Notes under the pieces: generated by a model
What the model saw: only the letters and a program-made list of their open reading frames with translations
Told to the model about the DNA's origin: nothing
Database searches by the model: none
NCBI GenBank assembly: GCA_965220825.1
Contig: OZ244839.1
Coordinates: 2,301,377-2,365,376, forward strand
Source of the DNA: Alphaproteobacteria bacterium
Lineage (GTDB): Bacteria; Pseudomonadota; Alphaproteobacteria; UBA828
Length of the DNA: 64,000 bases
Direction of reading: 5' to 3'
Translations under genes and position numbers: made by a program
Shown: piece by piece, positions 1 through 64,000 of the stretch
Position numbering within the stretch: position 1 is the first letter of the stretch
Layout of the letters: each line of letters starts with the position of its first letter

Positions 1-1613
1 ACGGCGGCGATATGGGAGGACTGGACCGCCTCGTCGAGAATCCGCTCGTTCTCCGCCCGGGTGAGGGCCGCGAGTTCCTTTTCCAGATCGGGAATGACGC
101 CATAGGCGAGCTCGCCGGCGCGGCCGAGGTCGCCGTCGCGCTGGGCGATCTCGAGTTCCCCCCGTGCGGCGTCGAGCCGCTCCTTGAGCTTCTGGCCACC
201 GGCGAGACGCTCCTTCTCCGCCTGCCAGACCGCCGTCCGCTCCGCCGACTGGCCCTCCAGCGCATCAAGCTCGGCATGGAGCTTCTCCAGACGGTCCCGC
301 GAGCGGTCGTCGGTTTCCTTCTTCAGCGCTTCGCGCTCGATCTTGAGCTGGACGATCCGCCGGTCCAGCTCGTCCAGCTCCTCCGGCTTTGAATCGATTT
401 CCATGCGAAGCCGGCTCGCGGCTTCGTCCACCAGGTCGATCGCCTTGTCAGGCAGGAAGCGGTCCGAAATGTAGCGATTGGAGAGCACCGCAGACGAGAC
501 GATGGCGTTGTCCGTAATGGCCACGCCATGGTGCACCTCGTACTTCTCCTTGAGCCCGCGCAGGATGGATACGGTGTCCTCCACCGTGGGCTCGGCGACG
601 AAGACCGGCTGGAAGCGCCGCGCAAGGGCCGCGTCCTTCTCGATATGCTTGCGGTATTCGTCGAGGGTGGTCGCACCGATGCAGTGCAGCGCGCCGCGCG
701 CCAGGGCGGGCTTCAAGAGGTTGGAGGCATCCATCGCGCCCTCGGCGGCGCCGGCGCCCACCAGCGTGTGCAGCTCGTCGATGAACAGCACGATCTCTCC
801 GGCTGCGGCGTCGATCTCCGACAGCACGGACTTGAGCCGTTCCTCGAACTCGCCGCGAAATTTGGCGCCGGCGACCATGGCGCCGAGATCGAGTGCCAGC
901 AGGCGCTTGTCGCGAAGCGATTCGGGCACGTCGCCATTGACGATGCGTTGGGCGAGGCCTTCCACGATCGCCGTCTTCCCCACCCCAGGGTCGCCGATGA
1001 CGACGGGGTTGTTCTTGGTGCGCCGCGAAAGCACCTGCATGATGCGGCGAACCTCGTCGTCCCGCCCGATCACCGGGTCCACCTTGCCCTCGCGCGCCGC
1101 CTCCGTGAGATCCCGGGCGAATTTGCGGAGCGCCTCGTAGCCTTCCTCGGCCGAGGGGCTTTCGGCCTTGCGCCCTTTTCGCAACTCCTGGATGGCGGCG
1201 TTCAGCGTCTGGGGCGTTGCCCCCGCATCGGTCAATATGCGGGCGGCCGGGCTTCCCTTGGCGAGAGCGAGGGCCAGGAGCAGACGCTCCGCGGCAACAT
1301 AGGAATCGCCCGCCTTTCGCGCATTGTCCTCCGCTGCCTCCAGAACCGCCGCGGCCTCCTGTGCGATAAAGACCTGTCCGGTGCCGCCCTCCACCCGCGG
1401 AAGCTTGTCGAGGGCCGCCTCCGTCCGCTCGAGAGCCTCTTCCGCACGCCCGCCCGCCATGCGGATGAGGTTTGCGGCGAGCCCCTCCGGGTCGTCGAGG
1501 AGCGCCTTCAGAAGATGCTCCGGCGTGAAACGCTGATGTCCGCGCCGGATGGCGATCCCCTGCGCCGCCTGGATGAAGCCGCGCGACCGCTCGGTGAACC
1601 GTTCGAAATCCAT
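1..1613 (-). CDS. clpB: Chaperone ClpB, N-terminal ~537 aa; the 3' end is cut by the window edge
   Basis: Minus-strand translation gives [18 protein letters not shown]..., the Clp N-domain, a GDPGVGKTA Walker A motif and the long coiled-coil M-domain. The + strand ORF at 528..1760 is the antisense artefact. Confidence 0.9.
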
Positions 1614-1782
1614 GCCTTCGCCCTTCATCCCTGTTGCCCTTCGGGATGGAAACCCGCCGATCCTGATCCCGGCCGGCGCAACGAATCCCTATATGGGTTC
1701 GTCCATCCGCGCGGCAAGGGCACGCGGGCGATGCGCCCCGCGCGGGAAACAGTTCGATGATCGGGGGAGGCGCAGCAGGCCG

Positions 1783-2199
1783 TCAGAGAGGCTGCGACGG
1801 CGGCTCCTCGCGCGATGCCGGCGCGTCATTGACGGGCCCTGCGGACGCAATGTCGGCGCCGGGGCCGCGGCCGTCCTCCGGCTTCCGCTCGCCATGCTGG
1901 GGCGCATGGTTCTGCTGGCCCTGCGGACGCGAGCGCTGATCCCAGCCATTGGCCGTGACCACGCGGTGGTAGTGCTCCGCGTGCTGAAAGAAATTCTCCG
2001 CGCCGATGCGATCGCCCGCCGAAAGCGCGTCCCGCGCCAGCGCCTGATATTTCTCGATGACCTGAAACGCCGTGCCGCGAATCTTTCCTTCCGGACCACT
2101 GCTCTCGAAGGTGGAGCCCCGCCCGTGAAACCCGGCGCGTCGCCCGTTGCCTCTGTGCCCCCGAGAGCGTTTGTTGTTGGGACCCTTGGTGCTCAGCAT
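1783..2199 (-). CDS. DUF4167 family protein
   Basis: 138 aa with GPDVKIRGTAFQVIEKYQALARDA...FQHAEHYHR, the signature of the small basic DUF4167 proteins of alphaproteobacteria. Confidence 0.7.
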   Translation of the reverse strand: MLSTKGPNNKRSRGHRGNGRRAGFHGRGSTFESSGPEGKIRGTAFQVIEKYQALARDALSAGDRIGAENFFQHAEHYHRVVTANGWDQRSRPQGQQNHAPQHGERKPEDGRGPGADIASAGPVNDAPASREEPPSQPL

Positions 2200-2384
2200 C
2201 GTGTCTCCTGACTTCTCACCCTCGTGGGCACGGGGGCGCAGCGCGCCGAACCCGTTCCTTCCTGCAGCCTCGGCCTTTCTGCGCGGGCGCCGTCTCGCCT
2301 TGCCGAAGAACTCCCTGAACGCTCAAGCCGGGCTTTGCGTCCGGCTCCGCATGCGCCTTCCATGTTCTGAGAGTTTCTCAAAGG

Positions 2385-3317
2385 CTATTCGGGTTGCCAT
2401 GGTTTGCAACCCTTATTTTCCCGCCCGCTTATTGCGGGACATTTTCCCGCCCGCTTGTTGCGGGGCGCATCGGCCGCGGCCGAGAAAAGGACACAGCGCT
2501 CTCGGCCCGCGAGATCGCGGGCTCGCCCGGTCTCGGTCAGGCCCGACGCGCCGAACAGCGCGGAGACCGCATCTCCCATCCCCGCGCCTATTTCCACCGC
2601 CGCAAAGCCTGTGGGCGCGAGAAGGCGGGCGATCTCCGGTGCGAGCCGGCGGTAGCAGGCAAGCCCGTCCGCGCCGCCGCTGAGTGCGGATCGCGGCTCG
2701 TGGCGGGCAATCTCCGGTGCGAGCTGCGCAATTTCGCCATCCGCCACATAGGGCGGGTTGCACAGGATCGCGTGGAAACGCCCGGCCATCGGCGCGCCCC
2801 AGTCGGCGACGACGAAGGCCGACCGGTCGCCCACGCCATGGGCACGCGCATTGCGTCGGGCGAGGGCGACGGCGCCGGCGCTCGCATCCGCGCCCACGCC
2901 CCAGGCGCCGGGAAGCTCCCGCAGCAGCGCGACGAGGAGGCAGCCGGAGCCCGTACCGAGATCCAGAAGGCGTGCGCGAAGGGGCAGTGCGCTTGCACGC
3001 GCGAGCGCCGCCTCGACCAGGGTCTCCGTTTCAGGCCGCGGGATGAGAGCCCTGGGGTCCGTCGCCATATCCAGCGTCCAGAAGGCGCGCCTTCCTGCGA
3101 TATAGGCAAAGGGCTCGCGCCTCGCGCGCCGGCGCACGCAGGCCTCCAGCCGATGCGCCTCGTCGGGCGCGAGCGGCGCGGCAGGCTCCAGGAAGAGCGC
3201 CTCCGCCGACAGCCCCAGCGCGTAAGCCCCGAGCAGGCGGGATTCCCGCGCCGGCGAAGGCACGCCGGCCGCTGCGAGCCGCTGCGCCGCCTCGCGGAGC
3301 GCATCGGCCCGCGTCAT
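2385..3317 (-). CDS. prmC: Release factor glutamine N5-methyltransferase PrmC/HemK
   Basis: [14 protein letters not shown]..., [12 protein letters not shown] motif, NPPY motif. The ATG overlaps the prfA stop by 4 bp. The C-terminus appears ~30 aa longer than usual. Confidence 0.8.
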
Positions 3318-4423
3318 CGCGGCGGCCCCTCCGCCAGATTCGCCTCGGCAAGGCGCTCGGTCCGGTCCGCGGCGATCAGCCGGTCGATGATTTCGTCCAG
3401 CGCCTCGCCGTTCAGCACCTTGTCGAGCTTGTGCATCGTGAAGCCGATACGGTGGTCGCTCACCCGCCCCTGGGGGAAGTTGTAGGTGCGGATACGCTGG
3501 GAGCGGTCGCCCGAGCCTACCTGCCCGCGGCGTTCCGCCGCGCGCTCCTCCTCCCGCAGCCGGCGCTCCCGGTCGTAGAGCCGTGCGCGCAGCACCGTCA
3601 TGGCCTTGGCCTTGTTCTTGTGCTGGGACTTCTCGTCCTGCTGGGTTACCACGACGCCGGTGGGCAAGTGGGTGATGCGCACCGCGCTGTCGGTGGTGTT
3701 GACACTCTGCCCGCCGGGGCCGCTGGCGCGGTAGACGTCGATGCGCAGGTCCTTTTCGTCGATGGCTATGTCCGGCTCCTCCGCCTCGGGAAGAACGGCG
3801 ACCGTCGCGGCCGAGGTGTGGATGCGCCCGCCGGCCTCGGTTTCCGGAACGCGCTGCACCCGGTGTACGCCGGATTCGAACTTGAGCCGCGCATAGACGC
3901 CGCGCCCGCCGATGGAGGCGACGGCCTCCTTGACCCCGCCGAGGCCCGTCTCGGAGGTGGAGAGGAATTCGAACTTCCAACGCCGCGCCTCCGCATAGCG
4001 CTGATACATGCGAAGGATGTCGGCGGCGAAGAGCGCCGCCTCCTCGCCGCCCGTGCCGGCGCGGACCTCCAGTATGGCGTTCCGCTCGTCGGCCGCGTCC
4101 CGAGGCAGGAGGAGCGCCTTGAGGGCGTTCTCGCGCTCGGGCAGTGTCGCGGCGAGCGTCGCGCACTCCCGTTCGGCGAGGATGCGAAGCTCACCCTCGC
4201 TCTCGGCATCGCTTGCCAGCGTCTGCAACTCCTCCATTTCGCGGCGGGTGCTCTCCAGCGCGACGAAGGCCTCCACGATGGGAGAGAGTTCGGAATATTC
4301 CCGCGCGAGCTTCACGCGCTCTTCGGCCGTCAGCGGCCGGTCGGAGGCGAGCGCCTGCCCGATCGCCTCGTGCCGTTCGCACATCCGGGCGAGCCGCTCA
4401 TCCAAGGCCGCGGCTGCGCTCAC
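3314..4423 (-). CDS. prfA: Peptide chain release factor 1
   Basis: 369 aa with a GGQ motif ([23 protein letters not shown]) and a PxT-type domain. Aligns end to end with RF1. ATGA overlap with hisS. Confidence 0.95.
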
Positions 4424-5694
4424 GGGCCGTCTCCATGACGGCGGAGCGCGGCATCGAGCCCGTCGAGGGGCGCCTCCGTCTGCTCGCCGCTCGTGAGGTC
4501 CCGCACCGTGGCGACGCCCCGGTCGAGCTCATCGTCGCCGAGGATTACCGCGGCCGAGGCATGCGCCTGGTCCGCCCGCTTGAGGCGCTTCGAGAGGCTC
4601 CCCCGATAGGTGAGTTCCACCGAATGGCCCGCGCGCCGAAGCGCATCCGCGATACCGAGCGCCGCGGCCTCCGCACGGGCGCCGAGGGGGACGAGTGCAA
4701 TCGGGCGGGGAGACTCGGGCGCCGTGTCCAGAAGAAGCCCCAGGCGTTCGATTCCGCCGGCCCAGCCGACGCCCGGCGTCGGCGCCCCGCCCATGGTTTC
4801 GATCAGGCCGTCATAGCGGCCGCCGGCAAGGACCGCGCCCTGGGCGCCCAGCGCGTCCGTGGTGAACTCGAACGCCGTGTGGCAGTAATAGTCGAGCCCG
4901 CGCACGAGCCGCGGGTTGCGGATGAAGGCGATGCCCAGCCCCTCCAGGCCCGCGCAGACCGCCTCGAAGAAAGCGCCGGCATCGGCGCTGAGATAGGCGT
5001 CGATCCGCGGCGCGTCGGCCATGAGCGCGCGATCGCCCGAGTCCTTGGAGTCGAGGACCCGCAGCGGGTTGCGCGCCAGGCGGACACGGCTTTCCGCCGA
5101 AAGCGCGTCCTCGTTGGCGCGCAGATAGGCGACCAGCGCTTCGCGGTAGGCATGGCGGCTGGCCTCGTCCGCGAGCGTGTTGATCTCGAGCACCGTCTTG
5201 CCGAGCAGTCCGAGCTCGTCGAGCAGGTGGGCTCCGAGCGCGATGGTTTCGATGTCGGCGAGCGGTTCGGCGACGCCGATCAGTTCCACGCCGATCTGGT
5301 GGAACTGGCGGAGCCGGCCCTTCTGCGGCCGTTCGTAGCGGAACATCGGTCCGGCATAGAAACATTTGACCGGAAGGCGCGGGCCGAAAGAGCCCGCGAT
5401 CAACGCGCGCGCGACGCCCGCCGTGTTCTCCGGCCGGAGCGTGACCTCCGCACCGCCGCGATCCTGGAAGGTATACATCTCCTTCGTCACCACGTCGGAT
5501 GTGCCGCCGAGCGTGCGCCGAAACACCTCGGTAAACTCGAAGACGGGCGTGGCGACTTCGGCAAAACCGTAGCGCTCGGCGAGGGCCCTTGCACAGTCGA
5601 CCACGCGGCGGTGGCGGCGCATCGCCTCGCCGGCAAGGACATGGGTTCCGCGGACTGGTTGCAGTTTGGGCACGAACAGATCCTCGAACGTCAC
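4420..5694 (-). CDS. hisS: Histidine--tRNA ligase
   Basis: 424 aa with class II aaRS motifs ([22 protein letters not shown]). The C-terminal anticodon-binding domain is present, which excludes HisZ. Confidence 0.88.
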
Positions 5695-5796
5695 CGCCCC
5701 TCGGGGCGGACTTCAAGGTTTAGCCGATAGCGCCGCTGGCGGCGAGACGGTCCGTGGAACCGTCGACGCGGCGCGGCGTCGGCCGCGGGAAACGCG

Positions 5797-7311
5797 CTAG
5801 CTCTCGGCCAGCAGACGGGCTGTCAGGAGATTCGGGTCGAGCGGAATGTTCCGCAGAACAACGCCGACGGGACCGAGCGGTGGCAGGACCTTGCCGTCGA
5901 CACGCACCTCGAGAGCACCCGCATTGCCCGTCACCATGACAAGGCCCGGACGGTCGGGCACCCGGTAGATGTCACCCGGACGCAGGATGCGGGTCAACAG
6001 AAGTTCGTCGTCGGGCCCCTGCACCTGGACCCAGCTGTCGGCATAGGCCGCGATGACCACCCGGGCGGAGACGTTGCTGCGCCCGTAGACCTGCGGCACA
6101 TGGGCTTCGGCCTCGACCGCTGCGGGGGGCGCCGCGCCTGCATCGGCCGGGGCCGCTGCCTGCGGTTGCGCCTCGGGCGCGGCCGCGCTCTCCGTGGACG
6201 AAGGCGATGCCGGAACGCCGCTCTCGGGCAGCGTTTCGTAATCCAGCGCCGCTTCGATCGCGAGGTCCTGGGTGAAGGCTGCGACCTCGGGGGCCTCGAT
6301 CTCGGAGGCCGCCGGCGGGGTAGCGGCTTCGTTGCCGCCGACGGCTGCATCGGGCGCTCCGGCGGCAAGCGCGGCCTCCGCGCCATCGGCAGGGGCTGCG
6401 ACCGCAGCGGCGGCCGCACCGCTTTCGTCCCTGGCCGCCATATCGACGGTGGAAAGGGCCTCCGCCGGCTCAGGGGCCGCCGTCTCGACTGCCGCTTCGC
6501 GCGTTGCAGGCGGCGATGCGGACGCGACCGTTGATTCTGCTTCCGGCGCAACGAGTTCCTCCGGCGCAACGGCTGCCTCGTCCTCCGGCGGGACCGTTGC
6601 TTCCGGCGCAGAGATCGCCTCTGGCACCTCCGCAACCACTGTTTCCTCCGGTGCAACTGCAACGACTGCCTCCGGCGCGACGGTTGCCGCCGGTGCAACT
6701 GGAGCGACTGCCTCCGGCGCAACCGTTGCAGCCGGAGAGACGGTTGCCGCCGGTGTCGCGGTTTCGCCGGAGGCCGTTTCCTCGCCGCGTCCCACGGTCT
6801 CCGAGAAGCGGTCCGAAACGTCGGCGACCAGATCGGTCGCGACCCGCCCGTCGCTCTCGTAGTACTGCCAGCCGCCATAGGCGAGGCCGGCAAGAATAAG
6901 GGCTAACAGAACCAGCCAGGCCCGGGGCCTCCGGCCCTCTTTGCCGGGCGTTGGGAAGGAGAGATCGGCGCCGCCCGCTTCATGGTCCATCTCGCGTTTG
7001 AAGGCGTCCACCGTCTCCTGAATGTCGAGTTTGAGAAGGCCCGCATAGCTCCGCACGAAGCCCACCGCATAGGTCGCGCCCGGGAGCGCATCGAAGCGGC
7101 CCTCTTCCAACGCCGCCAAGTGGGACTCTTGAATGCGCAGCGTCTGGGCGGCATCGCGCAACTCGTAGCCGGCGCGGAGCCGCGCATCGTGCAGCGTACG
7201 GCACACATCGGGTACGGACCGGCGGTCGCCTTCCTCGACATCCGTCAATATCGGCTGCCCGGACCGAGCCGGCTCCACCGGCGCCCGCCGAAGGTCTCTC
7301 ATCGCTCGCAT
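5797..7311 (-). CDS. rodZ: RodZ-like cytoskeleton protein: N-terminal HTH, TM helix, long Ala/Pro/Glu/Val-rich linker, C-terminal DUF4115
   Basis: HTH segment DVCRTLHDARLRAGYELRDAAQTLRIQESHLAALEEGRF, TM segment WLVLLALILAGLAYGGW, DUF4115-like C-terminus. The exact start (M1 or M4) is uncertain. Confidence 0.65.
   Translation of the reverse strand: MRAMRDLRRAPVEPARSGQPILTDVEEGDRRSVPDVCRTLHDARLRAGYELRDAAQTLRIQESHLAALEEGRFDALPGATYAVGFVRSYAGLLKLDIQETVDAFKREMDHEAGGADLSFPTPGKEGRRPRAWLVLLALILAGLAYGGWQYYESDGRVATDLVADVSDRFSETVGRGEETASGETATPAATVSPAATVAPEAVAPVAPAATVAPEAVVAVAPEETVVAEVPEAISAPEATVPPEDEAAVAPEELVAPEAESTVASASPPATREAAVETAAPEPAEALSTVDMAARDESGAAAAAVAAPADGAEAALAAGAPDAAVGGNEAATPPAASEIEAPEVAAFTQDLAIEAALDYETLPESGVPASPSSTESAAAPEAQPQAAAPADAGAAPPAAVEAEAHVPQVYGRSNVSARVVIAAYADSWVQVQGPDDELLLTRILRPGDIYRVPDRPGLVMVTGNAGALEVRVDGKVLPPLGPVGVVLRNIPLDPNLLTARLLAES
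6290..6800. repeat. Degenerate short tandem repeats (12-18 bp units such as gcctccggcgcaac / ggttgccgccggtg) encoding the A/P/E/V-rich linker of the RodZ-like gene
   Basis: Visible reiterations in the DNA (ctccggcgca acggctgcctcg tcctccggcg ...) and in the protein (ATVAPEAVAPVAPAATVAPEAVVAVAPEE...). Confidence 0.6.
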
Positions 7312-7572
7312 CCCGCGGCCCGCACGCGACTTGCGGCTCCACGCCCGACAGCTTGAACTCCGTCTACCCGGCGTCCCAGATTAAGCAATGCGCGAGCCGT
7401 TTCCCTTGGTGAAGTCTGTCTAAGTTCAAAATTTACACCGCGTTATTCTCTTGCGCAAACAGGATGTACCGTTACGGCCGCATTTTTGTGCGGACGGACG
7501 TTGCGCCGCCGGGCCAATACCCCGTCCTTCGTGATACCGTCTCGGAATCGGCAGGTGAAACCGGAGGATCTG

Positions 7573-8352
7573 ATGGCGATTACTTTGCGCGGCAAGACGG
7601 CCATCGTGACCGGCGCGGGACGGGGCATCGGCAAGGGAATAGCGGCCGTCTTCGCCAGGGAGGGCGCCAGCGTGCTGGCGGTGAACCGGAGCGCGGCAGC
7701 GGGCGAGGCGGCGGTCGAGGCGATCCGCGCCGATGGCGGCGAGGCGTCGTTCCTGCAAGGCGACGTGAGGGTCCGCGCCGATATGGAGCGGATGGCCGAG
7801 GTCTGCGCGGCGCGCTACGGCGGGATCGACGTCTTGTGCCTCAACGCCGGCATCTATCCCACGGCGCCCATTGCCGAGATGCAGGACGAGACCTGGGACG
7901 AGACGGTCGACACCAATCTCAAGGGCGTCTTCTACGGCGTCCGCGCCTGCATTCCCCATATGAAGGCGCGGAAGAGGGGACGGATCATCGCGATTTCATC
8001 CATAACCGGCCCCAATGTGGGCTGGCCCGGACTCTCGCATTACATGGCGTCCAAGGGCGGCGTGAACGCATTCGTGATCGGCGCCGCGCTGGAGTTCGCC
8101 AAATACAACATCACGGTCAACGCCATATCGCCGGGCACGATCATGAGCCAGGGCCTGGAAGAACTCGGCGGCGGAAGCCTGGACGAAATCCGATCCGTCA
8201 TCCCGGTTGGCTATATCGGGGAGAGCGAGGATATCGCCTATGCCGCGGTCTATCTGGCGAGCGACGAGGCGCGTTACGTCACGGGCCAGGCGCTGGTGGT
8301 CGACGGCGGGCAGATCCTCCCCGAGAGCCCGGCGGCGCTCGCGGACGCGTAA
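7573..8352 (+). CDS. SDR family oxidoreductase
   Basis: TGAGRGIGKG Rossmann motif and YxxxK catalytic pair (YMASK). GGAGG RBS 7 nt upstream of MAITLRGK. The ORF-track start at 7486 is an upstream extension. Confidence 0.85.
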   Translation: MAITLRGKTAIVTGAGRGIGKGIAAVFAREGASVLAVNRSAAAGEAAVEAIRADGGEASFLQGDVRVRADMERMAEVCAARYGGIDVLCLNAGIYPTAPIAEMQDETWDETVDTNLKGVFYGVRACIPHMKARKRGRIIAISSITGPNVGWPGLSHYMASKGGVNAFVIGAALEFAKYNITVNAISPGTIMSQGLEELGGGSLDEIRSVIPVGYIGESEDIAYAAVYLASDEARYVTGQALVVDGGQILPESPAALADA

Positions 8353-8512
8353 GGAGGACGCCTGCGGAGTCCAGATGAAACAAGACCGCGATTGTGCTTA
8401 GATGGCCGCGCGACGCGAAGGGCCACCGGTGCCTTCGGTGCATGGAGACGGAAACGGAGCGTAGCCGCGAAGGGCGCAGTGGCCCGGCGGCGCGGCAGAT
8501 GGGAGATAGGGC

Positions 8513-9706
8513 ATGAACCAGGACAAACTTCTCAAACGGATGTTGCGGAACGACCCCGTGCGCGGCGCCCGGGCCACCCGGCGCCAGGTGCTGCAGGGGC
8601 TGGGTGCCGGCGCGCTCGCGCTTGGCGCCGGAGGGGCGTTCGCCGGCCGGGCCGAGGCGGCGCGCAACCTCGCCATGCTGACATGGGACGGCTATGTGGA
8701 CCCCCGCGTGCTCGACGGCTTTACCGAGCAGCACGGTACGGGGATCGACTACGAACTCCACACCTCCGACCCGGATTCGGTCAACAAGCTCCGCGCCGGC
8801 GAGACCGCCATCTGGGACATCATCAATCTGAACAACCCCTGGGCGCGTGAAATGATGTGGCCCGAAGGGCTCATCGTCGAGCTCGACCGGGCACGGTTCG
8901 ATCCTTATTTCGAAGCGATGCTCCCGATGTTCAAGCCACCCTACAAATGGGCCATGAGCCTCGACAACGAGCATCTCCTCGGCGTCTGCCAGCGGGTGGA
9001 TACCTTCGACTTCGTGGTCAACACCGACGTCATCTCGGCGGAAACGGCGAAGGACGAAGGGTGGAGCCTGTTCGACAATCCGGACATGGCCGGGCGCTAC
9101 GGCATGCTTGCCTACGACAACTGGAACATCATGCATATCTGCATGATCGCGGGCCTCCATCCCTTCAAGGAAAAGACCGACGAGCAGGTCGCCGTTTTCG
9201 AGGAGACGGCGCGGCGCGTGATCAACGGCGCGAAGATGATCTCCGACGATTTCGTCGCCATCAATCTCGGCGTGGTGAACGGCGAGATCGACATGTATTT
9301 CGGCGGCGGGACCTACTCCATCTCGGCGGCACGCCTCGACGGCCTCACCAACCTCTATCACGTGGTGCCGAAGAGCGGCCCGGCGGACGGCAAGGGCGGG
9401 ATCAACTGGATCGAGCTCAGCTCGGTGGTGAACAACCCCGACCTGCACCCCATGGCCATGGACTGGATGGAGTACATCCTCCAGCCCGAGACCTCCTACT
9501 GGGTCGCCACCGCCGGCGGCTTCCTCCTGCCGGTGGGCCAGATGGCACAGCCGGAGCTGCTCGCCAAGTTCACCGCGGAAGAGCTCGATTCCTTCCAGTG
9601 GGACGAGTTCGACTATCGGATCGAGCATTCGGTCGAATATGACGTGGTGCCGGACTACAACCGGCTCTACGACATATATACGGCCGCACGCCGCGAAAAG
9701 GCGTAG
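8513..9706 (+). CDS. ABC transporter periplasmic substrate-binding protein, PotD/PhnS-like, with Tat signal
   Basis: RRQVLQGLGAGALALGAGGAFA twin-arginine signal. PotD-family length and fold motifs. Confidence 0.8.
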   Translation: MNQDKLLKRMLRNDPVRGARATRRQVLQGLGAGALALGAGGAFAGRAEAARNLAMLTWDGYVDPRVLDGFTEQHGTGIDYELHTSDPDSVNKLRAGETAIWDIINLNNPWAREMMWPEGLIVELDRARFDPYFEAMLPMFKPPYKWAMSLDNEHLLGVCQRVDTFDFVVNTDVISAETAKDEGWSLFDNPDMAGRYGMLAYDNWNIMHICMIAGLHPFKEKTDEQVAVFEETARRVINGAKMISDDFVAINLGVVNGEIDMYFGGGTYSISAARLDGLTNLYHVVPKSGPADGKGGINWIELSSVVNNPDLHPMAMDWMEYILQPETSYWVATAGGFLLPVGQMAQPELLAKFTAEELDSFQWDEFDYRIEHSVEYDVVPDYNRLYDIYTAARREKA

Positions 9707-9780
9707 GCTCGGCTCACGGACGGAAGCGGGGCCGCGCGGGTTTTCGCGCGGCCCCGCTCCAGCGCAGATAGAGACCCCCC

Positions 9781-10890
9781 GTGCGGGACGGCGCGGGCAG
9801 GGCGGGGATTCACGGAAACGCCATGGCGAATGCGGCGCCAATCCTGCGCATGGTCGGCCTGACCAGGCAGTACGGCAAATTGCTCGCGGTCAACGACATT
9901 TCCCTCGAGATCGAGGAGGGCGAATTCTTCACCATCGTCGGCCCGTCGGGCAGCGGCAAGACCACGCTCTTGCGCATGCTGGGCGGGCTGGAGAAGCCGA
10001 CGGCGGGGGACATCTTCCTGCGCGACCGGCTGGTCAACGGCGTGCCGGCGAACCGGCGGCCCACCTGCATGGTGTTCCAGTCCCTCGCGCTCTTCAACCA
10101 CAAGACCGTGGGCCAGAACATCGAGTTCTCGCTCAAGATGCGGGGCGAAGCGAGGCGTGCGAGGCGCGAGCGCGGCCTTTCGCTGATGAAGGTGGTCCAG
10201 CTGCCCGAGGATTATTACGACAAGCCCGTCACCAAGTGCTCCGGCGGGGAGCGCCAGCGCGTGGCCCTCGCCCGGGCGCTCGCCTCCGACCCGGACATCC
10301 TGTTCTTCGACGAGCCGCTCTCCGCCATCGACTACCGGCTGCGCAAGCTGCTGGAGGTGGAGCTCAAGGACCTCCATCGCACCACCGGCAAGACCTTCGT
10401 CTACATCACCCACTCCCTCGAGGAGGCCATGGTGATGAGCGACCGGATCGGTATCATGCGGGAAGGCCGGCTCATCCAGATCGGCTCGCCCAACGAGATC
10501 TATCTCCGCCCCCGCAACAAGTTCGTCTCCGAGTTCATGGGCGAGGTGAACACGCTGCCGGTGCGCGCAGGCGCGGACGGCGGGCTCGACTGCCCGGCGT
10601 TCGGCGAGCGCTTCAGAAGCCCCGACCGGCCCGATGGCTTCGACGCCGGCTATCTGGTGATCCGACCGGAATCGGTGCGCTTCCTCAAAGCGCCGGCGGA
10701 CGCCGACAACCACCTTGAGGGGTCGCTCTTCAACGAATACGCGCTGGGCTCCCGGGTCCAGTACCATGTGAGCGTCGGCGACACGATGTTCGTCGTGGAG
10801 AAGCTCCGCGAGCACGCCTACAGGGGTGCGCTGGGCGACAGCGTGCTGATCGGCTGGGACGCCGGGGACAGCGTGCTCGTGACCGACTGA
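9781..10890 (+). CDS. ABC transporter ATP-binding protein (PotA-like)
   Basis: GPSGSGKTT Walker A, LSGGERQRVALARAL signature, FFDEPLSAID Walker B, C-terminal TOBE-like domain. The start may be the internal Met at 9823. Confidence 0.85.
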   Translation: MRDGAGRAGIHGNAMANAAPILRMVGLTRQYGKLLAVNDISLEIEEGEFFTIVGPSGSGKTTLLRMLGGLEKPTAGDIFLRDRLVNGVPANRRPTCMVFQSLALFNHKTVGQNIEFSLKMRGEARRARRERGLSLMKVVQLPEDYYDKPVTKCSGGERQRVALARALASDPDILFFDEPLSAIDYRLRKLLEVELKDLHRTTGKTFVYITHSLEEAMVMSDRIGIMREGRLIQIGSPNEIYLRPRNKFVSEFMGEVNTLPVRAGADGGLDCPAFGERFRSPDRPDGFDAGYLVIRPESVRFLKAPADADNHLEGSLFNEYALGSRVQYHVSVGDTMFVVEKLREHAYRGALGDSVLIGWDAGDSVLVTD

Positions 10891-11795
10891 TGACCAAGCC
10901 GGGAAACGCCGCCGCCCTTTCGTCGCCCGGCGCGCTCACCCTCGTGCTCGGCTGGCTGCGCTCGCCCGGCACTCTCTCCGCGGTGCCGGTGCTGGTGTTC
11001 TTCGTCATCGGCTTCGTGGGGCCGCTGGTGATCGTGCTGGGTTTCAGCTTCATGCCGGAGCGCACCTTCTCGCTCGGCGGCGAGTTCACCACGGAGAACT
11101 ATGGGCGCATCTTCTCCGAGAGCTACTACATCTCCTTCATCTGGTCGTTCGCGCTCGCAGCACTCACCGTCGCGTGCAATCTGCTTATCGGCTATCCCAT
11201 CGCCTACGGCCTCAGCAAGCTGTTCGGACGCTGGGCCGCGCCCGTCACCCTGATCCTGGTGATCCCGCTCTTCGTCTCGGAGAACGTGCGGCTCTTCGGC
11301 TGGTATATCTTCCTGCTGAAGGGCGGCGGGATTCTCGCGGGCGGTCTCAAGACGTTCGGCTTCGATGTGGGCTCCATGCTCTACATGCCGGGCACCATCC
11401 TGATGGGGATGATCTACGTCTATCTGCCGTTCACCCTCTTCCCCATCGTGCTCGGGCTCTCCATGGTGCCGCGGGACCAGGTGGACGCTGCGCGCGATCT
11501 CGGCGCGGGACGCTTCCAGATTTTCCGCGAGATCGAGCTTCCCATCGCCATGCCGGGCATCCTCATCGGCGCGCTGCTTACATTCGTGCTCGCGGTCGGC
11601 GCCATCTCCGAGGCGAAGCTGCTTGGCGGCCAGAACACACCGGTCATCGCGCAGGACATCCAGCACGAGTTCACCTACGCCCAGAACTGGCCGCTGGGCT
11701 CCGCGATCTCCGTCCTGACCATCGCGGTCACGGGCATATTGGTGGTTCTGGTGATGCGCAGGCTCGATCTCGACCGGCTGCTGGGCCGTCGCTGA
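10890..11795 (+). CDS. ABC transporter permease (PotB-like)
   Basis: Multi-TM protein with an EAA-type loop (DAARDLGAGRFQIFREIELP). TGATG overlap with the ATPase gene. Confidence 0.8.
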   Translation: MTKPGNAAALSSPGALTLVLGWLRSPGTLSAVPVLVFFVIGFVGPLVIVLGFSFMPERTFSLGGEFTTENYGRIFSESYYISFIWSFALAALTVACNLLIGYPIAYGLSKLFGRWAAPVTLILVIPLFVSENVRLFGWYIFLLKGGGILAGGLKTFGFDVGSMLYMPGTILMGMIYVYLPFTLFPIVLGLSMVPRDQVDAARDLGAGRFQIFREIELPIAMPGILIGALLTFVLAVGAISEAKLLGGQNTPVIAQDIQHEFTYAQNWPLGSAISVLTIAVTGILVVLVMRRLDLDRLLGRR

Positions 11796-11822
11796 GACCG
11801 GCGGCGGAAATCGGGCGCGAAG

Positions 11823-12626
11823 ATGGAGAGAAAACGCTGGGTGGTGAGCCTGATCGCGGTGTGGACGGCGGCGATCATGCTCTTCCTCTATATCCCCATC
11901 TTCTCGGTGATCGTGAGCTCCTTCGGCAAGTCGCGCTATTTCCGCTTCCCGGTGAAGGCGTGGAGCGACAAGTGGTACGACCAGACACTCGGCGCGAACC
12001 TGACCGCGGACCTGCACCTCACCTCGTTCTACGTGGCGGGCTGCGTCGCCCTCATCGCCACGGTGCTGGGGTTTTTCGGCGCGCTCGCCTTCGCCCGCTA
12101 CAACTGGCGCGGGCGCCGCTTCTATCAGCGGCTCATCATGCTGCCGATCTTCTTCCCGCAAGCGGTCCTCGGCCTCGCGCTGTTGCTGTGGTTCACCTAT
12201 GTGGGGGTCCTGCCGAGCTGGGAAGCGGCGGTCTTCGCACATCTGGTCTGGATCGTTCCCATCGTGACGCTGGTGATCTCGATCCAGGTCTACGGCTTCG
12301 ATGCGGCGCAGGAGGAAGCCGCCTACGATCTCGGCGCGAACCGCTGGCAGGCCTTCCGCGAGGTGACGTTCCCGGCGCTTGCGCCAGGGCTCCTCTCCGG
12401 CGCGCTCTTCGCCTTCCTGCTCTCCTGGGGCAACTTTCCGCTTTCCACCTACACGACCGGCGCCGACAGCACGGTGACGGAGTGGCTCTATACCAAGATG
12501 GGCTCGGGCTACACGCCCATGATCCCCACCATGGGCGCGCTCTCGGTGTTCGGCGCGGTGGTCATCCTGTTCGGCGGCTACATGTTTCTTATCGTCCGCC
12601 GGCGCCGAGGGGAGCGGGCGGGATAG
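11823..12626 (+). CDS. ABC transporter permease (PotC-like)
   Basis: Multi-TM protein with an EAAYDLGANRWQAFREVTFP loop. Confidence 0.8.
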   Translation: MERKRWVVSLIAVWTAAIMLFLYIPIFSVIVSSFGKSRYFRFPVKAWSDKWYDQTLGANLTADLHLTSFYVAGCVALIATVLGFFGALAFARYNWRGRRFYQRLIMLPIFFPQAVLGLALLLWFTYVGVLPSWEAAVFAHLVWIVPIVTLVISIQVYGFDAAQEEAAYDLGANRWQAFREVTFPALAPGLLSGALFAFLLSWGNFPLSTYTTGADSTVTEWLYTKMGSGYTPMIPTMGALSVFGAVVILFGGYMFLIVRRRRGERAG

Positions 12627-12759
12627 AACGGGACGGAAAAAGCCCGAGAGCGCCAAGAGGGAGTTGTCTCGCGGGCCGCATCACGGTCTAATCCGCTTCG
12701 TGCGGGGCGCGGGGCGCGCGTCCTGCGGTACGGGGGATCTGCGCGACAGGGAGCGGCCC

Positions 12760-13059
12760 ATGGCCTACCAAATCACCGACAAGGATCTGGACGTCGTCGA
12801 CGAGTTCATGGCGAAGCCGATCGGGCATCACAGCCCGAACCTCCAGCGCGTGCTGAACACGCTGCGCGGCGTCGACATCAAGGGCAAGCACTGCCTGGTC
12901 TGCACCAAGCCGGGCCGGGAGTGGCGGCTCGCCCAGCTCTCGGGCGTTCGCGGCAAGTCCGTCAAGCTGCTCGACAAGACCTTTGACAATATCGACGACG
13001 CGGAGCGCCACGTCTTCCGCCTCCGCTGGAAGCAGCACACCGGCAAGGCACTGCCCTAG
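12760..13059 (+). CDS. Hypothetical 99-aa protein. Possible small subunit partner of the downstream DMFase-like protein.
   Basis: MAYQITDKDLDVVDEFMAKPIGHH... preceded by a GGGAG RBS. No family recognised. Same strand as, and 80 bp upstream of, the large LamG-like gene. Confidence 0.4.
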   Translation: MAYQITDKDLDVVDEFMAKPIGHHSPNLQRVLNTLRGVDIKGKHCLVCTKPGREWRLAQLSGVRGKSVKLLDKTFDNIDDAERHVFRLRWKQHTGKALP

Positions 13060-13138
13060 CCGGAACCGCCGCGGACGCGGCACCCTTCATGAACGACGAA
13101 CAGCGATCGGCCGCGGCGGCGGCAGGGGAGAGCGAAGA

Positions 13139-15388
13139 ATGACCAAAATCGCGGGCTACGCGGATCGCGTCAGCGCGGCGCCCGGAGAAACCATCAGCTT
13201 CATGGTGAGCTCCGAGGCACCCTCCTACAAATGCGATATCGTTCGCATCATTTGCGGCGACGAGAACCCGAACGGGCCGGGCGTCAAGGAGCAGGTGGTC
13301 CGGACTCCGGCGAACGGAACCTACAAAGGCCGCAGGCAGGTCTGCTACGACGGCTCCTTCCTGGAGGTTCCGGCCCATCGGGCAATCCAGGGCCTGAAGA
13401 GCTTCACCTTCCAGGCCTTCATCTGGCCCACGACGCCGGATCGCGGCACCCAGGCGCTGATCGCCAACTGGCGCGACCGCGACAAGGCGGGCGCCGCCCT
13501 GATCATCACCAAGCAGAACGGCTCGCTCGCACTCTGTCTCGGCGACGGCAAGGGCAAGATCGAGGTCATCGCCACGAACCGGCCGCTGATCCCACACGAG
13601 TGGTACTTCGTCGCGGCGAGCTACGATGCGAAGTCGAAGCAGGTCGTCCTGGTGCAGCAGCCGCTCAAGGAATACCCCAAGGTGGCCCATGGCGGCATCG
13701 CGCGGAAGAAGTCCACGCTCAGAGCGCCCGGCAAGCACGATGCGCCCCTGACCATGGGGGCTTACTTCCGGCGCGTGGACAAGGGCCGCACCGTCTGCAA
13801 CGGGTTCTACAACGGGCGGATCGACAGCCCCCGAATCGCGAACCGGGCACTGAGCCTCGCCGAGATGGAACTCGCCAAGACGAGCCCCGGCGCCGAAGCG
13901 CTCGGCGATGCGATCGTCGGCGCCTGGGACTTCTCGCAAGGGATCACCACCACGCAAGCGGTGGACACCTCCCCCAACGGGCTCGACGGCAAGCTGGTCA
14001 ATCTGCCGACGCGGGCCGTCACCGGGTGGAACTGGGACGCCAGCGAGATGAACTGGCGGAACGCGCCGGAGCAATATGGCGCCATCCACTTCCATGAGGA
14101 CGATCTCTACGACGCCGGCTGGGAAGTGGATTTTTCCCTCACCGTGCCGAAGCGTCTGAAGAGCGGGGTCTATGCCGCACGCCTGCGGGGCGGCGGTTCG
14201 GAGGAGTACGTCCCCTTCGCCGTCCGCGCACCCCGCGGCGCTCCCACGGCGAAGATCTGCTTCCTGCTGCCGACCGCGAGCTATATGGCCTACGCCAACA
14301 CCAACATGGCGACCGATATCGGCGCGGCGCAGCTTCTCGCCGGCCGGCTCGCCGTCCTCAACGAGAAGAACCTGCAGCGCAACGCGCACCGGGAATATGG
14401 CACCTCGCTCTATGACAGCCATATCGACGGCAGCGGGATCTGCTATTCGTCGCGGCTCCGGCCCATCCTCAATTTCCGCCCGAAGGCACTGGAGTGGATC
14501 GGCGGGACGGAGTCCACCCTCTGGCAGTTCAATGCCGACACGCACCTCACCGACTGGCTCGAGGCGCGGGGCTTCGACTATGACGTGGTGACCGACGAGG
14601 ATCTCCACTATGAGGGCCTCTCGGCGATCCAGGACTACCGGGTTGTGCTCTCGGGCTCCCACCCCGAATACCATTCGAAGGCGATGTGGGACGCCATGGA
14701 CGCCTACCAGAAGCGCGGCGGGCGGCTGATGTATATGGGCGCCAACGGCTGGTACTGGCGCATCGCCTTCCACACCGAGGTGCCAGGCTGCATCGAGGTG
14801 CGCCGCGCCGAGGACGGAATCCGCACCTGGATTGCGCGCCCGGGCGAGTACTATCACAGCTTCACCGGCGAGTATGGCGGGCTCTGGCGGCGCAACGGCC
14901 GCCCGCCCCAGCTCATCACCGGCGCCGGCTTCACCGCCCAGGGCTTCGACATCTCGTCCTACTATGTGCGCCAGCCGGACAGCTTCAAAAAAGAGGTCGA
15001 CTGGATATTCAAGGGGATCGGAAAGGACGAGAAGATTGGCGATTTCGGACTGATCGGGGGCGGCGCTGCGGGTCTCGAGCTCGACCGCGCGGACCCGCTC
15101 CTCGGCACGCCGCCCAATGCCTATGTGCTGGCGAGTTCGGAGGGCCACACCGATCTCTATCTGGTGGTGTGCGAAGAGCTGGACGTGAACCGGCCCAATG
15201 CCGACGGCACCCAGGATCCGCTGGTCCGCGCCGACATCGTGTTCTACGAGACGGCGAACGGCGGAGCGGTGTTCTCCACCAGCTCCATCGCCTGGTGCGG
15301 GAGCCTCGCGCACAACAATTACAAAAACAACGTCTCCCGCATGACGGAAAACGTCCTGCGCCGCTTCGCCGACCCGAAACCCTTCTGA
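13139..15388 (+). CDS. N,N-dimethylformamidase large (beta) subunit-like protein: LamG-like jellyroll plus class-I glutamine-amidotransferase-like fold
   Basis: 749 aa. LamG motif TMGAYF...FYNGRIDSPRIANRALSLAEMELA. C-terminal DYRVVLSGSHPEYHSKAMWDAMDAYQKRGGRLMYMGANGWYW GATase1-like segment. The size matches DmfA2-family proteins. Start at the internal MTKIAGYADR, with RBS. Confidence 0.5.
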   Translation: MTKIAGYADRVSAAPGETISFMVSSEAPSYKCDIVRIICGDENPNGPGVKEQVVRTPANGTYKGRRQVCYDGSFLEVPAHRAIQGLKSFTFQAFIWPTTPDRGTQALIANWRDRDKAGAALIITKQNGSLALCLGDGKGKIEVIATNRPLIPHEWYFVAASYDAKSKQVVLVQQPLKEYPKVAHGGIARKKSTLRAPGKHDAPLTMGAYFRRVDKGRTVCNGFYNGRIDSPRIANRALSLAEMELAKTSPGAEALGDAIVGAWDFSQGITTTQAVDTSPNGLDGKLVNLPTRAVTGWNWDASEMNWRNAPEQYGAIHFHEDDLYDAGWEVDFSLTVPKRLKSGVYAARLRGGGSEEYVPFAVRAPRGAPTAKICFLLPTASYMAYANTNMATDIGAAQLLAGRLAVLNEKNLQRNAHREYGTSLYDSHIDGSGICYSSRLRPILNFRPKALEWIGGTESTLWQFNADTHLTDWLEARGFDYDVVTDEDLHYEGLSAIQDYRVVLSGSHPEYHSKAMWDAMDAYQKRGGRLMYMGANGWYWRIAFHTEVPGCIEVRRAEDGIRTWIARPGEYYHSFTGEYGGLWRRNGRPPQLITGAGFTAQGFDISSYYVRQPDSFKKEVDWIFKGIGKDEKIGDFGLIGGGAAGLELDRADPLLGTPPNAYVLASSEGHTDLYLVVCEELDVNRPNADGTQDPLVRADIVFYETANGGAVFSTSSIAWCGSLAHNNYKNNVSRMTENVLRRFADPKPF

Positions 15389-15403
15389 GCCGGGAGCTGC
15401 GCC

Positions 15404-16162
15404 ATGAGCAAGCCGACCGTTCTGATCACCGGCGCCGGCATCGGAATCGGTGAGGCCACGGCGCTCGCCTTCGCCGACGCGGGCTATCACGTCTACGTCA
15501 CCGACGTGCTCGACGAAGAGGGCCGGGAGACCGTCTCGGCCATCGAGGCGAAGGGCGGCAGTGCGAGCTTTACCCGTGTCGACGTGACCGACAGCGCCAA
15601 TGTGGACGCGGCCGTTGCCGCCGCCATTGCCGCCACGGGGCCGCTGGACGCGGTGGTCGCCAATGCGGGCATCGCCCACAAGGTGCCGCTGCCCGAAATG
15701 AGCGACGAAAAGTGGGACCACACGCTGGATGTGGACCTCAAGGGCGTGTTTCGCGTCTGCCGCGCGGCGGCGCCCGCCATGCGCGAAGCGAAGCGCGGCG
15801 CCATGGTGGCGGTCTCCTCGGTGATGGGGACGAGCTATGGCTGGCACGACCATGTGCAGTACAACGCCGCCAAGGCCGGTGTGGTCGGCCTGGTGCGGGG
15901 GCTCGCCTGCGACCTCGGCGGCGACGGTATCCGCGTCAACGGGATCGCGCCCGGCTTCATCAAGACGGCGCAGGCGCTTTCCACCGTGCACTCGGTGGGG
16001 CTCGCGGGGCTGGAGGCGGCGGCCGACTATATTCCGCTCGGCCGCTACGGCGAGGCGGAGGACATCGCCTCCGTCATCCTCTTCCTCTGTTCCGACGGCG
16101 CGCGCTATGTGAGCGGCCAGACGCTGATCGTGGACGGCGGCCTCACCGTCGGCCGCTATTGA
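15404..16162 (+). CDS. SDR family oxidoreductase
   Basis: TGAGIGIGEA Rossmann motif, NAGI, YNAAK catalytic motif. Confidence 0.85.
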   Translation: MSKPTVLITGAGIGIGEATALAFADAGYHVYVTDVLDEEGRETVSAIEAKGGSASFTRVDVTDSANVDAAVAAAIAATGPLDAVVANAGIAHKVPLPEMSDEKWDHTLDVDLKGVFRVCRAAAPAMREAKRGAMVAVSSVMGTSYGWHDHVQYNAAKAGVVGLVRGLACDLGGDGIRVNGIAPGFIKTAQALSTVHSVGLAGLEAAADYIPLGRYGEAEDIASVILFLCSDGARYVSGQTLIVDGGLTVGRY

Positions 16163-16183
16163 CGGCAGCCGCTACGCGGGCGC

Positions 16184-16795
16184 TCAGCGGCCGGCGTCCT
16201 CTCCCAGCACGGCGCGGCGGAAGCGGTCCTTCAGATAGGGGCCGTTGCGCGGCGGCAGTACCCGGGGCAGCGGCTCGGCCCTGACCTTCACGGCAAGGAA
16301 GGTGGGACCCGGCGCCTCGTGGACGAGCGCAAGCGCGCCCTCGAGCCCGGCTTCGTCGGCGACCGTCCGCGCCTCCCGGAAGCCCGCGGCCTCGGCGGCG
16401 CGGGCAAGGTCCGCGCCATAGGCCGTGTGGCTCGGCTGCATGCCCGTCTCGCCGTGGCGTTCATTGTCGAGGACCGCGATCGCGAGGTTCTCCGGCGCCT
16501 GGGTCGCGACGGTGGCGAGGCAGCCGAGGCCCATCAACATGTCGCCGTCTCCGGTGAGCACCACCACGCGCCGGGCGGGCTGCGCCAGCGCGAGGCCGAG
16601 CCCGATCATGGACGCATTGCCCATGGCGCCCCACAGCGAGAAGTGGCGCACATTGTCGCCGAGGGCGGCGCAGTCCCAGGTCGCGGAGCCGAGACCCGGG
16701 ATCACCAGCGTATCCTCCCGGCCTTCGAGCAGCATCGCCACCGCTTCGCGCCGGCCGAGCGTGGTGGCGGGTTGGCTTCGCGCCCGGGCGTTCAT
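16184..16795 (-). CDS. comE: Sulfopyruvate/phosphonopyruvate decarboxylase beta subunit (ComE-like, TPP-binding C-terminal domain)
   Basis: GDGDMLMGLGCLATVA...NLAIAVLDNERHGETGMQ TPP-binding GDG-x-N motif. ~203 aa. ATGA overlap with the alpha subunit gene. The ORF-track ORF at 16184..17077 is a spurious extension. Confidence 0.7.
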   Translation of the reverse strand: MNARARSQPATTLGRREAVAMLLEGREDTLVIPGLGSATWDCAALGDNVRHFSLWGAMGNASMIGLGLALAQPARRVVVLTGDGDMLMGLGCLATVATQAPENLAIAVLDNERHGETGMQPSHTAYGADLARAAEAAGFREARTVADEAGLEGALALVHEAPGPTFLAVKVRAEPLPRVLPPRNGPYLKDRFRRAVLGEDAGR

Positions 16796-17319
16796 CGCGT
16801 CTCGAAGCGTTTCGCGCCGATCACGCGCTGTCCGATCAGGACGGCGGCTGCGGCTTCGCTCTCGAAGGCGAGCGCGGCGGCCGCGGCGACGGTCTCGCCG
16901 GTGTCGGCCTCGTCGTCCACCCGCGAGACGATCACGCCGCATTGCGTGAGGTGCGCCGCGGCCCCCTGACCCATGGGAAGCTGCCAGGGATTGGTCTCGC
17001 CCCATTCGCCCCGCATGGTCACCAGGGCGAGAAACGGAAAGAGGCAGCTGCGGATCAGCGATAGAGCGGCGACGCAATTGCCGACGCCGCTCGACTGCAT
17101 CAGCAGCACCGCGCGCTCGCCGCCGAGCCAGGCGCCGGCGGCGAGCGCCGGGCCTTCCTGCTCATGGGCGAGGAGAACCGGGCGCATGGCGGGGTCGGCA
17201 TGGCAGAGCGCGAGCAGCCCGTCGAGACCCGCATCCGGCACATAGGCGACTTGCCGAACGCGGGCGTCCGCGAGCGCGCGATGGGCCTGCGCGCCCCAGC
17301 CGCACCGGGGAGCGCTCAC
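16792..17319 (-). CDS. comD: Sulfopyruvate/phosphonopyruvate decarboxylase alpha subunit (ComD-like, TPP pyrimidine-binding domain)
   Basis: VAYVPDAGLDGLLAL...LAHEQEGPALAAGAWLGGERAVLLMQSSGVGNCVAAL, typical of the TPP enzyme N-terminal domain. 175 aa. Confidence 0.7.
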   Translation of the reverse strand: MSAPRCGWGAQAHRALADARVRQVAYVPDAGLDGLLALCHADPAMRPVLLAHEQEGPALAAGAWLGGERAVLLMQSSGVGNCVAALSLIRSCLFPFLALVTMRGEWGETNPWQLPMGQGAAAHLTQCGVIVSRVDDEADTGETVAAAAALAFESEAAAAVLIGQRVIGAKRFETR

Positions 17320-17984
17320 GCGCCGGCGCTCGAAGCGTCGCCGGCGGCTTCCGCCGTCGCACCGCCCGCCCGCCCGGAGCCCGGGGCCATGCGGCAGAGC
17401 ATGGATAGCGTCCGGTCCAGGCGCCGGAGCCGGCGGTCGAGTGCCGCCATCGTGCTGGCCATGTCCGGGCTGTCGTCGCGCAGCCAGACGGGGAGGACGG
17501 AGAGATAGAGGGCGGCGAGCGCCTCCGCGCGGAACCGGCCGCGAAGGCCTGCGCTGCCGAGGCCCGCGGCTTCCAGCATCCAGCCCATGGAGCGGTGGAG
17601 CGCGAGCCGCCCGCAGACCAGCGCCGCCGGGTCCGGCGCGCCGCTTCGCAGGATCGCGCGAACCGCTTCCTTGTGTTCATTCAGCGCATCGAAACGCCGC
17701 ATCAGCACGTCGAAGAGGCGTTCCGGCGCCGGCCGTCCGGCCATCTCGGGATCGCGATCGGACAGCACCGTGCGGTCGATGCGTGCCGCGTACCCCGCCA
17801 GGATGGCGTTCCTCGAGGGGAAGAGGGCGCGGAGTTCGTCGAGAGAGAGTCCCGCCTCCTCGGCGATGTCGGCAAGGCTCACGCGCGACCAGCCCTCGCG
17901 CGCGGCGAGCGCCAGGGCGCCGTCGATGACGGTATCGCGGGGATCCGGCGGCGGTTTGGATTTGGGTGCCGCCTTCCTAGCCAT
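17316..17984 (-). CDS. TetR/AcrR family transcriptional regulator
   Basis: N-terminal HTH REGWSRVSLADIAEEAGLSLDELRALFPSRNAIL. The stop overlaps the comD start. Confidence 0.8.
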   Translation of the reverse strand: MARKAAPKSKPPPDPRDTVIDGALALAAREGWSRVSLADIAEEAGLSLDELRALFPSRNAILAGYAARIDRTVLSDRDPEMAGRPAPERLFDVLMRRFDALNEHKEAVRAILRSGAPDPAALVCGRLALHRSMGWMLEAAGLGSAGLRGRFRAEALAALYLSVLPVWLRDDSPDMASTMAALDRRLRRLDRTLSMLCRMAPGSGRAGGATAEAAGDASSAGA

Positions 17985-18051
17985 GATCCGATCCTCCCGC
18001 GTCGCCGCCGGTCAAGTCTAGGCCCGGCCGAAACCGCCGGTCAATCGCTTG

Positions 18052-18240
18052 TCCTCGTTCAGGACGTTTGCGACGCCGGGGTTTCTTCGGCCGTCAGGTT
18101 GGCAAGCTATTCGGCCGACCTTTGTCCGCAAACTGCCCCTTTTTGGTGCGCGGGTCTCCAGGCCCGCGCACCAAACTTGTCATTGGGGTCTCCCAACCTC
18201 GTTTCAAGAGCCGCGTCTCATAGCTGTCTGAACGTGCACA
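18052..18240 (+). mobile_element. IS-derived MITE-like repeat, copy 1 (shortened: the internal hairpin is collapsed to a 10-bp stem)
   Basis: Shares the left end tcctcgttcaggacgtttg(a/c)gacgc, the core ggtttcttcggccgtcaggttggcaagctattcggcc, the hairpin arm ggtgcgcgggtctccaggcccgc and the right end ccaacctcgtttcaagagccgcgtctcata(g/c)ctgtctgaac with copies at 19573-19868 and 55452-55784. Confidence 0.7.
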
Positions 18241-18258
18241 TCGTCCCGGGGCGGGCGG

Positions 18259-19482
18259 CTAGAGCGCTTCGCCGCGGGCGAGGCGGGGCTGGCGGCCCAG
18301 CACGCCCATGGCGTGGCGCATGAAGAGGCGCTTCAAGGGCGGGAGTTCGTTCACCGCCGCGAGGCTCAGGTCGCGGCCGGCGCGCAAGATGTCGCTCTCG
18401 TTCGAAAACAGGCGGTTCAGCCCGTCCGTGACGGCGACAAGCGCCGTGGAATCAAAGCGGCGCCGGCGCTGGTAGCGGGCGAGCAGGTCGTCCGCGCCGG
18501 GGTCGAGGCCGAGCCGCACATGGTCCACCACCAGTTCGGCGAGCTCGGCGACATCGCGGAGCCCCAGATTGAAACCCTGGCCGGCGATGGGGTGGATGGC
18601 GCGGGCCGCGTCCCCGATGAGCGCGAGGCGGGGCGCGGTAAAGCGGTGGGAAACGCTGAGCGCCAGCGGATAGCTCCAGCGCGGGCCGACCGGCTCCAGG
18701 GCGCCGAGAAAATCCCCGAAGCGCGTACCGAGCTCCTCTGCGAAACGCGCCTCGTCCGCCGCCATCATGATGGGCGCCACGTCCGCACGCTCGGTCCACA
18801 CCAGGGAAGAGCGATTGCCGCGCATGGGCAGGATGGCGAAGGGGCCCGCCGGCAGGAACCGCTCATGGGCGATACCCCGGTGCGGGCGCTCGTGGGCCAC
18901 GGCGCAGACGATGGCCGTCTGCCCGTAGGGCCGGCTCCACGCCTCGATTCCGGCGCCGGCGCGGAGCGCCGAATTGGCCCCGTCGGCGGCAATGGCGAGC
19001 CGCGCGGCGATACTGCGCCCGTCGGCGAGCCGGGCCTCGGTGCGCACCCCGCCGGGGACCAGCGCCGTCACGGAGGCGGGCGCAAGGTGGCGGAGTGCCG
19101 GCAGGTTTGCGGCGCGGTCCAAGAGGGCTGCGCGCAGGGCGCGGTTCTCGACAATGAAACCCAGAGGCCCGCCACCCACCAGCGCGCCGTCATAATGAAG
19201 GAAGAGCGGGGCCTCGCCGTCCGACACGCGGATTTCGAGGATGGGCTCCGCCTCCGCCTCGAGCGCCGGCCAGACTCCGAGGCCCGCCAGCACGCGCTGG
19301 GAGCCGAGGGCGATGGAGGAGACCCGCCCGTCGAACGCCGCGGCGCGCAGACGCTCCGGCGGATGGCCGTCCACGACCACCGTCTCGCACCCGGCGCCCG
19401 CAAGGGCCGTACCCATGGCAAGCCCCGCGAGCCCGCCACCCACGATGACGGCCTCCGCCTCGATCCGCGCCGCCTCCGCCAT
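18259..19482 (-). CDS. ubiH: FAD-dependent ubiquinone biosynthesis hydroxylase (UbiH/UbiF/VisC/Coq6 family)
   Basis: VIVGGGLAGLAMG dinucleotide-binding motif, DG motif, GDAARAIHPIAGQGFNLGLRD flavin monooxygenase fingerprint. Confidence 0.8.
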   Translation of the reverse strand: MAEAARIEAEAVIVGGGLAGLAMGTALAGAGCETVVVDGHPPERLRAAAFDGRVSSIALGSQRVLAGLGVWPALEAEAEPILEIRVSDGEAPLFLHYDGALVGGGPLGFIVENRALRAALLDRAANLPALRHLAPASVTALVPGGVRTEARLADGRSIAARLAIAADGANSALRAGAGIEAWSRPYGQTAIVCAVAHERPHRGIAHERFLPAGPFAILPMRGNRSSLVWTERADVAPIMMAADEARFAEELGTRFGDFLGALEPVGPRWSYPLALSVSHRFTAPRLALIGDAARAIHPIAGQGFNLGLRDVAELAELVVDHVRLGLDPGADDLLARYQRRRRFDSTALVAVTDGLNRLFSNESDILRAGRDLSLAAVNELPPLKRLFMRHAMGVLGRQPRLARGEAL

Positions 19483-19572
19483 GCCCGTACCGCTCCGCCG
19501 GCAACATCGCCGTAACGCCGCATGCTAGGGCGCTTATCCCGCCGTGAAAACCGCCGTGCCCGCAGATCGGTC

Positions 19573-19868
19573 GTGCAAGTTCAAACAGGTACGAGACGGG
19601 GCTCGTGAAACGGGTTTTGGGCTCTCCGAAGCTGTCGGTGGACACATCAACCGCTTCGGAGACCCCATGGTCGGTTTGGTGCGCGGGTCTCCAGGCCCGC
19701 ATGTTTTTGTTTTTCGAGAAGAAGAAAAATGCGGGCCTGGAGACCCGCGCACCAAAAAAAGGGGCAGCGCGTTGGGGCGACGCGCGACCGCCCATAACGC
19801 CGGCGGAATATTTTTCCAACCTGACGGCCGAAGAAACCTCAGCGTCTCAAATGTCCTGAACGAGGAGA
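19573..19868 (-). mobile_element. IS-derived MITE-like repeat, copy 2 (inverted relative to copies 1 and 3). Full 23-bp-arm hairpin at 19678-19753.
   Basis: The reverse complement matches copy 1/3 end to end. Hairpin ggtgcgcgggtctccaggcccgc-N30-gcgggcctggagacccgcgcacc. Flanked by the direct repeat (G)ATCGGT on both sides. Confidence 0.7.
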
Positions 19869-19958
19869 TCGGTTTGGAGGGCGGTGGCCGGGCGGCTACA
19901 CTCGGCGCGCCGGGAGCGGCTGCGGAGCTCCCGGCCTTGCGCGTGGAGAGGGTAGGCC

Positions 19959-20606
19959 ATGGCATCGGACATCGACATCTACAAGCACCAGAATTTCGGC
20001 AATCGGATCGGCTTCGGAGAGCGGCCGGCGCTTCTGATCGTAGACTTCGTCAACGGGTTCACCGATCCGAACAAGTTCGGCGGCGGCAACATCCAGGAGG
20101 CCATCGCGAAGACGGAGACCCTGCTCGCGGCCTGCCGGCAGCGGGGCGTCGCGGTCGCGCACACGCGCGTGATCTTCGCGGACGACGGCGCGGACGCCAA
20201 CGTGATGTGCCTCAAGGTGCCGGCGCTCACCACCCTCACCGAGGACGCGCCGGAGAGCCAGATCGTGGATCGCCTCGCGCCCCGCCCCGGCGAGATCGTG
20301 GTGCGCAAGCGCGTACCCTCCGCCTTCTTCGGGACGGACCTGGCGCCCGCCTTCGCCCTGCAGCGCATCGACACGGTGATGGTGGCGGGCTGCACCACCA
20401 GCGGCTGCGTGCGCGCCTCCGTGCTGGACGCCATGTGCCACGGCTTCCGCCCGGTTGTGGTGACCGACTGCGTCGGCGACCGGGCGCTCGGGCCGCATGA
20501 AGCCAACCTCTTCGACATGGGCCAGAAATACGCCGATCTCGCGACTTGCGACGAGGCCATCGCCGCGCTGCCGGCCCGCACGACGCCGGCGCAAGCCGCG
20601 GAATAG
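19959..20606 (+). CDS. Isochorismatase-family cysteine hydrolase (N-carbamoylsarcosine amidase/ureidoacrylate amidohydrolase-like)
   Basis: LLIVDFVNGF, catalytic Cys context VMVAGCTTSGCVRASVLDA, ~215 aa. Confidence 0.75.
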   Translation: MASDIDIYKHQNFGNRIGFGERPALLIVDFVNGFTDPNKFGGGNIQEAIAKTETLLAACRQRGVAVAHTRVIFADDGADANVMCLKVPALTTLTEDAPESQIVDRLAPRPGEIVVRKRVPSAFFGTDLAPAFALQRIDTVMVAGCTTSGCVRASVLDAMCHGFRPVVVTDCVGDRALGPHEANLFDMGQKYADLATCDEAIAALPARTTPAQAAE

Positions 20607-20617
20607 GGCGCGCCCCC

Positions 20618-21646
20618 GTGAAGGCCGTCCTGATCAGGGAGCATGGCGGCGTCGAGCGGCTCCGCCTGGAGGAGGTCGAGACGCCCGAGCCCGGCGAGGG
20701 CGAGGTGCTGGTGCGAATCCGGGCGAGCGGGATCAACCATCTGGACCACGACGTGCGCGAGGGCATCTCCGGCATTCCGGTCTCGCTTCCCCATGTGCCG
20801 GGCAGCGAAGGGGCGGGCGAGATCGCGGCGCTGGGGCCCGGGGTAAAGGGCCTGGAGGTGGGCATGCGGGTCGCCATCCACTTCGCCCAGGGGGATCCGC
20901 ACTCCGAGCCCTGGCTCAGCGGGCTGGACGGCGTGGACTTCACCCATGGGCGGATCGGCGCGAGCCGCTGGGGCACCCATGCGGAGTACACCGTCTCCGA
21001 CGCCCGCTCGGTGCTCCCGCTGCCCGAGGGCCTCCCGTTCGAGACCGCCGCCGCCGGCATGATCGGCTTCGGCACAGCTTGGCACATGACGGTGACTCTC
21101 GGCCGCGTGCAGGCGGGAGAGACGGTGCTGGTGAACGCGGCGGGCAGCGTGGTCGGCTCTTCGGCGATCCAGGTCGCCGTGCTCCACGGCGCCCGGGTGA
21201 TCGCAAGTGCGGGCTCGGCCGCCAAGCTCGAGAAGGCACGCGCCCTCGGCGCCGCCGACGTCATCGACTACACGCACCAGAACATTCGGGACGCGGCCCT
21301 GAGCATGACCGATGGGCGGGGCGTGGACCTCGTGATCGAGAGCGTGGGCGGCGAGGTGCTGCGCCAGAGCATCGACGCGGTCTGCTTCAACGGCCGCCTC
21401 GTCACCTGCGGCGCCCATGCCGGGGAGACGGTGCCGTTGAACGTCATCGAGCTCTTCCGCAAGCACATGACGATCCACGGCAGCCATCTGTGCGGCCGCC
21501 GGGAGCTCGCGCGCGTCTTTCAGCTCATGGCCGAGGGCGTGCTCACCCCGGCCATCCACAAGGTCTATCCCCTGGCGGACATCCAGGAGGCCGCGCGGCG
21601 CACCGCGAACCGGGACTTCTTCGGCAAGATGGTGCTGACGCCCTGA
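20618..21646 (+). CDS. Zinc-type alcohol dehydrogenase/quinone oxidoreductase (MDR family)
   Basis: MKAVLIREHGG...GEGEVLVRIRASGINHLD, Rossmann motif VLVNAAGSVVGSSAIQ. GTG start assumed at 20618. Confidence 0.8.
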   Translation: MKAVLIREHGGVERLRLEEVETPEPGEGEVLVRIRASGINHLDHDVREGISGIPVSLPHVPGSEGAGEIAALGPGVKGLEVGMRVAIHFAQGDPHSEPWLSGLDGVDFTHGRIGASRWGTHAEYTVSDARSVLPLPEGLPFETAAAGMIGFGTAWHMTVTLGRVQAGETVLVNAAGSVVGSSAIQVAVLHGARVIASAGSAAKLEKARALGAADVIDYTHQNIRDAALSMTDGRGVDLVIESVGGEVLRQSIDAVCFNGRLVTCGAHAGETVPLNVIELFRKHMTIHGSHLCGRRELARVFQLMAEGVLTPAIHKVYPLADIQEAARRTANRDFFGKMVLTP

Positions 21647-21655
21647 CGCAGCGGC

Positions 21656-23068
21656 TCAGCGCGCCGCGCCGGCCGTGCCGCGCTTGAGGAACCTGCCGCC
21701 GCCTTCCCTGCCGAGCCAGCGCTCGCCGTCCACGATCAGTTCGCCGCGCAGGAACACCTTGCGCACCCGGCCCGTGACCTCGCGGCCCTCGAAGAGCGAG
21801 TAGTCGATGCGGCTGTGGTGCTCGGCGGCGCGGATGGTCCAGACCTCCCGCGGGTCGAACAGCACGATGTCGGCGTCCGAGCCCACGGCGATGGTGCCCT
21901 TGCGCGGGAACAGGCCGAAAAGCTTTGCCGGTGCGGTGGCGGTGAGCTCCACATAGCGGTTGAGCGAGAGGGCGTTGTTGCGCACGCCGCCGTCATAGAC
22001 CAACGGCATGCGGGTCTCGAGCCCCGGCGCGCCGTTGGGAATCTTGCTGAAATCGTCCCGGCCCAGATCCTTGGAGAGGCGCAAGCCCAGCACGTTCTCG
22101 CTGAAGCAGAAGGGGCAATGGTCGGTCGCGATGACCTGGAGGTCGTCGGTCTTCAGGCCCCGCCAGAGGGCGTGCTGATGCGCCTTGCCACGGAGCGGCG
22201 GGGTCATGACGTATTTCGCGCCGTCGAAGCCCGGCCGGTCATATTCCTCGTCGGTGAGGAAGAGATAGTGCGGGCAGGTTTCGGCATGGACCGGCAGGCC
22301 CCGGTCCCGCGCTTCCGTCACCGCATCCAGCGCCTCGCCGGCGGAGAGATGCACCAGATAGACCGGCGCCTCGGCGAGTTCGGCGATACGGATCACCCTG
22401 TGGGTCGCCTCGCCCTCCATGATGGTCGGGCGGGTCAGCATATGCCATTTGGGGCTGGTGTTGCCGGCGGCGAGCGCTTCCCGCACCAGCACGTCGATGA
22501 CATGGCCGTTCTCCGCATGGACCTGGATCATGCCGCCCTCGGCGCCGGCAAGCCGCATGGCCTGGAAGATCGCCCCGTCGTCGATCATCAGCACGTCCGG
22601 ATAGGCGGTGAAGAGCTTGAAGGTGGAGACGCCCTCGTCCCGCATCAGGGTCTTCATGTCGGCGAGGGACTGCTCGTTCACGTCCGTCATGATCATGTGG
22701 GCGCCCATATCGACGGCCGCGACGGCGGCGCGTTCGTGCCAGTCCGCGAGGCCCGCGAGCGGGCTCTCGCCCTTCACCTGCGCGGCGAAGTCCACCACCG
22801 TGGTCGTGCCGCCGAAGGCCGCGGCCTTCGAGCCGGTATAGAAGGTGTCCGCGGTGCGGGCGGGGCCGAAATCCCAATCGAGATGGGTGTGCACGTCCAC
22901 GCCGCCGGGGAAGACCAGCAAGCCGGACGCGTCGTGGGTCTCCACATCCTCGCCGAGCGGCAGGTCGCGCCCGATCATGCGCACCCGGCCGTCTTCCATG
23001 AGGATATCGGCGGTGTAGTCGTCCACCGCCGTTACGATGCGCCCGTTCCGGATCGCCGTCGCCGCCAT
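21656..23068 (-). CDS. D-hydantoinase/dihydropyrimidinase (cyclic amidohydrolase)
   Basis: GGVDVHTHLD metal-binding motif, STFKLF carbamylated-Lys motif, 470 aa. Confidence 0.8.
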   Translation of the reverse strand: MAATAIRNGRIVTAVDDYTADILMEDGRVRMIGRDLPLGEDVETHDASGLLVFPGGVDVHTHLDWDFGPARTADTFYTGSKAAAFGGTTTVVDFAAQVKGESPLAGLADWHERAAVAAVDMGAHMIMTDVNEQSLADMKTLMRDEGVSTFKLFTAYPDVLMIDDGAIFQAMRLAGAEGGMIQVHAENGHVIDVLVREALAAGNTSPKWHMLTRPTIMEGEATHRVIRIAELAEAPVYLVHLSAGEALDAVTEARDRGLPVHAETCPHYLFLTDEEYDRPGFDGAKYVMTPPLRGKAHQHALWRGLKTDDLQVIATDHCPFCFSENVLGLRLSKDLGRDDFSKIPNGAPGLETRMPLVYDGGVRNNALSLNRYVELTATAPAKLFGLFPRKGTIAVGSDADIVLFDPREVWTIRAAEHHSRIDYSLFEGREVTGRVRKVFLRGELIVDGERWLGREGGGRFLKRGTAGAAR

Positions 23069-23238
23069 CGCCGCCTCCAGACGCCGTGGAATCCCGACGC
23101 ATCATGCCACGCGGCCCGGGGAGGGTCCACGCTCCGGCAGCCCTGGTGCCGCATGAACCGGCGGCCCGGGGGAGGCGCTGCGCCCCGCGCGCAGCGGTGG
23201 CCCCTCGCGACCGCCTCTCCTGCGGTAAGCGGGCTCCT

Positions 23239-25020
23239 TCAGGCGCCGTTGCGAAGGGCGGCGGTGGCGGCCTCGTCCACCGCGCCGGCCTCGTCGAGGG
23301 CCACGCGGTAGACGTCGCGGGCGGTCTCGGCGGTGATCCAGCGTTCGCGGACATCCGCCGCCACCCGTTCGGCGGCGCGCTCGGTGGGCGGGCCGTAGCC
23401 CCCACCGCCGCAGGAATAGGAGACGATGGTGTGGCCTTCGGGGATGACGGCCTGGGCGCAGGGCTCCAGCCGATGGAGGTCGCCGTTGGGATCGCGGCGG
23501 AACTGGTCGGCGCGCCCGCCTTCCGTGCCGCCTCGCGCGCCCTCGGGCGCGGTGACGTTGCCGTCGCTCACATAGCCCACCTCGAGATCGCCCTCGGTGG
23601 GGCCGAACTCGCAATAGACGCCGGACGCGCCCCGCGTGCGCCCATGACCGCCGCTGTCCCGCACGAAGGAGCGCCCGCGCACATGGAGGGGAAAGCGCAT
23701 TTCGTCGAGCTCGATGGAATCCTGATACGACATGCCCGCATTGCCCAGATGGCCGATGGAGATCCATGCGTCGGCCTGCGGGCTGGCCGCGCCGCCGCCC
23801 CAGCCGAGGAAGATCTGGTTGACGTAAGGCCCCTTGGTCTTTTCGCTCCGGCCGGAGATCACGCCGAGCGAGGGCGGGATGATGGAGCCCGCGCTCGCCA
23901 TGCCGTAACCGTCGCCGAGGTCGGCGATGGCCCGCGCCACCGCGTTGCCGACCCGATCGGCGAGATTGGTGGTGGCGACCGAGCAGCTCGTGGGATGCCG
24001 GGGTATCCCGGCGACGCTGTTCTCCCTGAGATGCATCCGGATGCGGCGGAACGAGCCGGTGTTGGTCGGCACCGCATCCGGGATGCTGTTGAACACCCCG
24101 AGCAACAGCGTGCTCTCGCAGCAGGCCTGGGAAAGATTGAGCCCGCAGGGCATGGCGTCCGGATTGTCGCGGAGGTCGATGTCGATCATGGCGTCGTCGG
24201 GCTTGACGTCGACGACCACCTTCACCGGGATGCCTTCCTCGGCGTTGGGGAAGGGGTCGTGCATGGACGAGGCTTCGGCCCGGCCCGGCGGCATCTTGCG
24301 CACCGCGGCGATCATCATCTGCTCGCTATAGTCGAACCACTGCTCGGCGAAGCGGTCCAGCGTCTCCCAGCCCACCTCGGCGCCGAAGGCGAGGATCTCC
24401 CGCTCGCCGATCCGCGCCGCGCCAAGCGCCGCCAGATAGTCGCCCCACCACTGGTCGGGCACGCGGATGCGGAGCCGGCACATGCGCACGATGTCCTCGA
24501 TGTCCTCGTAATCCCGCTGGATCTGGACGGCGGGGAAGATCAGCGCGCCTTCCTCATACACGTCCCGCGCGCTGCCGTGATAGGTGGTGGGGATGGAGTT
24601 GCCGCAATCGGCCTGGTGCGCTTTCGCCACCATGGTGAACCGATGCACGCCCGCCTCGTCGATCACCGGCACCAGGGTGGTGTGGTCCGCCGGATGCGAG
24701 CAGCCGTGATAGGGCGAGTTGTGGAGGAAGGCGTCGCCCCGCCGGAGCTCCGGATGAAAGGCCTGCATCGCCTCGCACATCATGTCGGCACCCCGCAGCA
24801 CGTGGATCGGCAGGCTCTCATTGACCGTGAGCAGGGAATTGTCGGCGGTGACGATGCAGCAGGAGAAATCCCGCGCGCTGTTGAGGACGCCGGACCGCCC
24901 GGTGCGCAGCAGAGTGTTGGCCATCTTGGCGCAGATCGCCTCCATCCGCTTGTTCAGGATGGCCATCTGCACGCCGTCCAACGCGCCGTCCCGGTTGAGA
25001 GAGAAGGGATTCGTCGCCAT
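23239..25020 (-). CDS. hyuB: Hydantoinase B/oxoprolinase family protein (HyuB, set 1)
   Basis: 593 aa. The N-terminus DGALDGVQMAILNKRMEAICAKMANTLLRTGRSGVLNSARDFSCCI is typical of HyuB/N-methylhydantoinase B. Confidence 0.85.
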   Translation of the reverse strand: MATNPFSLNRDGALDGVQMAILNKRMEAICAKMANTLLRTGRSGVLNSARDFSCCIVTADNSLLTVNESLPIHVLRGADMMCEAMQAFHPELRRGDAFLHNSPYHGCSHPADHTTLVPVIDEAGVHRFTMVAKAHQADCGNSIPTTYHGSARDVYEEGALIFPAVQIQRDYEDIEDIVRMCRLRIRVPDQWWGDYLAALGAARIGEREILAFGAEVGWETLDRFAEQWFDYSEQMMIAAVRKMPPGRAEASSMHDPFPNAEEGIPVKVVVDVKPDDAMIDIDLRDNPDAMPCGLNLSQACCESTLLLGVFNSIPDAVPTNTGSFRRIRMHLRENSVAGIPRHPTSCSVATTNLADRVGNAVARAIADLGDGYGMASAGSIIPPSLGVISGRSEKTKGPYVNQIFLGWGGGAASPQADAWISIGHLGNAGMSYQDSIELDEMRFPLHVRGRSFVRDSGGHGRTRGASGVYCEFGPTEGDLEVGYVSDGNVTAPEGARGGTEGGRADQFRRDPNGDLHRLEPCAQAVIPEGHTIVSYSCGGGGYGPPTERAAERVAADVRERWITAETARDVYRVALDEAGAVDEAATAALRNGA

Positions 25021-25061
25021 CGCTCGCCTCGTTCGTTCCGCCGCGTCCGCGCGCTTCGCGG

Positions 25062-27122
25062 TCAGGGCTCGATCAACAGGCTGCCGGAGGATCGGCGCGA
25101 GGCCTTCGCGCCCGGATCGACCACGACAGTGGTGAAGGAGGATTCGATGATGGCCGGGCCTTCCACCATTTCGCCCGGCACCATGCCCTCGAAGCGCACC
25201 ACGCGCGCCCGGATACGGCCGGTGTCCGCGAAATAGACCTCCCGTCCGCCCTCGCTCTCCGGCCCGCCGCCGCCCTCCACCTTGAGGGTCGCGCCTTCGC
25301 GCAGACGGCAGCGCACATTGGCGCGCCAGCCCACGACCTCGATCGCGGACTCGGCATCGGCGAAAGTGAAGAGCGCTTCATGGGTACGGTGGAAATCCTC
25401 CACGAATCCGGCGAGCGCCTGATCGTTCTCGATCCGGCCGCTGCGGAGCGGCACCTCGATCTCCCAGATCTGGCTGGGATAGCGCGCTTCGGCGGTGAAC
25501 TCCACCACCTGCTCCAGGGAACCCTTGCCCGGCCCGTCGATGAACGCCCGGCAGGCGGTCTCGAGCTCCGCCAGCAGGGCGTTGACGCCATTGAAATCGA
25601 AGTCGGCGGTGGAGGTGTAGAGGGTGCCGCTGTACTCCGCCCGCAGGTCCGAGATCAGCGCGCCATGGGCGCTGAGCGCGGCGGCCACCTCCGGCAGAAT
25701 CACCTGCCGGCAACCGAGCCGACGCGCGATGGCGACGGCATTGAGCCCGGCCGCCCCGCCGCCGCCGACGATCGCCGCCTCCTGGGGATCGATGCCCTGG
25801 TTGACGGTGATGTCCTCGATGGCGTGCACCATGTTCTCGGTGGCGACGCTCATGATGGCGGCCGCGGCCTCATGCAGGTCGAGACCGAGCCTGGCTCCCA
25901 CCTGGCGCTCGATGGCCGCCGCCGCCGCGCGCGTCTCCAGCGTCATGGCCCCGCCGAGGAAATAGTCCGGGTCGATCCAGCCGAGGACGACGGAGGCGTC
26001 CGTCACGGTGGGCTCGGTCCCCCCCGCGCCGTAGCACACCGGCCCCGGCACGGCGCCCGCGCTCCGGGGCCCCACATGAAGGAGATTGCCCTCGTCCACC
26101 CAGGCGATGCTGCCGCCGCCGGCGCCGATGCTGCGCACGTCGACGGCGGGGAAGCCGGTCATGTGGCCGCGATAGGGCTGGCCGATCCAGGTCTCGCGCG
26201 TCCAGGGAATCCGCCCGTCGCGCACCAGGCTCACGTCGAACGTGGTACCGCCGGTGTCGGCGATGATCGCCGTCTCCATGCCGCTGTCGGCCTGGGCGCA
26301 GGCGCGGCCCGCCACCGGCGCCATGGCGGGACCGGAATTGATGGAGTGGATCGGCGCCTTCGCCATGTCGGCCGCGTCCATGGCGCCGCCCTGGGTGGTG
26401 ACCACCAGAACCCGCCCGCCGAAACCGGCATCGGCGAGCCGCGCCGCGAGGCCGCCGAGATAATCCCCCATCAGCGGCTTGAGGGACGCATCGATACAGG
26501 TGGAGGACGCGCGGCGATATTCCCTGAGCGAGGGGTTGAGCGCGTGGGACAGCGTATAGGGGACGCCCGGCAGGTGGCGGTCGAGCAGTTCGCCGACGCG
26601 GAGTTCGTGCGCCGGGTTGACGATGGACCAAAGCAGGCAGACCCCGACCGCCTCCACCTCTTCGGCGGCGAGGCGCTCCGCGATCTCCACCACGCGCGCT
26701 TCGTCCAGCGGCTCAAGCGCCGTGCCGTCATAGGCGACGCGTCCGGGCACCTCGTAGGTAAGCGACCGCGGCACATAGGGCGCGGGGTAGGGCACGGTGA
26801 AGTTGAAGGGCTCGATACGCCCGCCTTCGCGGAACACCAGCACGTCCGGGTGGCCCTCGGTGGTGAGGAAGGCGGTCCGCGCCGTATTGCCGGTCACGAT
26901 CGCGTTGATCGCATGGGTCGTGCCATGGATCAGCATGTCGCCCCGGGCGAGAAACGCGGCGCGCTCGAGGCCCGCATCCTCCGCCGCCAGTGCGAGCGTA
27001 TCCAGAACGCCCGCCACCGGGTCCGCCGGCGTGGTCGGCGCCTTGTACATGCGGAGCCCGCCATCGTCCGTTTCGACGACCAGGTCCGTGAAGGTTCCAC
27101 CAGTGTCTACCGCGAATCGCAT
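25062..27122 (-). CDS. hyuA: Hydantoinase A/oxoprolinase family protein (HyuA, set 1)
   Basis: MRFAVDTGGTFTDLV..., ASKHA-fold ATPase motifs (DTGGTTFDVS). Start taken at the conserved MRFAVD, not the 5' extension in the ORF track. Confidence 0.85.
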   Translation of the reverse strand: MRFAVDTGGTFTDLVVETDDGGLRMYKAPTTPADPVAGVLDTLALAAEDAGLERAAFLARGDMLIHGTTHAINAIVTGNTARTAFLTTEGHPDVLVFREGGRIEPFNFTVPYPAPYVPRSLTYEVPGRVAYDGTALEPLDEARVVEIAERLAAEEVEAVGVCLLWSIVNPAHELRVGELLDRHLPGVPYTLSHALNPSLREYRRASSTCIDASLKPLMGDYLGGLAARLADAGFGGRVLVVTTQGGAMDAADMAKAPIHSINSGPAMAPVAGRACAQADSGMETAIIADTGGTTFDVSLVRDGRIPWTRETWIGQPYRGHMTGFPAVDVRSIGAGGGSIAWVDEGNLLHVGPRSAGAVPGPVCYGAGGTEPTVTDASVVLGWIDPDYFLGGAMTLETRAAAAAIERQVGARLGLDLHEAAAAIMSVATENMVHAIEDITVNQGIDPQEAAIVGGGGAAGLNAVAIARRLGCRQVILPEVAAALSAHGALISDLRAEYSGTLYTSTADFDFNGVNALLAELETACRAFIDGPGKGSLEQVVEFTAEARYPSQIWEIEVPLRSGRIENDQALAGFVEDFHRTHEALFTFADAESAIEVVGWRANVRCRLREGATLKVEGGGGPESEGGREVYFADTGRIRARVVRFEGMVPGEMVEGPAIIESSFTTVVVDPGAKASRRSSGSLLIEP

Positions 27123-27283
27123 GTCTTCCCCGGTTCTTCGCCGTTGTCGCGCGCAAAGCCCCCCGGAACGATGCGCCGCAAGACAAATAGAGCGCTTACG
27201 GCAAAAAGGAAACCGCACGGACGGCCCGGCGCCGGCAAGGCTTGCTCCGTGAGCGCGCCCCTCCCCCGGCGGGGGGCCCGCCC

Positions 27284-30200
27284 TCAGGCGGTGGCGGCGC
27301 GGGGCTCGTCGGACAGGGGGTGGGCGAGGTTCGGAAGCATTTCCTTGGGGCAGATCTGCCAGAACTTGCCGGCCTCCAGCGCCCAGTCCGCCAGCAGCCG
27401 CTCACTGTGGCGGGAGCGGGTCTCGGCGTGGTGTTCGGCGATCAGCCCGCGGCACTCGTCCTCCCAATAGGCGCTTTCGATCCGCTGCCAGATCACCGTG
27501 TCCCCGTTGATGCGCCCCTCGAAGGAATCGTCCGCGTCATAGACGAACGCCATGCCGCCGGTCATCCCGGCGGCGAAATTGTCCCCCACGGGCCCGAGAA
27601 TCGCGGCGACGCCGCCGGTCATGTACTCGCAGCCATTGGAGCCGCAGCCCTCCACCACGGCGCGCGCGCCGGAGTTGCGCACGCAGAAGCGCTCCCCCGC
27701 CTGACCCGCGGCGAACAGCTTGCCGCCGGTGGCGCCGTAGAGCGCGACATTGCCGAGGATGGTGTTCTCGCTGGAGATCAGCCGGCTGGATGTGGGAAGG
27801 CGGAGCACGATCGTGCCGCCCGAGAGGCCCTTGCCCACATAGTCGTTCGCGTCGCCGATCACCAGAATCTTGAGGCCCTGCACGGCCCAGGCGCCGAGAG
27901 ACTGGCCGGCGGAACCGCGGAGGCTCACGGTGAAATAGTCCGGTGGCAGGCCGACCATGCCGAAGCGCCGTGTGAGCGCGGAGGAGAGCCTTGCGCCGAT
28001 CGAGCGGTGCGTGTTCCGCACCGTGTAGGCGAGCTGCATCTTCTCCGGCGCCTCGATTCGGCTCTCCCCCCGCAGCGCGCGGGTGGAATCGTCGGCGTCC
28101 CGGATCATCTGCTCGTCCAGCGTGTCCGGCACCTCGATGCGCCCCTTGCGGGTGGAATGGCGGGGAAGGTCGCCGGGATCCGCCTGTACCAGCAGCGGGT
28201 TGAGATCGAGATCGTCCAGATCCGCGCTGCCGCGGCTGACCTGGCGCAGGAGCTCGGTGCGCCCGGTGATCTCGTCCAGCGACCGCGCGCCGAGGGAGGC
28301 CAGTATCTCCCGCACCTCCTCGGCGATGAAGCTGAAGAGGTTGACCACCTTCTCAGGGGTGCCCTCGAACTTGGCGCGGAGCGCCGAATCCTGGGTGCAG
28401 ATGCCGACGGGGCAGGTGTTGCTGTGGCATTGGCGCACGAGGATACATCCCATGGCGACAAGCGAGGCGGTGCCGACGCCGAACTCCTCGGCCCCCAGCA
28501 TGGCGGCGATCGCGACATCGCGCCCGGTCTTGATGCCGCCGTCCACCCGCACGGTGGTGGTGTGGCGGAGGCGGTTGAGAGTGAGCACCTGGTGGACCTC
28601 GGCGAGGCCCATCTCCCACGGTACGCCGGCATATTTCACACTGCTCTGGGGCGAGGCGCCGGTGCCGCCGTCATGGCCCGAGACCAGAATCACGTCCGCC
28701 TTGGCCTTGGCGACACCGGCGGCGATGGTGCCGATGCCGGCCTCCGCCACGAGCTTCACCGTGACGCGGGCGCGCGGGTTGATCTGCTTCAGGTCGTAGA
28801 TGAGCTGCGCGAGGTCCTCGATGGAATAGATGTCGTGGTGCGGCGGCGGCGAGATGAGGGTGACGCCCGGCGGCGCATGGCGCAGACGCGCGATCTCCGC
28901 CGTGACCTTGAAACCCGGAAGCTGCCCTCCCTCGCCGGGCTTCGCCCCCTGGGCCATCTTGATCTCGATCTCGCGGCAGTGGTTGAGGTACTCCGCCGTC
29001 ACGCCGAACCGGGCGGAGGCGATCTGCTTGACTGCCGACGAGGCGTTGTCGCCATTGTCGCGGGGGGTGAAGCGCGCCGGGTCCTCCCCACCCTCGCCGC
29101 TGCAGGAGGCCGCGCCGATGCGGTTCATGGCGATCGCCAGCGTCTCGTGGGCCTCCTTGGAGAGTGCGCCGTGGGACATGCTGCCGCTGGTGAAACGCTT
29201 GCGTATCTCGGTAATGGACTCGACCTCTTCCAGGTCGACCGGGGTGCGCGCCCGCTTGAAGTCGAGCAGATTACGCACATGGATGGGCGGGAGCGCGTAG
29301 ACGCCCTCGGCGTATTTCCGATAGACGGCATAGGAATCGGTGGCGAGCGCCGTTTGCAGCCGGTGCACCAGCGGCCCGTCGAAGGCGTGGACCTCGCCCG
29401 AGCGGCGGTATTTGAGGAGTCCGCCGATGGGAAGCACCACCGGGCTTTCCTCCCAGGCCTTGCGGTGCTGGGCCAGTACGCGGCGCTTGATACCGCTGAG
29501 CCCGATGCCGGAGAGCCGCGCCGTCATGCCGGGGAAGAAATCGGCGACCAGCGCCCGGCTCAGCCCCACCGCCTCGAAATTGTAACCGCTCCGATAGGAG
29601 CTCAGGACGGAGATCCCCATCTTGGAGAGTATCTTGAGGAGGCCCGCGTCCACCGCTTCCCGATAGCGGCGTTCGCAGTCCGCGAGGCTCATGGCGCCGA
29701 ACAATCCGCGCTCATGCCTCTCCGCCACGCTTTCCAGCGCAAGATAGGGGTTGATGGTGGTGACGCCGATGCCGATCAGCACCGCGAAGTGATGCACGTC
29801 GAGGCACTCGGCGGCGCGCACATTGATCGAGGTAAAGGTGCGGAGCCGCTGGCGCACGAGATGGCTGTGGACCCCGCCCGCGGCGAGGATCATGGGGATG
29901 GGCGCGCGATCCTCCGAGACATTCTCGTCGGTGAGAACCAGATGGGTGGCACCGCCGCGCACCGCTTCCTCCGCCTCGCCCCGTATGCGCTCGATGGCGG
30001 CCGTGAGCTCGCCATGGCCGGACGCGGCGTCGAAGGTGCAGTCCAGCGTTACGGCGTCATCACCCATATGGGCGTGGAGCGCCGCGAACTCGCCATTGGT
30101 GAGCAACGGGGAATCGAGTTGCATGAGCGCCGTCTGTTCCGGCGCGTCGGCAAAGATGTTCCCCATATTGCCGAGCCGTGTCTTGAGGCTCATCACGCTG

Positions 30201-31843
30201 TATTCGCGCAAGGAATCGATGGGCGGGTTCGTGACCTGCGCGAACATCTGGCGGAAATAGTGATGGAGGCCCCGGTAATGGCCGGAGAGCACGGCGAGCG
30301 GCGTGTCGTCGCCCATGGAACCCACGGGCTCCTTGCCGTCCTCCGCCATGGGGTGGAGCACCATCTCGAGCTCCTCCATGGAGTAGCCCACCATGCGCTG
30401 GCGGCGGCGCAGCTCGTTGCGGGCGAACATGCGGGGCGCGAGGCTGCCGGCGACGAGCGCGGAGGCATCCACCACGTCGGCCGTCCAGGCGGCGTAGGGC
30501 TTCGCGGCGCTGAGCGCGTCCTTGAGTTCCCGGTCCCGGTGGAGGCGGCCTTCGGCGAGTTCCACGGCGATCATCTGGCCGGGGCCCAGTCGCCCGTTCT
30601 CCACGATGTCGTCCGGCGAGAGCGGCACCATGCCGGTCTCCGAGCCCACCACCAGCATGCCGCTCTCGGTGACGCTGTAGCGCATGGGCCGGAGCCCGTT
30701 GCGGTCCATCCCGGCGAGGATCCAGGTACCGTCGGTGGCGGCCACCGCGGCCGGGCCGTCCCAGGGCTCCATCATGCAGTTGCAGTAGCTGTAGAAGGCG
30801 CGGTGCGCCGCCGGCATGGCGGGTTTGCGGGACCAGGCGTCGGGGATCAGCATGCTGTGGACGGCGGGCAGCGGGCGGCCTGCGCGTACCAGCGCCTCCA
30901 GCACCGCATCCAGCGCCATGGAATCGGAGGCGCCGGGCGCGATGAGCGGGAACAGCTCGTTGTTGTGGGAGCCGAAGACGCGGCTCGCCGCCCGCGTTTC
31001 GTGGCTCGCCATCCAGTTCTTGTTGCCGCGGATCGTGTTGATCTCGCCGTTGTGCGCCACCATGCGGAAGGGCTGGGCGAGCTGCCAGGTGGAGAAGGTG
31101 TTGGTCGAATAGCGCTGATGGAAGATGGCGAACCGGGAGACGAAGCGCTCGTCCAGCAGATCCGGATAGAAGGCGGTGAGCTGCTCCGCCAGGAACATGC
31201 CCTTGTAGATCAAGGAGCGGCAGGAGAGAGAGCAGATATAGAAGCCGGTGATGTGATGGGCGAGCACCTGCTTCTCGATGCGCCGGCGCACCACATAGAG
31301 ATCGATCTCGAACTGGGCGTCGTCCACGCCCCGCTCGTTGGAGATCATGACCTGCTCGATCTCGGGGCGGACGGCATTGGCGTTCTCGCCGATCACCGAC
31401 GAATCGATCGGCACCTGCCGCCAGCCATAGATGCCGTGGCCGAAGCCCAGCACCTCGGTCTCGACGATGCTGCGGCATGTGTCCTGGGCGCCGAGGTCCG
31501 TCTTGGGCATGAAGACCATGCCGACGGCGAGCCGGCCCGCCCGGGTGCCGTGGCCGGTGTTCTCGATATGCTCCTTGAAGAAGTCCTGGGGGATCTCCAC
31601 ATGGATGCCGGCGCCGTCGCCCGTCTTGCCGTCGGCATCCACCGCGCCACGGTGCCAGACCGCCTTGAGCGCATCGATACCGGCCTGCACGACGTCGCGC
31701 CGCGCCTCTCCGTCGAGCGCCGCGACGAAGCCGACGCCACAGGCATCGCGCTCGGCCTCCGGCAGATAGAGGCCGTCGCGCGCGAGCGCCCGGCGGGCTT
31801 CGGCGCCCGCTGCCTGTCCGCCGCCCGGCACCGCGCGATTCAC
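27284..31843 (-). CDS. gltB: Glutamate synthase (NADPH) large subunit
   Basis: 1519 aa. CGVGF Ntn amidotransferase start, FMN and 3Fe-4S regions (CHSNTCPVGI), C-terminal GXGXG domain. The GTG start overlaps the gltD TGA. The upstream ~390 aa of the 1908-aa track ORF is read-through. Confidence 0.95.
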   Translation of the reverse strand: MNRAVPGGGQAAGAEARRALARDGLYLPEAERDACGVGFVAALDGEARRDVVQAGIDALKAVWHRGAVDADGKTGDGAGIHVEIPQDFFKEHIENTGHGTRAGRLAVGMVFMPKTDLGAQDTCRSIVETEVLGFGHGIYGWRQVPIDSSVIGENANAVRPEIEQVMISNERGVDDAQFEIDLYVVRRRIEKQVLAHHITGFYICSLSCRSLIYKGMFLAEQLTAFYPDLLDERFVSRFAIFHQRYSTNTFSTWQLAQPFRMVAHNGEINTIRGNKNWMASHETRAASRVFGSHNNELFPLIAPGASDSMALDAVLEALVRAGRPLPAVHSMLIPDAWSRKPAMPAAHRAFYSYCNCMMEPWDGPAAVAATDGTWILAGMDRNGLRPMRYSVTESGMLVVGSETGMVPLSPDDIVENGRLGPGQMIAVELAEGRLHRDRELKDALSAAKPYAAWTADVVDASALVAGSLAPRMFARNELRRRQRMVGYSMEELEMVLHPMAEDGKEPVGSMGDDTPLAVLSGHYRGLHHYFRQMFAQVTNPPIDSLREYSVMSLKTRLGNMGNIFADAPEQTALMQLDSPLLTNGEFAALHAHMGDDAVTLDCTFDAASGHGELTAAIERIRGEAEEAVRGGATHLVLTDENVSEDRAPIPMILAAGGVHSHLVRQRLRTFTSINVRAAECLDVHHFAVLIGIGVTTINPYLALESVAERHERGLFGAMSLADCERRYREAVDAGLLKILSKMGISVLSSYRSGYNFEAVGLSRALVADFFPGMTARLSGIGLSGIKRRVLAQHRKAWEESPVVLPIGGLLKYRRSGEVHAFDGPLVHRLQTALATDSYAVYRKYAEGVYALPPIHVRNLLDFKRARTPVDLEEVESITEIRKRFTSGSMSHGALSKEAHETLAIAMNRIGAASCSGEGGEDPARFTPRDNGDNASSAVKQIASARFGVTAEYLNHCREIEIKMAQGAKPGEGGQLPGFKVTAEIARLRHAPPGVTLISPPPHHDIYSIEDLAQLIYDLKQINPRARVTVKLVAEAGIGTIAAGVAKAKADVILVSGHDGGTGASPQSSVKYAGVPWEMGLAEVHQVLTLNRLRHTTTVRVDGGIKTGRDVAIAAMLGAEEFGVGTASLVAMGCILVRQCHSNTCPVGICTQDSALRAKFEGTPEKVVNLFSFIAEEVREILASLGARSLDEITGRTELLRQVSRGSADLDDLDLNPLLVQADPGDLPRHSTRKGRIEVPDTLDEQMIRDADDSTRALRGESRIEAPEKMQLAYTVRNTHRSIGARLSSALTRRFGMVGLPPDYFTVSLRGSAGQSLGAWAVQGLKILVIGDANDYVGKGLSGGTIVLRLPTSSRLISSENTILGNVALYGATGGKLFAAGQAGERFCVRNSGARAVVEGCGSNGCEYMTGGVAAILGPVGDNFAAGMTGGMAFVYDADDSFEGRINGDTVIWQRIESAYWEDECRGLIAEHHAETRSRHSERLLADWALEAGKFWQICPKEMLPNLAHPLSDEPRAATA

Positions 31844-33276
31844 GAGGCGAGCGCCCGGGCGGGCGCATCCGCCGCCGCGCCCTCCTGAATGTAGTCGTGA
31901 ACGGCGCGGGCGGCGTCCCGCCCATCCTTGATCGCCCAGACGACGAGGGACGCGCCGCGCACGATGTCGCCCACGGCGAAGACGCCGTCGAGGCTCGTCA
32001 TCATGGTATCCCAGTCCACCAGCACCGTGCCCCAGCGGGTGGTCTTGAGGTCCGGCGCATCGAACAGGGTCGGCAGGTCCTCCGGGTCGAAGCCGAGCGC
32101 CTTGATGAGCAGGTTCGCGGGCACGGTGTAGCTGGAGCCGGAAATGGCCTGCGGCGTCTGCCGGCCGGAAGCGTCCGCCACGCCGAGATGGATGCGCGCG
32201 GCGCGCACGCCTTCCACCGTCTGCGTGCCGAGCACCGCCTCGGGCGCGGACAGCCAGACGAACTCCACGCCCTCCTCCTCGGCGTGGCTCACCTCCTGCA
32301 TGGAGCCAGGCATGTTGGCCCGGTCCCGCCGGTAGAGGCAGCGCACCGAGCGCGCGCCCTGGCGCACGGCCGTGCGCACGCAATCCATGGCCGTGTCGCC
32401 GCCGCCCACCACGACCACGTCCCTGCCGCGGGCATCCAGCGTACCGTCGTCGAACGCCGGCACCGGATCGCCGAGCCCCTTGCGGTTGCTCGCCACCAGA
32501 TAGGTCATCGCCTGGAAGATGTTGTCGAGACCGATACCGGGGATGCGGATATCGCGGGCCTTGTAGGCGCCGGTGGCCAGCACCACCGCGTCGTGATGCT
32601 CGCGCAGCGCGGCAAGGGAACGATCCCGGCCGATCTCCACATTGAGGTGGATATGGACCCCGCCCTCCGCCAGCAGATCGACCCGCCGCTGGACGATGGA
32701 CTTCTCCAGCTTGAAGTTCGGGATGCCGTAGATCAGCAGCCCGCCGGCGCGGTCGTAACGGTCGTAGACATGCACCTGATAGCCGAGCCGGCGGAGTTCC
32801 TCCGCGGCGGTGAGACCCCCGGGCCCCGCGCCCACGATGCCGACGGACTGAGGCCGCTCCATGCGGGGACGCGGCGGCTTCACCCAGCCGTTCTCGAAGG
32901 CCGTATCGGTGATATGGCGCTCCACCGCGCCGATGGTGACGGCCTCGAAGCCCCGCTCGATCACGCAATTGCCTTCGCAGAGCCTGTCCTGGGGGCAGAT
33001 ACGGCCGCATATCTCCGGCATGTTGTTGGTGGCCGCGGAGACCTCATAGGCCTCCTCGAGCCGGCCTTCCGCCGTCAGCATGAGCCAGTCGGGGATGTTG
33101 TTGGCGACCGGACAGTGAATCTGGCAGAAGGGTATCCCGCATTGGGAGCAGCGCGCCGCCTGGTCCGCCGCCGCCCGGATCCGGAAGCGCTCATACACCT
33201 CGCCCCAGTCGACGCGGCGCTGAGACGCCGCGCGCTTGTCGGGCTTCTGCTGCGGCAAGGTCGTGAATTTCAACAT
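31840..33276 (-). CDS. gltD: Glutamate synthase small subunit (NADPH-dependent)
   Basis: Cys clusters (CSQCGIPFCQIHCP), two Rossmann motifs (VGIVGAGPGGL, VVVVGGGDTAMD). Alternative start at 33318. Confidence 0.9.
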   Translation of the reverse strand: MLKFTTLPQQKPDKRAASQRRVDWGEVYERFRIRAAADQAARCSQCGIPFCQIHCPVANNIPDWLMLTAEGRLEEAYEVSAATNNMPEICGRICPQDRLCEGNCVIERGFEAVTIGAVERHITDTAFENGWVKPPRPRMERPQSVGIVGAGPGGLTAAEELRRLGYQVHVYDRYDRAGGLLIYGIPNFKLEKSIVQRRVDLLAEGGVHIHLNVEIGRDRSLAALREHHDAVVLATGAYKARDIRIPGIGLDNIFQAMTYLVASNRKGLGDPVPAFDDGTLDARGRDVVVVGGGDTAMDCVRTAVRQGARSVRCLYRRDRANMPGSMQEVSHAEEEGVEFVWLSAPEAVLGTQTVEGVRAARIHLGVADASGRQTPQAISGSSYTVPANLLIKALGFDPEDLPTLFDAPDLKTTRWGTVLVDWDTMMTSLDGVFAVGDIVRGASLVVWAIKDGRDAARAVHDYIQEGAAADAPARALAS

Positions 33277-33447
33277 GTTCGCGGTCACGGTGTGCCCTCT
33301 TGTTGCAGCGCCTATCATAGCCCGTCACGGGCTCCGGGCCAAGCCCGCGCGTGCCAATTATATCACTACTGCTGATTTATTGACGCGGAAACGACCATGG
33401 ACGGCCCGCTGCCGCTGCCCGCTGCCGTCTTGAAAACGCCATAATAT

Positions 33448-33460
33448 ATCCGAATCGGAT
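33448..33460. promoter_or_regulatory. Perfect 13-bp palindrome ATCCGAATCGGAT in the AT-rich divergent gltD/uppP promoter region
   Basis: The sequence is its own reverse complement. It lies in the only markedly AT-rich stretch (33350-33470) upstream of gltD. Confidence 0.3.
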
Positions 33461-33645
33461 GCATAGGGGCGGCGGTGACACGCCCCTGTAAGCGCCTCGC
33501 CATGCCCTCCTACAGCGCGGATCGGCCCCTCGGGCTCCCGGAGCGGCGCGCGCCGGAAAGCCAACAAGGCGAATTGCGCGTCCAAACGATGGTATAAGCT
33601 GGGGCCCGCCCCGCCCGGCTACGAGTCCACGCAGGCCCTTCGACC

Positions 33646-34443
33646 GTGCCAGTCCTCCATATTGCCGTCATCGCGGCCATTCAGGGAATCACCGAGTTTC
33701 TGCCGGTGAGCTCGTCGGGGCATCTCGTGCTGCTGCCGGCGCTCGCCGGTTGGCCGGACCAGGGGCTGGTGATCGACATCGCGGCCCATGTGGGGACCCT
33801 CGCGGCGGTAATGGTCTATTTCTGGCGCGATATCGGGCGCATCGCCCTCGGCATTCTGGGCGTCGGGGCCGGGCGGGCCGAGGGCCGGCGGCTCGGGAGC
33901 CATCTCGCGGTCTCCGCCCTTCCCGTACTCGGCGCGGGTGCCGCACTCGCCCTGCTGGCGCCGGACTTCTTCCGCGACCCCGCGATCATCGCATGGACCA
34001 TGCTGGGCTTCGGTCTTCTGCTCTACGGCGCCGACCGCCTCGGCATGACCATTCGACGGCTGGAGCATATGAGCACGGGGCATGCCTTCGCCATCGGCCT
34101 CGCCCAGACCCTCGCCCTGATCCCGGGGACCAGCCGGGCCGGCATAACCATGACGGCCGCGCGGGCGCTGGGTTACGAGCGCGCCGCCGCCGCGCGCTTC
34201 TCCATGCTGATGTCGATTCCCGTCATCGCGGCCAGCGCGGGCGCCGCCGGGCGGGAGATCGCGCGGCGCGGCGATGTCGTCATCGCGGCGGACGCGGCGC
34301 TCGCCGCCGGGCTTTCCTTCGCCGCCGCACTGGTGGCCATCGCCGGCCTGCTCGCACTGCTGCGCCGTGTGAGCTTCACGCCCTTCGTGATTTACCGCGT
34401 GCTTCTCGGTGCGGGCCTGCTCGCCTGGATCTACGGAGTCTGA
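33646..34443 (+). CDS. uppP: Undecaprenyl-diphosphate phosphatase
   Basis: 265 aa polytopic protein with GITEFLPVSSSGH and PGTSRAGITMT BacA motifs. Confidence 0.85.
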   Translation: MPVLHIAVIAAIQGITEFLPVSSSGHLVLLPALAGWPDQGLVIDIAAHVGTLAAVMVYFWRDIGRIALGILGVGAGRAEGRRLGSHLAVSALPVLGAGAALALLAPDFFRDPAIIAWTMLGFGLLLYGADRLGMTIRRLEHMSTGHAFAIGLAQTLALIPGTSRAGITMTAARALGYERAAAARFSMLMSIPVIAASAGAAGREIARRGDVVIAADAALAAGLSFAAALVAIAGLLALLRRVSFTPFVIYRVLLGAGLLAWIYGV

Positions 34444-34469
34444 CGGTGCGGAGCGCGCCCGGAGGCCGG

Positions 34470-34543
34470 TGGGCCCGGCAGGACTCGAACCTGCAACAAC
34501 GCCGTTATGAGCGGCGGGTTCTAACCAATTGAACTACGGGCCC
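34470..34543 (-). tRNA. tRNA-Met (anticodon CAU, elongator type; could be tRNA-Ile2 if lysidinylated)
   Basis: Minus-strand fold GGGCCCG-TAGTTCAATTGGTTAGAAC-CGCCG-CTCATAA-CGGCG-TTGTTG-CAGGTTCGAGTCCTG-CGGGCCC-A. The paired 1:72 position argues against an initiator tRNA. The CCA end is not encoded. Confidence 0.85.
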
Positions 34544-34614
34544 GGCCTTTTCGCCCACGCCGCCATCCTCGGACCGAACGCCGGTGCGCGCAATGGTGAA
34601 TCCGCACGCCGCCC

Positions 34615-35304
34615 TCAGCCGGAGGCGAGGCCGGCCAGGCGGGCGAGAACGTCGTCGGTCTCCGTCACGTCGGCCGAGCAGCGGTCCATGTCGAACAGGT
34701 TGATGGCATGGGATATGGGAATCCGGTCGAACACCGCGTCCGCCGGCACCACGGCGCGGAAATTGTAGGAAAAGGCGTCGAACACGGTGGCGCGGACGCA
34801 GTTGCAGGTGGCGCCCCCGGTAACGATCAGCGTGTCCACCGCGCGGTCGATCAGATAGGGCAGGAGCGGCGTGCCGAGGAAGGAGCTGGGCTTCTTCTTG
34901 GTGAAGACGAGGTCGCCCGGCCGCGGCGCGACATCCGCGACGATGGCGGCGCCGTGGGTGCCCTCGAAATAGACGTTCTCTCCCTGCTCCGCGCCGATCT
35001 TGGCATCGAACAGCCCCGCATCACCCGCCGTCCGGTCGATGGCGAAGCGCGTATAGACCACGGGCGCGGCCGCCGCCCGCGCCGCCTCCAGGATGCGCCC
35101 GATCTGCGCCACCGCCGCCCAGCCGGCGGCACAGGCGTAAGGATAGGCCGCCGGGTCGCCGCCCTCGCGCGCACCCACCATATAGTTCTGCACGTCGATG
35201 ACGATGACGGCGGGCCGCCGCCCGAAGCCCACGCGCCGCGCCCAGCGGCCGCGCGCGATGGTCGCCCTGTCGGCATCGCTCAGATAGCGCTCCCAGTCCT
35301 TCAC
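34615..35304 (-). CDS. Isochorismatase-family hydrolase
   Basis: PAVIVIDVQNYM, catalytic Cys TLIVTGGATCNCVRATVFDA. GTG start overlaps the permease stop (GTGA). Confidence 0.75.
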   Translation of the reverse strand: MKDWERYLSDADRATIARGRWARRVGFGRRPAVIVIDVQNYMVGAREGGDPAAYPYACAAGWAAVAQIGRILEAARAAAAPVVYTRFAIDRTAGDAGLFDAKIGAEQGENVYFEGTHGAAIVADVAPRPGDLVFTKKKPSSFLGTPLLPYLIDRAVDTLIVTGGATCNCVRATVFDAFSYNFRAVVPADAVFDRIPISHAINLFDMDRCSADVTETDDVLARLAGLASG

Positions 35305-36116
35305 GACCCGGCCTCCCCGGCTTGCGCTTCCCGCAACGTCGCCGCGCGTTTGTTGACGATACTCGCCACGATGACGCCGAGGGTAACGAGCCCCACCAGG
35401 ATGGTCGAGACCGCGTTTATCTCCGGCGTCACGCCGAGGCGCACCTGGGAATAGATTTTCATGGGAAGGGTGGTGGAGCCCGGGCCGCTCGCGAAGGACG
35501 CCACCACCAGATCGTCCAGCGAGAGCGTGAATGCGAGCAGCCAGCCCGCCGCCAATGCAGGGCCGATGAGCGGGAGCGTCACCGCGAAGAAGGCCTTGAC
35601 GGGTGGCGCGCCCAGGTCCATGGCGGCCTCCTCCAGGGAGCGGTCGAGGGTGAGCAGGCGCGACTGGACCACCACCGCCACATAGGCCATGGAGAAGGTG
35701 GCGTGGGCGACCGTCACGGTCCAGTAGCCGCGCGCCCAGGAGAGCGTGACGAACAGCAGCAGCATGGCGAGGCCGATAATGACCTCGGGCATCACCAGCG
35801 GCGCATAGACCAGCCCCGAGAAGAGCGTGCGCCCGGGAAAGCGCCCGAGCCGCGTCAGCGCGAGGCCCGCGAGAGTGCCGAGGACCAGCGCCACGGTCGA
35901 GGACGCGAAGGCAACCTTGAGGGTCATCCAGGCGGCGTCCAGCAGAAGCCTGTTCTCCGCCAGCGCCGCATACCACTTGGTGGAGAACCCGCCCCAGACC
36001 GTGACCAGCTTGGATTCGTTGAAGGAATAGACGATCAGCAGAAGGATGGGCAGGTAGAGGAAGGCGAAGCCCAGCGTGAGCGCCGCGAGGTTGACCGTGC
36101 TCAAGCCGCGACTCAT
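35301..36116 (-). CDS. Polyamine ABC transporter permease (PotI/PotC-like)
   Basis: 6-TM protein with an EAAMDLGAPPVKAFFAVTLP loop. Confidence 0.8.
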   Translation of the reverse strand: MSRGLSTVNLAALTLGFAFLYLPILLLIVYSFNESKLVTVWGGFSTKWYAALAENRLLLDAAWMTLKVAFASSTVALVLGTLAGLALTRLGRFPGRTLFSGLVYAPLVMPEVIIGLAMLLLFVTLSWARGYWTVTVAHATFSMAYVAVVVQSRLLTLDRSLEEAAMDLGAPPVKAFFAVTLPLIGPALAAGWLLAFTLSLDDLVVASFASGPGSTTLPMKIYSQVRLGVTPEINAVSTILVGLVTLGVIVASIVNKRAATLREAQAGEAGS

Positions 36117-37006
36117 CGGCCCGCTTCCTCCTCACGACGCGCTTGCTGATGGCGCTGGAACAGCACGATGGGAATGGTGAGCACCAGAAGCAGGATCACG
36201 GCGACGGCGGAGGCCACCGGCCAGTCCCGGTTGCTGAAGAACTCGGTCCAGAGCGTGCGGCCGATCATCAGGGTGCCGGAGCCGCCCAAGAGATCCGGGA
36301 TCACGAACTCGCCCACCGCCGGGATGAAGACCAGAAAGCATCCGGCCACGATGCCAGGCGCCGCGAGCGGCACGGTGATGCGCCAGAAAGCGGCGCTCGG
36401 GCGGCAACCCAGATCCGCCGCCGCCTCGATCAACGACCGGTCCATTCGCGCCAGCGTCGCGTAGATCGGCAGGATCATGAACGGCAGATAGGAATAGACG
36501 ATGCCGAGATGGACCGCGATATCCGTGTTCAGGATAGTAAGCGGCTCGTCGATGACGCCAAGCCAGCGCAGGAAGCCGTTCAACAGCCCCTTGCTCTTGA
36601 GGATGCCGATCCAGGCATAGACCTTGATCAGAAAGGATGTCCAGAAGGGCAGGATCACCGCCATTACCAGCGGCCCCTGCCAGGCGGGCCGCGCACGAGC
36701 GATGGCGTAGGCGATGGGGAGGCCCGCCGCGAGCGTCAGCGCCGTGCTTATCGCCGCGATCCTGAGGCTGTTGGCGTAGGCCCGGATATAGAGGTCGTCC
36801 TCAAGGAGGAGCCGGTAGTTGTCGCCGACGGCAAGGAACTCGAAGGAGCCGCCGGCGAGCGAAAACAGCGGCGTATAGGGCGGGACGGCGACCGTCACCT
36901 CGGCAACGCTGATCTTGAGGATGATGGCGAACGGAACCAGGAAGAAGAGCAGGAGCCACAGATAGGGCCCCGCGACCAGGGCGGCGCGGCCGCGCCGCAC
37001 AGTCAT
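36113..37006 (-). CDS. Polyamine ABC transporter permease (PotH/PotB-like)
   Basis: 6-TM protein with an EAAADLGCRPSAAFWRITVP loop. Confidence 0.8.
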   Translation of the reverse strand: MTVRRGRAALVAGPYLWLLLFFLVPFAIILKISVAEVTVAVPPYTPLFSLAGGSFEFLAVGDNYRLLLEDDLYIRAYANSLRIAAISTALTLAAGLPIAYAIARARPAWQGPLVMAVILPFWTSFLIKVYAWIGILKSKGLLNGFLRWLGVIDEPLTILNTDIAVHLGIVYSYLPFMILPIYATLARMDRSLIEAAADLGCRPSAAFWRITVPLAAPGIVAGCFLVFIPAVGEFVIPDLLGGSGTLMIGRTLWTEFFSNRDWPVASAVAVILLLVLTIPIVLFQRHQQARREEEAGR

Positions 37007-38139
37007 GTCTGCAGCAGGATGCTCGCCTCGACGGGCCAGGAGAGGTGGACCCGCGCGCCCACCGCGACGGCCGCGCCGTCCGCCCGGAGACGGTTGGTGC
37101 GCGTCGAGATCACCTCCCGGCCGCTGTCGAGACGGATACGGTAGGTGGAGGTGCTGCCCAGATAGGCGATCTCCGCCACCACGCCCGCGACCGCGTTCGC
37201 ACGCCCGGCGGGCGGTGGGCGCGGCGCGATTTCGATCTTCTCGGGACGCACCGCGACGGAGACGGCCGCGCCTTCCGGCGGGCGCTCACCGTTCGCCGGC
37301 GCGGCAAGGCTCAGAGCCGCATCCGCGAGTTCGACCTCCACCCCGTCACGGCCGTTGCGCCGCGCGCGGCCCTCGAAAATGTTCACATTGCCTATGAACT
37401 CCGCCACATAGCGCGAGCGCGGCGCCTCGTAGAGATCGGCCGGCCGATCCACCTGGGCGATGCGACCCTTCTCCATCACGGCGATACGGTCCGCCACCGT
37501 CATCGCCTCGTCCTGGTCGTGGGTCACGATCACGAAGGTGGTGCCGACGCGGCGCTGAATCGCCTTCAGTTCGAACTGGGTGCGCTCGCGAAGCTTCTTG
37601 TCGAGGGCGGCGAGCGGCTCGTCCAGCAGCAGCAGCTTGGGCCGCTTTACCAGGCTCCGCGCCAGCGCCACACGCTGGCGCTGCCCGCCGGAAAGCTGAC
37701 GCGGCTTGCGCCCCGCCAGTGCGGAGAGCTCCACCAGTTCCAGCGCGTCGGCGACCCGGACCCGGATTTCGGCGCGCCTGACCCTGTCCTGCTTCAACCC
37801 GAAAGCCACGTTCTCCGCGACGGTCATATGCGGAAAGAGGGCGTAGGACTGGAACATCATATTGACCGGCCGCCGATAGGGCGGCAGGGCCGTGAGAGGG
37901 GCGCCGTCCAGCAGCACGCTGCCTTCGTCGGGCGTCTCGAAGCCCGCGAGCACGCGCAGCAGGGTGGTCTTGCCGCAACCCGACGCCCCGAGAAGGGCGA
38001 AGAACTCCCCGCGATCGATATCCAGCGAGACACGGTTCAGCGCGTCCACGCGGCCGAAGCGCTTGCTGAGCGCCGCGACCTGCAGATAGGCCGCGGCGCC
38101 CTCCCCGCTGTCGGGAACCGGCCGTCCGACCCGGCTCAC
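37003..38139 (-). CDS. Polyamine ABC transporter ATP-binding protein (PotG/PotA-like)
   Basis: GASGCGKTT, LSGGQRQRVALARSL, LLLDEPLAALD, C-terminal TOBE domain. Confidence 0.85.
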   Translation of the reverse strand: MSRVGRPVPDSGEGAAAYLQVAALSKRFGRVDALNRVSLDIDRGEFFALLGASGCGKTTLLRVLAGFETPDEGSVLLDGAPLTALPPYRRPVNMMFQSYALFPHMTVAENVAFGLKQDRVRRAEIRVRVADALELVELSALAGRKPRQLSGGQRQRVALARSLVKRPKLLLLDEPLAALDKKLRERTQFELKAIQRRVGTTFVIVTHDQDEAMTVADRIAVMEKGRIAQVDRPADLYEAPRSRYVAEFIGNVNIFEGRARRNGRDGVEVELADAALSLAAPANGERPPEGAAVSVAVRPEKIEIAPRPPPAGRANAVAGVVAEIAYLGSTSTYRIRLDSGREVISTRTNRLRADGAAVAVGARVHLSWPVEASILLQT

Positions 38140-38161
38140 GCGGCCGCGCCCGTCTCTGCGG

Positions 38162-39265
38162 CTATTCGGCGCCCTTCACGCGGGTCCAGAGCCGCGTCAC
38201 GAAACGCTGCACCCTGGCCGGGTAGGGGTTCGTGACATAGAGGTTCGCCTTCACCTCATCGGGCGGGTAGATGCCCGGATCCTGGATCAACTCTTCGTCG
38301 AGAAGCGCCGTCGCTTGCGCGTTTCCGTTGGCGTAGAACACATAGTTGGAGGCCTTGGCGATCACCTCCGGGCGCAGGATATAGTCGATGAAGCGATGGG
38401 CGTTCCCCGGATGGGGGGCGTCCGCCGGGACCGCCATCATGTCGAACCACATGAGGGCGCCTTCGGCGGGGATCGCATATTCGATCGCAACCCCGCTCCC
38501 GGCCTCCGCCGCGCGGTCCCGCGCCTGGAGCATGTCGCCCGACCAGCCCATGGTGAGGCAGATGTCGCCGTTCGCGAGATCGTTGATCTGGGCCGAGTTG
38601 TGGAACCGGCGGATATGGGGCCGGATCGCCATGAGAACGGGCTCGGCCTTGGCGATGACCTCGGTGTCGTGGCTCTTGGGGTCCTCGCCGATATAGTTCA
38701 GCACCGCCGGGATCACCTCGTCGGGCTCATCCATCAGATAGACCCCGCAATCGGCGAAACGGGAGACCACGTCCGGATCGAAGAGCATTCGCCACGACCC
38801 GGTGGGCGCCTCCGCATGACGTTCGGCGATCTTCTCCGTGTTGAAGCCGAAGCCCGTGGTACCCCACATATAGTTCACGGCATAATCGTTCTGCGGGTCC
38901 CACTGGCGGACCCGCGCCATCACCTCCGGGTCTAGATTGCCGATATTGGAAAGCTTCTCCTTGTCGAGCTTCCGGAAGACGCCGGCTTGGATCTGGCGGG
39001 CGAGGAAGGTGCCGCTCGGCACCACGACGTCGTAGCCAGTGTTCCCGGTGAGCAGCTTGGTTTCCAGAATGTTGTTGGAATCGAATACGTCATAGACCAC
39101 CTTGATGCCGGTCTCGGCCTCGAAATCCGTAAGGATTTCCTCGTCGATATAGTCGGACCAGTTATAGACGTTGACCACCGGCTCTTCGGCCGTGGCAGTG
39201 GCGGCGAACACCAGAGTGACCGCCATGGAGACGATGAATGCCGATCGGCCTATCATCCCACCCAT
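38162..39265 (-). CDS. Putrescine/polyamine ABC transporter substrate-binding protein (PotF/PotD-like)
   Basis: Signal peptide MIGRSAFIVSMAVTLVFAATATA. PotF-like VVNVYNWSDYI start of the mature protein. GGGAGG RBS 8 nt upstream of the chosen ATG. Confidence 0.8.
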   Translation of the reverse strand: MGGMIGRSAFIVSMAVTLVFAATATAEEPVVNVYNWSDYIDEEILTDFEAETGIKVVYDVFDSNNILETKLLTGNTGYDVVVPSGTFLARQIQAGVFRKLDKEKLSNIGNLDPEVMARVRQWDPQNDYAVNYMWGTTGFGFNTEKIAERHAEAPTGSWRMLFDPDVVSRFADCGVYLMDEPDEVIPAVLNYIGEDPKSHDTEVIAKAEPVLMAIRPHIRRFHNSAQINDLANGDICLTMGWSGDMLQARDRAAEAGSGVAIEYAIPAEGALMWFDMMAVPADAPHPGNAHRFIDYILRPEVIAKASNYVFYANGNAQATALLDEELIQDPGIYPPDEVKANLYVTNPYPARVQRFVTRLWTRVKGAE

Positions 39266-39329
39266 GATCCGCATCCTCCCACGCTGCGCCCCGGGCGGCG
39301 CATCGGAGCCCGGGTTCCATCGCCGATTC

Positions 39330-40217
39330 ATGCGTGCCCGGCGGCGGCTGTCAATCTCTCGCGGCGCTCTGCGGGCCGTGTTTCTGTGCGCGTGCCTCTG
39401 GAGTGCACCGGCGACGCCTGCGGCTGCCGGATGGTTCAACTTCCTCTCCGCGCCAAGCGCCGAACTCTGGGAGCGCTGGACGGCGAACGATCCGGCGGAC
39501 CAGCGCACCATCGACCACGGAGCCTGGGACCGCTTCCTCGACGCCTACCTCTCCCTGGGCGAAGACGGCATCGCCCGAATCGCCTACGGCCGAGTCGCAC
39601 CGGCCGACCGGGCGGCGCTCGATTCGTACCTTGCCGCGCTCGGGCGCACCGCCATCGACGGCTACGCGCCCGCCGAGCAGAAAGCCTTCTGGATCAACCT
39701 CTACAACGCGCTCACCGTCCGCCTGGTCCTGGATCACTACCCGGTGGCGAGCATCCGGGACATCGACCTCTCCTCCGGTCTGTTCGAGAGCGGCCCCTGG
39801 GGCGAGCCGCTGATCTCGGTGGAGGGCGAGGCGCTCTCCCTCGACGATATCGAGCACCGCATATTGCGGCCCATCTGGCGGGATGCGCGCATACATTACG
39901 CGGTCAACTGCGCATCCATCGGCTGCCCCAACCTGCGCGGGAAGGCGTATCGGCGCGCTGGCCTCGACATGGCGCTGGATGCGGCGGCGCGCATTTACGT
40001 CAACCACCCGCGGGGCGTCCGCGTCGACGGCGATCGACTCACGATCTCCAGCCTCTATCGCTGGTTCGAGGAGGATTTCGGCGACGGCGATGCGGGCGTG
40101 CTCGACCATTTGCGCCACTACGCCGAGCCCGCGCTCCGCGCGCAGCTCGCGCGCGCCGAGACGATCGACGACGACGAGTATGACTGGCGGTTGAACGACG
40201 CGGCGCCCGAACGCTGA
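39330..40217 (+). CDS. DUF547 domain-containing protein (secreted)
   Basis: Signal-like N-terminus. Conserved DUF547 core FWINLYNALTVRLVLDHYPVASIRDI and CASIGCPNL. Confidence 0.55.
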   Translation: MRARRRLSISRGALRAVFLCACLWSAPATPAAAGWFNFLSAPSAELWERWTANDPADQRTIDHGAWDRFLDAYLSLGEDGIARIAYGRVAPADRAALDSYLAALGRTAIDGYAPAEQKAFWINLYNALTVRLVLDHYPVASIRDIDLSSGLFESGPWGEPLISVEGEALSLDDIEHRILRPIWRDARIHYAVNCASIGCPNLRGKAYRRAGLDMALDAAARIYVNHPRGVRVDGDRLTISSLYRWFEEDFGDGDAGVLDHLRHYAEPALRAQLARAETIDDDEYDWRLNDAAPER

Positions 40218-40230
40218 CGGGCGAAAACGC

Positions 40231-41610
40231 CTACAGCCACTCGATGTAGCGCAGGCGCTCGGAGTCCGGCACGGTGCGCCGGAAGGTATCGTATTCGAAG
40301 CGCTTGCACGCAAGATAGTTGCGGCAGAAGGCCTCGCCGAACCACTCCCGCGCCAAGGCGGAACCCTCGAAGGCATCCAGAGCCGCGCCCCAGTCGTCCG
40401 GCAGCCGGGGCAGCGATTCCTGCACATCGAGGTCGCCTTCGAGCGCCGGGCCGGGATCCGTCTTGTTGCGGATGCCGTCGAGGCCTGCCGCCAGATAGGC
40501 CGCAAAGGCGAGGTAGATGTTCACGTCCCCGCCGCAGACCCTGAGCTCGGGCCGAGTGCCGGAAGGGGTCTCGTTGAGAAGGCGGATCGACGCCGTCCGG
40601 TTGTCGACGCCCCAGGCGAGGGTGATGGGTGCGAAGACGCCGGGCACCAGCCTGCGGTAGGAGTTGGAGTTGGGGAAGAAGATCGCCGTGAGCTCGGTCA
40701 TGCGGGCGAGCACGCCCCCCATGAAGTGGCGGCAGGTGTCGTTGACATGGTGGGGCTCGTCGGGCGCCGCGAAGGCGTTCTTGCCCGCACCGTCCACCAG
40801 CGAGAGGTGGATATGGCAAGAGTTGCCGGTCTTGCCGTCGAAGGGCTTGGCCATGAAGGTGACGCGATTGCCCATCTGCATCGCGGCTTCCTTCATGGTG
40901 GCGCGGAACAGATGGCCGTCGTCCGCCATGGCGCGGATCGGCCGGTAGCGGATGCTCACCTCGTACTGGCCCGGCCCCCATTCATAGTGGCTGCATTCCA
41001 GCGCGCCATGCGCCGCCACCGCATCCAGCAGGGAATATTCCTCCGCGAGGAACTGGGTGCGCTTCTGCATGGAATAGCACTGGAGGCCGCTGTCCACGAG
41101 CCGGTGCTCGCCGTCCAGCAGATAGAACTCGAATTCGGGCGCGCATACGGCGTCGTAGCCCATCTCGTCCATGCGGGCGGCGACGCGGTGCAGGACGTTG
41201 CGGGAATCCGCCTCTACCGGACTGCCGTCGGGCCAGTGGAGCCGGCCCATGGCGAGGGCCGTACCCGGTTCGTGGCGCAGCAGGCGGAGGCTGGAAAGGT
41301 CGGGTTTCGCGATGAAGTCGCCATAGCCGATTGCCTCCGCGAAGTCGGTGCCGGGCACCACATTGGCGTCGATATCGAACGCCATGGCCGATGCGCAGAA
41401 GGCGATGCCGTGTTCGAGCGCATGGCCGAAATGGGTGAGGTTCATCGCCTTGCCGCGGGCAATGCCGCCATAGTCGCAATACTCCACCCGGACACGGGCC
41501 ACGTCGTTGGCGCGGAGCCACTCAAACACGTCGTTCTCGCCGCCCTCGAAACGCACCGGGCCGCCTTCCACCTGACTCATTCCCTTGCTCTCCCCGTTCT
41601 TCATCGGCAT
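40231..41610 (-). CDS. Glutamine synthetase family protein (GlnA/PuuA-like gamma-glutamyl ligase)
   Basis: 459 aa. GS catalytic-domain motifs (KPFDGKTGNSCHIHLSL, NSYRRL). Confidence 0.8.
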   Translation of the reverse strand: MPMKNGESKGMSQVEGGPVRFEGGENDVFEWLRANDVARVRVEYCDYGGIARGKAMNLTHFGHALEHGIAFCASAMAFDIDANVVPGTDFAEAIGYGDFIAKPDLSSLRLLRHEPGTALAMGRLHWPDGSPVEADSRNVLHRVAARMDEMGYDAVCAPEFEFYLLDGEHRLVDSGLQCYSMQKRTQFLAEEYSLLDAVAAHGALECSHYEWGPGQYEVSIRYRPIRAMADDGHLFRATMKEAAMQMGNRVTFMAKPFDGKTGNSCHIHLSLVDGAGKNAFAAPDEPHHVNDTCRHFMGGVLARMTELTAIFFPNSNSYRRLVPGVFAPITLAWGVDNRTASIRLLNETPSGTRPELRVCGGDVNIYLAFAAYLAAGLDGIRNKTDPGPALEGDLDVQESLPRLPDDWGAALDAFEGSALAREWFGEAFCRNYLACKRFEYDTFRRTVPDSERLRYIEWL

Positions 41611-41665
41611 CGCCCGCGGGCGCGGCGGCCATTATGCCGCAATCGCCGTACCATCACCCGCGGCC

Positions 41666-43474
41666 TCACCGCGCCGCCCGGCGGCGGGCATGCACGTCGA
41701 GTAGGCGCTTGCGGAGGCGAATGGAGACGGGTGTGACCTCGACGAGCTCGTCGTCGGCGACATAGGCGAGGGCCTCTTCCAGAGACAGGACCCGCGGCGG
41801 GGTAAGGCGGACCGTATCGTCCTTGCCGGCGGCCCTCACATTGCTCAACTGCCGGGCTTTGGTCGGATTCACGTCGAGGTCCTGGGGACGGGCGTGCTCT
41901 CCCACGATCATCCCGCCATAGACCGGCTCGCCCGGTCCGACGAAGAGCATGCCGCGCTGCTCGAGCCCCCGCAGGGCGTATGCGGCGGCTGCGCCCGCCG
42001 CACTGGAGACGAGCACGCCATTGCGCCGGGCTTCCAAGGGGCCCTTCCACGGCGCATGTTCCCGATAGGCCCGGTGCATTACGGCAGTACCCCGGCTGAT
42101 GGAGAGAAGTTCGCCGCCAAAGCCGATCAGACCCCGGGACGGGCCGTGAAAGAGCGCACGCACCCTTCCGCGCCCCGAGGGCTCGACGCCCACAAGCTCG
42201 GCTCGGCACGCAGCCAGCGCCGAGACCACGTCGCCGACGAACGGCTCGTCCAGGTCGATCTGGATCTCCTCCATGGGCTCGAGTGCGGGGCCGCCCGACG
42301 GGTCCTCGCGCATCAGCACCTCTGGGCGGGAGACGGAGAGCTCGAACCCCTCGCGGCGCATGGTTTCGATCAGGACGGCGAGCTGCAGCTCGCCGCGGCC
42401 CGCCACCTCGAAGGCGCCTTCGCGCCCCGTTTCGCGGACCGCGATGGCCACATTGCTCTCCGCCTCCTGCGCAAGCCGCGCGGCAATGACGCGGGAGGTG
42501 AGCTTCCCGCCCTCGCGCCCGGCAAAGGGAGAATCGTTGACCGAAAACACCATGGCGATGGTGGGCGGGTCCACGGGCGCCGCGGGGACGGGTGCCGCGT
42601 CCTCCGAGGCCGCGATCGTATCGGAGACGGAAGCGGCGGCGAGGCCGGCAAGGGTCACGATCTCGCCCGCCTCGGCGCGCTCCGCCGCCACGCGCTCCAA
42701 CCCGCGGGCCTTCAGCAGCTTCGTGAGGCGCGCACTCTCCACCAACCGCCCGTCGGTACCGAGGGCCGCAACGATCTGGTTGTGCGCCACATGTCCCGAG
42801 AGCACCCGTCCCGTCGCCAGCCGGCCGAGATGGGGATCCGGCTCGATCAGCGCGACCGACATGCGGAAGGGCGCGCGGGGCGCCACGACGGGCGCGGGCA
42901 CACGCTCGACGATCGCATCGAAGAGCGGCGTCATGTCGGCGCCCGCGGCGTCCGGCGTTCGCGATGCCCAGCCTTCGCGCGCGGAGCTGTAGACCACGGG
43001 GAAGTCGAGCTGGGCCTCGTCGGCGCCAAGGGCGTCGAAGAGGTCGAACACCGCCTCGTGGACCGCATCGGGCCTTGCATCGGAACGGTCCATCTTGCTG
43101 ATCACGACCACAGGCTCGAGCCGGCGGCGCAGCGCCTTGTCCACCACGAACTTGGTCTGGGGCATGGGGCCTTCGGCGGCGTCTACCAGAAGGAGAACCC
43201 CGTCCACCATGGCGAGCGCGCGCTCCACCTCGCCGCCGAAATCGGTGTGTCCGGGCGTGTCCACGATGTTTATGCGCACGCCCCGCCATTCCACCGACGT
43301 GCATTTCGCAAGGATGGTGATGCCGCGCTCGCGCTCGAGGTCGGCGCTGTCGAGCGCGCGTTCCCGGAGCCTGCGGTTCGCCCGCACGGCGCCGCTCTGG
43401 CGCAGCATGGCGTCCACGAGCGTCGTCTTGCCATGGTCGACATGGGCGATGATGGCGATGTTGCGGAGGTCCAT
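41666..43474 (-). CDS. typA: Translational GTPase TypA/BipA
   Basis: MDLRNIAIIAHVDHGKTTLVD G1 motif, DTPGH, NKMD-like SKMD. 602 aa. Start trimmed from the 733-aa track ORF. Confidence 0.9.
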   Translation of the reverse strand: MDLRNIAIIAHVDHGKTTLVDAMLRQSGAVRANRRLRERALDSADLERERGITILAKCTSVEWRGVRINIVDTPGHTDFGGEVERALAMVDGVLLLVDAAEGPMPQTKFVVDKALRRRLEPVVVISKMDRSDARPDAVHEAVFDLFDALGADEAQLDFPVVYSSAREGWASRTPDAAGADMTPLFDAIVERVPAPVVAPRAPFRMSVALIEPDPHLGRLATGRVLSGHVAHNQIVAALGTDGRLVESARLTKLLKARGLERVAAERAEAGEIVTLAGLAAASVSDTIAASEDAAPVPAAPVDPPTIAMVFSVNDSPFAGREGGKLTSRVIAARLAQEAESNVAIAVRETGREGAFEVAGRGELQLAVLIETMRREGFELSVSRPEVLMREDPSGGPALEPMEEIQIDLDEPFVGDVVSALAACRAELVGVEPSGRGRVRALFHGPSRGLIGFGGELLSISRGTAVMHRAYREHAPWKGPLEARRNGVLVSSAAGAAAAYALRGLEQRGMLFVGPGEPVYGGMIVGEHARPQDLDVNPTKARQLSNVRAAGKDDTVRLTPPRVLSLEEALAYVADDELVEVTPVSIRLRKRLLDVHARRRAAR

Positions 43475-43529
43475 GGGAGGGGGAGTGGTGCCGTCCACGC
43501 CTTGGTGCGGCCCGGTCCGGCGCAGCGGC

Positions 43530-44426
43530 TCAGTCGAACACGGGCGTTGCGTGGGCGCCGGACTCGCGGAGCTCCCAGTAGAGCCGGTCGAGCCGGCGCG
43601 TGACGGGGCCGGGGCAGGGTTCGGGAAGCCGACGGCCGGCGATCTCGCGCACCGCCAGCGCGCCGCCGGCCGTGCTGCAGGTAAAGACCTCGTCGGCCGT
43701 GTAGAGGTCGAAGGGGGTGAGGTCGCTCTCCTCGAGGGGGAGCGCGGCGTCCGCGGCGAGCTCGATAAAGGTCTCGCGCGTGATCCCGCGCAGTATGTTG
43801 CGCCCCGGCGTGCGCACGACGCCCTCTTTGACCGCGAAGAGGTTGGAAGCGGGCCCTTCGCAGACATGGCCGGCCTGGTCGAGCCAGATCACGTCGTCAT
43901 AGCCGGCTTCCAGCGCCTCGATGCGCGCCATCTGGGAATGCAGCCGGTCGAGGCATTTGTAGCGGGGGTCGAGCGTATCGGGAGAGAAGGCGCGCAGATG
44001 GGTGATGTGGAGCCGGATGCCCTGCCGCCGGGCCGCGTCGTCGGCGAGAAAGACGTAAGGCGCGGCCCAGACCACGCGCGTCGGCTCGAAGTCTCGCGGG
44101 TCGGCGAGAACGGCATTGGGCGCGCCGCGGGTCGCAATGAAGCGGATGCTGGCGTCCCGCAGGCCGTTCCGCCGGCAGGTCTCGACGATGGCGGCGGGCC
44201 AGTCCTCGCTTTCGATGGCGCTCTCGAGGCGCGCGGCGCGCAGCGATTCGAAGAAGCGCGCCACATGCCCCTCCAGCTTGAAGATCGAGCCGCGCCAAGC
44301 CGAGACCACGTCGAACACGCCGTCTCCGAGCAGAAAGCCCTGATCCAGAATGGAGATCCGGGCCTCGTTCAGGGGCACGTACTCGCCGTTGAGATAGACG
44401 ATGGGCTCGTTGGACGTCCCCGTCAT
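43530..44426 (-). CDS. Aminotransferase class IV (branched-chain/D-amino-acid aminotransferase family)
   Basis: 299 aa from MTGTSNEPIVYLNGEYVPLNEARIS. Fold-type IV PLP motifs (RFIATRG, EVFTCSTAGG). GGAGA RBS. Confidence 0.8.
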   Translation of the reverse strand: MTGTSNEPIVYLNGEYVPLNEARISILDQGFLLGDGVFDVVSAWRGSIFKLEGHVARFFESLRAARLESAIESEDWPAAIVETCRRNGLRDASIRFIATRGAPNAVLADPRDFEPTRVVWAAPYVFLADDAARRQGIRLHITHLRAFSPDTLDPRYKCLDRLHSQMARIEALEAGYDDVIWLDQAGHVCEGPASNLFAVKEGVVRTPGRNILRGITRETFIELAADAALPLEESDLTPFDLYTADEVFTCSTAGGALAVREIAGRRLPEPCPGPVTRRLDRLYWELRESGAHATPVFD

Positions 44427-44987
44427 CGCGCGCGTCTCCCTTGGTGGGCTGCCGTCCGGCCCGGCGAGACTACACGAAGTACCGCCTGTTCGCCCGGCGA
44501 CCGGCTCCTCGTGTCGGGAACATTCTGAATTGACCCTTCTGTTGATGTTGCTGGGCCTGTGTGCCCCGTGGAGACGGCTCACACATCCCGCGGGTTGGCG
44601 TGTCCATGGGCTCGCCGCCGGCGCGGTAGCATTCCAGGCAGTGGGGTCCGCGGAAGAACGCCAATGCGCCATCCGGATGTTCGCCCACCGCGACACCGTG
44701 ACCTTCGCCTTGACATGGTGGCGGCGGTGGCGGTCGGGCGGGATTTCACAAACTCACCGTACCGGCGAGCGCGGCCGCGGCGAAGCCCGCACCAACACCC
44801 GTCTAGGACTACTTCAAAATCTTCAAGCGGAGTATGAAGGGCGTCTAACGGCTCTGCTCCAAGCGCCACCTGCATCGCCGCGCTGCGGAGTTCGGGTTTC
44901 GCCACAACGACCGTGAGGGCAACGGACAGGATGGCGCGTTCCGGGCGGGCTTACCGTTGCAAGCAGCCTTGAGAAGGCGTCTAATGT

Positions 44988-45731
44988 ATGATGAACCTCG
45001 TGCATGAGAGTGGAGGGGCGTTGCCTGCGTTGAACCATGCGGAGTTTTGGCGCGAGCGGATCACTATCCCTGTCTACCACGTAGGTGAGGCAGCGCGCTA
45101 TGCAGACATCTCCGCTCAGAGCATAGCCTACTGGCAGAGGATTCGTCGAGGCGGAGCATCGGTACTCGGCCCTCGTGCACGGCGTGCTGCTCTCTCCTAT
45201 CTGCAGCTGATCGAGGTCGGCGTCGTCGCGGCCATGCGTCGGTCTGGCGTCAAGCTGCGCACGATCGAGGCCGCACGCCGCTATCTATCGGAGACCTTCG
45301 GCACTGAGTATCCGTTCGCCGCGTACCGGTTCAAGACCGACGGCAAGGAGATACTCATGGGCATGGAGCAGTTCGAGGGATCGCAAGAGGCGGACAAACT
45401 TCTCAACCCTGGCACGGGTGGCCAGCTTGGGTGGAATCTGATACTCAGCCGCCTCCTGAACGAGTTCGATTATAGCCATGCTGAAGATATCGTGCGCCTT
45501 TGGAGGGTCGCGGGGGAAAATCAACCCATCCGCATTGATCCAGCCGTCGCATTCGGAGCACCTCATGTTGGCGGAATAGCCACTTGGGCGCTGAAGCAAC
45601 GCTGGGATAGTGGCGAGAGCATTCTGGAAATTGCCGACGACTACAGCCTCGAGCGTTGTGATGTTGTCGCTGCACTGAAATTCGAGGCGGTTGACGTGGA
45701 CATCGACCGTCCGCCTTTGTGGCAGAACTGA
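44988..45731 (+). CDS. DUF433-like domain protein with an N-terminal extension; putative antitoxin-like partner
   Basis: C-terminal PAVAFGAPHVGGIATWALKQRWDSGESILEIADDYSLERCDVVAALKFEA matches the DUF433 consensus. Lower GC than flanking genes. Confidence 0.5.
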   Translation: MMNLVHESGGALPALNHAEFWRERITIPVYHVGEAARYADISAQSIAYWQRIRRGGASVLGPRARRAALSYLQLIEVGVVAAMRRSGVKLRTIEAARRYLSETFGTEYPFAAYRFKTDGKEILMGMEQFEGSQEADKLLNPGTGGQLGWNLILSRLLNEFDYSHAEDIVRLWRVAGENQPIRIDPAVAFGAPHVGGIATWALKQRWDSGESILEIADDYSLERCDVVAALKFEAVDVDIDRPPLWQN

Positions 45732-46111
45732 CTTTCTTCTTTGACCGCAATATAGGAGTGCGAGTGCCCAAGGCGCTTCGCTCGCTGCGCCCACCAATCT
45801 ACATCAAGTACCATCAGGAATTGGGCCTCGCTCTTGATGCGCAGGACGACGAGTGGCTGGCGCAGGTCGGCGCAAAGGGGTGGGTGGTTATCAGCCAGGA
45901 TCGAAAATTCCACCAGTTGCGATCAGAATTGGCGGCGGTACAGGCGCATTCCGTCCGATGCTTCTATCTTCATGGAGGCAGCGAACCTATGTGGTATACA
46001 TTTCGGGACTTCACTTGTGCGCTTTCCCGCATGATCAAAATAGCGGAACAGCAGCTGCCACCCTTCATCTACGAACTCAAGGGGAGGAGGTTATGTCGCG
46101 TGACATTCTAA
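45719..46111 (+). CDS. PIN-like small protein (DUF5615-like); putative toxin partner
   Basis: 130 aa. GTG start overlaps the upstream gene by 13 nt. N-terminal LTFFFDRNIGVRVPKAL resembles the DUF5615/Mut7-C PIN-like start motif. ~52% GC. Confidence 0.45.
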   Translation: MAELTFFFDRNIGVRVPKALRSLRPPIYIKYHQELGLALDAQDDEWLAQVGAKGWVVISQDRKFHQLRSELAAVQAHSVRCFYLHGGSEPMWYTFRDFTCALSRMIKIAEQQLPPFIYELKGRRLCRVTF

Positions 46112-46624
46112 CGCCGCCATCCGATTCCCCGCAGCGCGACCGCTTCCTCAAGTAGGCGCGACAGCTTGAGTGTGACCAAGATGAAGGGTAGTTCAACGAG
46201 ATGCTGCGGCGGGTGTCTTAAGGGTCCGGCAAAGGAAAAGCCGACTTTGGCGCCCGATTGAACGGGTTATTCCTGCTCATACCGGCGGTCGAACCGTTGA
46301 GGGCCTCGAAGCCCGCGCCCCAGGCTGCACCGGCAAGTCCCGCCTTTTCGCCGCCGTATCGAAACCGGGCCGCGTCGTTGCACAGGCTGGAGGCGGGGGA
46401 TACAGTCGCTTCGGCCTTTGCCGGCGCGGCTCCCGGGTCGCGTGGCCGTGCGGACGATGGATCGCCCGGTCCCGGCCGGCAAACGGCGGGAGGCGCGAGG
46501 GGCGCGCGGGGGTGCGCCGCGCAGACGTCTCATTCACCTGGAACACGGAAAGAAGCGCGCGCCCGCGGCGTGCGTGGAAGGCGGTATGGGGCGAGAGGCG
46601 GTCGGGCGCTACGCAAGGCGTGGC

Positions 46625-47380
46625 ATGTTGGGTGTAATGGCGCTGGCGGCGCTCGCCCTCTGCCTCGCGGCCCGGCCGGCGGGAGCGGAGCGGATTTTCG
46701 TGCTCGCCGCGGCCAGCACCGCCGAGGCCGTTGAGGAGGTCATCGCCCGTTTCGACGCGGGCCCCGGCAACCGGATCGTCGGCTCCTACGCCGGAACGGC
46801 GGCGCTCGCGCGGCAGATCGAGAGCGGCGCGCCGGCGGACCTCTTCCTTGCGGCGAACACCGCCTGGATGGAGAGGCTGGAGAGGCTCGGGCTCGTCGAG
46901 CGGGAAGGGGACCGCGCATTGCTCGGCAACCGCCTGGTCTTCGTCTCCGCCGAACCCGGCATTGCCCCCTTCGACATCTCTCCCGCTCTGGATCTCGCGG
47001 CCCTGCTGGACGGCGGGCGCCTCGCCATGGGCGATCCACACCATGTGCCGGCGGGAATCTACGCCGCCCAGGCGCTGGAGGCGCTCGGGCTGTGGGCGGC
47101 GGTTGCGGGCATGATCGCGCCGGCGGCGGATGTGCGTGCGGCGCTTGCGCTGGTCGCGCGCGGCGAAGCGCCGCTCGGCATCGTCTACGCGACCGATGTT
47201 GCACGCGCACCGGGCCTCAGAGCGGTCGCGGCGATACCGGAAGATCTGCACGCGCCGATCCGCTACCCCCTCGCCCGCGTGCGCGGACGGGAATCGCCGC
47301 TCGCCGCGCGCTTTCTGGCGTTCCTGCGCGGACCCGAGGGGCGGGACGCGTTCGCCCGCGCGGGCTTCCTCGTGGAGTAG
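46625..47380 (+). CDS. modA: Molybdate ABC transporter substrate-binding protein
   Basis: Signal MLGVMALAALALCLAARPAGA. ModA motifs (AAASTAEA, FLAANTAWM, PAGIYA). Alternative start at 46586. Confidence 0.8.
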   Translation: MLGVMALAALALCLAARPAGAERIFVLAAASTAEAVEEVIARFDAGPGNRIVGSYAGTAALARQIESGAPADLFLAANTAWMERLERLGLVEREGDRALLGNRLVFVSAEPGIAPFDISPALDLAALLDGGRLAMGDPHHVPAGIYAAQALEALGLWAAVAGMIAPAADVRAALALVARGEAPLGIVYATDVARAPGLRAVAAIPEDLHAPIRYPLARVRGRESPLAARFLAFLRGPEGRDAFARAGFLVE

Positions 47381-47384
47381 GACC

Positions 47385-48080
47385 GTGGGACTCACCGCAC
47401 TGGAGGCGGAGGCCGTTCTGCTCAGCCTGCGCGTGGCGGGCTGGGCGGTGCTGGCAAGCCTTCCCTTCGGCGTCGGCGTCGCCTGGCTGCTCGCGCGCCA
47501 CCGCTTCCCCGGCCATGCGCTGCTGAACAGCCTGGTGCATCTGCCGCTGATTCTGCCCCCGGTGGTGGTGGGCTTCGCGCTGCTGCTGCTGCTGGGCAAG
47601 CGCGGCCCCATCGGCGCGTGGCTCCACGACTGGTTCGGAGTAACCCTCGCCTTCACCTGGCAGGGCGCGGCCATCGCGTCGGCCGTCGTCTCCTTTCCGC
47701 TCATGGTACGGGCGATCCGGCTTTCCATCGAGGCGGCGGACCGGCGGCTGGAGGCGGCGGCGCGTACGCTGGGCGCGCCGCCCGCCTGGGTCTTTTTGAG
47801 CGTCAGCCTGCCGCTCATCGCTCCCGGCGTGCTGACCGGCGCGATCCTCGCCTTCGCCCGATGTCTCGGCGAGTTCGGCGCGACGATCACCTTCGTCTCG
47901 AACATTCCAGGCGAGACGCGGACGCTGCCGCTTGCGCTCTACACCCTTACCCAGGCGCCGGGCGGGCTCGACGGCGCGTTCCGCCTGATGGCGATCGCCA
48001 TCGCCGTGGCGCTGGCTGCGCTGCTCGGCTCGGAGCTTCTTGCCCGCGCGCTCCGGCGAAGGCTGGAAGGCCCATGCTGA
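47385..48080 (+). CDS. modB: Molybdate ABC transporter permease
   Basis: GTG start. EAAARTLGA loop. 5 TM segments. Confidence 0.85.
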   Translation: MGLTALEAEAVLLSLRVAGWAVLASLPFGVGVAWLLARHRFPGHALLNSLVHLPLILPPVVVGFALLLLLGKRGPIGAWLHDWFGVTLAFTWQGAAIASAVVSFPLMVRAIRLSIEAADRRLEAAARTLGAPPAWVFLSVSLPLIAPGVLTGAILAFARCLGEFGATITFVSNIPGETRTLPLALYTLTQAPGGLDGAFRLMAIAIAVALAALLGSELLARALRRRLEGPC

Positions 48081-49174
48081 GCGTGGATGTGCGCATCGCG
48101 CGCAGCACATTCACGCTGGATGCCGCCTTCGAGGCGCCTGCGGGCGGCATCGTCGCGCTGTTCGGCGCGTCCGGCGCGGGGAAGACCACGCTGGTGGACG
48201 CCATCGCGGGGCTTGCGCGGCCCGACGACGGGCGGATCACGCTGCGCGGGCGCGTGCTCTTCGATTCGCAGGCCGGGATCGACCTGCGGCCCGAGCGCCG
48301 GCGGCTCGGCTATGTGTTTCAGGACGCGCGGCTCTTCCCCCATATGAGCGTGCGGCGGAACCTGCTTTACGGGCTCCGCTTCGCCCCCAGGCGCCGCCGC
48401 TATGCGACGCTCGAGGGGATCGTCTCGCTCCTCGGCCTCGAGGCCCTGCTCGCGCGCCGCCCGGCCACGCTTTCAGGCGGAGAGCGCCAGCGCGTGGCGC
48501 TCGGGCGCGCACTCATGGCGCAGCCCGAGCTCCTGCTCATGGACGAGCCTCTCGCCGCTCTCGATGCGCCCCGGAAAGCGGAAATCCTCGACTATATCGA
48601 GCGGCTGCGGGACGAGGTCGGCGTCCCCATCGTCTATGTGAGCCATGCGCTCGACGAGGTGACGCGCCTCGCCGGCACCCTGGTGGTGCTGGAGGGCGGG
48701 CGCATCGTGGCGGCGGGGCCCGTCGGCGAGATCGCGGTGCGGCTCGATCTCGATCCGCTGTCCGGAATCGAGGATGCGGGCGCCGTGCTCGAAGCGCGGG
48801 TGGTCCATCACGACGAAGGCTACGGTCTGACGGCACTCGAAACGCGGGGAGGGCCGCTCCACGTGCCCCGTATCGGACTCGCGCCGGGGCGAAGCGTGCG
48901 CGTCCGCATCCGGGCGCGAGACGTGGCACTCGCGACCGCCGAGCCGGGGGAGACCAGCGTGCTCAACGTCTTTCGTGGCCGGGTCGCGGAGATCGGGCCG
49001 CGCCGCGGGGCGTCGGTGGACGTTGCGGTGGATGCAGGCGTGCGGATCGTGGCCCGCATCACCGCCCGCTCGGCCGACGCACTCGCGCTCGCTCCCGGCA
49101 CGCCCGTACATGCCCTCGTGAAGAGCGTCGCGGTCGACACCGGCCACCGGCCGCCCGGCGACCCGCCCCCGTAA
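48074..49174 (+). CDS. modC: Molybdate ABC transporter ATP-binding protein with C-terminal Mop/TOBE domain
   Basis: GASGAGKTT, LSGGERQRVALGRAL, LLMDEPLAALD. Start overlaps the modB stop. Confidence 0.9.
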   Translation: MLSVDVRIARSTFTLDAAFEAPAGGIVALFGASGAGKTTLVDAIAGLARPDDGRITLRGRVLFDSQAGIDLRPERRRLGYVFQDARLFPHMSVRRNLLYGLRFAPRRRRYATLEGIVSLLGLEALLARRPATLSGGERQRVALGRALMAQPELLLMDEPLAALDAPRKAEILDYIERLRDEVGVPIVYVSHALDEVTRLAGTLVVLEGGRIVAAGPVGEIAVRLDLDPLSGIEDAGAVLEARVVHHDEGYGLTALETRGGPLHVPRIGLAPGRSVRVRIRARDVALATAEPGETSVLNVFRGRVAEIGPRRGASVDVAVDAGVRIVARITARSADALALAPGTPVHALVKSVAVDTGHRPPGDPPP

Positions 49175-49402
49175 CCGCGCGCGTCCACGGGCCCCACCGC
49201 CGCCGACGGCCCGTTGCGAGTCCCGAGACCCACGCACCGAGGCGGCGCCTTCCGAAGGCTGCGACCGTAACCCTCCTTGGCTTGGAGCCCCTCCAAATCC
49301 GGACAGATCACCTGTTACCGACACCCGTTGCTCGCGGACTTGCGCGGCGGGCGGGAACCTGAAACCATCCTGGGCGACAAGAACGGAATCGAGGGGGCGA
49401 CC

Positions 49403-49684
49403 ATGGGTTCCGCGACACCGACCCGGCTGATCGAGAACGACCGCGTGCGCGTGACCGAGTGGCACTTCCGGCCCGGAGAGGCGACCGGCTGGCACCGGCA
49501 CGAGTTCGACTATGTGGTGGTGCCGGTCACCACCGGCAAGCTTCACCTGAAGGAGACGGACGGCGAGCGCACCATCGACATCGCCACGGGCTCCCCCTAT
49601 TTCCGCGGCGAGGGCGTCGAGCACGACGTGATCAACCCCAGCGACAAGGACGACGTGATCTTCATCGAGGTGGAGATCAAATAG
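49403..49684 (+). CDS. Small cupin-domain protein
   Basis: 93 aa with a two-His cupin motif (GWHRHEFDYVVVP...GEGVEHDVIN). GAGGGGG RBS. Confidence 0.5.
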   Translation: MGSATPTRLIENDRVRVTEWHFRPGEATGWHRHEFDYVVVPVTTGKLHLKETDGERTIDIATGSPYFRGEGVEHDVINPSDKDDVIFIEVEIK

Positions 49685-49844
49685 GCGCGGCAAGCGGCGC
49701 CGCGCGGGCGGCTTCATCAAGAAACCTTAACAAATCCGTATCATTTCTGCCCGGGCACGGGCGATAGCATCGCTTCCGATCTCGGGCGACTGCGCGGTGT
49801 CGCGGTCGTGCTCGCCGAGACCAATGGAACCCGGAGGAAGCGTC

Positions 49845-50894
49845 GTGACCAAAACACCCATCGCCCTTGCGGCGGCGGCTCTCCTGACGATGGCCATATC
49901 CGCCGCAATGACCGCACAGGCGGATGCCCGAGACCGGATCCGGATCGTCGGCTCGTCGACGGTCTTTCCGTTCTCCACCGCCGTCGCAGAGGAGTTCGGC
50001 AAGACCACCGACTTCAAGACGCCGGTGGTCGAAAGCACGGGCTCCGGCGGCGGACTCAAGCTGTTCTGCGCCGGTATCGGCGTGAGCCACCCCGACATCA
50101 CCAACGCCTCGCGCCGCATCAAGGCCTCCGAGGTCGAGCGCTGCGGCACGAACGGCGTCACCGACATCGCCGAGGTGAAGATCGGCTTCGACGGCATCGT
50201 GCTGGCGAACTCCAAGGCCGTCGCGCCCTTCGAGATCACCCTGCAACAGCTCTTCCTGGCGCTCGCCAAGGACGTGCCCCAGGAGGGAGGCGGGACGATC
50301 CCGAATCCCTACGGGACATGGCGCGATATCGACCCCTCCCTGCCGGACGCCGCCATCGAGGTGCTGGGCCCGCCGCCCACATCCGGCACGCGGGATGCCT
50401 TTGTCGAACTCGCCATGGAAGGCGGCTGCAAGACCTTCGCCGACATCAAGGCGCTGAAGGAGAGCGACAAGGCCCGGTACAAGGCGGTCTGCCACTCGAT
50501 CCGCGAGGACGGGCGGTTTGTCGAAGCGGGCGAGAACGACAATCTCATCGTCCAGAAGCTCGAGGCCAACGGCAACGCGCTCGGCATCTTCGGCTACAGC
50601 TTCCTCGACCAGAACCGCGACAAGGTGCAGGGAAGCATCATCAACGGCGTTGTGCCCACCTTCGACAGCATTGCCGACGGCAGCTATCCGGTCTCCCGCT
50701 CCATGTATTTCTACGTGAAGAAGGCGCATGTGGGCGTGATCCCGGGAATTGCCGAATTTGTCTCGGCTTTTACCGACGAGGACGCCTGGGGCGCCTGGGG
50801 CTATCTCACCGACAAGGGCCTGATCCCGCTCCCGGACGGCGAGCGCGAGGCGATGCGCGAGCAGGCGACGAGCATGGCCCAGCTCCAGATGTAA
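49845..50894 (+). CDS. pstS: PstS-family phosphate-binding periplasmic protein (orphan, no adjacent pstCAB)
   Basis: Signal peptide. GSSTVFPF...ESTGSGGG PBP motif typical of PstS. GTG start with GGAGGA RBS. Confidence 0.65.
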   Translation: MTKTPIALAAAALLTMAISAAMTAQADARDRIRIVGSSTVFPFSTAVAEEFGKTTDFKTPVVESTGSGGGLKLFCAGIGVSHPDITNASRRIKASEVERCGTNGVTDIAEVKIGFDGIVLANSKAVAPFEITLQQLFLALAKDVPQEGGGTIPNPYGTWRDIDPSLPDAAIEVLGPPPTSGTRDAFVELAMEGGCKTFADIKALKESDKARYKAVCHSIREDGRFVEAGENDNLIVQKLEANGNALGIFGYSFLDQNRDKVQGSIINGVVPTFDSIADGSYPVSRSMYFYVKKAHVGVIPGIAEFVSAFTDEDAWGAWGYLTDKGLIPLPDGEREAMREQATSMAQLQM

Positions 50895-51035
50895 CGGAAC
50901 GGCCCGCCATGGGACGAAGGGCGGCGCCTCGACGGCGCCGCCCGCCTCCTCCGCCTCCGACGGGCGGAGCTGCCGGCCGAAGCCCTTACCCCGGATCGAC
51001 GAACCCGCGGACCCGGAGCCCGCACAACGGGTGGC

Positions 51036-51461
51036 TCAGCTCGGCGAGGCGCCGACGATGCGGCCCAAAAGCGGGCTCTGATGCCAGCACACCTGCAGCC
51101 AGACGCCCTCCTTGTGGTACCAGGTCTGGGTGAAGCCCATGAAGCGCTGACGGAAGCCCGCGTCCCGCGGCTTGCCCCGGAAGGTGGAGAAGCCGCTCAC
51201 ATGGCCCGTCGTCCCCCAGACCCTGAAGTTGGTCTCTCGCGGTATCCACTTGAAGTGCTCCCACAGGCCGTCACCGCCGGCGTGGAAATTGATATGGTCG
51301 ATGAACTCCTCCTTGGTCATGCGCCAGGGATAGTCCTCGTCCAGAATCTCGGCGCCCTCGTCGAACGCGCTCCAGAAGGCGTCCAGATCGCCTTCGTTGA
51401 GCCCGCGCATCCAGTCGTTGAAGGCGGCCTCGAGACCGCCGGGGGTGGCATCCTGTTTCAT
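51036..51461 (-). CDS. NTF2-like/SnoaL-like small protein
   Basis: 141 aa from MKQDATPGGLEAAFNDWMRGLNEGDLDAFWSAF. GGAGAG RBS. The upstream part of the 226-aa track ORF was discarded. Confidence 0.4.
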   Translation of the reverse strand: MKQDATPGGLEAAFNDWMRGLNEGDLDAFWSAFDEGAEILDEDYPWRMTKEEFIDHINFHAGGDGLWEHFKWIPRETNFRVWGTTGHVSGFSTFRGKPRDAGFRQRFMGFTQTWYHKEGVWLQVCWHQSPLLGRIVGASPS

Positions 51462-51508
51462 CGCTCTCTCCTCTTGAAATGTCGTCTCGCTGCGCCGTGT
51501 CGGTGGTG

Positions 51509-53284
51509 TCAGGCAGCCCGGGCGCGGAGCGCTGCGCGGCGGGCTTCGGTTGCGGCGGCGTCGACTTCGAGAGCCTCCGTCAACACCACGCCATAGGCCT
51601 CGAATGCGTGCTCCCGCGTACAGAAATCGTCCAATACGTCCTCGCGCACCTGCGCCGCCGGACGGTCCAGCGGATCGCCGTAGCCTCCGCCGCAGGGGCC
51701 CAGGAAGCCGATGCAATCGCCGGCCCGGTTGCGGAGCCCGTGGATCTTGGCCGGCAGGTCCTCCACATCGTCCGGGTTCGCGATGTTGTATTTGACGAGC
51801 CGCCCGCCCTGCCCGCGCGTGCCGCCCCGGAAGCCCCAGGGCGGGTCGTCGTGGCGGTCCGCCTCATGGGTAAGGAAACCCGGCGTCAGGTAGCGCTGCA
51901 CCTTGATCACCCCGATGCCGCCCCGATGGCGGCCGGCACCGGGCATTACGTCGTCCCTGAGCTCGTAGCGGTCGCAGAGCAGCGGCAGGTGCATGCCTAG
52001 ATCCTCGATGGGATTGTTGCGGGTGTTCCGCATCAGCTCCTCGATGGTGTCGGGGCCGTCGGAGGCCGGACGTCCGCCGCAGGCGCCTTCGTTCACCTCG
52101 ATGAAGACCCAATAGTCGCCGTCGGGCCTGACGCCGGAATAGGCGATGGCCGAGACGTCCGCCGAGGAGCCGGCGGTGACCTTTTCCGGGATCGCCGGGG
52201 CGAGCGCCTTGGCGATGCAATCCACCACCCGTTGAATCTGGTTGAAGCGCGCCTCCGCCGACGCCGGATATTCCGGGTTGAAGATGGTGCCTTTGGGAGC
52301 GATCACCTCGATGGGGCGGAAGGAGCCCTCGTTTTGCGGCACATGCTCCCGGGTGGTCGCGCTGTCCAGCAGCAGGGCGCGGAAGGCGAAGTAGCACGCC
52401 ACCTTGGTGGAACCTTCGAAGGGCACGTTGAAGGCGGTCGGCACCTGGGGCGAGGAGCCGGTGAGGTCCACCTGCACGGAATCGCCCTGGATGCGGACCG
52501 CCACCTTGACGGGGAGCGGCACGCCCCTGGTGCGCCCGTCGTCGTCGAGGAAGCCCTCGGCCTTGTATTCGCCGTCCGGGATCGCCGCGATCTGGCGGCG
52601 CAGCATGCGCTCCGAATAATCCATGAGCTGCTCGGTCGCGCGGAACACCGTCTCCTTGCCGTGCTGGTCGAGGAGTTCGCGGAAACGCCGGACTCCGAGC
52701 TCGGCGGAGGCCACCTGGGCCTCGATGTCCCCCATCACCTGGCTCGGCACCCGCGTGTTGGTCTCGATGAACTGCCAGAGCGCCCGGTTGCGCTCGCCGC
52801 CCTCATAGAGCTTCACGCCCTTGAACAGCATGCCCTCGGCGAAGACGTCCGGTACGTCGATGATCAGTCCGGGCGTCGCCGCGCCGATATCCACATGGTG
52901 CGCCGTGTTGGCGGAAAAGCCCACCAGCTCGCCGTCATGGAAGACCGGCGCCACCACGGCGATGTCCGGCGAGTGGCTCGCGCCGTAATAGGGATGGTTG
53001 TGCAGCACGATATCGCCCGGCTGCCAGGGGTCGTGCAGGGTCGCGTCGATACCGCGGAGATAGGCCGGGATGGAGCCGATATGCATGGGCGTGGAATCGG
53101 ATTCGCAGAGCGTGTTGAAGGCGCGGTCGAAGAGGCCCGCGCCGAGATCCTCCGATTCCCGGATGATCGACGAGTAGGACATGCGGTAGAGCACATGCCC
53201 CATCTCCTTGGCGATGGTATGCAACGAGCCCCCGATCACCTGCAGGGTGACGGGATCGATCCTCTCGTCCGTATGGGCTGTCAT
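51509..53284 (-). CDS. hyuB: Hydantoinase B/oxoprolinase family protein (HyuB, set 2)
   Basis: 591 aa. DPVTLQVIGGSLHTIAKEMGHVLYRMSYSSIIRESEDLGAGLFD N-terminus. Confidence 0.85.
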   Translation of the reverse strand: MTAHTDERIDPVTLQVIGGSLHTIAKEMGHVLYRMSYSSIIRESEDLGAGLFDRAFNTLCESDSTPMHIGSIPAYLRGIDATLHDPWQPGDIVLHNHPYYGASHSPDIAVVAPVFHDGELVGFSANTAHHVDIGAATPGLIIDVPDVFAEGMLFKGVKLYEGGERNRALWQFIETNTRVPSQVMGDIEAQVASAELGVRRFRELLDQHGKETVFRATEQLMDYSERMLRRQIAAIPDGEYKAEGFLDDDGRTRGVPLPVKVAVRIQGDSVQVDLTGSSPQVPTAFNVPFEGSTKVACYFAFRALLLDSATTREHVPQNEGSFRPIEVIAPKGTIFNPEYPASAEARFNQIQRVVDCIAKALAPAIPEKVTAGSSADVSAIAYSGVRPDGDYWVFIEVNEGACGGRPASDGPDTIEELMRNTRNNPIEDLGMHLPLLCDRYELRDDVMPGAGRHRGGIGVIKVQRYLTPGFLTHEADRHDDPPWGFRGGTRGQGGRLVKYNIANPDDVEDLPAKIHGLRNRAGDCIGFLGPCGGGYGDPLDRPAAQVREDVLDDFCTREHAFEAYGVVLTEALEVDAAATEARRAALRARAA

Positions 53285-55380
53285 GGCGTACCGGCCTCCC
53301 TGACGTGAAGGTTGCCCGACCGGGCGACCGCCGCCTCGCAGCCCGGCGGCACCAAGGTGGTGGAATCGGTCTGGATCACGATGGCCGGGCCGTCGATGAA
53401 CTGGCCGGCGCGGAGTCTCCCGCGGTCGAAGCGGGGCGTCTCGCGCGCCTCTCCGTCGTCGAAGATCGTGGTGCGGCTGTAGAGCTCTGCATCGTCCGGA
53501 TTGCGGCCCTCGCTCGCGGGCGTCTCGGGCCAGCGCAGTGTGTCCATGGCAACGGTGGCCACGACGCGGAGCGTGATGATCTCCACATCCTGGTCCTCGA
53601 AGGCGTGGCCGTAGTCCTGGCGGTGCTGGGCGTGGAAGCTTGCCAGCAGCGCGTCGCGGTTCTCCAGGGTGAGCGGTCCCTCAGGCATGCCGCCCCGCAG
53701 TTCGAAGCCCTGCCCCCGATAGCGGCACTCCGCGACCTTGGCGATGCGCCGCGCCGCCGCGGGCACGCCGTCCGCAGCGAGCGCGTCCCGGGCCTCGCGC
53801 ACCAGCGCGTCCGTTTCCGCGTTTAGCATGTCGATCTCGTCCCGGGTCGCCTGGGTGAGCACGCAGAGCACCGAGCGCGTGAACTCGTAGCGCATGTCGG
53901 TGGCGAGGAGGCCGGTGGCGGCGTTGATGCCGGGTGCGGGCGGGACGATCACCTCGCGGGCGAAGACCGAGCGCGCGAGCGCCATGCCGTGCAGCGGGCC
54001 CGCGCCGCCGAAGGCCACCAGCGCGTAGTCCCGGGGATCGACGCCTTTGGCGACGGAGTTGGCGCGGATCGCGAGCGACATGTTGGAATCGATCACGCGT
54101 ATCGCGCCGAGCGCCGCCTCCTCGACGGACATGTTCAAGGGGCCGCAGAGCGTGTCCTCGATCGCCGCATGGGCCTTGGCCGGATCGATCTCGATGCCGA
54201 CGCCCGCGAACTGCTCCACATCGAGCCGGCCCAGCACGACCTGTGCATCGGTCACCGTGGCGTGCACGCCGCCCCGCCCGTAGCAGGCGGGCCCCGGCGC
54301 CGCACCGGCCGAGCGCGGGCCCACGCGGAAGGCGCCGCCCTCGTCGACATAGGCGATGGAGCCGCCGCCCGCGCCGATGGTGGCGAGATCGATCATGGGC
54401 GCGAGGATGGGATAGCCGCCCACCTGGGTGTCCCGCGGGTTCATGATGCGGACCTCGCCGTCGGGCACCACGCTGATGTCGGCGGAGGTACCGCCGATAT
54501 CCACGGTGATCAGGTTGCGCGTCTCCGCCATGTCGCCGGCCCACTTGCCCCCGATCACCCCGCCGGCGGGCCCGGACATGAGGATCGTCACCGGGCGCGC
54601 CGCCGCGCCTGCGAGGGTGGTGACGCCGCCATTGGACTGCATGACCCGGATCGGGGCGGAGACTCCGTTCTCGCGCAGCGCGGTGGCGAGGTTGTTCAGA
54701 TAGAAGGAGGCGCGCGGCCCGATGAAGGCGTTCATGGCCGCGGTCGAGAAGCGTTCATATTCGCGGATCACGTCCACCACCTCGAACGAGCAGCTCGCAT
54801 GCACGCCGGGCATGATGGACGTCACGATCTCCTTCGCGCGGCGCTCATGCGCGTCGTTGAGGAAGGAAAAGAGAAAGCAGACGACGACCGCGTCGACGTC
54901 CCGCGCCTTCAGAAGCTCCGCGGCGGCGGCCACCTCCGCCTCGTCGAGCGGCGTCTCCACCCGCCCGTCCGGCGGCAGGATGCGCTCGGTAATGGGGAGC
55001 CGGTTGCGCCGCTTGACCAGCGGGCGGGATTGCCAGGGCACGTCGAACTGGACCGAGAAGTTGTGCGGCCGCTTGTGACGCGCCATGTGCAGAATGTCGC
55101 GGAAGCCCCGGGTCGTGAGCATGCCCACCTCGGCGCCGGAATATTCGATCACCGTATTGGTGGCGACCGTGGTGCCGTGCACGATCTGCGTGACCGCGCC
55201 CGGCGAGATGCCGGCCTCCTCGCAGATCTCCAGCACCCCGCGGATCACCGCGCGCGATTGATCGTCGGGCGTGCTCGGCACCTTGTGGACGAAGACCCGC
55301 CCCGCGCCGTCGGCTTCGTCCCCAGGCTCCAGAATGAGGTCCGTGAACGTCCCTCCGACATCGACGCCAATTCTCGCCAT
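53281..55380 (-). CDS. hyuA: Hydantoinase A/oxoprolinase family protein (HyuA, set 2)
   Basis: MARIGVDVGGTFTDLIL, DIGGTSADISVV. 4-bp overlap with hyuB2. Confidence 0.85.
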   Translation of the reverse strand: MARIGVDVGGTFTDLILEPGDEADGAGRVFVHKVPSTPDDQSRAVIRGVLEICEEAGISPGAVTQIVHGTTVATNTVIEYSGAEVGMLTTRGFRDILHMARHKRPHNFSVQFDVPWQSRPLVKRRNRLPITERILPPDGRVETPLDEAEVAAAAELLKARDVDAVVVCFLFSFLNDAHERRAKEIVTSIMPGVHASCSFEVVDVIREYERFSTAAMNAFIGPRASFYLNNLATALRENGVSAPIRVMQSNGGVTTLAGAAARPVTILMSGPAGGVIGGKWAGDMAETRNLITVDIGGTSADISVVPDGEVRIMNPRDTQVGGYPILAPMIDLATIGAGGGSIAYVDEGGAFRVGPRSAGAAPGPACYGRGGVHATVTDAQVVLGRLDVEQFAGVGIEIDPAKAHAAIEDTLCGPLNMSVEEAALGAIRVIDSNMSLAIRANSVAKGVDPRDYALVAFGGAGPLHGMALARSVFAREVIVPPAPGINAATGLLATDMRYEFTRSVLCVLTQATRDEIDMLNAETDALVREARDALAADGVPAAARRIAKVAECRYRGQGFELRGGMPEGPLTLENRDALLASFHAQHRQDYGHAFEDQDVEIITLRVVATVAMDTLRWPETPASEGRNPDDAELYSRTTIFDDGEARETPRFDRGRLRAGQFIDGPAIVIQTDSTTLVPPGCEAAVARSGNLHVREAGTP

Positions 55381-55451
55381 GGCCGCTCCCGCAGGAAAAG
55401 ATTGCGCGCCGCGCCATCATATCGGCGGCGCCGGGCCAGGATAAGGGGCTG

Positions 55452-55784
55452 TCCTCGTTCAGGACGTTTGAGACGCTGGGTTTTTTTCGGCTGTCACGTT
55501 GGCAAGCTATTCGGCCGGGGTTTGTCCGCCAAGCGCCAGGTTGGGTCTGATGGTATTGAACGCGTCGGCGAAGGCGTCGCCCCAACGCGCTGCCCTTTTT
55601 TTCGGTGCGCGGGTCTCCAGGCTCGCATTTTTCTTCTCCTCGAAAACAAAAACATGCGGGCCTGGAGACCCGCGCACCAAACCAAAGATGATGGTTTTCT
55701 CGAGGTCGATGTGTCCACCAACCGCGCCGGAGACCCCCAACCTCGTTTCAAGAGCCGCGTCTCATACCTGTCTGAACTTGCGCA
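55452..55784 (+). mobile_element. IS-derived MITE-like repeat, copy 3 (most complete). Hairpin at 55604-55678. The transposase C-terminal tail remnant is readable on the minus strand.
   Basis: The minus-strand translation ends ...AFNTIRPNLALGGQTPAE*, the canonical tail of rve-type (IS3/IS481-like) transposases. TIR-like ends ctcgttcaggacgtttgagacgc / gcgtctcatacctgtctgaac. Confidence 0.7.
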
Positions 55785-55807
55785 GGGTAGGCGGGCAGGC
55801 GGGCCGT

Positions 55808-56800
55808 TCAGGCGGCGTTGCGGCTCTCCGGGCCCGGCGGAGGCAGGAGCGCGAGCGCCGCCTCCACCACTTCGGCGCCTGCACCGGGGCGGGCGCCGTC
55901 GCGGGTGAGCGTGCGCCGCCAGGCGCGGGCGCCCGGCGTGCCTGCGAAGAGCCCCAGCATGTGGCGCGCGATACGGTGGAGCGGAACGCCTGCCGCGCGC
56001 TGCCGGCCGATATAGGGCAGCATGGCCCGCGCCGCCGCGCGGCGGTCCGGCGGGGCGTGCGAGAAGACACCGAAGATGCGGCCGTCCGCCGCAGCCAGCA
56101 TGGCCGGATCCCCATAGGCGGCGCGGCCGATCATCACGCCGTCCACTTGGGCGCGATGCGCTTCCGCCGCCGCGAGGCTTGTCACGCCGCCGTTCAGCAC
56201 GATCTCGAGCGCCGGCAAATCCTGCTTCAGGCGATAGACGTCCTCATAACGGAGCGGCGGCACCTCGCGGTTCTGCGCCGGCGTAAGCCCGCCGAGCACG
56301 GCGATTCGGGCGTGGACGGCGAAGCTCCGGACGCCGGCGGCGGCCACCGTCTCCACGAAGGACTTGAGATCCCCATAGGCGCCGCGCCCCTCGATGCCGA
56401 TGCGGCACTTGACCGTCACCGGCAGGTCCACCGCACCCGCCATGGCACCGACGCAGCGCGCCACCAGAGCGGGCTCGGCCATGAGCGCCGCACCGAAGCG
56501 GCCCGCCCGCACCCGGTCGCTCGGACAACCCACATTGAGGTTGATCTCGTCATAACCGAAGGCCTGGCCGATCTCGGCGGCACGGGCGAGGGCCTCCGGC
56601 TCGGACCCGCCGAGCTGGAGCGCGAGCGGGTGCTCCGCCGGATCGAAGCCGAGCAACCGCTCACGCTCCCCGTGAAGCACGGCCGCCGCCGTCACCATCT
56701 CCGTATAGAGCAGCGTGCGCCGCGTGAAGAGCCGCAGGAAATACCGCCCGTGCCTGTCCGTCCGCGCCATCATGGGCGCAACGCTCAGCCTGCGGTCCAT
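55808..56800 (-). CDS. dusA: tRNA-dihydrouridine(20/20a) synthase
   Basis: MDRRLSVAPMMARTDRHGRYFLR, NLNVGCP, KCRIG motifs. 331 aa. The upstream part of the 840-aa track ORF is artefact. Confidence 0.85.
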   Translation of the reverse strand: MDRRLSVAPMMARTDRHGRYFLRLFTRRTLLYTEMVTAAAVLHGERERLLGFDPAEHPLALQLGGSEPEALARAAEIGQAFGYDEINLNVGCPSDRVRAGRFGAALMAEPALVARCVGAMAGAVDLPVTVKCRIGIEGRGAYGDLKSFVETVAAAGVRSFAVHARIAVLGGLTPAQNREVPPLRYEDVYRLKQDLPALEIVLNGGVTSLAAAEAHRAQVDGVMIGRAAYGDPAMLAAADGRIFGVFSHAPPDRRAAARAMLPYIGRQRAAGVPLHRIARHMLGLFAGTPGARAWRRTLTRDGARPGAGAEVVEAALALLPPPGPESRNAA

Positions 56801-57028
56801 CCCGCCCGCTCCGTGCCATATCGCCCGCGGAGGGTAGCACGGCTTGGGGGTCGCGCCCGCATCCGGCGCCGGACGGCCGGGCGGCTCTCCGGCTGCGCTT
56901 TCGGGGGTCATGGGTCGAGGAGGGTCGCCCGGGGCCCGCCGCTCGCATGGGCGGGCGGTGCGTGTTATCCAGCGTCCTGTGCCCGGGCGGGCGTGGATGC
57001 CGGGGCGGGGCGTCGAGTGGAGTGCATG

Positions 57029-58024
57029 ATGACCGAGACTTACAGAGCGCTTGTGGTCGACCGGCAAGGCGACGAGACGGTTGCCGAGATCCGGACCTTG
57101 AGCGCGGACGACCTGCCGCCCGGCGATGTCACGGTGCGGATCGACTGGTCCACCCTCAACTACAAGGACGGCCTCGCGCTCACCGGGAGCGCGCCCATCA
57201 TCCGGCGCACGCCCATGACGGCGGGGATCGACTTCGCCGGAACGGTGGAGAAGAGCGAGTCCGCCGACTTCGCGCCGGGGCAGGCGGTGGTGCTCACCGG
57301 ATGGGGCGTCGGCGAGCGCCATCCCGGCGGGCTCGCGCAGCGCGCGCGGGTGGACGCCGGCTGGCTCGAAGCGGTCCCCGACGGATGCGACACCAAGTGG
57401 GCGATGGCGATCGGCACGGCGGGCTTCACCGCCATGCTGTGCATCATCGCACTCGAGGATGCGGGGCTCGCCCCGGGCAACGGCCCGGTGGCGGTCACCG
57501 GCGCCGGCGGCGGGGTCGGCAGTGTCGCCGTCGCCCTGCTCGCGCGCCTCGGCTACGAGACCTGTGCCATCACCGGCCGCGAGGAATGCCACGGCTATCT
57601 CAAGGAACTCGGCGCACGCGAGGTGCTGCCGCGGGGCGAACGTGCGGAGCTTCCGGCGAAACCGCTCCTCAAGGAGCGCTGGGCCGGTGCCGTGGACACG
57701 GTGGGCGGCGCCATGCTGGCCCACATCCTGGCGGAGACACGCTATGGCGGCGCGGTCGCGGCCTGCGGCCTTGCCGGCGGCGCGGGGCTCAAGACCACGG
57801 TGATGCCCTTCATCCTGCGCGGCGTGGACCTGCTCGGCATCGATTCCGTGATGTGCCCGCGCACACCCCGCCGCGCCGCCTGGCAACGCCTGGCCCAGGA
57901 CCTGCCGCAGGAGGCGCTCGCGGCGATGACGGAGACGGTGCCGCTCGGGCAGGTGACGGCGCGCGCCGCCGAGATCCTCAAGGGCCGCGTGCGGGGGCGC
58001 CTTGTGGTGGACGTGAATGGCTGA
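57029..58024 (+). CDS. acuI: YhdH/AcuI-type NADPH-dependent acrylyl-CoA/quinone reductase (MDR family)
   Basis: MTETYRALVVDRQGDE...IDWSTLNYKDGLALTG...VAVTGAGGGVGSVAV, diagnostic of YhdH/AcuI. Confidence 0.7.
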   Translation: MTETYRALVVDRQGDETVAEIRTLSADDLPPGDVTVRIDWSTLNYKDGLALTGSAPIIRRTPMTAGIDFAGTVEKSESADFAPGQAVVLTGWGVGERHPGGLAQRARVDAGWLEAVPDGCDTKWAMAIGTAGFTAMLCIIALEDAGLAPGNGPVAVTGAGGGVGSVAVALLARLGYETCAITGREECHGYLKELGAREVLPRGERAELPAKPLLKERWAGAVDTVGGAMLAHILAETRYGGAVAACGLAGGAGLKTTVMPFILRGVDLLGIDSVMCPRTPRRAAWQRLAQDLPQEALAAMTETVPLGQVTARAAEILKGRVRGRLVVDVNG

Positions 58025-58988
58025 GAGCGAGGCGACGTCGCCGGCGCCCGGCGCGGTTCGCGACGTCGCGCTCCTCGGCACCGGCACCATCGGCGCGAGC
58101 TGGGCGACCTTTTTTCTCGCGCGCGGGCTTTCCATCACGGCCTGGGACCCGGCGCCTGAGGCCGAAGACGGCCTGCGGCGCTTCGTCGAAGAGGCCTGGC
58201 CCGTCATGACCCGCTTCGGCCTCGCACCGGATGCGGCGCCCGGGCGCATCCGCATGGTGAAGGAGCCCGCGGCGGCCGTCGAAGGGGCGGGCTTCGTGCA
58301 GGAGAACGCGCCGGAAGACAAGGCGCTCAAGCGCGATCTCTACCGGCGGATCGACGACGCGCTGCCGGCGGGCGCGGTGCTTGCGTCCAGCACCTCCGGG
58401 CTCTTGATGAGCGAACTCCAGGAAGGGCTCCGGAGCGGCGCGCGCTTCGTGGTGGGGCACCCCTTCAACCCGCCCCATCTGGTGCCCCTCGTCGAGGTGG
58501 TCGGCGGACGCGGCACCGACCCTACGATCGTCGACTGGGCCGTCGCGTTCTACAACGCTCTCGGCAAGCGGGCGATCCGGGTGGAGCGCGAGGTCCCCGG
58601 CCATATCGCCAACCGGCTCCAGGCGGCACTGCTGCGGGAGGCCTTCCATCTGCTGCTCTCGGGCACGGCGAGCGCCGACGATATCGACGCCGCGGTGGCC
58701 TGCGGCCCGGGGCTCCGCTGGGCGTTCATGGGACCGTTCCTCACCATGCATCTCGCCGGCGGCGATGGCGGCGGGCAGGCGGCGCTCGAGCATTTCGGAC
58801 CCGCGCTGGAAAGCTGGTGGGCGGATTTCGGCACCCCCCGGCTCGACCGCGATGCCTTGGCGGTGCTGGCGCAAGCGGCGGGCGGCGCCGGTGGCGGGCG
58901 GCCCATGGCCGAACTCGCGGCGGAACGGGATTCGAAGCTTCTCGCCCTGCTCGAAGCGCTCTCCCGGCCCGACCCCGCGGCGGGCTAG
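58017..58988 (+). CDS. 3-hydroxyacyl-CoA dehydrogenase family protein (L-carnitine dehydrogenase-like)
   Basis: LLGTGTIGASWA Rossmann motif, HPFNPPHLVPLVEVV core. Confidence 0.7.
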   Translation: MAESEATSPAPGAVRDVALLGTGTIGASWATFFLARGLSITAWDPAPEAEDGLRRFVEEAWPVMTRFGLAPDAAPGRIRMVKEPAAAVEGAGFVQENAPEDKALKRDLYRRIDDALPAGAVLASSTSGLLMSELQEGLRSGARFVVGHPFNPPHLVPLVEVVGGRGTDPTIVDWAVAFYNALGKRAIRVEREVPGHIANRLQAALLREAFHLLLSGTASADDIDAAVACGPGLRWAFMGPFLTMHLAGGDGGGQAALEHFGPALESWWADFGTPRLDRDALAVLAQAAGGAGGGRPMAELAAERDSKLLALLEALSRPDPAAG

Positions 58989-59126
58989 CGCGACGCCTCG
59001 AAGACCGGCACCCGCTCGGGGACAGCGCTGCCAACGAAGCGGACGTGGTATCGTGGGCCGTGCGCCCGCACGCAGAATGCGGGAGCGAAAGCGGGCGGCA
59101 GGCCTGGGCAAGCGAGGGACGGATCG

Positions 59127-59906
59127 ATGTTGGGCAAGCTGGCGAGCATCTGGCGCTATCCCGTCAAGAGCATGCGCGGAGAAGAAGTCGACGAGATTTT
59201 CGTTGCCTTCACCGGCCTGATGGGCGATCGGGTCTATGCGATCGCCTCGACATCCGCGCCGAAGGCGTTTCCCTGGCACACCGCCCGGGAGCAGGAAGAC
59301 CTCGTGCTCTATCAGGCGCGCTACAAGATGCGCGACGGCACGCTGAAACCCGAAAATATGGAAGAGGCGATGGGCCATCCCGCCAATGTGCACGCGCCCT
59401 TCCCAAACGCTTCCGCCTTCGCCGTCGAGGTCGAGACGCCCGACGGCACGGTGCTGGACATCGAGGATCCGGCCTTTCTCGAAGGCCTGAAAGACAAATC
59501 CCGCGGCGATCTGTCACTGCGCTTTACGCAGCGCAGCATCGTCGATTGCCGGCCGGTCACCCTCTTCTCTCTGCAGACCGTCGACCAGCTTGGCGAAGAG
59601 ACCGGCACCGAACTCCACAAGCTGCAGTTCCGCGCCAATCTCTATGTCGATTGGAACGGCAAGCCGGGGTTCTACGAAGACGAGCTGGTCGGCAGGAATA
59701 TCCGAATCGGCGACAAGGTGGAGCTTGCGGTCGTGGAGCGCGACCCGCGCTGCAAGTTCATCACGATCCACCCGGAAACCGCCCAAACGCACCCGGCCCT
59801 TCTGAAGCAGGTGAACAGGGCCCATGGGGGCTTTGCCGGCGTCTATGCCGCCGTGATCAAGGAAGGCCCCGTCAGGGCCGGAGACGCCATCACCCTCGTG
59901 GATTGA
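59127..59906 (+). CDS. MOSC domain-containing protein
   Basis: MLGKLASIWRYPVKSMRGEEVDE beta-barrel start. MOSC C-terminal segment RANLYVD...RCKFITIHPET. Confidence 0.75.
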   Translation: MLGKLASIWRYPVKSMRGEEVDEIFVAFTGLMGDRVYAIASTSAPKAFPWHTAREQEDLVLYQARYKMRDGTLKPENMEEAMGHPANVHAPFPNASAFAVEVETPDGTVLDIEDPAFLEGLKDKSRGDLSLRFTQRSIVDCRPVTLFSLQTVDQLGEETGTELHKLQFRANLYVDWNGKPGFYEDELVGRNIRIGDKVELAVVERDPRCKFITIHPETAQTHPALLKQVNRAHGGFAGVYAAVIKEGPVRAGDAITLVD

Positions 59907-59940
59907 CGCGCCCGAACCGGAACGCCGCGGCCTGGCGGCG

Positions 59941-61593
59941 TCAGGGCGCCATCTGGGGGCCGGCGGCGTTGAGGTCCCGCATGTCCGTCTTCAGATGGAT
60001 CAGGCCCGGGCCGCCGGCGAGCGCCAGCGCCTCTTCCAGCGTCGGCGCGAAGGCGGCGGTCTCCGACACGGTCCAGGCGGCGGCGCCATAGGCGCGGGCG
60101 AGTGCGGCGAAGTCCGGGCTGTTCATGACCGTGCCGTAGAGCGCCTCGCGCCCGCCGCGACGGTACTGGTGGGTGACGATGGAACCGTAGGCGCCGTTGT
60201 CACAGACGATCACGGTGACGGCGAGCTTCTCCTGCACGGCGGCCGCGATCTCCTGCCCCGTCATCAGGAACCCGCCATCGCCGATGAGGGCCACCGCCGG
60301 CCGGTCGGGGCGGGCAAGCTTCGCGCCGACGGCGCCCGGCATGCCGTAGCCCATGGCGCCGGCGCAGGCCGCGATCTGGCTGCCGGGCGCGCGGTAGGGA
60401 TAGTGCCGCTGCAGCCAGCTCGCGAAGGAGCCGGAATCGTTTACCAACACGGCGTCCGGCGGCAGGCGCCGGCCCAGAACGCGGACGATCTCCGCCATGT
60501 CCACGGCGCCGACACAGCGCGCTTCCGCATCACCGCCCGTCTCCCTGTACGCGTCATAGGCCGCGTGGTGGCGGTCGCGCCAGGCGCGGCGTGCCGCGGA
60601 TGGCGCGCCTTGGAGTGCCGCCGCGAGCGCGGCGAGTGCGGGCTTCGTGTCCGCATGGAGCGCCACCGCCGGCCGGGTGCCGGCGAAGGCGGCCTCCTCC
60701 GGATAGATGTGGATGACGGTCTGGTCGCCCCGCAGCAGGGTGTAGCCCTGCAGGGAAAGGCCGTCGGGCCGGGCGCCCGCCAGCACCACCAGATCGCACG
60801 CCGCCCAGTAGCGCTTCTGCCAGGGCGAGAGCGAGAGCCCGAGCTGGCCGAGATTTGCCGGGTGGTCGCACGGCAGCACATCCTGCCGCCGAAAGGCGCA
60901 GACGACGCCGGCCGCCGCCCGTTCGGCGAACGCCGCGAGCGCATCCTCGGCGCCTTCATGGCCGATCAGCTCTCCGCCCACGACGATGGGCCGGGCGGCG
61001 CCTTCGATCAGCCGCGCCGCCCGGGCCACGGCGACGGGCTCCGGCGCGCGCTCGCACCGCGGGCGGCGAGGGGGCGGCGGGCCCTCCCCCGCCTCTCCTT
61101 CCGTCACGTCCTCCGGCAGCACCACGGCCACCGGGCCGGGCCGGCCGTCGATTGCGGTCGCCAGAGCGTCCGCAGCGGCGGTCGCGCAGTCCTCCGGGCG
61201 GAGCACTTCGATCACCTTTTTGGTGAGCGGCCCGAAGGCCCGGGGATAGTCGATCTCCTGGAAGGCCTCCCGCCCCATTTCGCGGGTGGGCACATGGCCG
61301 ATGAAGAGCGCGAGCGGGGTGGAATCCTGTTTCGCCGTGTGCAGCCCGATGGCGGCGTTGGCCGCGCCGGGGCCGCGGGTGACGAAGACGGCGGCGGGGC
61401 GTCCGGTTGCCTTGGCGTAGGCGTCAGCCGCGAAGGCGCAGCCGGATTCGTGGCGCATCAGCACCAGCCTGATCCGCTCCCGATGCCGGCGCAGCGCATC
61501 GAGAACGGTGAGGTAGCTTTCGCCGGGCACGTGGAAGGCCGTGTCCACGCCGTGGGCCGCCAACGTCCGCACCAGGGCTTCGCCGCCGTTCAT
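59941..61593 (-). CDS. Thiamine-pyrophosphate-binding enzyme (acetolactate synthase-like family)
   Basis: [11 protein letters not shown]...[33 protein letters not shown] motif. Start chosen at MNGGEAL, which has a properly spaced GGAGGA RBS. Confidence 0.8.
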
Positions 61594-61730
61594 CCTCGCC
61601 ATTCCTCCTCGGTCGTCGCGCGCGTCTGTATACGAGGGCGGCGGCAATGGGGAAATCCCCGCCGGAAGGGGGTGCCCAGGGTCACCGGCCTGTTTGCCGC
61701 TTCACGCCGCCAGCGTGTATTTATCGCCGC

Positions 61731-64000
61731 ATGAGCGGCGGCTGGCAGTTCTGGATCGACCGGGGCGGGACCTTCACCGACGTGGTGGCGCGGAGCCCGG
61801 AGGGTGGGCTCCTCACCCGCAAGCTGCTCTCCGACAACCCCGAGCACTACCGGGACGCCGCGGTCCAGGGCATTCGCGAGGTTTTGGGACTCGCGCCCGG
61901 CGAGCCCGTACGGGGCGTCGATGCCGTCAAGATGGGTACCACCGTCGCAACCAACGCCCTCCTGGAACGCAAGGGCGACCGCACCCTGCTGGTGGTAAAC
62001 CGGGGCTTCCGGGACGCGCTCCGCATCGGCTATCAGGCGCGGCCGCGGCTGTTCGACCTGCACATCGTGCTGCCGGAGATGCTCTACGAGCGGGTGGCCG
62101 AGGTGGAGGGGCGCGTCGCCGCCGACGGCACGGTCCTCGCCCCGCTCGACCGCGCGGGCGCAGAGGCTGCGATGCAGGAAGCCTATGACGACGGCATCCG
62201 TTCCGCCGCCATCGTGCTCATGCACGGCTACCGCTACCCCGACCATGAGAGCGCCCTCGCCGCCATCGCCCGGGAGATCGGCTTCACCCAGATTTCCACG
62301 AGCTACGAGACGAGCCCCCTGATGAAGCTCGTGGGACGCGGGGATACGACCGTGGTGGACGCCTATCTCTCCCCCCTGCTGCGCCGCTATATCGACCGCA
62401 TCGCGTCCGAGCTCGGCGAGGGCACGCGGCTCATGTTCATGCAGTCCAACGGCGGGCTTACGGACGCACGGCGCTTCCAGGGGAAGGACGCGATCCTCTC
62501 CGGGCCCGCCGGCGGCATCGTGGGCGCGGTGGAGACCGCCTCTCGCGCCGGGCGGGAGCGCATCATCTCCTTCGACATGGGCGGCACCTCGACGGACGTG
62601 GCCCATTACGACGGCGCCTATGAGCGCGCCTTCGAGACCCTGGTGGCCGGCGTGCGGATGCGGGCGCCCATGATGGCGATCCACACCGTGGCCGCCGGCG
62701 GCGGCTCGATCTGCTCCTTCGACGGGGCGCGCTACCGGGTCGGCCCGGAATCGGCCGGTGCGGACCCGGGGCCCGCCTGCTACCGCCGCGGCGGCCCGCT
62801 CTGCGTCACCGACTGCAATCTGCTCCTGGGCAAGCTCCGGCCCGAGTTCTTTCCCCGGGTCTTCGGCCCCGGCCAGGACGAGCCGCTCGACCGCGGGATC
62901 GTGGCACGCAAGTTCGAGGCCCTCGCGGCGAAGATCGGCGCGCAGGCCGGCGGCGCCGACGGCACGGCGCCCGACGCGGTGGCGGTGGCGGAGGGCTTCC
63001 TGCGGATCGCGGTCGACAACATGGCCAATGCCATCAAGGCGATCTCCGTGCGCCGGGGCTACGACGTAACCGGCTACACCCTCTCCTGCTTCGGCGGCGC
63101 GGGCGGCCAGCACGCCTGCCTGGTGGCGGACGCCCTCGGCATGACGCGGGTTGCGATTCATCCGCTCGCCGGCGTGCTGTCGGCCTACGGCATGGGCCTC
63201 GCCGATGTGCGCGCCTTGCGCGACCGGGCGGTGGAGCTGCCGCTGGACGATGCGGCCGTTACGGCGCTGGACCGTGCGCTCGATGCGCTCGCGGACGAAG
63301 CCCGCGCCGAACTCGCCGCGCAGGGCATCGCGGAAGAGCGCATGACCGTGCTGCGCCGCGCCCACCTCCGCTATGACGGCACCGACATGCCCGACCTGGT
63401 GGAGGCGGGGAGCGCGGACGAAATGAAGGCCCGTTTCGAGGAGGCCCACCGGCGGCGCTACGGCTTCGCCATGCCGGAGAAAGGGCTCGTGATCGAGGCG
63501 GCCTCGGTGGAAGCGGTGGGCGCCATGGAAACGGCGGCAGACGCTTTCGCACCCGCCGGCGGCGCACCAACGCCGCGCGCGCGCGGCGGAGGGCCGGAGC
63601 CCGTCGCGCGCGCCGGCGTGTGGTTCGCGGGCGAGGAGCGCGAGACCCCGATCTACCGGCGCGAGGCGCTCGCCGCGGGAGATAGGTTGGCGGGGCCCGC
63701 TATCCTCCTCGAAGCCACGGCCACCACCGTGGTGGAGCCCGGCTGGCGCGCATGCATGGAGGCGGACGGCACGCTCGCGCTCGAGCGCGCGGCGCCGCTC
63801 ATGCGCGCCTCGGCGGCGGGCACGGACAGCGACCCGGTGATGTTGGAAGTCTTCAACAACCGCTTCATGTCCATCGCCGAGCAGATGGGGCTCACCCTCG
63901 AGAACACCGCCCATTCGGTGAACATCAAGGAGCGGCTGGACTTCTCCTGCGCGCTCTTCGATCCGGACGGAATGCTGGTCGCCAACGCGCCTCATATCCC
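61731..64000 (+). CDS. oplAH: Fused 5-oxoprolinase/hydantoinase (HyuA-HyuB fusion, OplAH-like); partial, runs off the window
   Basis: The hand translation from 61731 gives [40 protein letters not shown]... (HyuA part). Near 63830 it gives ...[44 protein letters not shown] (start of the HyuB part). Not in the ORF track because no stop is reached. Confidence 0.85.

Follow-up and report, generated by a model that had tools for sequence, protein, structure and literature searches.

Which reaction does a pair of DMFase-like genes carry out in an uncultured environmental alphaproteobacterium? N,N-dimethylformamidase (DMFase) is known through a single well-studied substrate, which is man-made. The family it belongs to is very large in environmental data, with at least 4930 large-subunit matches and 757 small-subunit cluster representatives, essentially none of them characterised. 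The enzyme is also structurally unusual, combining two novel folds with a strained 2-Tyr-1-Glu Fe(III) centre, and the evolutionary origin of the folds was unknown to its authors (PMC7686228). The locus described here, part of a 64-kb stretch of DNA (64,000 nt, hereafter the window), is a compact test case for a natural substrate: it offers an intact active site, an obligate small subunit, an importer with a binding protein that can be screened, and a coupled dehydrogenase. Its practical use would be in discovering substrates and in engineering enzymes that hydrolyse amides.

Layout of the locus

Eight genes, all on the plus strand, lie between 7573 and 16162 (Table 1). This agrees with a preliminary description of the same DNA, which had placed an importer, a gene pair, and two short-chain dehydrogenases/reductases (SDRs) on one strand and had taken the pair for a two-gene module of 99 and about 750 aa; both ORFs hold at those lengths. 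The small gene starts at the ATG at 12760, with GGGAG 8–12 nt upstream, and the large gene at the ATG at 13139, with GGGGAGAG upstream. Longer forms of each (131 aa from a TTG at 12664 and 801 aa from a TTG at 12983) are not supported: relatives begin at the same two ATGs and the TTG at 12664 falls inside a conserved promoter-like motif. The start of the ATPase gene was set from a near-identical locus (L035).

Table 1. Coordinates of the genes and the promoter-like element in the window.
Feature	Position	Strand	Evidence and remarks
SDR1, classical SDR at the head of the importer genes	7573..8352	+	adh_short_C2, E = 5.6e-61
Periplasmic solute-binding protein, distant PotD/PotF superfamily member	8513..9706	+	SBP_bac_8, E = 3.5e-14
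ABC importer ATPase, PotA-like, TOBE domain	9820..10890	+	ABC_tran, E = 2.7e-31; TOBE_2, E = 6.9e-8
ABC importer permease 1	10890..11795	+	BPD_transp_1, E = 7e-16
ABC importer permease 2	11823..12626	+	BPD_transp_1, E = 2.4e-15
Conserved promoter-like element	12663..12694	+	GTTGTCT, 17 nt, TCTAATCC; putative -35 TTGTCT and -10 TCTAAT; 66 nt ahead of the ATG at 12760
Small (alpha) subunit, 99 aa	12760..13059	+	DMF_alpha family, short form
Large (beta) subunit, 749 aa	13139..15388	+	Ig-like and LamG/pentraxin domains, catalytic ThuA/GATase-like domain with 2-Tyr-1-Glu Fe(III) site
SDR2, classical SDR	15404..16162	+	adh_short_C2, E = 8e-66; starts 15 nt past the large-subunit stop

Two subunits of the DMFase family

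The large protein aligned over residues 4–748 to the large subunit of Paracoccus DMFase (PDB 6LVB_A; E = 1.2e-187, 43–44% identity) and matched Pfam DMFA2_C (PF20254) at E = 1.1e-103, with 348 bits against a cut-off of 27. Laminin_G_3 was found at residues 77–242 (E = 7.6e-9, 36.3 bits against a cut-off of 27.6), and the LamG motif FYNGRIDSPRIANRALSLAEMEL occupies residues 223–245, at the C-terminal end of that match. The preliminary description had proposed a LamG domain followed by a class-I glutamine-amidotransferase-like segment, and this LamG and ThuA-like layout agrees with the published domain description.

The metal ligands and essential residues of the Paracoccus enzyme were defined by mutagenesis and structure (PMC7686228). 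Its iron ligands Y399, Y440, and E521 align to Y385, Y425, and E510 in the large protein, and its essential H519, N547, and E657 align to H508, N536, and E647. All six are kept in the window protein, in 16 relatives, and in N-acetyl-beta-phenylalanine acylase (PDB 8HUY). Because that acylase retains every one of them, the ligands say nothing about DMF specificity; from the alignment, they point to an active member of the family. In DMFase, the gate residue F693 is contributed by the adjacent large subunit and limits the pocket to small formamides. It aligns to V683, an approximate assignment given the weak alignment of this loop; members of the window clade have Val, Ile, or Leu there, and those of the 49 per cent clade His.

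The 99-aa ORF had been called an unrecognisable orphan. It is not one, because the Pfam family DMF_alpha (PF26354) exists and all 118 of the ORF's database relatives carry it as a precomputed annotation; the membership of the window protein comes via those homologues that are 86–90 per cent identical to it. The accompanying suggestion that the ORF fits a DMFase small subunit fared better. A direct search matched it to PDB 6lvb_B at E = 0.002, and a profile of the small-protein family did so at E = 1.2e-10 (profile positions 5–93 on chain residues 37–126). When the AF2 model (pLDDT 90.7) was searched with Foldseek, the only significant matches were 6lvb_B, 6lvv_B, and 6lvd_B (TM 0.73). The gene is under purifying selection, with dN/dS of 0.06–0.13 against three relatives. 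The N-terminal helix of the Paracoccus small subunit is not present in the window protein or its family, which start at about residue 33–37 of 6lvb_B; among the best 150 of the 757 representatives, most are about 100 aa long with the domain beginning at residues 1–10. The helix belongs to the Paracoccus enzyme, not to DMF_alpha as a family. Because the short small subunit is without the helix that is wedged between DMFase large subunits, the quaternary structure may differ from that of DMFase.

In every one of 36 independent loci, the small gene is the immediate upstream neighbour of the large one, even where large-subunit identity falls to 49 per cent; the 36 are made up of the 31 genome loci whose upstream DNA was long enough and five metagenome loci. 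Two natural fusions, P0319 (872 aa) and P0337 (854 aa), join DMF_alpha to a full large subunit. In DMFase itself, the large subunit is inactive without the small one (PMC7686228). The two genes are members of the DMFase family, they encode paired subunits, and the active site is intact. The overall reading of the preliminary description, a small and large pair of the DMFase family, is supported, and none of the three refutation tests it proposed (the profile match, the two Tyr and one Glu ligands, and the small ORF in orthologous loci) refuted it.

The large protein is 43 per cent identical to DMFase and 40 per cent identical to acylase 8HUY, and in a neighbour-joining tree neither of them groups with the window clade. 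On these comparisons, the window enzyme is paralogous rather than orthologous to the DMFase that degrades the solvent, and belongs to a large environmental clade in which the Phe693 gate is occupied by an aliphatic residue and the small subunit is short. The databases contain at least 120 proteins with 57 per cent identity or more to the large protein, closer than any characterised enzyme. None of them is characterised, as the preliminary description had said of most of the family.

DmfA1/DmfA2 of Paracoccus sp. DMF (PDB 6LVB/6LVC/6LVV; EC 3.5.1.56) is likewise encoded by two genes with the small subunit first; its large subunit can be aligned from one end to the other and has its three domains in the same arrangement, and its small subunit has the same fold. 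It differs from the window pair in its branch of the tree, its gate residue, and a small subunit of 132 aa, of which about the first 32–36 residues have no counterpart here. Its genetic setting is also different, a plasmid-borne, LuxR-regulated dmfR-dmfA1A2 cluster in a solvent-sludge isolate rather than an importer and SDRs in an environmental bacterium. N-acetyl-(R)-beta-phenylalanine acylase (PDB 8HUY/8I59/8I5A) shares the full-length large-subunit architecture (E = 1e-164), and several of its motifs near the active site are closer to the window protein than are those of DMFase. Unlike the window clade, which always has a small gene under purifying selection, the acylase shows one chain type in its PDB entries, and the loop with the DMFase gate residue is missing from its alignment. 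Its substrate is an N-acetyl aromatic beta-amino acid, and nothing at the window locus argues for one. Two further pairs can be likened to the window pair by their published descriptions. Acetamiprid amidase AceAB of Pigmentiphaga sp. D-2 is a two-subunit (alpha and beta) member of the DMFase family that acts on a xenobiotic insecticide rather than DMF, and shows by precedent that specificity can diverge among family members (PMC11573777). Paracoccus aminophilus JCM 7686, another host, carries on a different replicon (chromid pAMI5) a second, paralogous dmfA1-dmfA2-like pair with about 34 and 40 per cent identity to true DMFase, which gives it the same standing as the window pair. Family members of similar divergence are known to be without DMF activity.

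Importer, SDRs, and promoter-like element

The importer had been described as PotABCD-type. Its four-component layout and Pfam families do match those of PotABCD and PotFGHI, and the best PDB matches of the binding protein are PotD, PotF, and SpuD-type proteins (E = 7e-9 to 1e-3). Against the NCBIfam PotD model, however, the binding protein scored 40 bits, below the cut-off of 582, and it had no match to the PotF model, which places it in the superfamily only. It carries a twin-arginine signal peptide, with an RRQVL motif read from the sequence. A second, far more canonical PotF-type importer (434 bits) lies at 35301–41610 in the window, together with a gamma-glutamylputrescine-synthetase-like gene. 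Because the binding protein is remote from PotD and a canonical system is found elsewhere in the window, the importer beside the pair is probably not a plain polyamine importer, and its ligand probably not putrescine or spermidine themselves. The binding protein, ATPase, and two permeases are found upstream of the pair on the same strand in 18 related loci, which span 69–90 per cent large-subunit identity and three otherwise different neighbourhoods; the binding-protein orthologues in these loci are 78–90 per cent identical.

Orthologues of SDR2 (87–88% identity) directly follow the pair in L001, L009, L013, L016/L039, L040, and L041, at a distance of 15–36 nt in six related loci, some without any importer. 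SDR2 is the most tightly coupled partner of the pair in one sub-lineage. Its nearest relatives in PDB and NCBIfam are generic FabG-like or alcohol-dehydrogenase SDRs, under the equivalog cut-offs. Only L001 (82% identity) and the trio L017, L018, and L020 (66–67%) have an SDR1 orthologue ahead of the importer; in the trio, two class-III aminotransferase genes separate it from the binding-protein gene. Both SDRs are generic and each is absent from many related loci; their linkage to the pair and importer varies among relatives.

Other neighbours vary as well. A DAO-type oxidase gene lies beside the importer in 14 related loci and a glutamine-synthetase-like gene in L034 only. In several relatives, a LysR and MttB gene pair is inserted between the importer and the subunit genes, and MttB adjoins the latter in about eight. 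In L017 and L033, the pair is followed some 3 kb further downstream by an N-methylglutamate-pathway-like set (GATase, GXGXG, Glu_synthase, and GS-like). The 64-kb window holds no orthologues of these N-methylglutamate-pathway and MttB genes. In L037 and L038, a molybdopterin oxidoreductase, possibly a formate dehydrogenase, adjoins the pair. The more distant clade members have other surroundings altogether, for instance amidases and hydantoinases or a divergent molybdopterin oxidoreductase; one substrate class common to the whole clade is not assured. The hosts are uncultured, mostly marine Alphaproteobacteria, with the locus on the chromosome beside housekeeping genes.

The promoter-like pattern ahead of the small gene has a single match in the window, and 100 shuffles yielded none. 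It occurs exactly, once each, in 18 of 41 related loci at about 30–85 nt upstream of the small gene, including loci where an MttB gene rather than the permease precedes it, and close variants are present in the pair-plus-SDR loci L009, L013, L039, L040, and L041. A consensus promoter scanner gave no call at the element because the -10 hexamer has C at position 2. We infer from its sequence and conservation that it is a promoter, which suggests that the gene pair is its own transcription unit; pair and SDR2 are probably transcribed from about 12663–12694. Because of this conserved element, 7573–16162 probably comprises at least two transcription units. Of the single operon in the preliminary description, the common strand stands and the common transcript probably does not. 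The element also weakens the argument from one operon to a functional link with the importer.

Candidate substrates and competing explanations

We think it likely that the two proteins are the subunits of a cytoplasmic, heteromeric, mononuclear-Fe(III) amidohydrolase of the DMFase family, a paralogue of DMFase acting on an imported N-acyl amine. By homology to the Paracoccus enzyme, the iron would be held by Y385, Y425, and E510. An iron-bound water would attack the amide carbonyl with E647 as the base, N536 would stabilise the oxyanion, and H508 would also be essential, yielding a carboxylic acid and a free amine. We expect the small subunit to pack against the catalytic domain; DMFase has no activity without this subunit, which also contributes to the substrate entrance there. 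The substrate is most likely a small natural compound in which an amine with an additional cationic group carries an N-acyl moiety (formyl or acetyl); acylated diamines, polyamines, and comparable amino compounds would fit. It would enter through the adjacent, distant PotD-type importer and be hydrolysed in the cytoplasm, with one product then oxidised or reduced by the co-transcribed SDR. The natural substrate is probably an imported, amine-bearing amide rather than the industrial solvent; its identity is inferred, as are the roles given to the importer and the SDRs.

That the pair is instead a genuine N,N-dimethylformamidase (EC 3.5.1.56), supporting growth on DMF or N-methylformamide with release of dimethylamine or methylamine and formate, strikes us as very unlikely. 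Both subunits are present in the characterised order and every catalytic residue is kept, but those residues are equally kept in the acylase, and at just 43 per cent identity to DMFase the large protein is nearly as near to an N-acetyl-amino-acid acylase. Many relatives are automatically annotated as 'N,N-dimethylformamidase', and the Paracoccus enzyme accepts N-methylformamide, N-ethylformamide, and formamide as well; here, however, Val replaces the Phe693 gate to which DMFase owes its narrow specificity, and neither AceAB nor the second P. aminophilus pair, at similar distance, acts on or is linked to DMF. The N-methylglutamate-pathway-like set of L017 and L033 and the possible formate dehydrogenase of L037 and L038 would suit such a route, yet the former has no orthologue in the window, nor does MttB. 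The uncultured, mostly marine hosts and the chromosomal position also speak against it, and a PotD-type importer would be unexpected for a small neutral amide.

An enzyme functionally nearer the acylase is a possibility that we hold to be unlikely, though less so. It would deacetylate N-acetylated amino compounds (such as N-acetyl-beta- or gamma-amino acids or N-acetylated diamines and polyamines) and pass the free amine to transaminase or gamma-glutamylation pathways. The full-length match to 8HUY and the stretches GEYGGLWR, GGAAG-ELD, and EVRR-E-G-R-W near the active site, which are more like the acylase than DMFase, are consistent with this, as is a smaller gate residue, compatible with an acyl group larger than formyl. 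So are the PotD/PotF-superfamily importer in 18 loci and the omega-aminotransferases (L017, L018, L020), DAO-type oxidase (14 loci), and glutamine-synthetase-like gene (L034), which partly resemble the two known diamine-catabolism routes. Against this, no neighbouring enzyme reaches the equivalog cut-off for polyamine or GABA metabolism, and the binding protein is very far from both PotD and PotF. The acylase was solved as a homodimer (chains A and B only) without the small subunit that the window clade always has. The known acetylpolyamine amidohydrolases belong to another, HDAC-like family.

We are similarly doubtful that the pair is independent of the importer and SDR1, with their adjacency a lineage-specific juxtaposition, the true unit being promoter, small gene, large gene, and SDR2, and its substrate an endogenous or diffusible amide. 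The promoter-like element directly precedes the small gene whatever the arrangement, and pair and SDR2 occur without any importer in L009, L013, L039, L040, and L041, among housekeeping or unrelated genes; the LysR and MttB insertions likewise separate importer from pair. An internal promoter is, however, compatible with co-regulation or read-through, and adjacency of importer and pair across 69–90 per cent identity, three neighbourhoods, and 18 loci is hard to explain without selection.

The imported N-acyl amine remains the reading we prefer, for a pair that is a clear relative of known enzymes and reveals no new kind of system. A wider version of it seems to us improbable: that the clade represents the natural, pre-industrial job of the DMFase fold, a widespread marine and possibly sponge-associated iron amidase that deacylates a host- or plankton-derived N-acylated amine brought in by its dedicated PotD-like importer. 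Its substrate could then be, among others, an acetylated diamine, an acetylated polyamine, or an N-methyl amide. If true, this would provide a non-HDAC route to free amines, and it would explain the source from which the solvent-degrading DMFases were recruited, whose substrate DMF has been in existence only since 1893.

Gene layout and subunits

All eight genes between 7573 and 16162 lie on the forward strand, and the coordinates and ORF lengths in the preliminary description of this locus were right, as was its LamG motif, which falls at residues 223-245 of the large protein. A good Shine-Dalgarno sequence precedes both focal ORFs (GGGAG for the small one, GGGGAGAG for the large one), and the second short-chain dehydrogenase/reductase gene (SDR2) starts 15 nt after the large-ORF stop. 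Relatives give no support to the longer mechanical ORF forms (TTG 12664 and TTG 12983); TTG 12664, the start of a mechanical 131-aa ORF, falls within the -35 of a conserved promoter-like motif. The closest public copy of the locus is L035, a near-identical contig offset by about +3138 relative to the window. Its apparent frameshifts (permease 1 called at 178 aa, the large subunit at 771 aa and SDR2 at 138 aa) probably stem from errors in long-read assembly; in the window the genes are intact.

Coordinates of the locus and of other features in the window
Feature	Position	Strand	Remarks
RodZ-like protein	5797-7311	-	HTH_25 plus RodZ_C
SDR1	7573-8352	+	classical short-chain dehydrogenase/reductase
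Solute-binding protein	8513-9706	+	twin-arginine signal
ABC ATPase	9820-10890	+	
Permease 1	10890-11795	+	
Permease 2	11823-12626	+	
Promoter-like motif	12663-12694	+	GTTGTCT, 17 nt, TCTAATCC; upstream of small gene
Small ORF	12760-13059	+	99 aa
Large ORF	13139-15388	+	749 aa
SDR2	15404-16162	+	second SDR
Split TPP-dependent decarboxylase, two subunits	16184-16735; 16792-17319	-	convergent to SDR2
Isochorismatase-family hydrolase	19959-20606		
Zn-ADH/quinone-oxidoreductase-like gene	20618-21646		
Dihydropyrimidinase/D-hydantoinase	21656-23068		above equivalog cut-off
ATP-dependent hydantoinase/oxoprolinase B + A pair	23239-27218		nearest to caprolactamase, below its cut-off
Second importer	35301-41610	-	PotF-type
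Second hydantoinase A/B pair	51509-55380		

The 99-aa protein, previously labelled an orphan, is a genuine small subunit of the dimethylformamidase (DMFase) type. Pfam and NCBIfam scans returned no match even at E 10, which reflects a gap in those libraries, since the newer model PF26354 (DMF_alpha) covers its homologues: we found 118 relatives in a collection of 5.8 billion proteins, all carrying a precomputed PF26354 assignment. Compared directly with PDB sequences, the protein matched the DMFase small subunit 6lvb_B (E 0.002), and a family profile of twenty-eight sequences matched the same chain at E 1.2e-10, with profile positions 5-93 on chain residues 37-126. The AlphaFold2 model (pLDDT 90.7) had three significant Foldseek matches in the PDB, all of them DMFase small-subunit chains (E 3e-6, TM 0.73, rmsd 2.2 Å). 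The assignment rests on these relatives, on the sequence and fold matches, and on the low dN/dS of the gene against three relatives (0.06-0.13). The profile also weakly matched ribosomal protein S15 (E about 0.003); the fold search gave this no support, and we took it as chance.

In contrast to the Paracoccus small subunit, the 99-aa protein is a short form without roughly the first 32-36 residues, which in the Paracoccus protein make up an N-terminal helix wedged between two large subunits (PMC7686228). A HMMER scan of 1.84 billion representative proteins (E up to 1e-3) identified 757 family members. Most of the best 150 are about 100 aa long, like the window protein, and a minority have an N-terminal extension of 20-45 residues like that of Paracoccus.

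The 749-aa protein contains Pfam domains DMFA2_C (E 1.1e-103, 348 bits) and Laminin_G_3 (E 7.6e-9). Its top structure match is the Paracoccus DMFase large subunit (6LVB_A, E 1.2e-187), with residues 4-748 aligned to 6-758 at 43-44% identity; the runner-up is an N-acetyl-(R)-beta-phenylalanine acylase (8HUY, E 1.4e-164, 40% identity). The C-terminal segment that had been described as class-I glutamine amidotransferase-like fits the published domain III of DMFase, an alpha/beta/alpha core of the ThuA-like, glutamine-amidotransferase type (PMC7686228). In DMFase the iron ligands are Y399, Y440 and E521, and mutagenesis showed H519, N547 and E657 to be essential (PMC7686228). All six are kept in the window protein alignment (Y385, Y425, E510, H508, N536, E647) and are invariant across sixteen relatives and the acylase.

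The two genes are consistently found together. Among thirty-three loci from GTDB species representatives, thirty-one had enough upstream DNA, and in 31/31 of these the small gene lies directly 5' of the large gene. The adjacency is kept down to 49% identity in the large subunit and 29-33% in the small subunit, and five more metagenome loci have the same order. In addition, the small-subunit domain (DMF_alpha) is joined through a short linker to an entire large subunit in two database entries, P0319 (872 aa) and P0337 (854 aa); these fusions may be gene-calling artefacts, though they are two independent cases. DMF_alpha also appears at the large-subunit N-terminus in P0333 (735 aa), which may likewise be a true fusion or a read-through call. 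The DMFase large subunit is inactive by itself (PMC7686228); taken with the synteny and the fusion proteins, this supports an obligate heteromer.

The preliminary description read the small ORF as a DMFase-type small subunit, with which profile, fold and synteny agree, and its interpretation was supported on each of the three refutation tests it proposed: the large-subunit profile match, the presence of the iron ligands and the small ORF in orthologous loci. It needs correcting or qualifying on four points: the small protein has known relatives, the ligands do not point to DMF as substrate, the enzyme is a DMFase paralogue, and the operon is probably split and its SDR linkage variable.

Relation to DMFase and the acylase

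The window clade is 43% identical to DMFase and 40% to the acylase, which are themselves 34% identical, and a neighbour-joining tree places it on a branch separate from both. F693, contributed by a neighbouring DMFase large subunit, forms the constriction that explains the narrow specificity of that enzyme (PMC7686228); the substrates of the Paracoccus enzyme are limited to DMF, N-methylformamide, N-ethylformamide and formamide. This gate position aligns approximately with V683 in the window protein and is Val, Ile or Leu throughout its clade. Family members this far from DMFase do not necessarily use DMF, as AceAB shows: it cleaves acetamiprid and is inactive towards DMF (PMC11573777). Because of the identities, the tree, the gate residue and the AceAB precedent, we place the pair within the DMFase protein family without calling it a dimethylformamidase; it is a paralogue of DMFase whose gate residue is changed and whose small subunit is truncated. 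The ligands proposed earlier as a check are indeed conserved, but they do not imply a DMF substrate. As the same six residues occur in the acylase, their alignment establishes a competent family active site and not DMF specificity.

A database search with the large subunit (E limit 1e-20) returned at least 4930 proteins. All of the best 120 share at least 57% identity with it and are unnamed or auto-named, and the literature searched held nothing usable on the natural substrate of DMFase homologues. The interest of the pair lies in the natural role of this very large environmental family rather than in a new type of system.

Gene neighbourhood, importer and transcription

Relatives at 69-90% identity show three arrangements. 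In arrangement A (the window, L001 and L035), SDR1 is followed by the importer, the pair and SDR2, and a split TPP decarboxylase comes next in convergent orientation. In a reduced version, the pair and SDR2 occur without the importer, with or without the TPP genes (L009, L013, L016/L039, L040 and L041). In arrangement B (about seventeen loci), the importer is preceded by genes for a DAO-type oxidase and a GntR regulator and followed by the pair and an ABC-2 exporter; about eight of these loci have LysR and MttB genes inserted between importer and pair, and only L034 has a glutamine-synthetase-like gene 5' of the importer. Arrangement C (L017, L018 and L020) consists of SDR1, two class-III aminotransferases, the importer and the pair. 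Common to all three arrangements is the importer together with the pair (eighteen loci). More distant clade members adjoin amidases and hydantoinases, or a molybdopterin oxidoreductase.

About 3 kb 3' of the pair, L017 (a 69%-identical relative; 15284-19573) and L033 carry GATase_6, a GXGXG-size ORF, Glu_synthase and Gln-synt_C, a set similar to the genes of the N-methylglutamate pathway (mgsABC plus gmaS). None of the neighbouring amine-processing enzymes in B and C reached an equivalog cut-off. A tblastn search of the window with these neighbours of the pair in relatives (N-methylglutamate-pathway-like, MttB, DAO, GntR and aminotransferase genes) found no orthologues; the sole matches, at ~32%, were to GltB and a glutamine-synthetase-like gene.

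The MttB-family gene lies between importer and small gene in L006, L007, L008, L010, L011, L014 and L034 (e.g. L034 6852-9526), all 86%-identical relatives. Its 508-aa protein scores 332 bits against the trimethylamine methyltransferase model, below cut-off. A LysR gene accompanies it in most of these loci (none was detected in L008), and cobalamin lower-ligand genes (cobT, cobS and cobC-like) lie downstream. In L040 (517-1982), ankyrin-repeat proteins adjoin the pair. Combined with the names of some host isolates (RHO3_bin and APA_bin, for example), they hint that part of the clade lives in marine sponges; the literature searched held no usable mention of sponge symbionts.

The importer's binding protein is a very distant member of the PotD/PotF superfamily (40 bits to the PotD model against a cut-off of 582), with PDB matches of E 7e-9 or weaker. 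The second importer in the window is far more canonical: its binding protein scores 434 bits to the PotF model. Beside it is a glutamine-synthetase-like gene resembling gamma-glutamylputrescine synthetase (244 bits, below cut-off). SDR1 and SDR2 had only generic FabG-like or alcohol-dehydrogenase matches in the PDB and NCBIfam, which give no substrate clue. We infer that the importer would recognize the cationic group of an N-acyl compound from which the enzyme would release a small amine. Disposal of that amine would differ between lineages, and in that of the window SDR2 might act on one product.

The preliminary description placed the pair in an importer operon and noted that the genes from 7573 to 16162 share one strand. 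They do, but this stretch is likely two units. Aligning the DNA 5' of the small gene revealed a conserved block, flanked by intergenic sequence that has diverged; its -35 would be TTGTCT and its -10 TCTAAT. The motif is unique within the window and was found 0 times in 100 shuffles. It occurs exactly once in each of eighteen related loci, about 30-85 nt 5' of the small gene, and is kept where MttB rather than a permease precedes that gene; loci with pair and SDR2 have the variants TTGCCTC...GTCTAATC and TTGTCTC...GTTGTAATC. The pair and SDR2 therefore probably form their own transcription unit, with the motif as putative promoter. The element was found only by comparing relatives: scanning 7200-16400 for consensus promoters and terminators gave no more than the shuffled expectation. 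At E up to 1, no riboswitch or other Rfam family matched in 7200-13200; across the whole window Rfam gave a single hit, a tRNA-Met.

Other features of the window

The split TPP decarboxylase is similar to sulfopyruvate and phosphonopyruvate decarboxylases but scores well below every equivalog cut-off (125 vs 221 and 115 vs 312 bits). It is kept with SDR2 in L001, L009, L013 and L040, and its proper partner may be SDR2 instead of the amidase.

Genes for amide and lactam hydrolases are abundant in the window, among them a cyclic-amide hydrolysis cluster at 19959-27218. We considered a creatinine/N-methylhydantoin pathway for this cluster and rejected it, as the amidohydrolase is a dihydropyrimidinase/D-hydantoinase equivalog and the HyuA/B-like pair is nearest caprolactamase. 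Last, the RodZ-like protein (domains from the L035 annotation) has a very long low-complexity centre rich in Ala, Pro, Glu and Val, which produces many spurious overlapping ORFs on both strands.

Follow-up and report, generated by a model that had tools for sequence, protein, structure and literature searches.

A probable IS481-derived MITE family with two copies beside a ubiH-family gene in an alphaproteobacterial chromosome

Results

Two copies of a short repeat bracket a ubiH-family gene

We analyzed a 64-kb stretch of alphaproteobacterial DNA (hereafter the window, meaning the whole of that sequence). It contains a gene for an FAD hydroxylase of the UbiH/UbiF/VisC/COQ6 family (407 bits for TIGR01988, whose cutoff is 225), hereafter ubiH, which is bracketed by two copies of one repeat, c1 and c2; a third copy, c3, lies elsewhere in the window. 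The first copy is located between the ubiH stop codon (18259–18261), from which it is separated by 18 bp, and the start of a co-directional TetR-like gene (TetR_N and a weak COQ9 match). The second, which begins 89 bp from the ubiH start (19482), occupies the divergent intergenic region between ubiH and an isochorismatase family gene. The third is found between a hydantoinase A gene (53281–55380, minus strand) and an ORF with a Dus domain (55808–58330, minus strand). An initial annotation of this DNA had placed two inverted copies on either side of ubiH, and its boundaries lie within 1–2 bp of those that we re-determined. Its calls for the neighboring genes also hold, including a sulfopyruvate/phosphonopyruvate-decarboxylase-like pair whose model match is below cutoff. 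It further suggested that the insertions could alter expression of the adjacent genes; in that respect, the sequence showed the terminator-like palindrome described below and one promoter-like site just outside c1.

The features are as follows; for c1, the strand denotes the direction in which the ancestral transposase was read, and features without a strand are unstranded.

18045–18049: TCGCT, the 5-bp flank to the left of c1, paired with TCGTC at 18241–18245 (3/5 match)
18050–18240, minus: repeat copy c1 (probable MITE), 191 bp, internally deleted; nhmmer E=1.4e-44
18050–18076: IRR-side terminal repeat of c1, TGTCCTCGTTCAGGACGTTTGCGACGC
18142–18175: collapsed palindrome of c1, 15-bp stem with a 4-nt loop
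18213–18240: IRL-side terminal repeat of c1, ...GCGTCTCATAGCTGTCTGAACGTGCACA
18259–19482, minus: ubiH/ubiF/visC/COQ6-family FAD hydroxylase gene, bracketed by c1 and c2
19567–19571: left target-site duplication of c2, TCGGT
19572–19868, plus: repeat copy c2 (probable MITE), 297 bp, inverted relative to c1; nhmmer E=2.8e-90
19572–19599: IRL-side terminal repeat of c2
19618–19667, plus: stem-loop of c2, probably from the 5'UTR of the ancestral IS (inverted repeat I11 and alignment with the IS481-like element of locus L026 in another genome)
19675–19756: central palindrome of c2, 82 bp, folding as a 28-bp perfect stem
19842–19868: IRR-side terminal repeat of c2, terminus mutated from ACA to AGA
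19869–19873: right target-site duplication of c2, TCGGT (5/5 match to the left copy)
55450–55784, minus: repeat copy c3 (probable MITE), 335 bp, the most complete in the window; nhmmer E=2.5e-109
55510–55602, minus: putative transposase C-terminal remnant of c3, ..RWGDAFADAFNTIRPNLALGGQTPAE, then a premature stop
55600–55681: central palindrome of c3

The copies have sharp ends, imperfect terminal repeats and 5-bp target-site duplications

When c1, c2 and c3 were aligned, similarity broke off sharply at ends of the TGT...ACA type (TGTCCTCGTTCAGG / TGTGCAAGTTCAGAC). Motifs for these termini, with up to three mismatches allowed, occurred at only three sites in the 64-kb window versus 0 expected from 100 shuffles, and an nhmmer search with a profile of all copies revealed no additional fragments in the window beyond c1–c3. 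The ends form terminal inverted repeats (TIRs) that agree at 23/33 aligned positions, the cores GTTCAG and TGAGACGC among them; the TIR-like ends described in the initial annotation are thus real, though imperfect. A left terminus of TGT is present in c1, c3, c6, c9 and the elements of L021 and L026 and is mutated in c2, c4, c5 and c7. On the right, c1, c5 and c7 have ACA and c3 has GCA, and the terminus of c2 is mutated. Inside the window and elsewhere, what the copies retain of a transposase frame is broken pieces, and the element contains no transposase gene.

The sequences flanking the copies indicated a target-site duplication (TSD) of 5 bp. With the register fixed by the homology boundary, we compared the flanks of the five copies with both ends, namely c1, c2, c3, c5 (L023) and c7 (L025). 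These flanks match at 5/5 positions for c2 and c7, 4/5 for c5 and 3/5 for c1 and c3, which gives a pooled 20/25 versus ~7/25 off-register (binomial P=1.4e-7). The flanks of c1 are best read as a decayed TSD. A TSD of 3–4 bp plus two variable bases, and one of 7 bp, were both dropped for the 5-bp register after c5 and c7 had been added. The repeat (G)ATCGGT that had been reported around c2 does exist (19565–19571 and 19867–19873), but the true TSD is the 5-mer TCGGT and not a 6–7-bp sequence, because the first two right-side bases belong to the mutated terminus of c2 itself (AGA for ACA).

Independent insertions probably account for the layout around ubiH

Two inverted copies that closely flank a single gene could suggest that c1-ubiH-c2 is, or was, a composite transposon, with the repeats as outer ends and ubiH as cargo. 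Mobility is known for segments flanked by MITEs or TIMEs (Szuplewska et al., 2014, PMC4133298), the outer 5-bp flanks here are alike (4/5 between TCGCT beside c1 on the left and TCGGT beside c2 on the right), and the neighborhood of ubiH varies among its nearest relatives. However, TCGGT stands on both of c2's own sides (5/5, or 7/7 counting the mutated terminus). Such matching flanks are the signature of a single-element insertion, and composite transposition would have left them unrelated. The 4/5 agreement of the outer flanks is unspecific because all four flanks start with TCG. The lack of synteny carries no weight because synteny around ubiH is not conserved even among element-free relatives; the closest UbiH relatives, at only 74% and 66% identity, are located in unrelated gene neighborhoods. 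In addition, c1 and c2 are only 82% identical, the G+C content of ubiH equals that of its neighbors (70–75%), and no cognate transposase was seen.

We did not find a single TSD around the whole unit with inner flanks unrelated to the outer ones, nor any evidence that the c1-ubiH-c2 unit ever moved. Given the perfect TSD around c2 itself, c1 and c2 were probably inserted separately, and these flanks give no support to the idea that ubiH moved as part of a composite transposon; we regard a composite origin as highly improbable. The composite-transposon layout noted in the initial annotation exists as an inverted, flanking arrangement, but it is a layout only. As the composite appearance would be a coincidence of two insertions, ubiH need not count as mobile cargo.

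The repeat family is dispersed on the host chromosome

Six more copies or fragments were recovered via spurious ORFs. On the 3,279,725-bp contig that carries the window's UbiH, nine distinct spurious ORFs lie over other copies, none of which is a window copy. The host chromosome (3.28 Mb) therefore has at least 13 copies, a count made up of the three window copies, the nine ORF-bearing copies and c9. Identical or near-identical copies are also present in the assemblies ERZ26695461 and ERZ25072670. The copies are 80–90% identical, several are truncated, and those outside the window measure 324–429 bp. One of them, c8 (L024), consists of the palindrome described below without any TIRs and adjoins a CRISPR array, the single occurrence of this kind. 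Because c8, c9 and c5 have extra upstream sequence in common, c8 is a truncation of the repeat rather than a module in its own right.

Beyond the host, an exact-pattern scan for the IRR-side TIR across 185,579 species-representative genomes, a set from which the host genome is absent, returned only 10 singletons, which lack extended similarity and are put down to chance. For JGI metagenomes, scanning with the palindrome core yielded 5 matches, likewise put down to chance. An exact-pattern scan of IMG/VR gave no match, and neither did blastn against PLSDB plasmids. Within the genomes, metagenomes, plasmids and viruses searched, the repeat family was not found outside the host lineage.

Both ends of the repeat resemble the ends of an IS481-family element

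The remnant peptide of c3 matches transposase models (rve_3, IS481 and IS3) at their last residues. The frame of this C-terminal remnant runs on in other copies to ..LANLTAEETPASQTS, with its stop codon inside the IRR, and the alignment of the remnant continues beyond the premature stop (AEYLANLTAEETPASQTS vs EQYLAKHAAEEPPPSHRS). Alone, the window peptide is statistically weak (E=0.025–0.13), with 0.065 for the IS481 model versus 0.13 for the IS3 model. Exhaustive HMMER searching with the remnant retrieved P0122, an rve_3 fragment whose tail scores 4.6e-6 for IS3 versus 8.1e-6 for IS481. A 2221-aa match from a representative search, P0121, was rejected as a repeat-summation artefact.

These near-equal scores of short remnant peptides would fit a parent of the IS3 family, with two ORFs and a frameshift, as would the termini, since TG...CA ends are common to the IS3 and IS481 families (ISfinder descriptions). 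However, the IS481 model is by far the better fit for longer relatives of the remnant: P0143 matches the NCBIfam IS481 model (NF033577) with E=2.7e-22 against 9.4e-5 for IS3, and P0128 with E=1.2e-19 against 1e-10. At locus L026, in another genome, a related 343-aa transposase is encoded in a single ORF with HTH_32, rve and rve_3 domains, which is the IS481 layout, and the repeat aligns with the IS481-like element there at its IRL end, its UTR stem-loop and its ATG. In c2 the 3' edge of this stem-loop coincides with the putative ancestral transposase start codon (ATG, 19667–19669). An nhmmer search also detected a mini-element in L026 that covers profile positions 2–324. A TGT terminus and a 5-bp TSD likewise suit the IS481 family, which has a TGT terminus and a short TSD in the range 4–15 bp (ISfinder descriptions). 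An IS3-family parent is thus very unlikely, and we favor an IS481-family parent with a single-ORF, rve-type transposase, TGT...ACA termini and a short TSD, an assignment that draws on relatives from other genomes.

In the searches made, the true parent IS with matching TIRs was not found, and tblastn of the transposase fragment against plasmids yielded no named close IS. The plasmid matches were at most 57% identical and were mostly Thermus genes annotated 'integrase core domain', with one annotated as an IS481-family transposase. The protein searches turned up no intact cognate transposase for the host, but they also missed the transposase of L026, so the host may still encode one.

Conservation between copies is highest in the central palindrome

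The center of the element consists of two terminator-like hairpins set face to face, one per strand. Each arm of the palindrome holds a 7-bp GC hairpin (GCGGGTCTCCAGGCCCGC) followed by a T-run, and the palindrome of c2 folds with z of about –9.7. On both strands of c2 and c3, GCGGGTCTCCAGGCCCGC is followed by ATGTTTTTGT or ATTTTTCTTC, which as a pattern match corresponds to an intrinsic terminator. Between copies the arms are 98% and 95% identical, against 87–88% for the TIRs and 73–78% for the rest; no compensatory changes supporting an RNA structure occur among the copies. The palindrome of c1 has collapsed through a deletion between CCCGC repeats that took out the inner half of each arm together with the T-rich spacer. 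Its T-runs are absent, and c1 probably has no terminator feature because this spacer was lost.

A palindrome that is the most conserved part and is terminator-like on both strands, together with a TIR-less palindrome beside a CRISPR array (c8), might indicate that the repeat is no transposon relic but a host regulatory or structural unit (REP/BIME-like, an sRNA gene or a terminator cassette) spread by recombination. We give this idea almost no credence. The full copies have TIRs, TGT/ACA termini and 5-bp flanking duplications, and they carry transposase coding remnants at one end and, at the opposite end, a start codon preceded by an IS 5'UTR; c8 is truncated and shares its extra upstream sequence with c9 and c5. 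No Rfam family reached threshold. The sub-threshold Rfam matches were to hairpin models of miRNA precursors only, and we rejected them as meaningless, as such models fit any long hairpin. The initial annotation had itself named a conserved regulatory region lacking TIRs and TSDs as the case against a mobile element; the full copies have both.

Discussion

We conclude that the repeat is very probably (we would put it at roughly 90%) a MITE derived from an IS481-family IS, and that c1 and c2 were inserted independently beside ubiH. MITEs are non-autonomous deletion derivatives of IS elements (reviewed in PMC10969869). Small size without a transposase ORF, TIRs, a TSD for each copy and dispersed copies within one genome were all found here. 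The proposal of an IS-derived MITE made in the initial annotation is therefore borne out by sharp ends, imperfect TIRs, the 5-bp TSD, the missing transposase gene and the at least 13 diverged copies in the host, and its IS origin by the homology of both ends, coding remnants included, to the ends of an IS481-family IS.

In the direction of the ancestral transposase, the element would open with the IS left end of ~28 bp, beginning TGTGCAAGTTCAGACAGGTATGAGACGC, and continue with the 5'UTR of the IS, which includes the stem-loop. Next would come the transposase start codon plus roughly twelve codons, together making up palindrome arm 1, then an AT-rich spacer, and then palindrome arm 2, a copy of arm 1 in inverted orientation. 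These parts would be followed by variable leftovers from the middle of the transposase gene, by its final 25–40 codons, and by the right end of the IS, ...GCGTCTCAAACGTCCTGAACGAGGACA, within which the original stop codon lies. The palindrome seems to be the product of an inverted duplication covering roughly the first dozen transposase codons.

Given the TIRs and TSDs, we infer that a DDE (rve-type) transposase moved the copies, leaving 5-bp target duplications. This enzyme would have been supplied in trans. Since the searches brought up no intact cognate transposase of the host, the family may be entirely dead. Accumulated divergence (copies 80–90% identical), mutated termini and truncations suggest a decaying family that is probably immobile today, and c1 and c2 would be two separate old insertions, one in each intergenic region around ubiH.

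What a full copy most likely does at present is to halt transcription entering from either side, a role suggested by the combination of the best conserved part of the element with two convergent terminator-like hairpins. If the hairpins do terminate, each full copy, such as c3 or c2 in the ubiH/isochorismatase divergent region, would insulate its neighbors, and the collapsed c1 between ubiH and the tetR-like gene would not. A further step would be that the palindrome is a selected, portable bidirectional terminator or insulator, or another site used by the host, seeded intergenically by the MITE family. Such selection would explain arms 95–98% identical while the TIRs drifted to 87–88%; we hold it to be a rather unlikely proposal. 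The strongly conserved pair of convergent hairpins is nevertheless the one point worth following up. For annotation, ~820 bp of previously unexplained intergenic sequence in the window can be read as transposon relics, and the family now has a defined set of at least 13 host copies, ends, TSD length and parent IS family.

The family is a known kind of bacterial repeat, with one unusual feature, its very well conserved central palindrome. Like other bacterial MITEs (PMC10969869), it is 190–430 bp long, has TIRs and a TSD and no transposase gene, and exists as many diverged copies at intergenic sites with strong internal secondary structure; unlike bacterial MITEs generally, it still has recognizable coding sequence from the start and from the end of the transposase gene. 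We found nothing specific on IS481-derived MITEs in the literature. With the IS481 family it shares TGT termini and a 5-bp TSD, and with the IS481 element in L026 it shares the IRR end (27/32 positions homologous), the IRL end (20/32), the 5'UTR stem-loop, the start codon and a C-terminal coding tail that runs into the IRR. It differs from an IS481 element in lacking ~0.8 kb of the transposase gene, with the palindrome in its place, and its DNA identity to the L026 element is only ~79% across 130 nt on the IRR side. The arrangement around ubiH resembles composite transposons and MITE- or TIME-flanked mobile segments (e.g. PMC4133298) in that two inverted element copies flank a cargo gene, but differs in that c2 has its own TSD and would represent an independent insertion. 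Finally, interspersed small repeats of another phylum (PMC10969869; PMC3049150) also have internal hairpins that look or act like terminators or processing sites and can affect neighboring genes. Those repeats have no sequence relationship to the present MITE, whose predicted terminator module is instead a convergent hairpin pair, forming one long palindrome inside an IS481 derivative.

Three copies of an IS-derived element in the window

The initial annotation placed the gene for a UbiH/UbiF/VisC/COQ6-family hydroxylase (ubiH) between two inverted copies of an IS-derived MITE. Repeat finding and within-window blastn confirmed that the sequences at 18052-18240 and, in reverse complement, 19573-19868 are homologous. 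We refined the boundaries of these copies (c1 and c2) from a three-way alignment with flanks that included c3, a third copy missing from the initial annotation.

Features of the window
17316-17984, minus, TetR-like regulator gene
18050-18240, MITE copy c1, 191 bp
18259-19482, minus, ubiH
19572-19868, MITE copy c2, 297 bp, inverted
34468-34543, minus, tRNA-Met (CAT) gene, the sole RNA gene in the window by Rfam and ARAGORN
53281-55380, minus, hydantoinase A gene, neighbour of c3
55450-55784, MITE copy c3, 335 bp, longest and most complete in the window
55808-58330, minus, Dus-domain ORF, neighbour of c3

Homology starts abruptly at T(G/C)TCCTCGTTCAGG and stops abruptly at CTGAAC(T/G)TGC(A/G)C(A/G), and the flanks beyond these boundaries have no sequence in common. 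Both terminal motifs, allowing up to three mismatches, matched at three places in the window, namely c1, c2 and c3 (0 expected from 100 shuffles), and all five occurrences of the 18-nt core of the internal hairpin lie inside these copies. A profile built from all copies found no further MITE fragments in the window.

The product of ubiH matches TIGR01988 with 407 bits (cutoff 225); by its named hits, the host is an alphaproteobacterium with Rhodospirillales-like relatives. In agreement with the distances first described, the ubiH stop lies 18 bp from c1 and its start 89 bp from c2. An isochorismatase-family gene, divergent from ubiH, lies past c2, and 3' of c1 come the TetR-like gene and then a sulfopyruvate/phosphonopyruvate-decarboxylase-like pair. 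The TetR-like regulator, directly downstream of ubiH, has weak COQ9-family matches (PF08511, E=3.4e-5; TIGR02396, below cutoff), a hint that this is no generic TetR but a regulator connected with ubiquinone biosynthesis.

The element derives from an IS481-type transposon

The reverse strand of c3 translates to ...RWGDAFADAFNTIRPNLALGGQTPAE*, a sequence that resembles the very C-terminal end of rve-type DDE transposases. Alone, this peptide gave weak matches, the best being rve_3 in Pfam (positions 47-67 of 67, E=0.025) and, in NCBIfam, IS481 (260-282 of 284, E=0.065) and IS3 (E=0.13). An exhaustive HMMER search with the 31-residue peptide against 1.84 billion representative proteins returned two informative proteins. 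P0123 is a spurious ORF over another MITE copy. The other protein, P0122, comes from another organism and is an rve_3 fragment whose tail (RWIDAFADEFNTFRPHQALGGQTPEQYLAKHAAEEPPPSHRS) can be aligned to the MITE frame beyond the premature stop of c3, other copies reading ...AEYLANLTAEETPASQTS*; the ancestral ORF thus ended inside the terminal repeat. P0122 itself belongs to a dead IS481 remnant (locus L021, 9640-10385) with a gcvT glycine-cleavage operon on one side and a tRNA-like sequence and phage-integrase island on the other.

Second-round searches, using alignments of MITE-borne ORFs as queries, returned two protein sets. The first comprised further spurious MITE ORFs on the host contig (listed below). 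The second comprised ~113-aa rve_3 proteins from other genomes, from which the C-terminal half of the ancestral transposase can be pieced together as MPFPIxAIQVDGGSEF...PPRSPKLNGHVERNNGAWRYEFY...RWIDAFADEFNTFRPHQALGG.TPA.YL. Such rve_3-only ORFs beginning MPFPI occur in several genomes as C-terminal halves of broken IS481-like genes. Longer relatives of the remnant matched the NCBIfam IS481 transposase model (2.7e-22 and 1.2e-19) at E-values far below those for IS3 (9.4e-5 and 1e-10). The parent of the MITE was thus an IS481-family element.

The other side of the MITE is homologous to an IS481-like element at L026, a locus on a 3.52-Mb contig from another organism. This locus contains the 3' end of a transposase gene (343 aa, HTH_32+rve+rve_3), two 5'-truncated copies of the element (4463-5351 and 7649-8015) and a 353-bp internally deleted mini-element that keeps both ends. 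Homology runs through the left IS end (IRL), the 5'UTR stem-loop and the transposase ATG into the first codons (ATG-nnn-GGT-TTR-G). The termini agree at 27/32 positions for the right end (IRR) and 20/32 for IRL, and the MITE profile matches the mini-element over positions 2-324. Both ends of the window repeat are thus IS481-type IS ends, and the label of IS-derived MITE stands. At L026, the truncated copies are inverted and flank an asparagine synthase gene (5627-7351), a bracketing like that at ubiH; the mini-element, nested next to one of these copies, consists of IRL, HTH N-terminus, C-terminal tail and IRR and lacks the palindrome.

c1 and c2 appear to be independent insertions

To set the register of target-site duplications (TSDs), we used the homology boundaries (TGT...ACA) and compared the five copies with both ends.

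Five-base flanks (left, right, matches)
c2: ACCGA, ACCGA, 5/5
c7: CCGGG, CCGGG, 5/5
c5: TTGGA, TTAGA, 4/5
c1: TCGCT, TCGTC, 3/5
c3: GGGGC, GGGTA, 3/5

These flanks match at 20/25 positions, against ~7 predicted by composition (binomial P=1.4e-7); off-register comparisons gave 2-14/25, typically ~7. A TGT terminus with a 5-bp duplication fits the IS481 family as described in ISfinder. The terminal triplets are mutated in several copies (TCT, TAT, TGG, CGT). The direct repeat reported at c2 is thus a real duplication, but (G)ATCGGT consists of the 5-bp TCGGT (plus strand) and two bases of c2's mutated terminus.

The two inverted copies around ubiH, with their IRR-side ends outward, do form a composite-like layout, but we found no evidence for mobility of the unit. 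That ubiH was carried as cargo of a c1-ubiH-c2 composite transposon is very improbable. Whole-unit transposition would give unrelated inner and outer flanks of c2, whereas these are the same 5-mer, the exact trace of a single-element insertion. The outer flanks of the pair do match at 4/5 positions, but all four flanks start with TCG, making the match unspecific. Moreover, identity between c1 and c2 is only 82%, and the G+C content of ubiH equals that of its neighbours (70-75%). The ubiH neighbourhood is not conserved in the nearest UbiH relatives (74% and 66% identity), but their neighbourhoods also differ from each other, so this comparison is uninformative. Correcting the composite reading, we conclude from the flanks that c1 and c2 were probably inserted independently.

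A conserved palindrome lies at the transposase start

Anatomy of a full copy, in the direction of the ancestral transposase
1: IRL, ~28 bp
2: 5'UTR with stem-loop (inverted repeat; 19618-19667 in c2)
3: ATG (19667-19669 in c2)
4-6: palindrome arm 1, AT-rich spacer, palindrome arm 2
7: variable mid-gene leftovers; c5 and P0127 keep ..HLDKLHADMPFPVNAIQID, matching P0143
8-9: last 25-40 codons, then IRR

Arm 1 begins at the transposase start codon and appears to derive from the first dozen or so codons (MITE MVGLVRGSPGPHV; L026 MQGLGLPRHV). Since arm 2 is an inverted copy of arm 1, we infer that the palindrome formed by inverted duplication at the time of the internal deletion. Folding predictions give the palindrome a perfect stem of 28 bp (-60 to -70 kcal/mol, z about -9.7) and each single arm a 7-bp GC hairpin with a T-run after it. 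A consensus scan found the palindromes of c2 (19675-19756) and c3 (55600-55681) terminator-like on both strands, with two hairpins that point towards the spacer from either side. c1 has lost the spacer and inner arm halves to a deletion between CCCGC repeats and retains a 15-bp hairpin without T-runs.

Conservation within the family is, unexpectedly, highest in the arms, with mean pairwise identities of 98% (arm 1) and 95% (arm 2), compared with 87-88% for the terminal inverted repeats (TIRs) and 73-78% for other segments. Each full element has four occurrences of GGTCTCC/GGAGACC, located in both hairpins. The most economical idea is that the arms, which hold too few changes for a compensatory-substitution test, are under selection to act as a terminator or insulator. 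Compared with every other copy, c5 has its spacer (L023 ~10040-10075) in the opposite orientation, consistent with recombination between arms. The palindrome also looks like a fragile site, as 3/9 copies (c4, c8, c9) end at or in it.

Any regulatory consequences for neighbouring genes can only be inferred from position and pattern. The starts of the divergent ubiH and isochorismatase genes are 476 bp apart; c2 fills 297 bp of this interval, leaving each gene 85-90 bp of original upstream sequence and separating the two by predicted convergent terminator-like hairpins. c1 separates ubiH from the tetR-like gene, which is read in the same direction; the sole sigma-70-like match there (18044-18015, minus) is just outside c1. 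The UTR remnant of c3 contains one weak promoter-like site.

Copy number and distribution

Nine spurious MITE ORFs map to the 3,279,725-bp contig bearing the window's UbiH (P0001): P0123, P0124, P0126, P0127, P0131, P0138, P0141, P0156 and P0162. No database ORF equals a window copy, so the host chromosome carries at least 13 copies. Looking up the spurious ORFs led to six copies or fragments outside the window; pairwise identity between copies is 80-90%.

Copies reached through database loci
c4: L020 ~9973-10207, cut directly after the palindrome
c5: L023 9911-10339, full, 429 bp, more of the transposase gene kept
c6: L022 1-247, cut by contig end
c7: L025 8062-8385, full
c8: L024 9969-10110, palindrome and ~45 nt, without TIRs
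c9: L024 5012-5180, IRR side only, cut within arm 1

L024 also holds a CRISPR array (~10150-14700, repeat ATTTCCGGGGCGTAATTGCCCCGGCCTCATTGAAGC) with cas2 and cas4 nearby (14790-16820), and c8 abuts its cas-distal end. P0126, the MITE ORF of this locus, is on record for the host contig as well.

No copy of the family turned up in GTDB species representatives, JGI metagenomes or IMG/VR by exact-pattern scanning, or in PLSDB plasmids by blastn. The family was seen only in the host chromosome and in two ENA assemblies, whose copies are identical or nearly so; IS481-like relatives in other high-GC genomes (L021, L026) show ~79% identity across 130 nt on the IRR side. MITEs as a class are well described in the literature, which also knows interspersed repeats of terminator-like character, such as SPRITE (PMC10969869). 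The conserved palindrome of convergent terminator-like hairpins is a modest curiosity.

Follow-up and report, generated by a model that had tools for sequence, protein, structure and literature searches.

A NicF-like hydrolase, an MDR reductase and two types of cyclic-amide hydrolase in a recurrent bacterial gene grouping: a candidate module for the catabolism of small cyclic imides or ureides

Introduction

Within the 64 kb stretch of alphaproteobacterial DNA that was analysed (here called the window), a 7.2 kb group of five genes places two kinds of ring-opening enzyme, one ATP-dependent and one ATP-independent, next to a cysteine amidohydrolase and an oxidoreductase, which raises the question of which substrates such a set of enzymes would serve. 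A preliminary description of the locus had proposed creatinine/N-methylhydantoin catabolism. We consider a different role to be the best explanation, namely that the locus is a catabolic module for small heterocycles with a -CO-NH-CO- (imide or ureide) unit, maleimide- or succinimide-type five-membered imides being the likeliest substrates, and we give this reading a probability of about 45%. Literature searches found no published account of the gene combination.

Results

The five genes are real. Each was found at, or a few bases from, the position that the preliminary description had assigned to it, GC3 periodicity indicates that all are coding, and a second, independent assembly of the same genome yields identical gene calls. 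On the forward strand, the gene for a NicF-like isochorismatase-family cysteine amidohydrolase (ICH; 19959..20606, 215 aa; PF00857, E=1e-38) is followed by that for a Zn-free MDR oxidoreductase of the quinone-oxidoreductase/ene-reductase type ("ADH"; 20618..21646, 342 aa; ADH_N and ADH_zinc_N), whose GTG start lies 11 nt past the ICH stop. The reverse strand carries hyuA (25062..27122, 686 aa; Hydant_A_N, Hydantoinase_A and Hydant_A_C), encoding the alpha subunit (ASKHA, binding ATP) of an ATP-dependent cyclic-amide hydrolase, then hyuB (23239..25020, 593 aa; PF02538, 380 bits), encoding its beta, hydrolytic metal-binding subunit, and finally dht (21656..23068, 470 aa; TIGR02033), encoding a cyclic amidohydrolase of the D-hydantoinase/dihydropyrimidinase type. 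This is not a single operon: ICH-ADH and hyuA-hyuB-dht are separate units that converge, with 9 nt between their stop codons. A terminator-like hairpin on the reverse strand (27210..27227; a pattern match only, from a consensus scan), located in the interval from the gltB stop (27284) to the hyuA start (27122), marks the upstream limit of the hyuA-hyuB-dht unit. Judged by conserved residues, the catalytic machinery is intact in all five proteins.

The closest solved relative of ICH is NicF, the maleamate amidohydrolase of Bordetella bronchiseptica (3OT4/3UAO; E=1e-76, 61% identity over 202 residues), whereas the two solved N-carbamoylsarcosine amidases are 44% and 38% identical to it and give E=2e-48 (26ST) and E=2e-37 (1NBA) in the PDB search. 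The phylogeny that the preliminary description had called for unites ICH and NicF in 200/200 bootstraps of the ICH-subfamily tree, and there is no clustering with isochorismatases or nicotinamidases. The Asp-Lys-Cys triad and the Thr oxyanion residue described for NicF in the literature are the same in ICH (D29, K117, C150 and T146), and R175 is also present. In the loop F40-G-G-G-N44, at R70 and at four clade-specific positions, ICH agrees with NicF where the N-carbamoylsarcosine amidases differ. By these features, it resembles a maleamate amidohydrolase more than a creatinine-pathway amidase. Both activities are interleaved on the branches of this subfamily, so that activity on a ureido substrate would be compatible with the phylogeny; the Ami protein of P. 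putida S16 (4L07), for instance, is 45% identical to amidase 26ST and just 36% to NicF. The subgroup of ICH proteins encoded next to an ADH gene is weakly held together (13/200 bootstraps).

The second gene had been labelled a Zn-ADH, which is correct for the family by fold but not for the metal: residues 1-255 contain no cysteine, and for this reason neither canonical zinc site is possible. The top NCBIfam match is the PIG3 quinone-oxidoreductase family, under its cutoff, and the neighbours in the PDB are 2EIH, AibC (5K1S), quinone oxidoreductases and the 2-haloacrylate reductase 1WLY. The most plausible guess for a substrate of this putative reductase is an activated C=C bond of an imide, a half-amide or a maleate-type product.

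For DHT, the earlier assignment as a metal-dependent dihydropyrimidinase/D-hydantoinase with an STFKLF motif is borne out. The protein passes the dihydropyrimidinase equivalog model TIGR02033 (568 bits; cutoff 393), carries the motif at residues 148-153 and matches 3SFW (E=1e-145) and 1YNY (E=1e-142) over its full length, with H60, H62, K151, H184, H240 and D316 aligned to the 1YNY metal ligands H58, H60, K150, H183, H239 and D315.

HyuA contains DTGGTFTD at residue 6, DTGGT at 289 and GAVPGP at 356, and in HyuB the metal tetrad of CapB aligns to D51, H109, D112 and H135, and its Tyr136 to Y147 (motif definitions and CapB residue roles from PMC8453981). The caprolactamase CapAB of P. jessenii (6YRA), with which these motifs, the tetrad and the tyrosine are shared, is the best solved match of both subunits: HyuA scores 422 bits against 6YRA_A and 331 bits against the solved N-methylhydantoinase 7HK5, and HyuB 167 versus 111 bits. 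On these scores, the solved N-methylhydantoinase is not a closer relative of HyuAB than caprolactamase is. A caprolactamase it need not be, however. Both subunits fall well under every NCBIfam equivalog cutoff (550 and 230 bits for CapA and CapB, against cutoffs of 1000), and the pocket residues of HyuB, in alignments of just 25-28% identity, are unlike those of both enzymes, 10 of 15 non-ligand pocket positions differing from CapB and the pocket being more polar (S48, H424, N427, S431). Furthermore, a plain lactam product would need no amidase. The window also holds two further HyuAB systems, as well as another ICH-subfamily hydrolase, and membership in these families therefore cannot single out the locus.

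To see how stable the grouping is, we turn to the neighbourhoods of the best 80 species-level (GTDB) loci. An adjacent ICH-ADH pair is found in 26 of them, facing a convergent DHT in 16 and HyuB-HyuA in 9, with both present in 3 (L002, L016, L030), while the flanking genes vary. Because ICH-ADH facing DHT and/or HyuB-HyuA recurs in many genomes amid differing flanks, chance alone does not explain the grouping. Alpha- and Gammaproteobacterial lineages both retain the convergent layout, down to 64-67% identity in ICH and 70-76% in HyuA/HyuB. On the ICH tree, two non-sister lineages have DHT at an equivalent place. The side-by-side occurrence of ATP-dependent and ATP-independent openers, which had been called unusual, is not so within this module and recurs in two non-sister lineages.

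Among the closest relatives, which are sponge symbionts, ICH-ADH-DHT is the most stable trio. The linkage of HyuAB looks looser, since 13 of these loci have no HyuBA within 10 kb and one relative genome carries its HyuB ortholog (87% identity) elsewhere, adjoining an IS66 transposase. Marine lineages that keep ICH-ADH-HyuBA are without DHT and have in its slot a luciferase-like gene of the Mer/F420 class. Beside the module, marine relatives encode a family-III CoA-transferase, an acyl-CoA dehydrogenase, a RipB/Ich-like hydratase, MmgE/PrpD and an HMG-CoA-lyase-like protein, which fits a C4/C5 dicarboxylate product. The window contains none of these CoA-pathway genes, nor a transporter or regulator, and the SnoaL-like gene that most relatives have upstream of ICH is absent from it without a detectable remnant. 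In other NicF-like loci, the gene right after ICH encodes a protein of the Asp/Glu-racemase superfamily, to which maleate isomerase belongs, and here it encodes the MDR reductase; this shared slot suggests that both act on the product of the hydrolase.

Discussion

How might these enzymes work together? In the route that we infer, the C-N bond of the ring would be hydrolysed either by the binuclear-metal D-hydantoinase without ATP or by HyuAB with ATP, the two perhaps being alternatives for related substrates. With HyuAB, the alpha subunit would phosphorylate the lactim tautomer, and hydrolysis would follow at the Asp-His-Asp-His metal site of beta. The ring-opened product would be a terminal-amide acid, H2N-CO-X-Y-COO-, for example maleamate or succinamate, which the NicF-type Asp-Lys-Cys hydrolase would deamidate to NH3 and a dicarboxylate. 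The translationally adjacent Zn-free MDR reductase may contribute an NAD(P)H-dependent reduction. The proposed half-amides are isosteric with N-carbamoyl-glycine and N-carbamoyl-sarcosine.

D-hydantoinases and dihydropyrimidinases hydrolyse cyclic imides, and Blastobacter sp. A17p-4 catabolizes cyclic imides by an imidase and a half-amidase. A precedent that speaks for our reading is nicotinate degradation in A. nidulans, in which a similar order of reduction, opening of a cyclic imide and deamidation is carried out by the HxnT/W reductase, the HxnM cyclic imidase and the HxnN amidase. These imide routes share with the locus a redox step, hydrolytic imide opening and half-amide deamidation, but their imidases have a polysaccharide-deacetylase-like fold and their amidases are of the amidase-signature type. 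We know of no ATP-dependent ring opener in either of them. The nic pathway of B. bronchiseptica, in turn, shares the hydrolase, yet nearby genes here encode neither a hydroxylase, dioxygenase or deformylase of the NicC/NicX/NicD type nor a NicE isomerase, and the partners are instead the MDR reductase, the D-hydantoinase and HyuAB. A maleamate-like substrate would therefore arise from a different source.

Of the alternatives, creatinine/N-methylhydantoin catabolism survives best, though we regard it as unlikely. HyuAB would be the N-methylhydantoinase and ICH the N-carbamoylsarcosine amidase that yields sarcosine, with DHT serving a second hydantoin or ureide. The pathway of Arthrobacter, P. 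putida 77 and C. glutamicum ATCC 14067 does use both enzyme families, ATP-driven opening of a -CO-NH-CO- ring preceding attack of a cysteine hydrolase on the terminal amide, and neighbouring amidase and hyu genes are a known trait of creatinine loci, as in C. glutamicum (cshA-hyuB). ICH shares its narrow subfamily with the solved amidases, on whose intermixed branches the near-isosteres maleamate and N-carbamoylsarcosine are both substrates, and HyuAB is of the fitting family with all motifs present. Some NCBI/JGI records label homologs N-carbamoylsarcosine amidase or N-methylhydantoinase B, the relative L084 has a DAO-family oxidase adjoining hyuA, and the pathway has been discussed in papers on sponge microbiomes. 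Against this stand the NicF affinity of ICH, the C. glutamicum CshA being, by contrast, 60% identical to the Arthrobacter amidase; the scores of HyuAB; and the additional family members in the window. Moreover, neither the window nor the flanks of the relatives yielded a creatininase, a creatinine/cytosine (CodA-type) deaminase or a sarcosine oxidase/dehydrogenase, and the pathway has no role for the always-linked MDR reductase or the frequent SnoaL-like gene. Thus, the general logic of ring openers beside an amidase for their product holds up, but the claim that exactly the creatinine enzyme pair is present does not.

Less likely still is a non-canonical (dihydro)pyrimidine route, in which uracil/thymine, or a semialdehyde further down the route, would be the substrate of the MDR reductase, the dihydropyrimidine would be opened by DHT with HyuAB as ATP-driven alternative, and ICH would remove the ureido group as RutB does. 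The equivalog match of DHT, the stable ICH-ADH-DHT trio and the ureido-acid hydrolysis known for ICH-fold enzymes such as RutB are consistent with it, as are a class-III aminotransferase adjoining hyuA in one relative and, in the marine relatives, an acyl-CoA dehydrogenase most like acryloyl-CoA reductase near the PrpD-like gene, which would suit 3-hydroxypropionate/propionyl-CoA. However, RutB is only a distant relative of ICH (36 bits against an NCBIfam cutoff of 378; PDB E=2e-7), whose NicF-like pocket signature fits substrates that are shorter by one atom than ureidopropionate or ureidoacrylate. PydA/PreAT-type dehydrogenase, beta-ureidopropionase and pyrimidine permease were not found nearby, the marine ICH-ADH-HyuBA lineages lack DHT, and the luciferase-like gene that replaces it is not RutA-like (26 bits; cutoff 498).

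Least probable is that two unrelated convergent operons simply lie side by side in a genome with many hydantoinase-family paralogs (at least four for HyuB), as convergent transcription without guaranteed co-regulation, the unlinked HyuAB of some close relatives and homologs of HyuB (~62% identity) and ADH (67%) in unrelated contexts might suggest, since the layout persists between Alpha- and Gammaproteobacterial lineages while the flanks change completely.

We therefore return to the cyclic imide/ureide reading, according to which this module, carried by marine and sponge-associated bacteria, most likely releases ammonia from small imide- or ureide-type nitrogen rings.

Gene organization of the locus

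The G+C content of the window is about 69%, and raw lists of open reading frames are therefore noisy. The preliminary description had placed five genes here, for an isochorismatase-family cysteine hydrolase (ICH), a zinc-dependent alcohol dehydrogenase (ADH), a D-hydantoinase/dihydropyrimidinase (DHT) and the ATP-dependent hydantoinase-family subunits HyuA and HyuB. All five hold up: third-position GC picks one coding frame across 19.9-27.2 kb, Pfam and NCBIfam agree with the calls, and the gene calls at the locus are the same in an independent ENA assembly of this genome. The genes form two convergent units. On the forward strand, the ICH gene (19959-20606, 215 aa) is followed after 11 nt by the MDR oxidoreductase gene termed ADH (20618-21646, GTG start, 342 aa), and on the reverse strand hyuA (25062-27122, 686 aa), hyuB (23239-25020, 593 aa) and dht (21656-23068, 470 aa) are separated by gaps of 41 nt and 170 nt, respectively. 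The stop codons of the ADH gene and dht are 9 nt apart. A 476-nt spacer lies 5′ of ICH, past which Pfam and NCBIfam identify a UbiH-type hydroxylase and then a COQ9-domain TetR-like gene; at the other end, a hairpin with a T-run separates the gltB stop codon from the start of hyuA. Since ubiH and gltD-gltB flank it on either side, the module is a 7.2-kb block set among housekeeping genes. The glutamate synthase genes occupy 27284-33318 (-), with the small subunit gltD at 31840-33318 followed by the large subunit gltB at approximately 27284-31830, and a spurious 1908-aa ORF spans both.

The spacer 5′ of ICH carries a repeated palindromic element. This REP/MITE-like element, with 41-nt arms and the core GCGGGTCTCCAGGCCCGC, is found at 19675-19756, 55600-55680 and 18150-18167, and it resides in intergenic spacers, including those 5′ of ICH and 5′ of the second HyuA gene of the window; it gives five matches versus 0.05 expected by chance. 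The element yields spurious miRNA-model matches. Indeed, an Rfam scan of the locus returned only miRNA-model matches far under threshold, which sit on the palindromic repeat and were rejected as hairpin artefacts.

The ENA assembly differs from the window by five 1-nt indels only, none of them inside the locus. They are deletions in the window (at 11222, 11802, 12626, 14970 and 15707), such that reading frames in the stretch 8510-16162 (+) are assembly-dependent. This stretch encodes an ABC transporter, the small (12664-13059) and large (12983-15388) subunits of an N,N-dimethylformamidase-like enzyme (DMFA2_C at 348 bits) and an SDR. A thiamine-diphosphate enzyme split into N- and C-domain genes (16184-17319, -) separates the SDR from the COQ9-domain TetR-like gene; it resembles sulfopyruvate/phosphonopyruvate decarboxylase subunits (sulfopyruvate decarboxylase beta at 130 bits, below the cutoff). 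Elsewhere, a low-GC islet (44988-46111, +; 62% versus about 69%) contains adjacent ORFs of 247 and 130 aa that lack the GC3 signature of the genome; this pair could be horizontally acquired and is perhaps a toxin-antitoxin system.

Relationship of the hydrolase to NicF

ICH matches PF00857 at 133 bits and has an isochorismatase-like fold, in which D29, K117 and C150 align with the Asp-Lys-Cys triad, and T146 and R175 are also present. Its best solved relative, with a clear lead over the others, is 3OT4/3UAO (E=1e-76), followed by the N-carbamoylsarcosine amidases 26ST (E=2e-48) and 1NBA (E=2e-37) and by 4L07 (E=1e-32), which we take to be the maleamate amidase Ami of P. putida S16. According to the BiuH paper, 3UAO is the maleamate amidohydrolase NicF, with Asp29, Lys117 and Cys150 and an oxyanion hole made of Thr146 and Cys150. 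The triad and T146 of ICH carry the same numbering as these residues. Thus, with respect to the earlier assignment of ICH as an N-carbamoylsarcosine amidase, fold and triad are as expected, but the closest characterised relative is NicF (61% identity versus 44% for 26ST and 38% for 1NBA, with Ami at 34%).

In an alignment of 30 hydrolases encoded beside an ADH, 30 other NicF-like hydrolases and four PDB proteins, 44 positions were invariant in both locus groups. The F40-G-G-G-N44 loop as well as Q11, A48 and R70 are common to the locus hydrolases and NicF, but not to the N-carbamoylsarcosine amidases, and the group of the window agrees with NicF at all four positions by which the two locus groups differ. 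The same grouping was seen in a neighbor-joining tree (31 sequences, 200 replicates, approximately 200 columns), where NicF and all locus hydrolases were together in 200/200 bootstraps in a clade that excluded both N-carbamoylsarcosine amidases, Ami and a second hydrolase of this subfamily from the window. Hence, phylogeny places ICH outside the amidases to which the preliminary description had assigned it. A subgroup of ADH-adjacent hydrolases was without support (13/200).

NicF converts maleamate to maleate and NH3, and N-carbamoylsarcosine amidase (EC 3.5.1.59) produces sarcosine, CO2 and NH3 from N-carbamoylsarcosine. The two activities are interleaved in the subfamily, since Ami shares 45% identity with the amidase 26ST but only 36% with NicF. 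Chemically this makes sense, as the backbones of maleamate (H2N-CO-CH=CH-COO-) and N-carbamoylsarcosine (H2N-CO-N(CH3)-CH2-COO-) are equally long. In the nic cluster, NicF is accompanied by NicC, NicX, NicD and NicE, whereas none of these nicotinate/2,5-dihydroxypyridine genes flanks ICH in the window or in those relatives that have the ICH-ADH pair.

A four-gene ABC transporter (35304-39544) immediately precedes the gene for the second hydrolase of the subfamily (34618-35250, -); a glutamine-synthetase-like gene (40234-41631) is nearby, and a tRNA-Met (34468-34543) lies just downstream of the hydrolase gene. In the PDB, this hydrolase matches the two N-carbamoylsarcosine amidases best (about 105 bits), with NicF behind them.

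The MDR protein and the putative ring-opening enzymes

The designation "Zn-ADH" was correct for the MDR domains (GroES-like and Rossmann; PF08240 and PF00107), but not for the zinc. The protein has cysteines only at 256, 264 and 292, with GINHLD and GSEGAG at the motifs, which leaves it unable to form the canonical zinc sites; both the Cys/His/Cys catalytic and the four-Cys structural ligands are missing. The nearest families are PIG3/quinone oxidoreductase, enoyl reductases (AibC, 5K1S) and 2-haloacrylate reductase, and ADH would thus be better described as a quinone-oxidoreductase/ene-reductase type than as a zinc alcohol dehydrogenase.

DHT passes the dihydropyrimidinase/D-hydantoinase equivalog TIGR02033 (568 bits, cutoff 393), contains the anticipated STFKLF motif at residues 148-153, and can be aligned over its full length to D-hydantoinases of Bacillus and Brevibacillus (E about 1e-140). 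Presuming the metal-ligand numbering in 1YNY, H60, H62, K151, H184, H240 and D316 align with its ligands, such that 6/6 metal positions, including the carboxylated Lys, are kept.

The features that define the ATP-dependent lactamase/hydantoinase family are DxGGTxxD, DxGGT and GxxPGP in the ASKHA ATP site of the alpha subunit and an Asp-His-Asp-His metal tetrad in the beta subunit (caprolactamase paper, PMC8453981). HyuA has DTGGTFTD at residue 6, DTGGT at 289 and GAVPGP at 356, and in HyuB, D51, H109, D112 and H135 align with the CapB metal tetrad D41, H99, D102 and H124, and Y147 with the proposed acid/base residue Tyr136. With all defining features present, the sequences assign HyuA/HyuB to the ATP-dependent hydantoinase/oxoprolinase/lactamase family. 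The more specific proposal of an N-methylhydantoinase (EC 3.5.2.14) fared less well, because for both subunits the caprolactamase CapAB (6YRA; 422 bits for HyuA and 167 for HyuB) scores above the solved N-methylhydantoinase 7HK5 (331 bits for the A part and 111 for the B part). The NCBIfam scores for CapA and CapB reach only about half and a quarter of their cutoffs. In low-confidence alignments at 25-28% identity, 10/15 non-ligand positions of the HyuB pocket differ from CapB, with shifts toward polar residues, and the pocket positions are also unlike those of N-methylhydantoinase.

The genome is unusually rich in the hydantoinase/oxoprolinase family. A separate HyuA (53284-55416) and HyuB (51512-53680) are encoded at 51512-55416 (-) and share only 34% and 26% identity with their counterparts in the locus, and a fused HyuA-HyuB at 61512-63998 (+) runs off the end of the window. 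The fused protein was considered as a better N-methylhydantoinase candidate, but discarded, as it scores 293 bits to 7HK5 versus 331 for the locus HyuA. A further HyuB paralog (P0156, 66% identical) resides on the same 3.28-Mb contig as the locus HyuB and matches nothing in the window.

Conservation and variation of the gene grouping

For comparison, we mapped the window proteins onto the best 80 species-level loci for ICH, with a dozen look-ups in addition. ICH and ADH are adjacent in 26 of these 80 loci, with ICH identities of 62-86%. What lies opposite this pair varies: 13 loci (L003-L015) have DHT only, within 10 kb; three (L002, L016, L030) have DHT and HyuB-HyuA; and L019-L023 and L029 have HyuB(-HyuA) and no DHT. 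DHT holds the same slot in two lineages that are non-sisters on the ICH tree. Among the best 80 loci, the closest carriers are MAGs of uncultured Alphaproteobacteria/Rhodospirillales, several of them from sponges judging by bin names, and the more distant ones are marine Rhodospirillaceae and Gammaproteobacteria. Most relatives have a gene for a SnoaL-like protein of 127-129 aa directly upstream of ICH, which is absent from the window, where no remnant was detected (tblastn E>0.2).

Homologs of the module proteins also occur outside of it. A HyuB ortholog (87% identical) with HyuA is found beside an IS66 transposase, away from ICH-ADH-DHT, and HyuB homologs at about 62% identity are in unrelated contexts, so that the module-specific HyuB clade begins at roughly at least 70% identity. 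In the cultured Marinibaculum pumilum, a 67% identical ADH homolog adjoins neither ICH nor Hyu and has an unrelated context.

Several relatives carry additional genes. The marine loci L019-L023 (e.g., L020 13104-14927) have a second HyuB, about 65% identical, in the order HyuA-HyuB-HyuB′; in L082, an 86% identical relative, this copy (13330-15108) is split into three ORFs and apparently is a pseudogene. There is no trace of it in the window, and no remnant in the 170-nt dht-hyuB gap. In L017, L019, L020, L022 and L023 (e.g., L019 7323-8339), the place that DHT has in the window is taken by a luciferase-like oxidoreductase, encoded after ADH and on its strand, often alongside a fatty-acid-desaturase-like membrane protein. 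We rejected an analogy to RutA/RutB, because the oxidoreductase belongs to the Mer/F420 class and reaches only 26 of the 498 bits required for RutA.

The NicF-like loci without an ADH (L033-L081; e.g., L078 12070-13296, L039 13331-14092) show a different gene set, with an FAD monooxygenase 5′ of ICH, an Asp/Glu-racemase-superfamily gene directly 3′ of it, and often a family-III CoA-transferase and an HMG-CoA-lyase-like gene. We recognised none of the canonical nic genes in these loci, and the set may represent another uncharacterised heterocycle pathway. The Asp/Glu-racemase superfamily includes maleate isomerase; in the module, the slot after ICH is taken by the MDR reductase instead.

Discussion

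Each module protein belongs to a known family, and the module as a whole would serve N-heterocycle amide catabolism. Our statements on its function are drawn from homology and gene neighbourhood, with 64 kb of the genome in view. An amidase after ring opening is needed only for -CO-NH-CO- rings, which leave a terminal amide or ureido group, while plain lactams need none, and both D-hydantoinases and the HyuAB family act on -CO-NH-CO- rings. Succinimide-type imides are hydrolyzed by D-hydantoinase/dihydropyrimidinase as well as by the N-methylhydantoinase of P. putida 77. Because ICH is NicF-like, the substrates that we favour are five-membered cyclic imides, which would give maleamate- or succinamate-type half-amides, and the Zn-free MDR protein would supply C=C or carbonyl reduction. 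A sequence of "reduce, open imide, deamidate" with the same step logic has been characterised in A. nidulans, though its proteins are unrelated to those of the module.

The occurrence of three configurations (DHT only, HyuBA only, or both) suggests that DHT and HyuAB supply the same amidase as alternatives and do not have to act in succession. However, the unlinked HyuAB beside IS66 weakens this argument.

Gene context in relatives gives further clues. Within a few kb of the module, marine carriers have an EamA transporter, an APH-family kinase, a RipB/Ich-like (R)-enoyl-CoA hydratase (238 bits), MmgE/PrpD, a CoA-transferase and an acyl-CoA dehydrogenase, and one soil lineage has a CoA-transferase and an HMGL-like lyase nearby. 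With such neighbours, a C4/C5 dicarboxylate would make sense as the product of the hydrolase; all of these genes are absent from the present window, and the support comes from homology of context.

We give a chance of about one in five to a reading in which the module encodes a so far undescribed route for cyclic imides, assisted by ATP, in marine and sponge-associated Proteobacteria, with HyuAB as an ATP-driven imidase. HyuAB would open maleimide/succinimide-type rings, for example alkyl-maleimides from tetrapyrrole breakdown or imide-bearing natural products, with DHT as an ATP-independent alternative ring opener. The double bond, which is thiol-reactive, would be removed by the Zn-free MDR protein acting as an ene-reductase, and the NicF-type hydrolase would free NH3 and an alkyl-succinate or alkyl-maleate, which relatives could feed into a CoA-dependent C5-dicarboxylate route.

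A possible alternative is creatinine catabolism, as initially proposed, with HyuAB as N-methylhydantoinase and ICH as N-carbamoylsarcosine amidase. ICH is in the right subfamily, the substrates are isosteres, and true creatinine loci typically have the amidase gene next to a hyu gene. Yet the sequence comparisons contradict this route, ADH and the SnoaL-like gene are left unexplained, and every other pathway gene is missing locally: neither a creatininase or creatinine deaminase nor a sarcosine oxidase or dehydrogenase is found in the 64-kb window or in the Pfam-annotated flanks (up to 10 kb per side) of relatives. A non-canonical pyrimidine route is less likely still; DHT is of the dihydropyrimidinase/D-hydantoinase type, and no genes for reductive pyrimidine catabolism (PydA/PreAT, beta-ureidopropionase) are found in the window or the relatives' flanks. 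Mere adjacency of two unrelated units likewise ranks below the creatinine route: flanking genes are wholly different between lineages, and the convergent ICH-ADH / (DHT)-HyuB-HyuA core is kept.

In the searchable literature, we found no description of the combination of a NicF-type hydrolase and a Zn-free MDR protein with HyuAB and/or a D-hydantoinase. The module, which in most cases also has a SnoaL-like protein, is distinct from nic and creatinine clusters and from the known pathways for imides. In metagenomes of marine and sponge symbionts, the labels "N-methylhydantoinase A/B" and "N-carbamoylsarcosine amidase" are routinely taken as creatinine catabolism. Because the hydrolase is NicF-like and the module has partners for which the creatinine route has no need, the automatic readings of this widespread gene set may be wrong, and this is likely a systematic mis-annotation. 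If the cyclic-imide reading is true, a new class of physiological substrates would be added to the ATP-dependent lactamase/hydantoinase family, and the reading would explain how the carriers harvest nitrogen from imide-type heterocycles.
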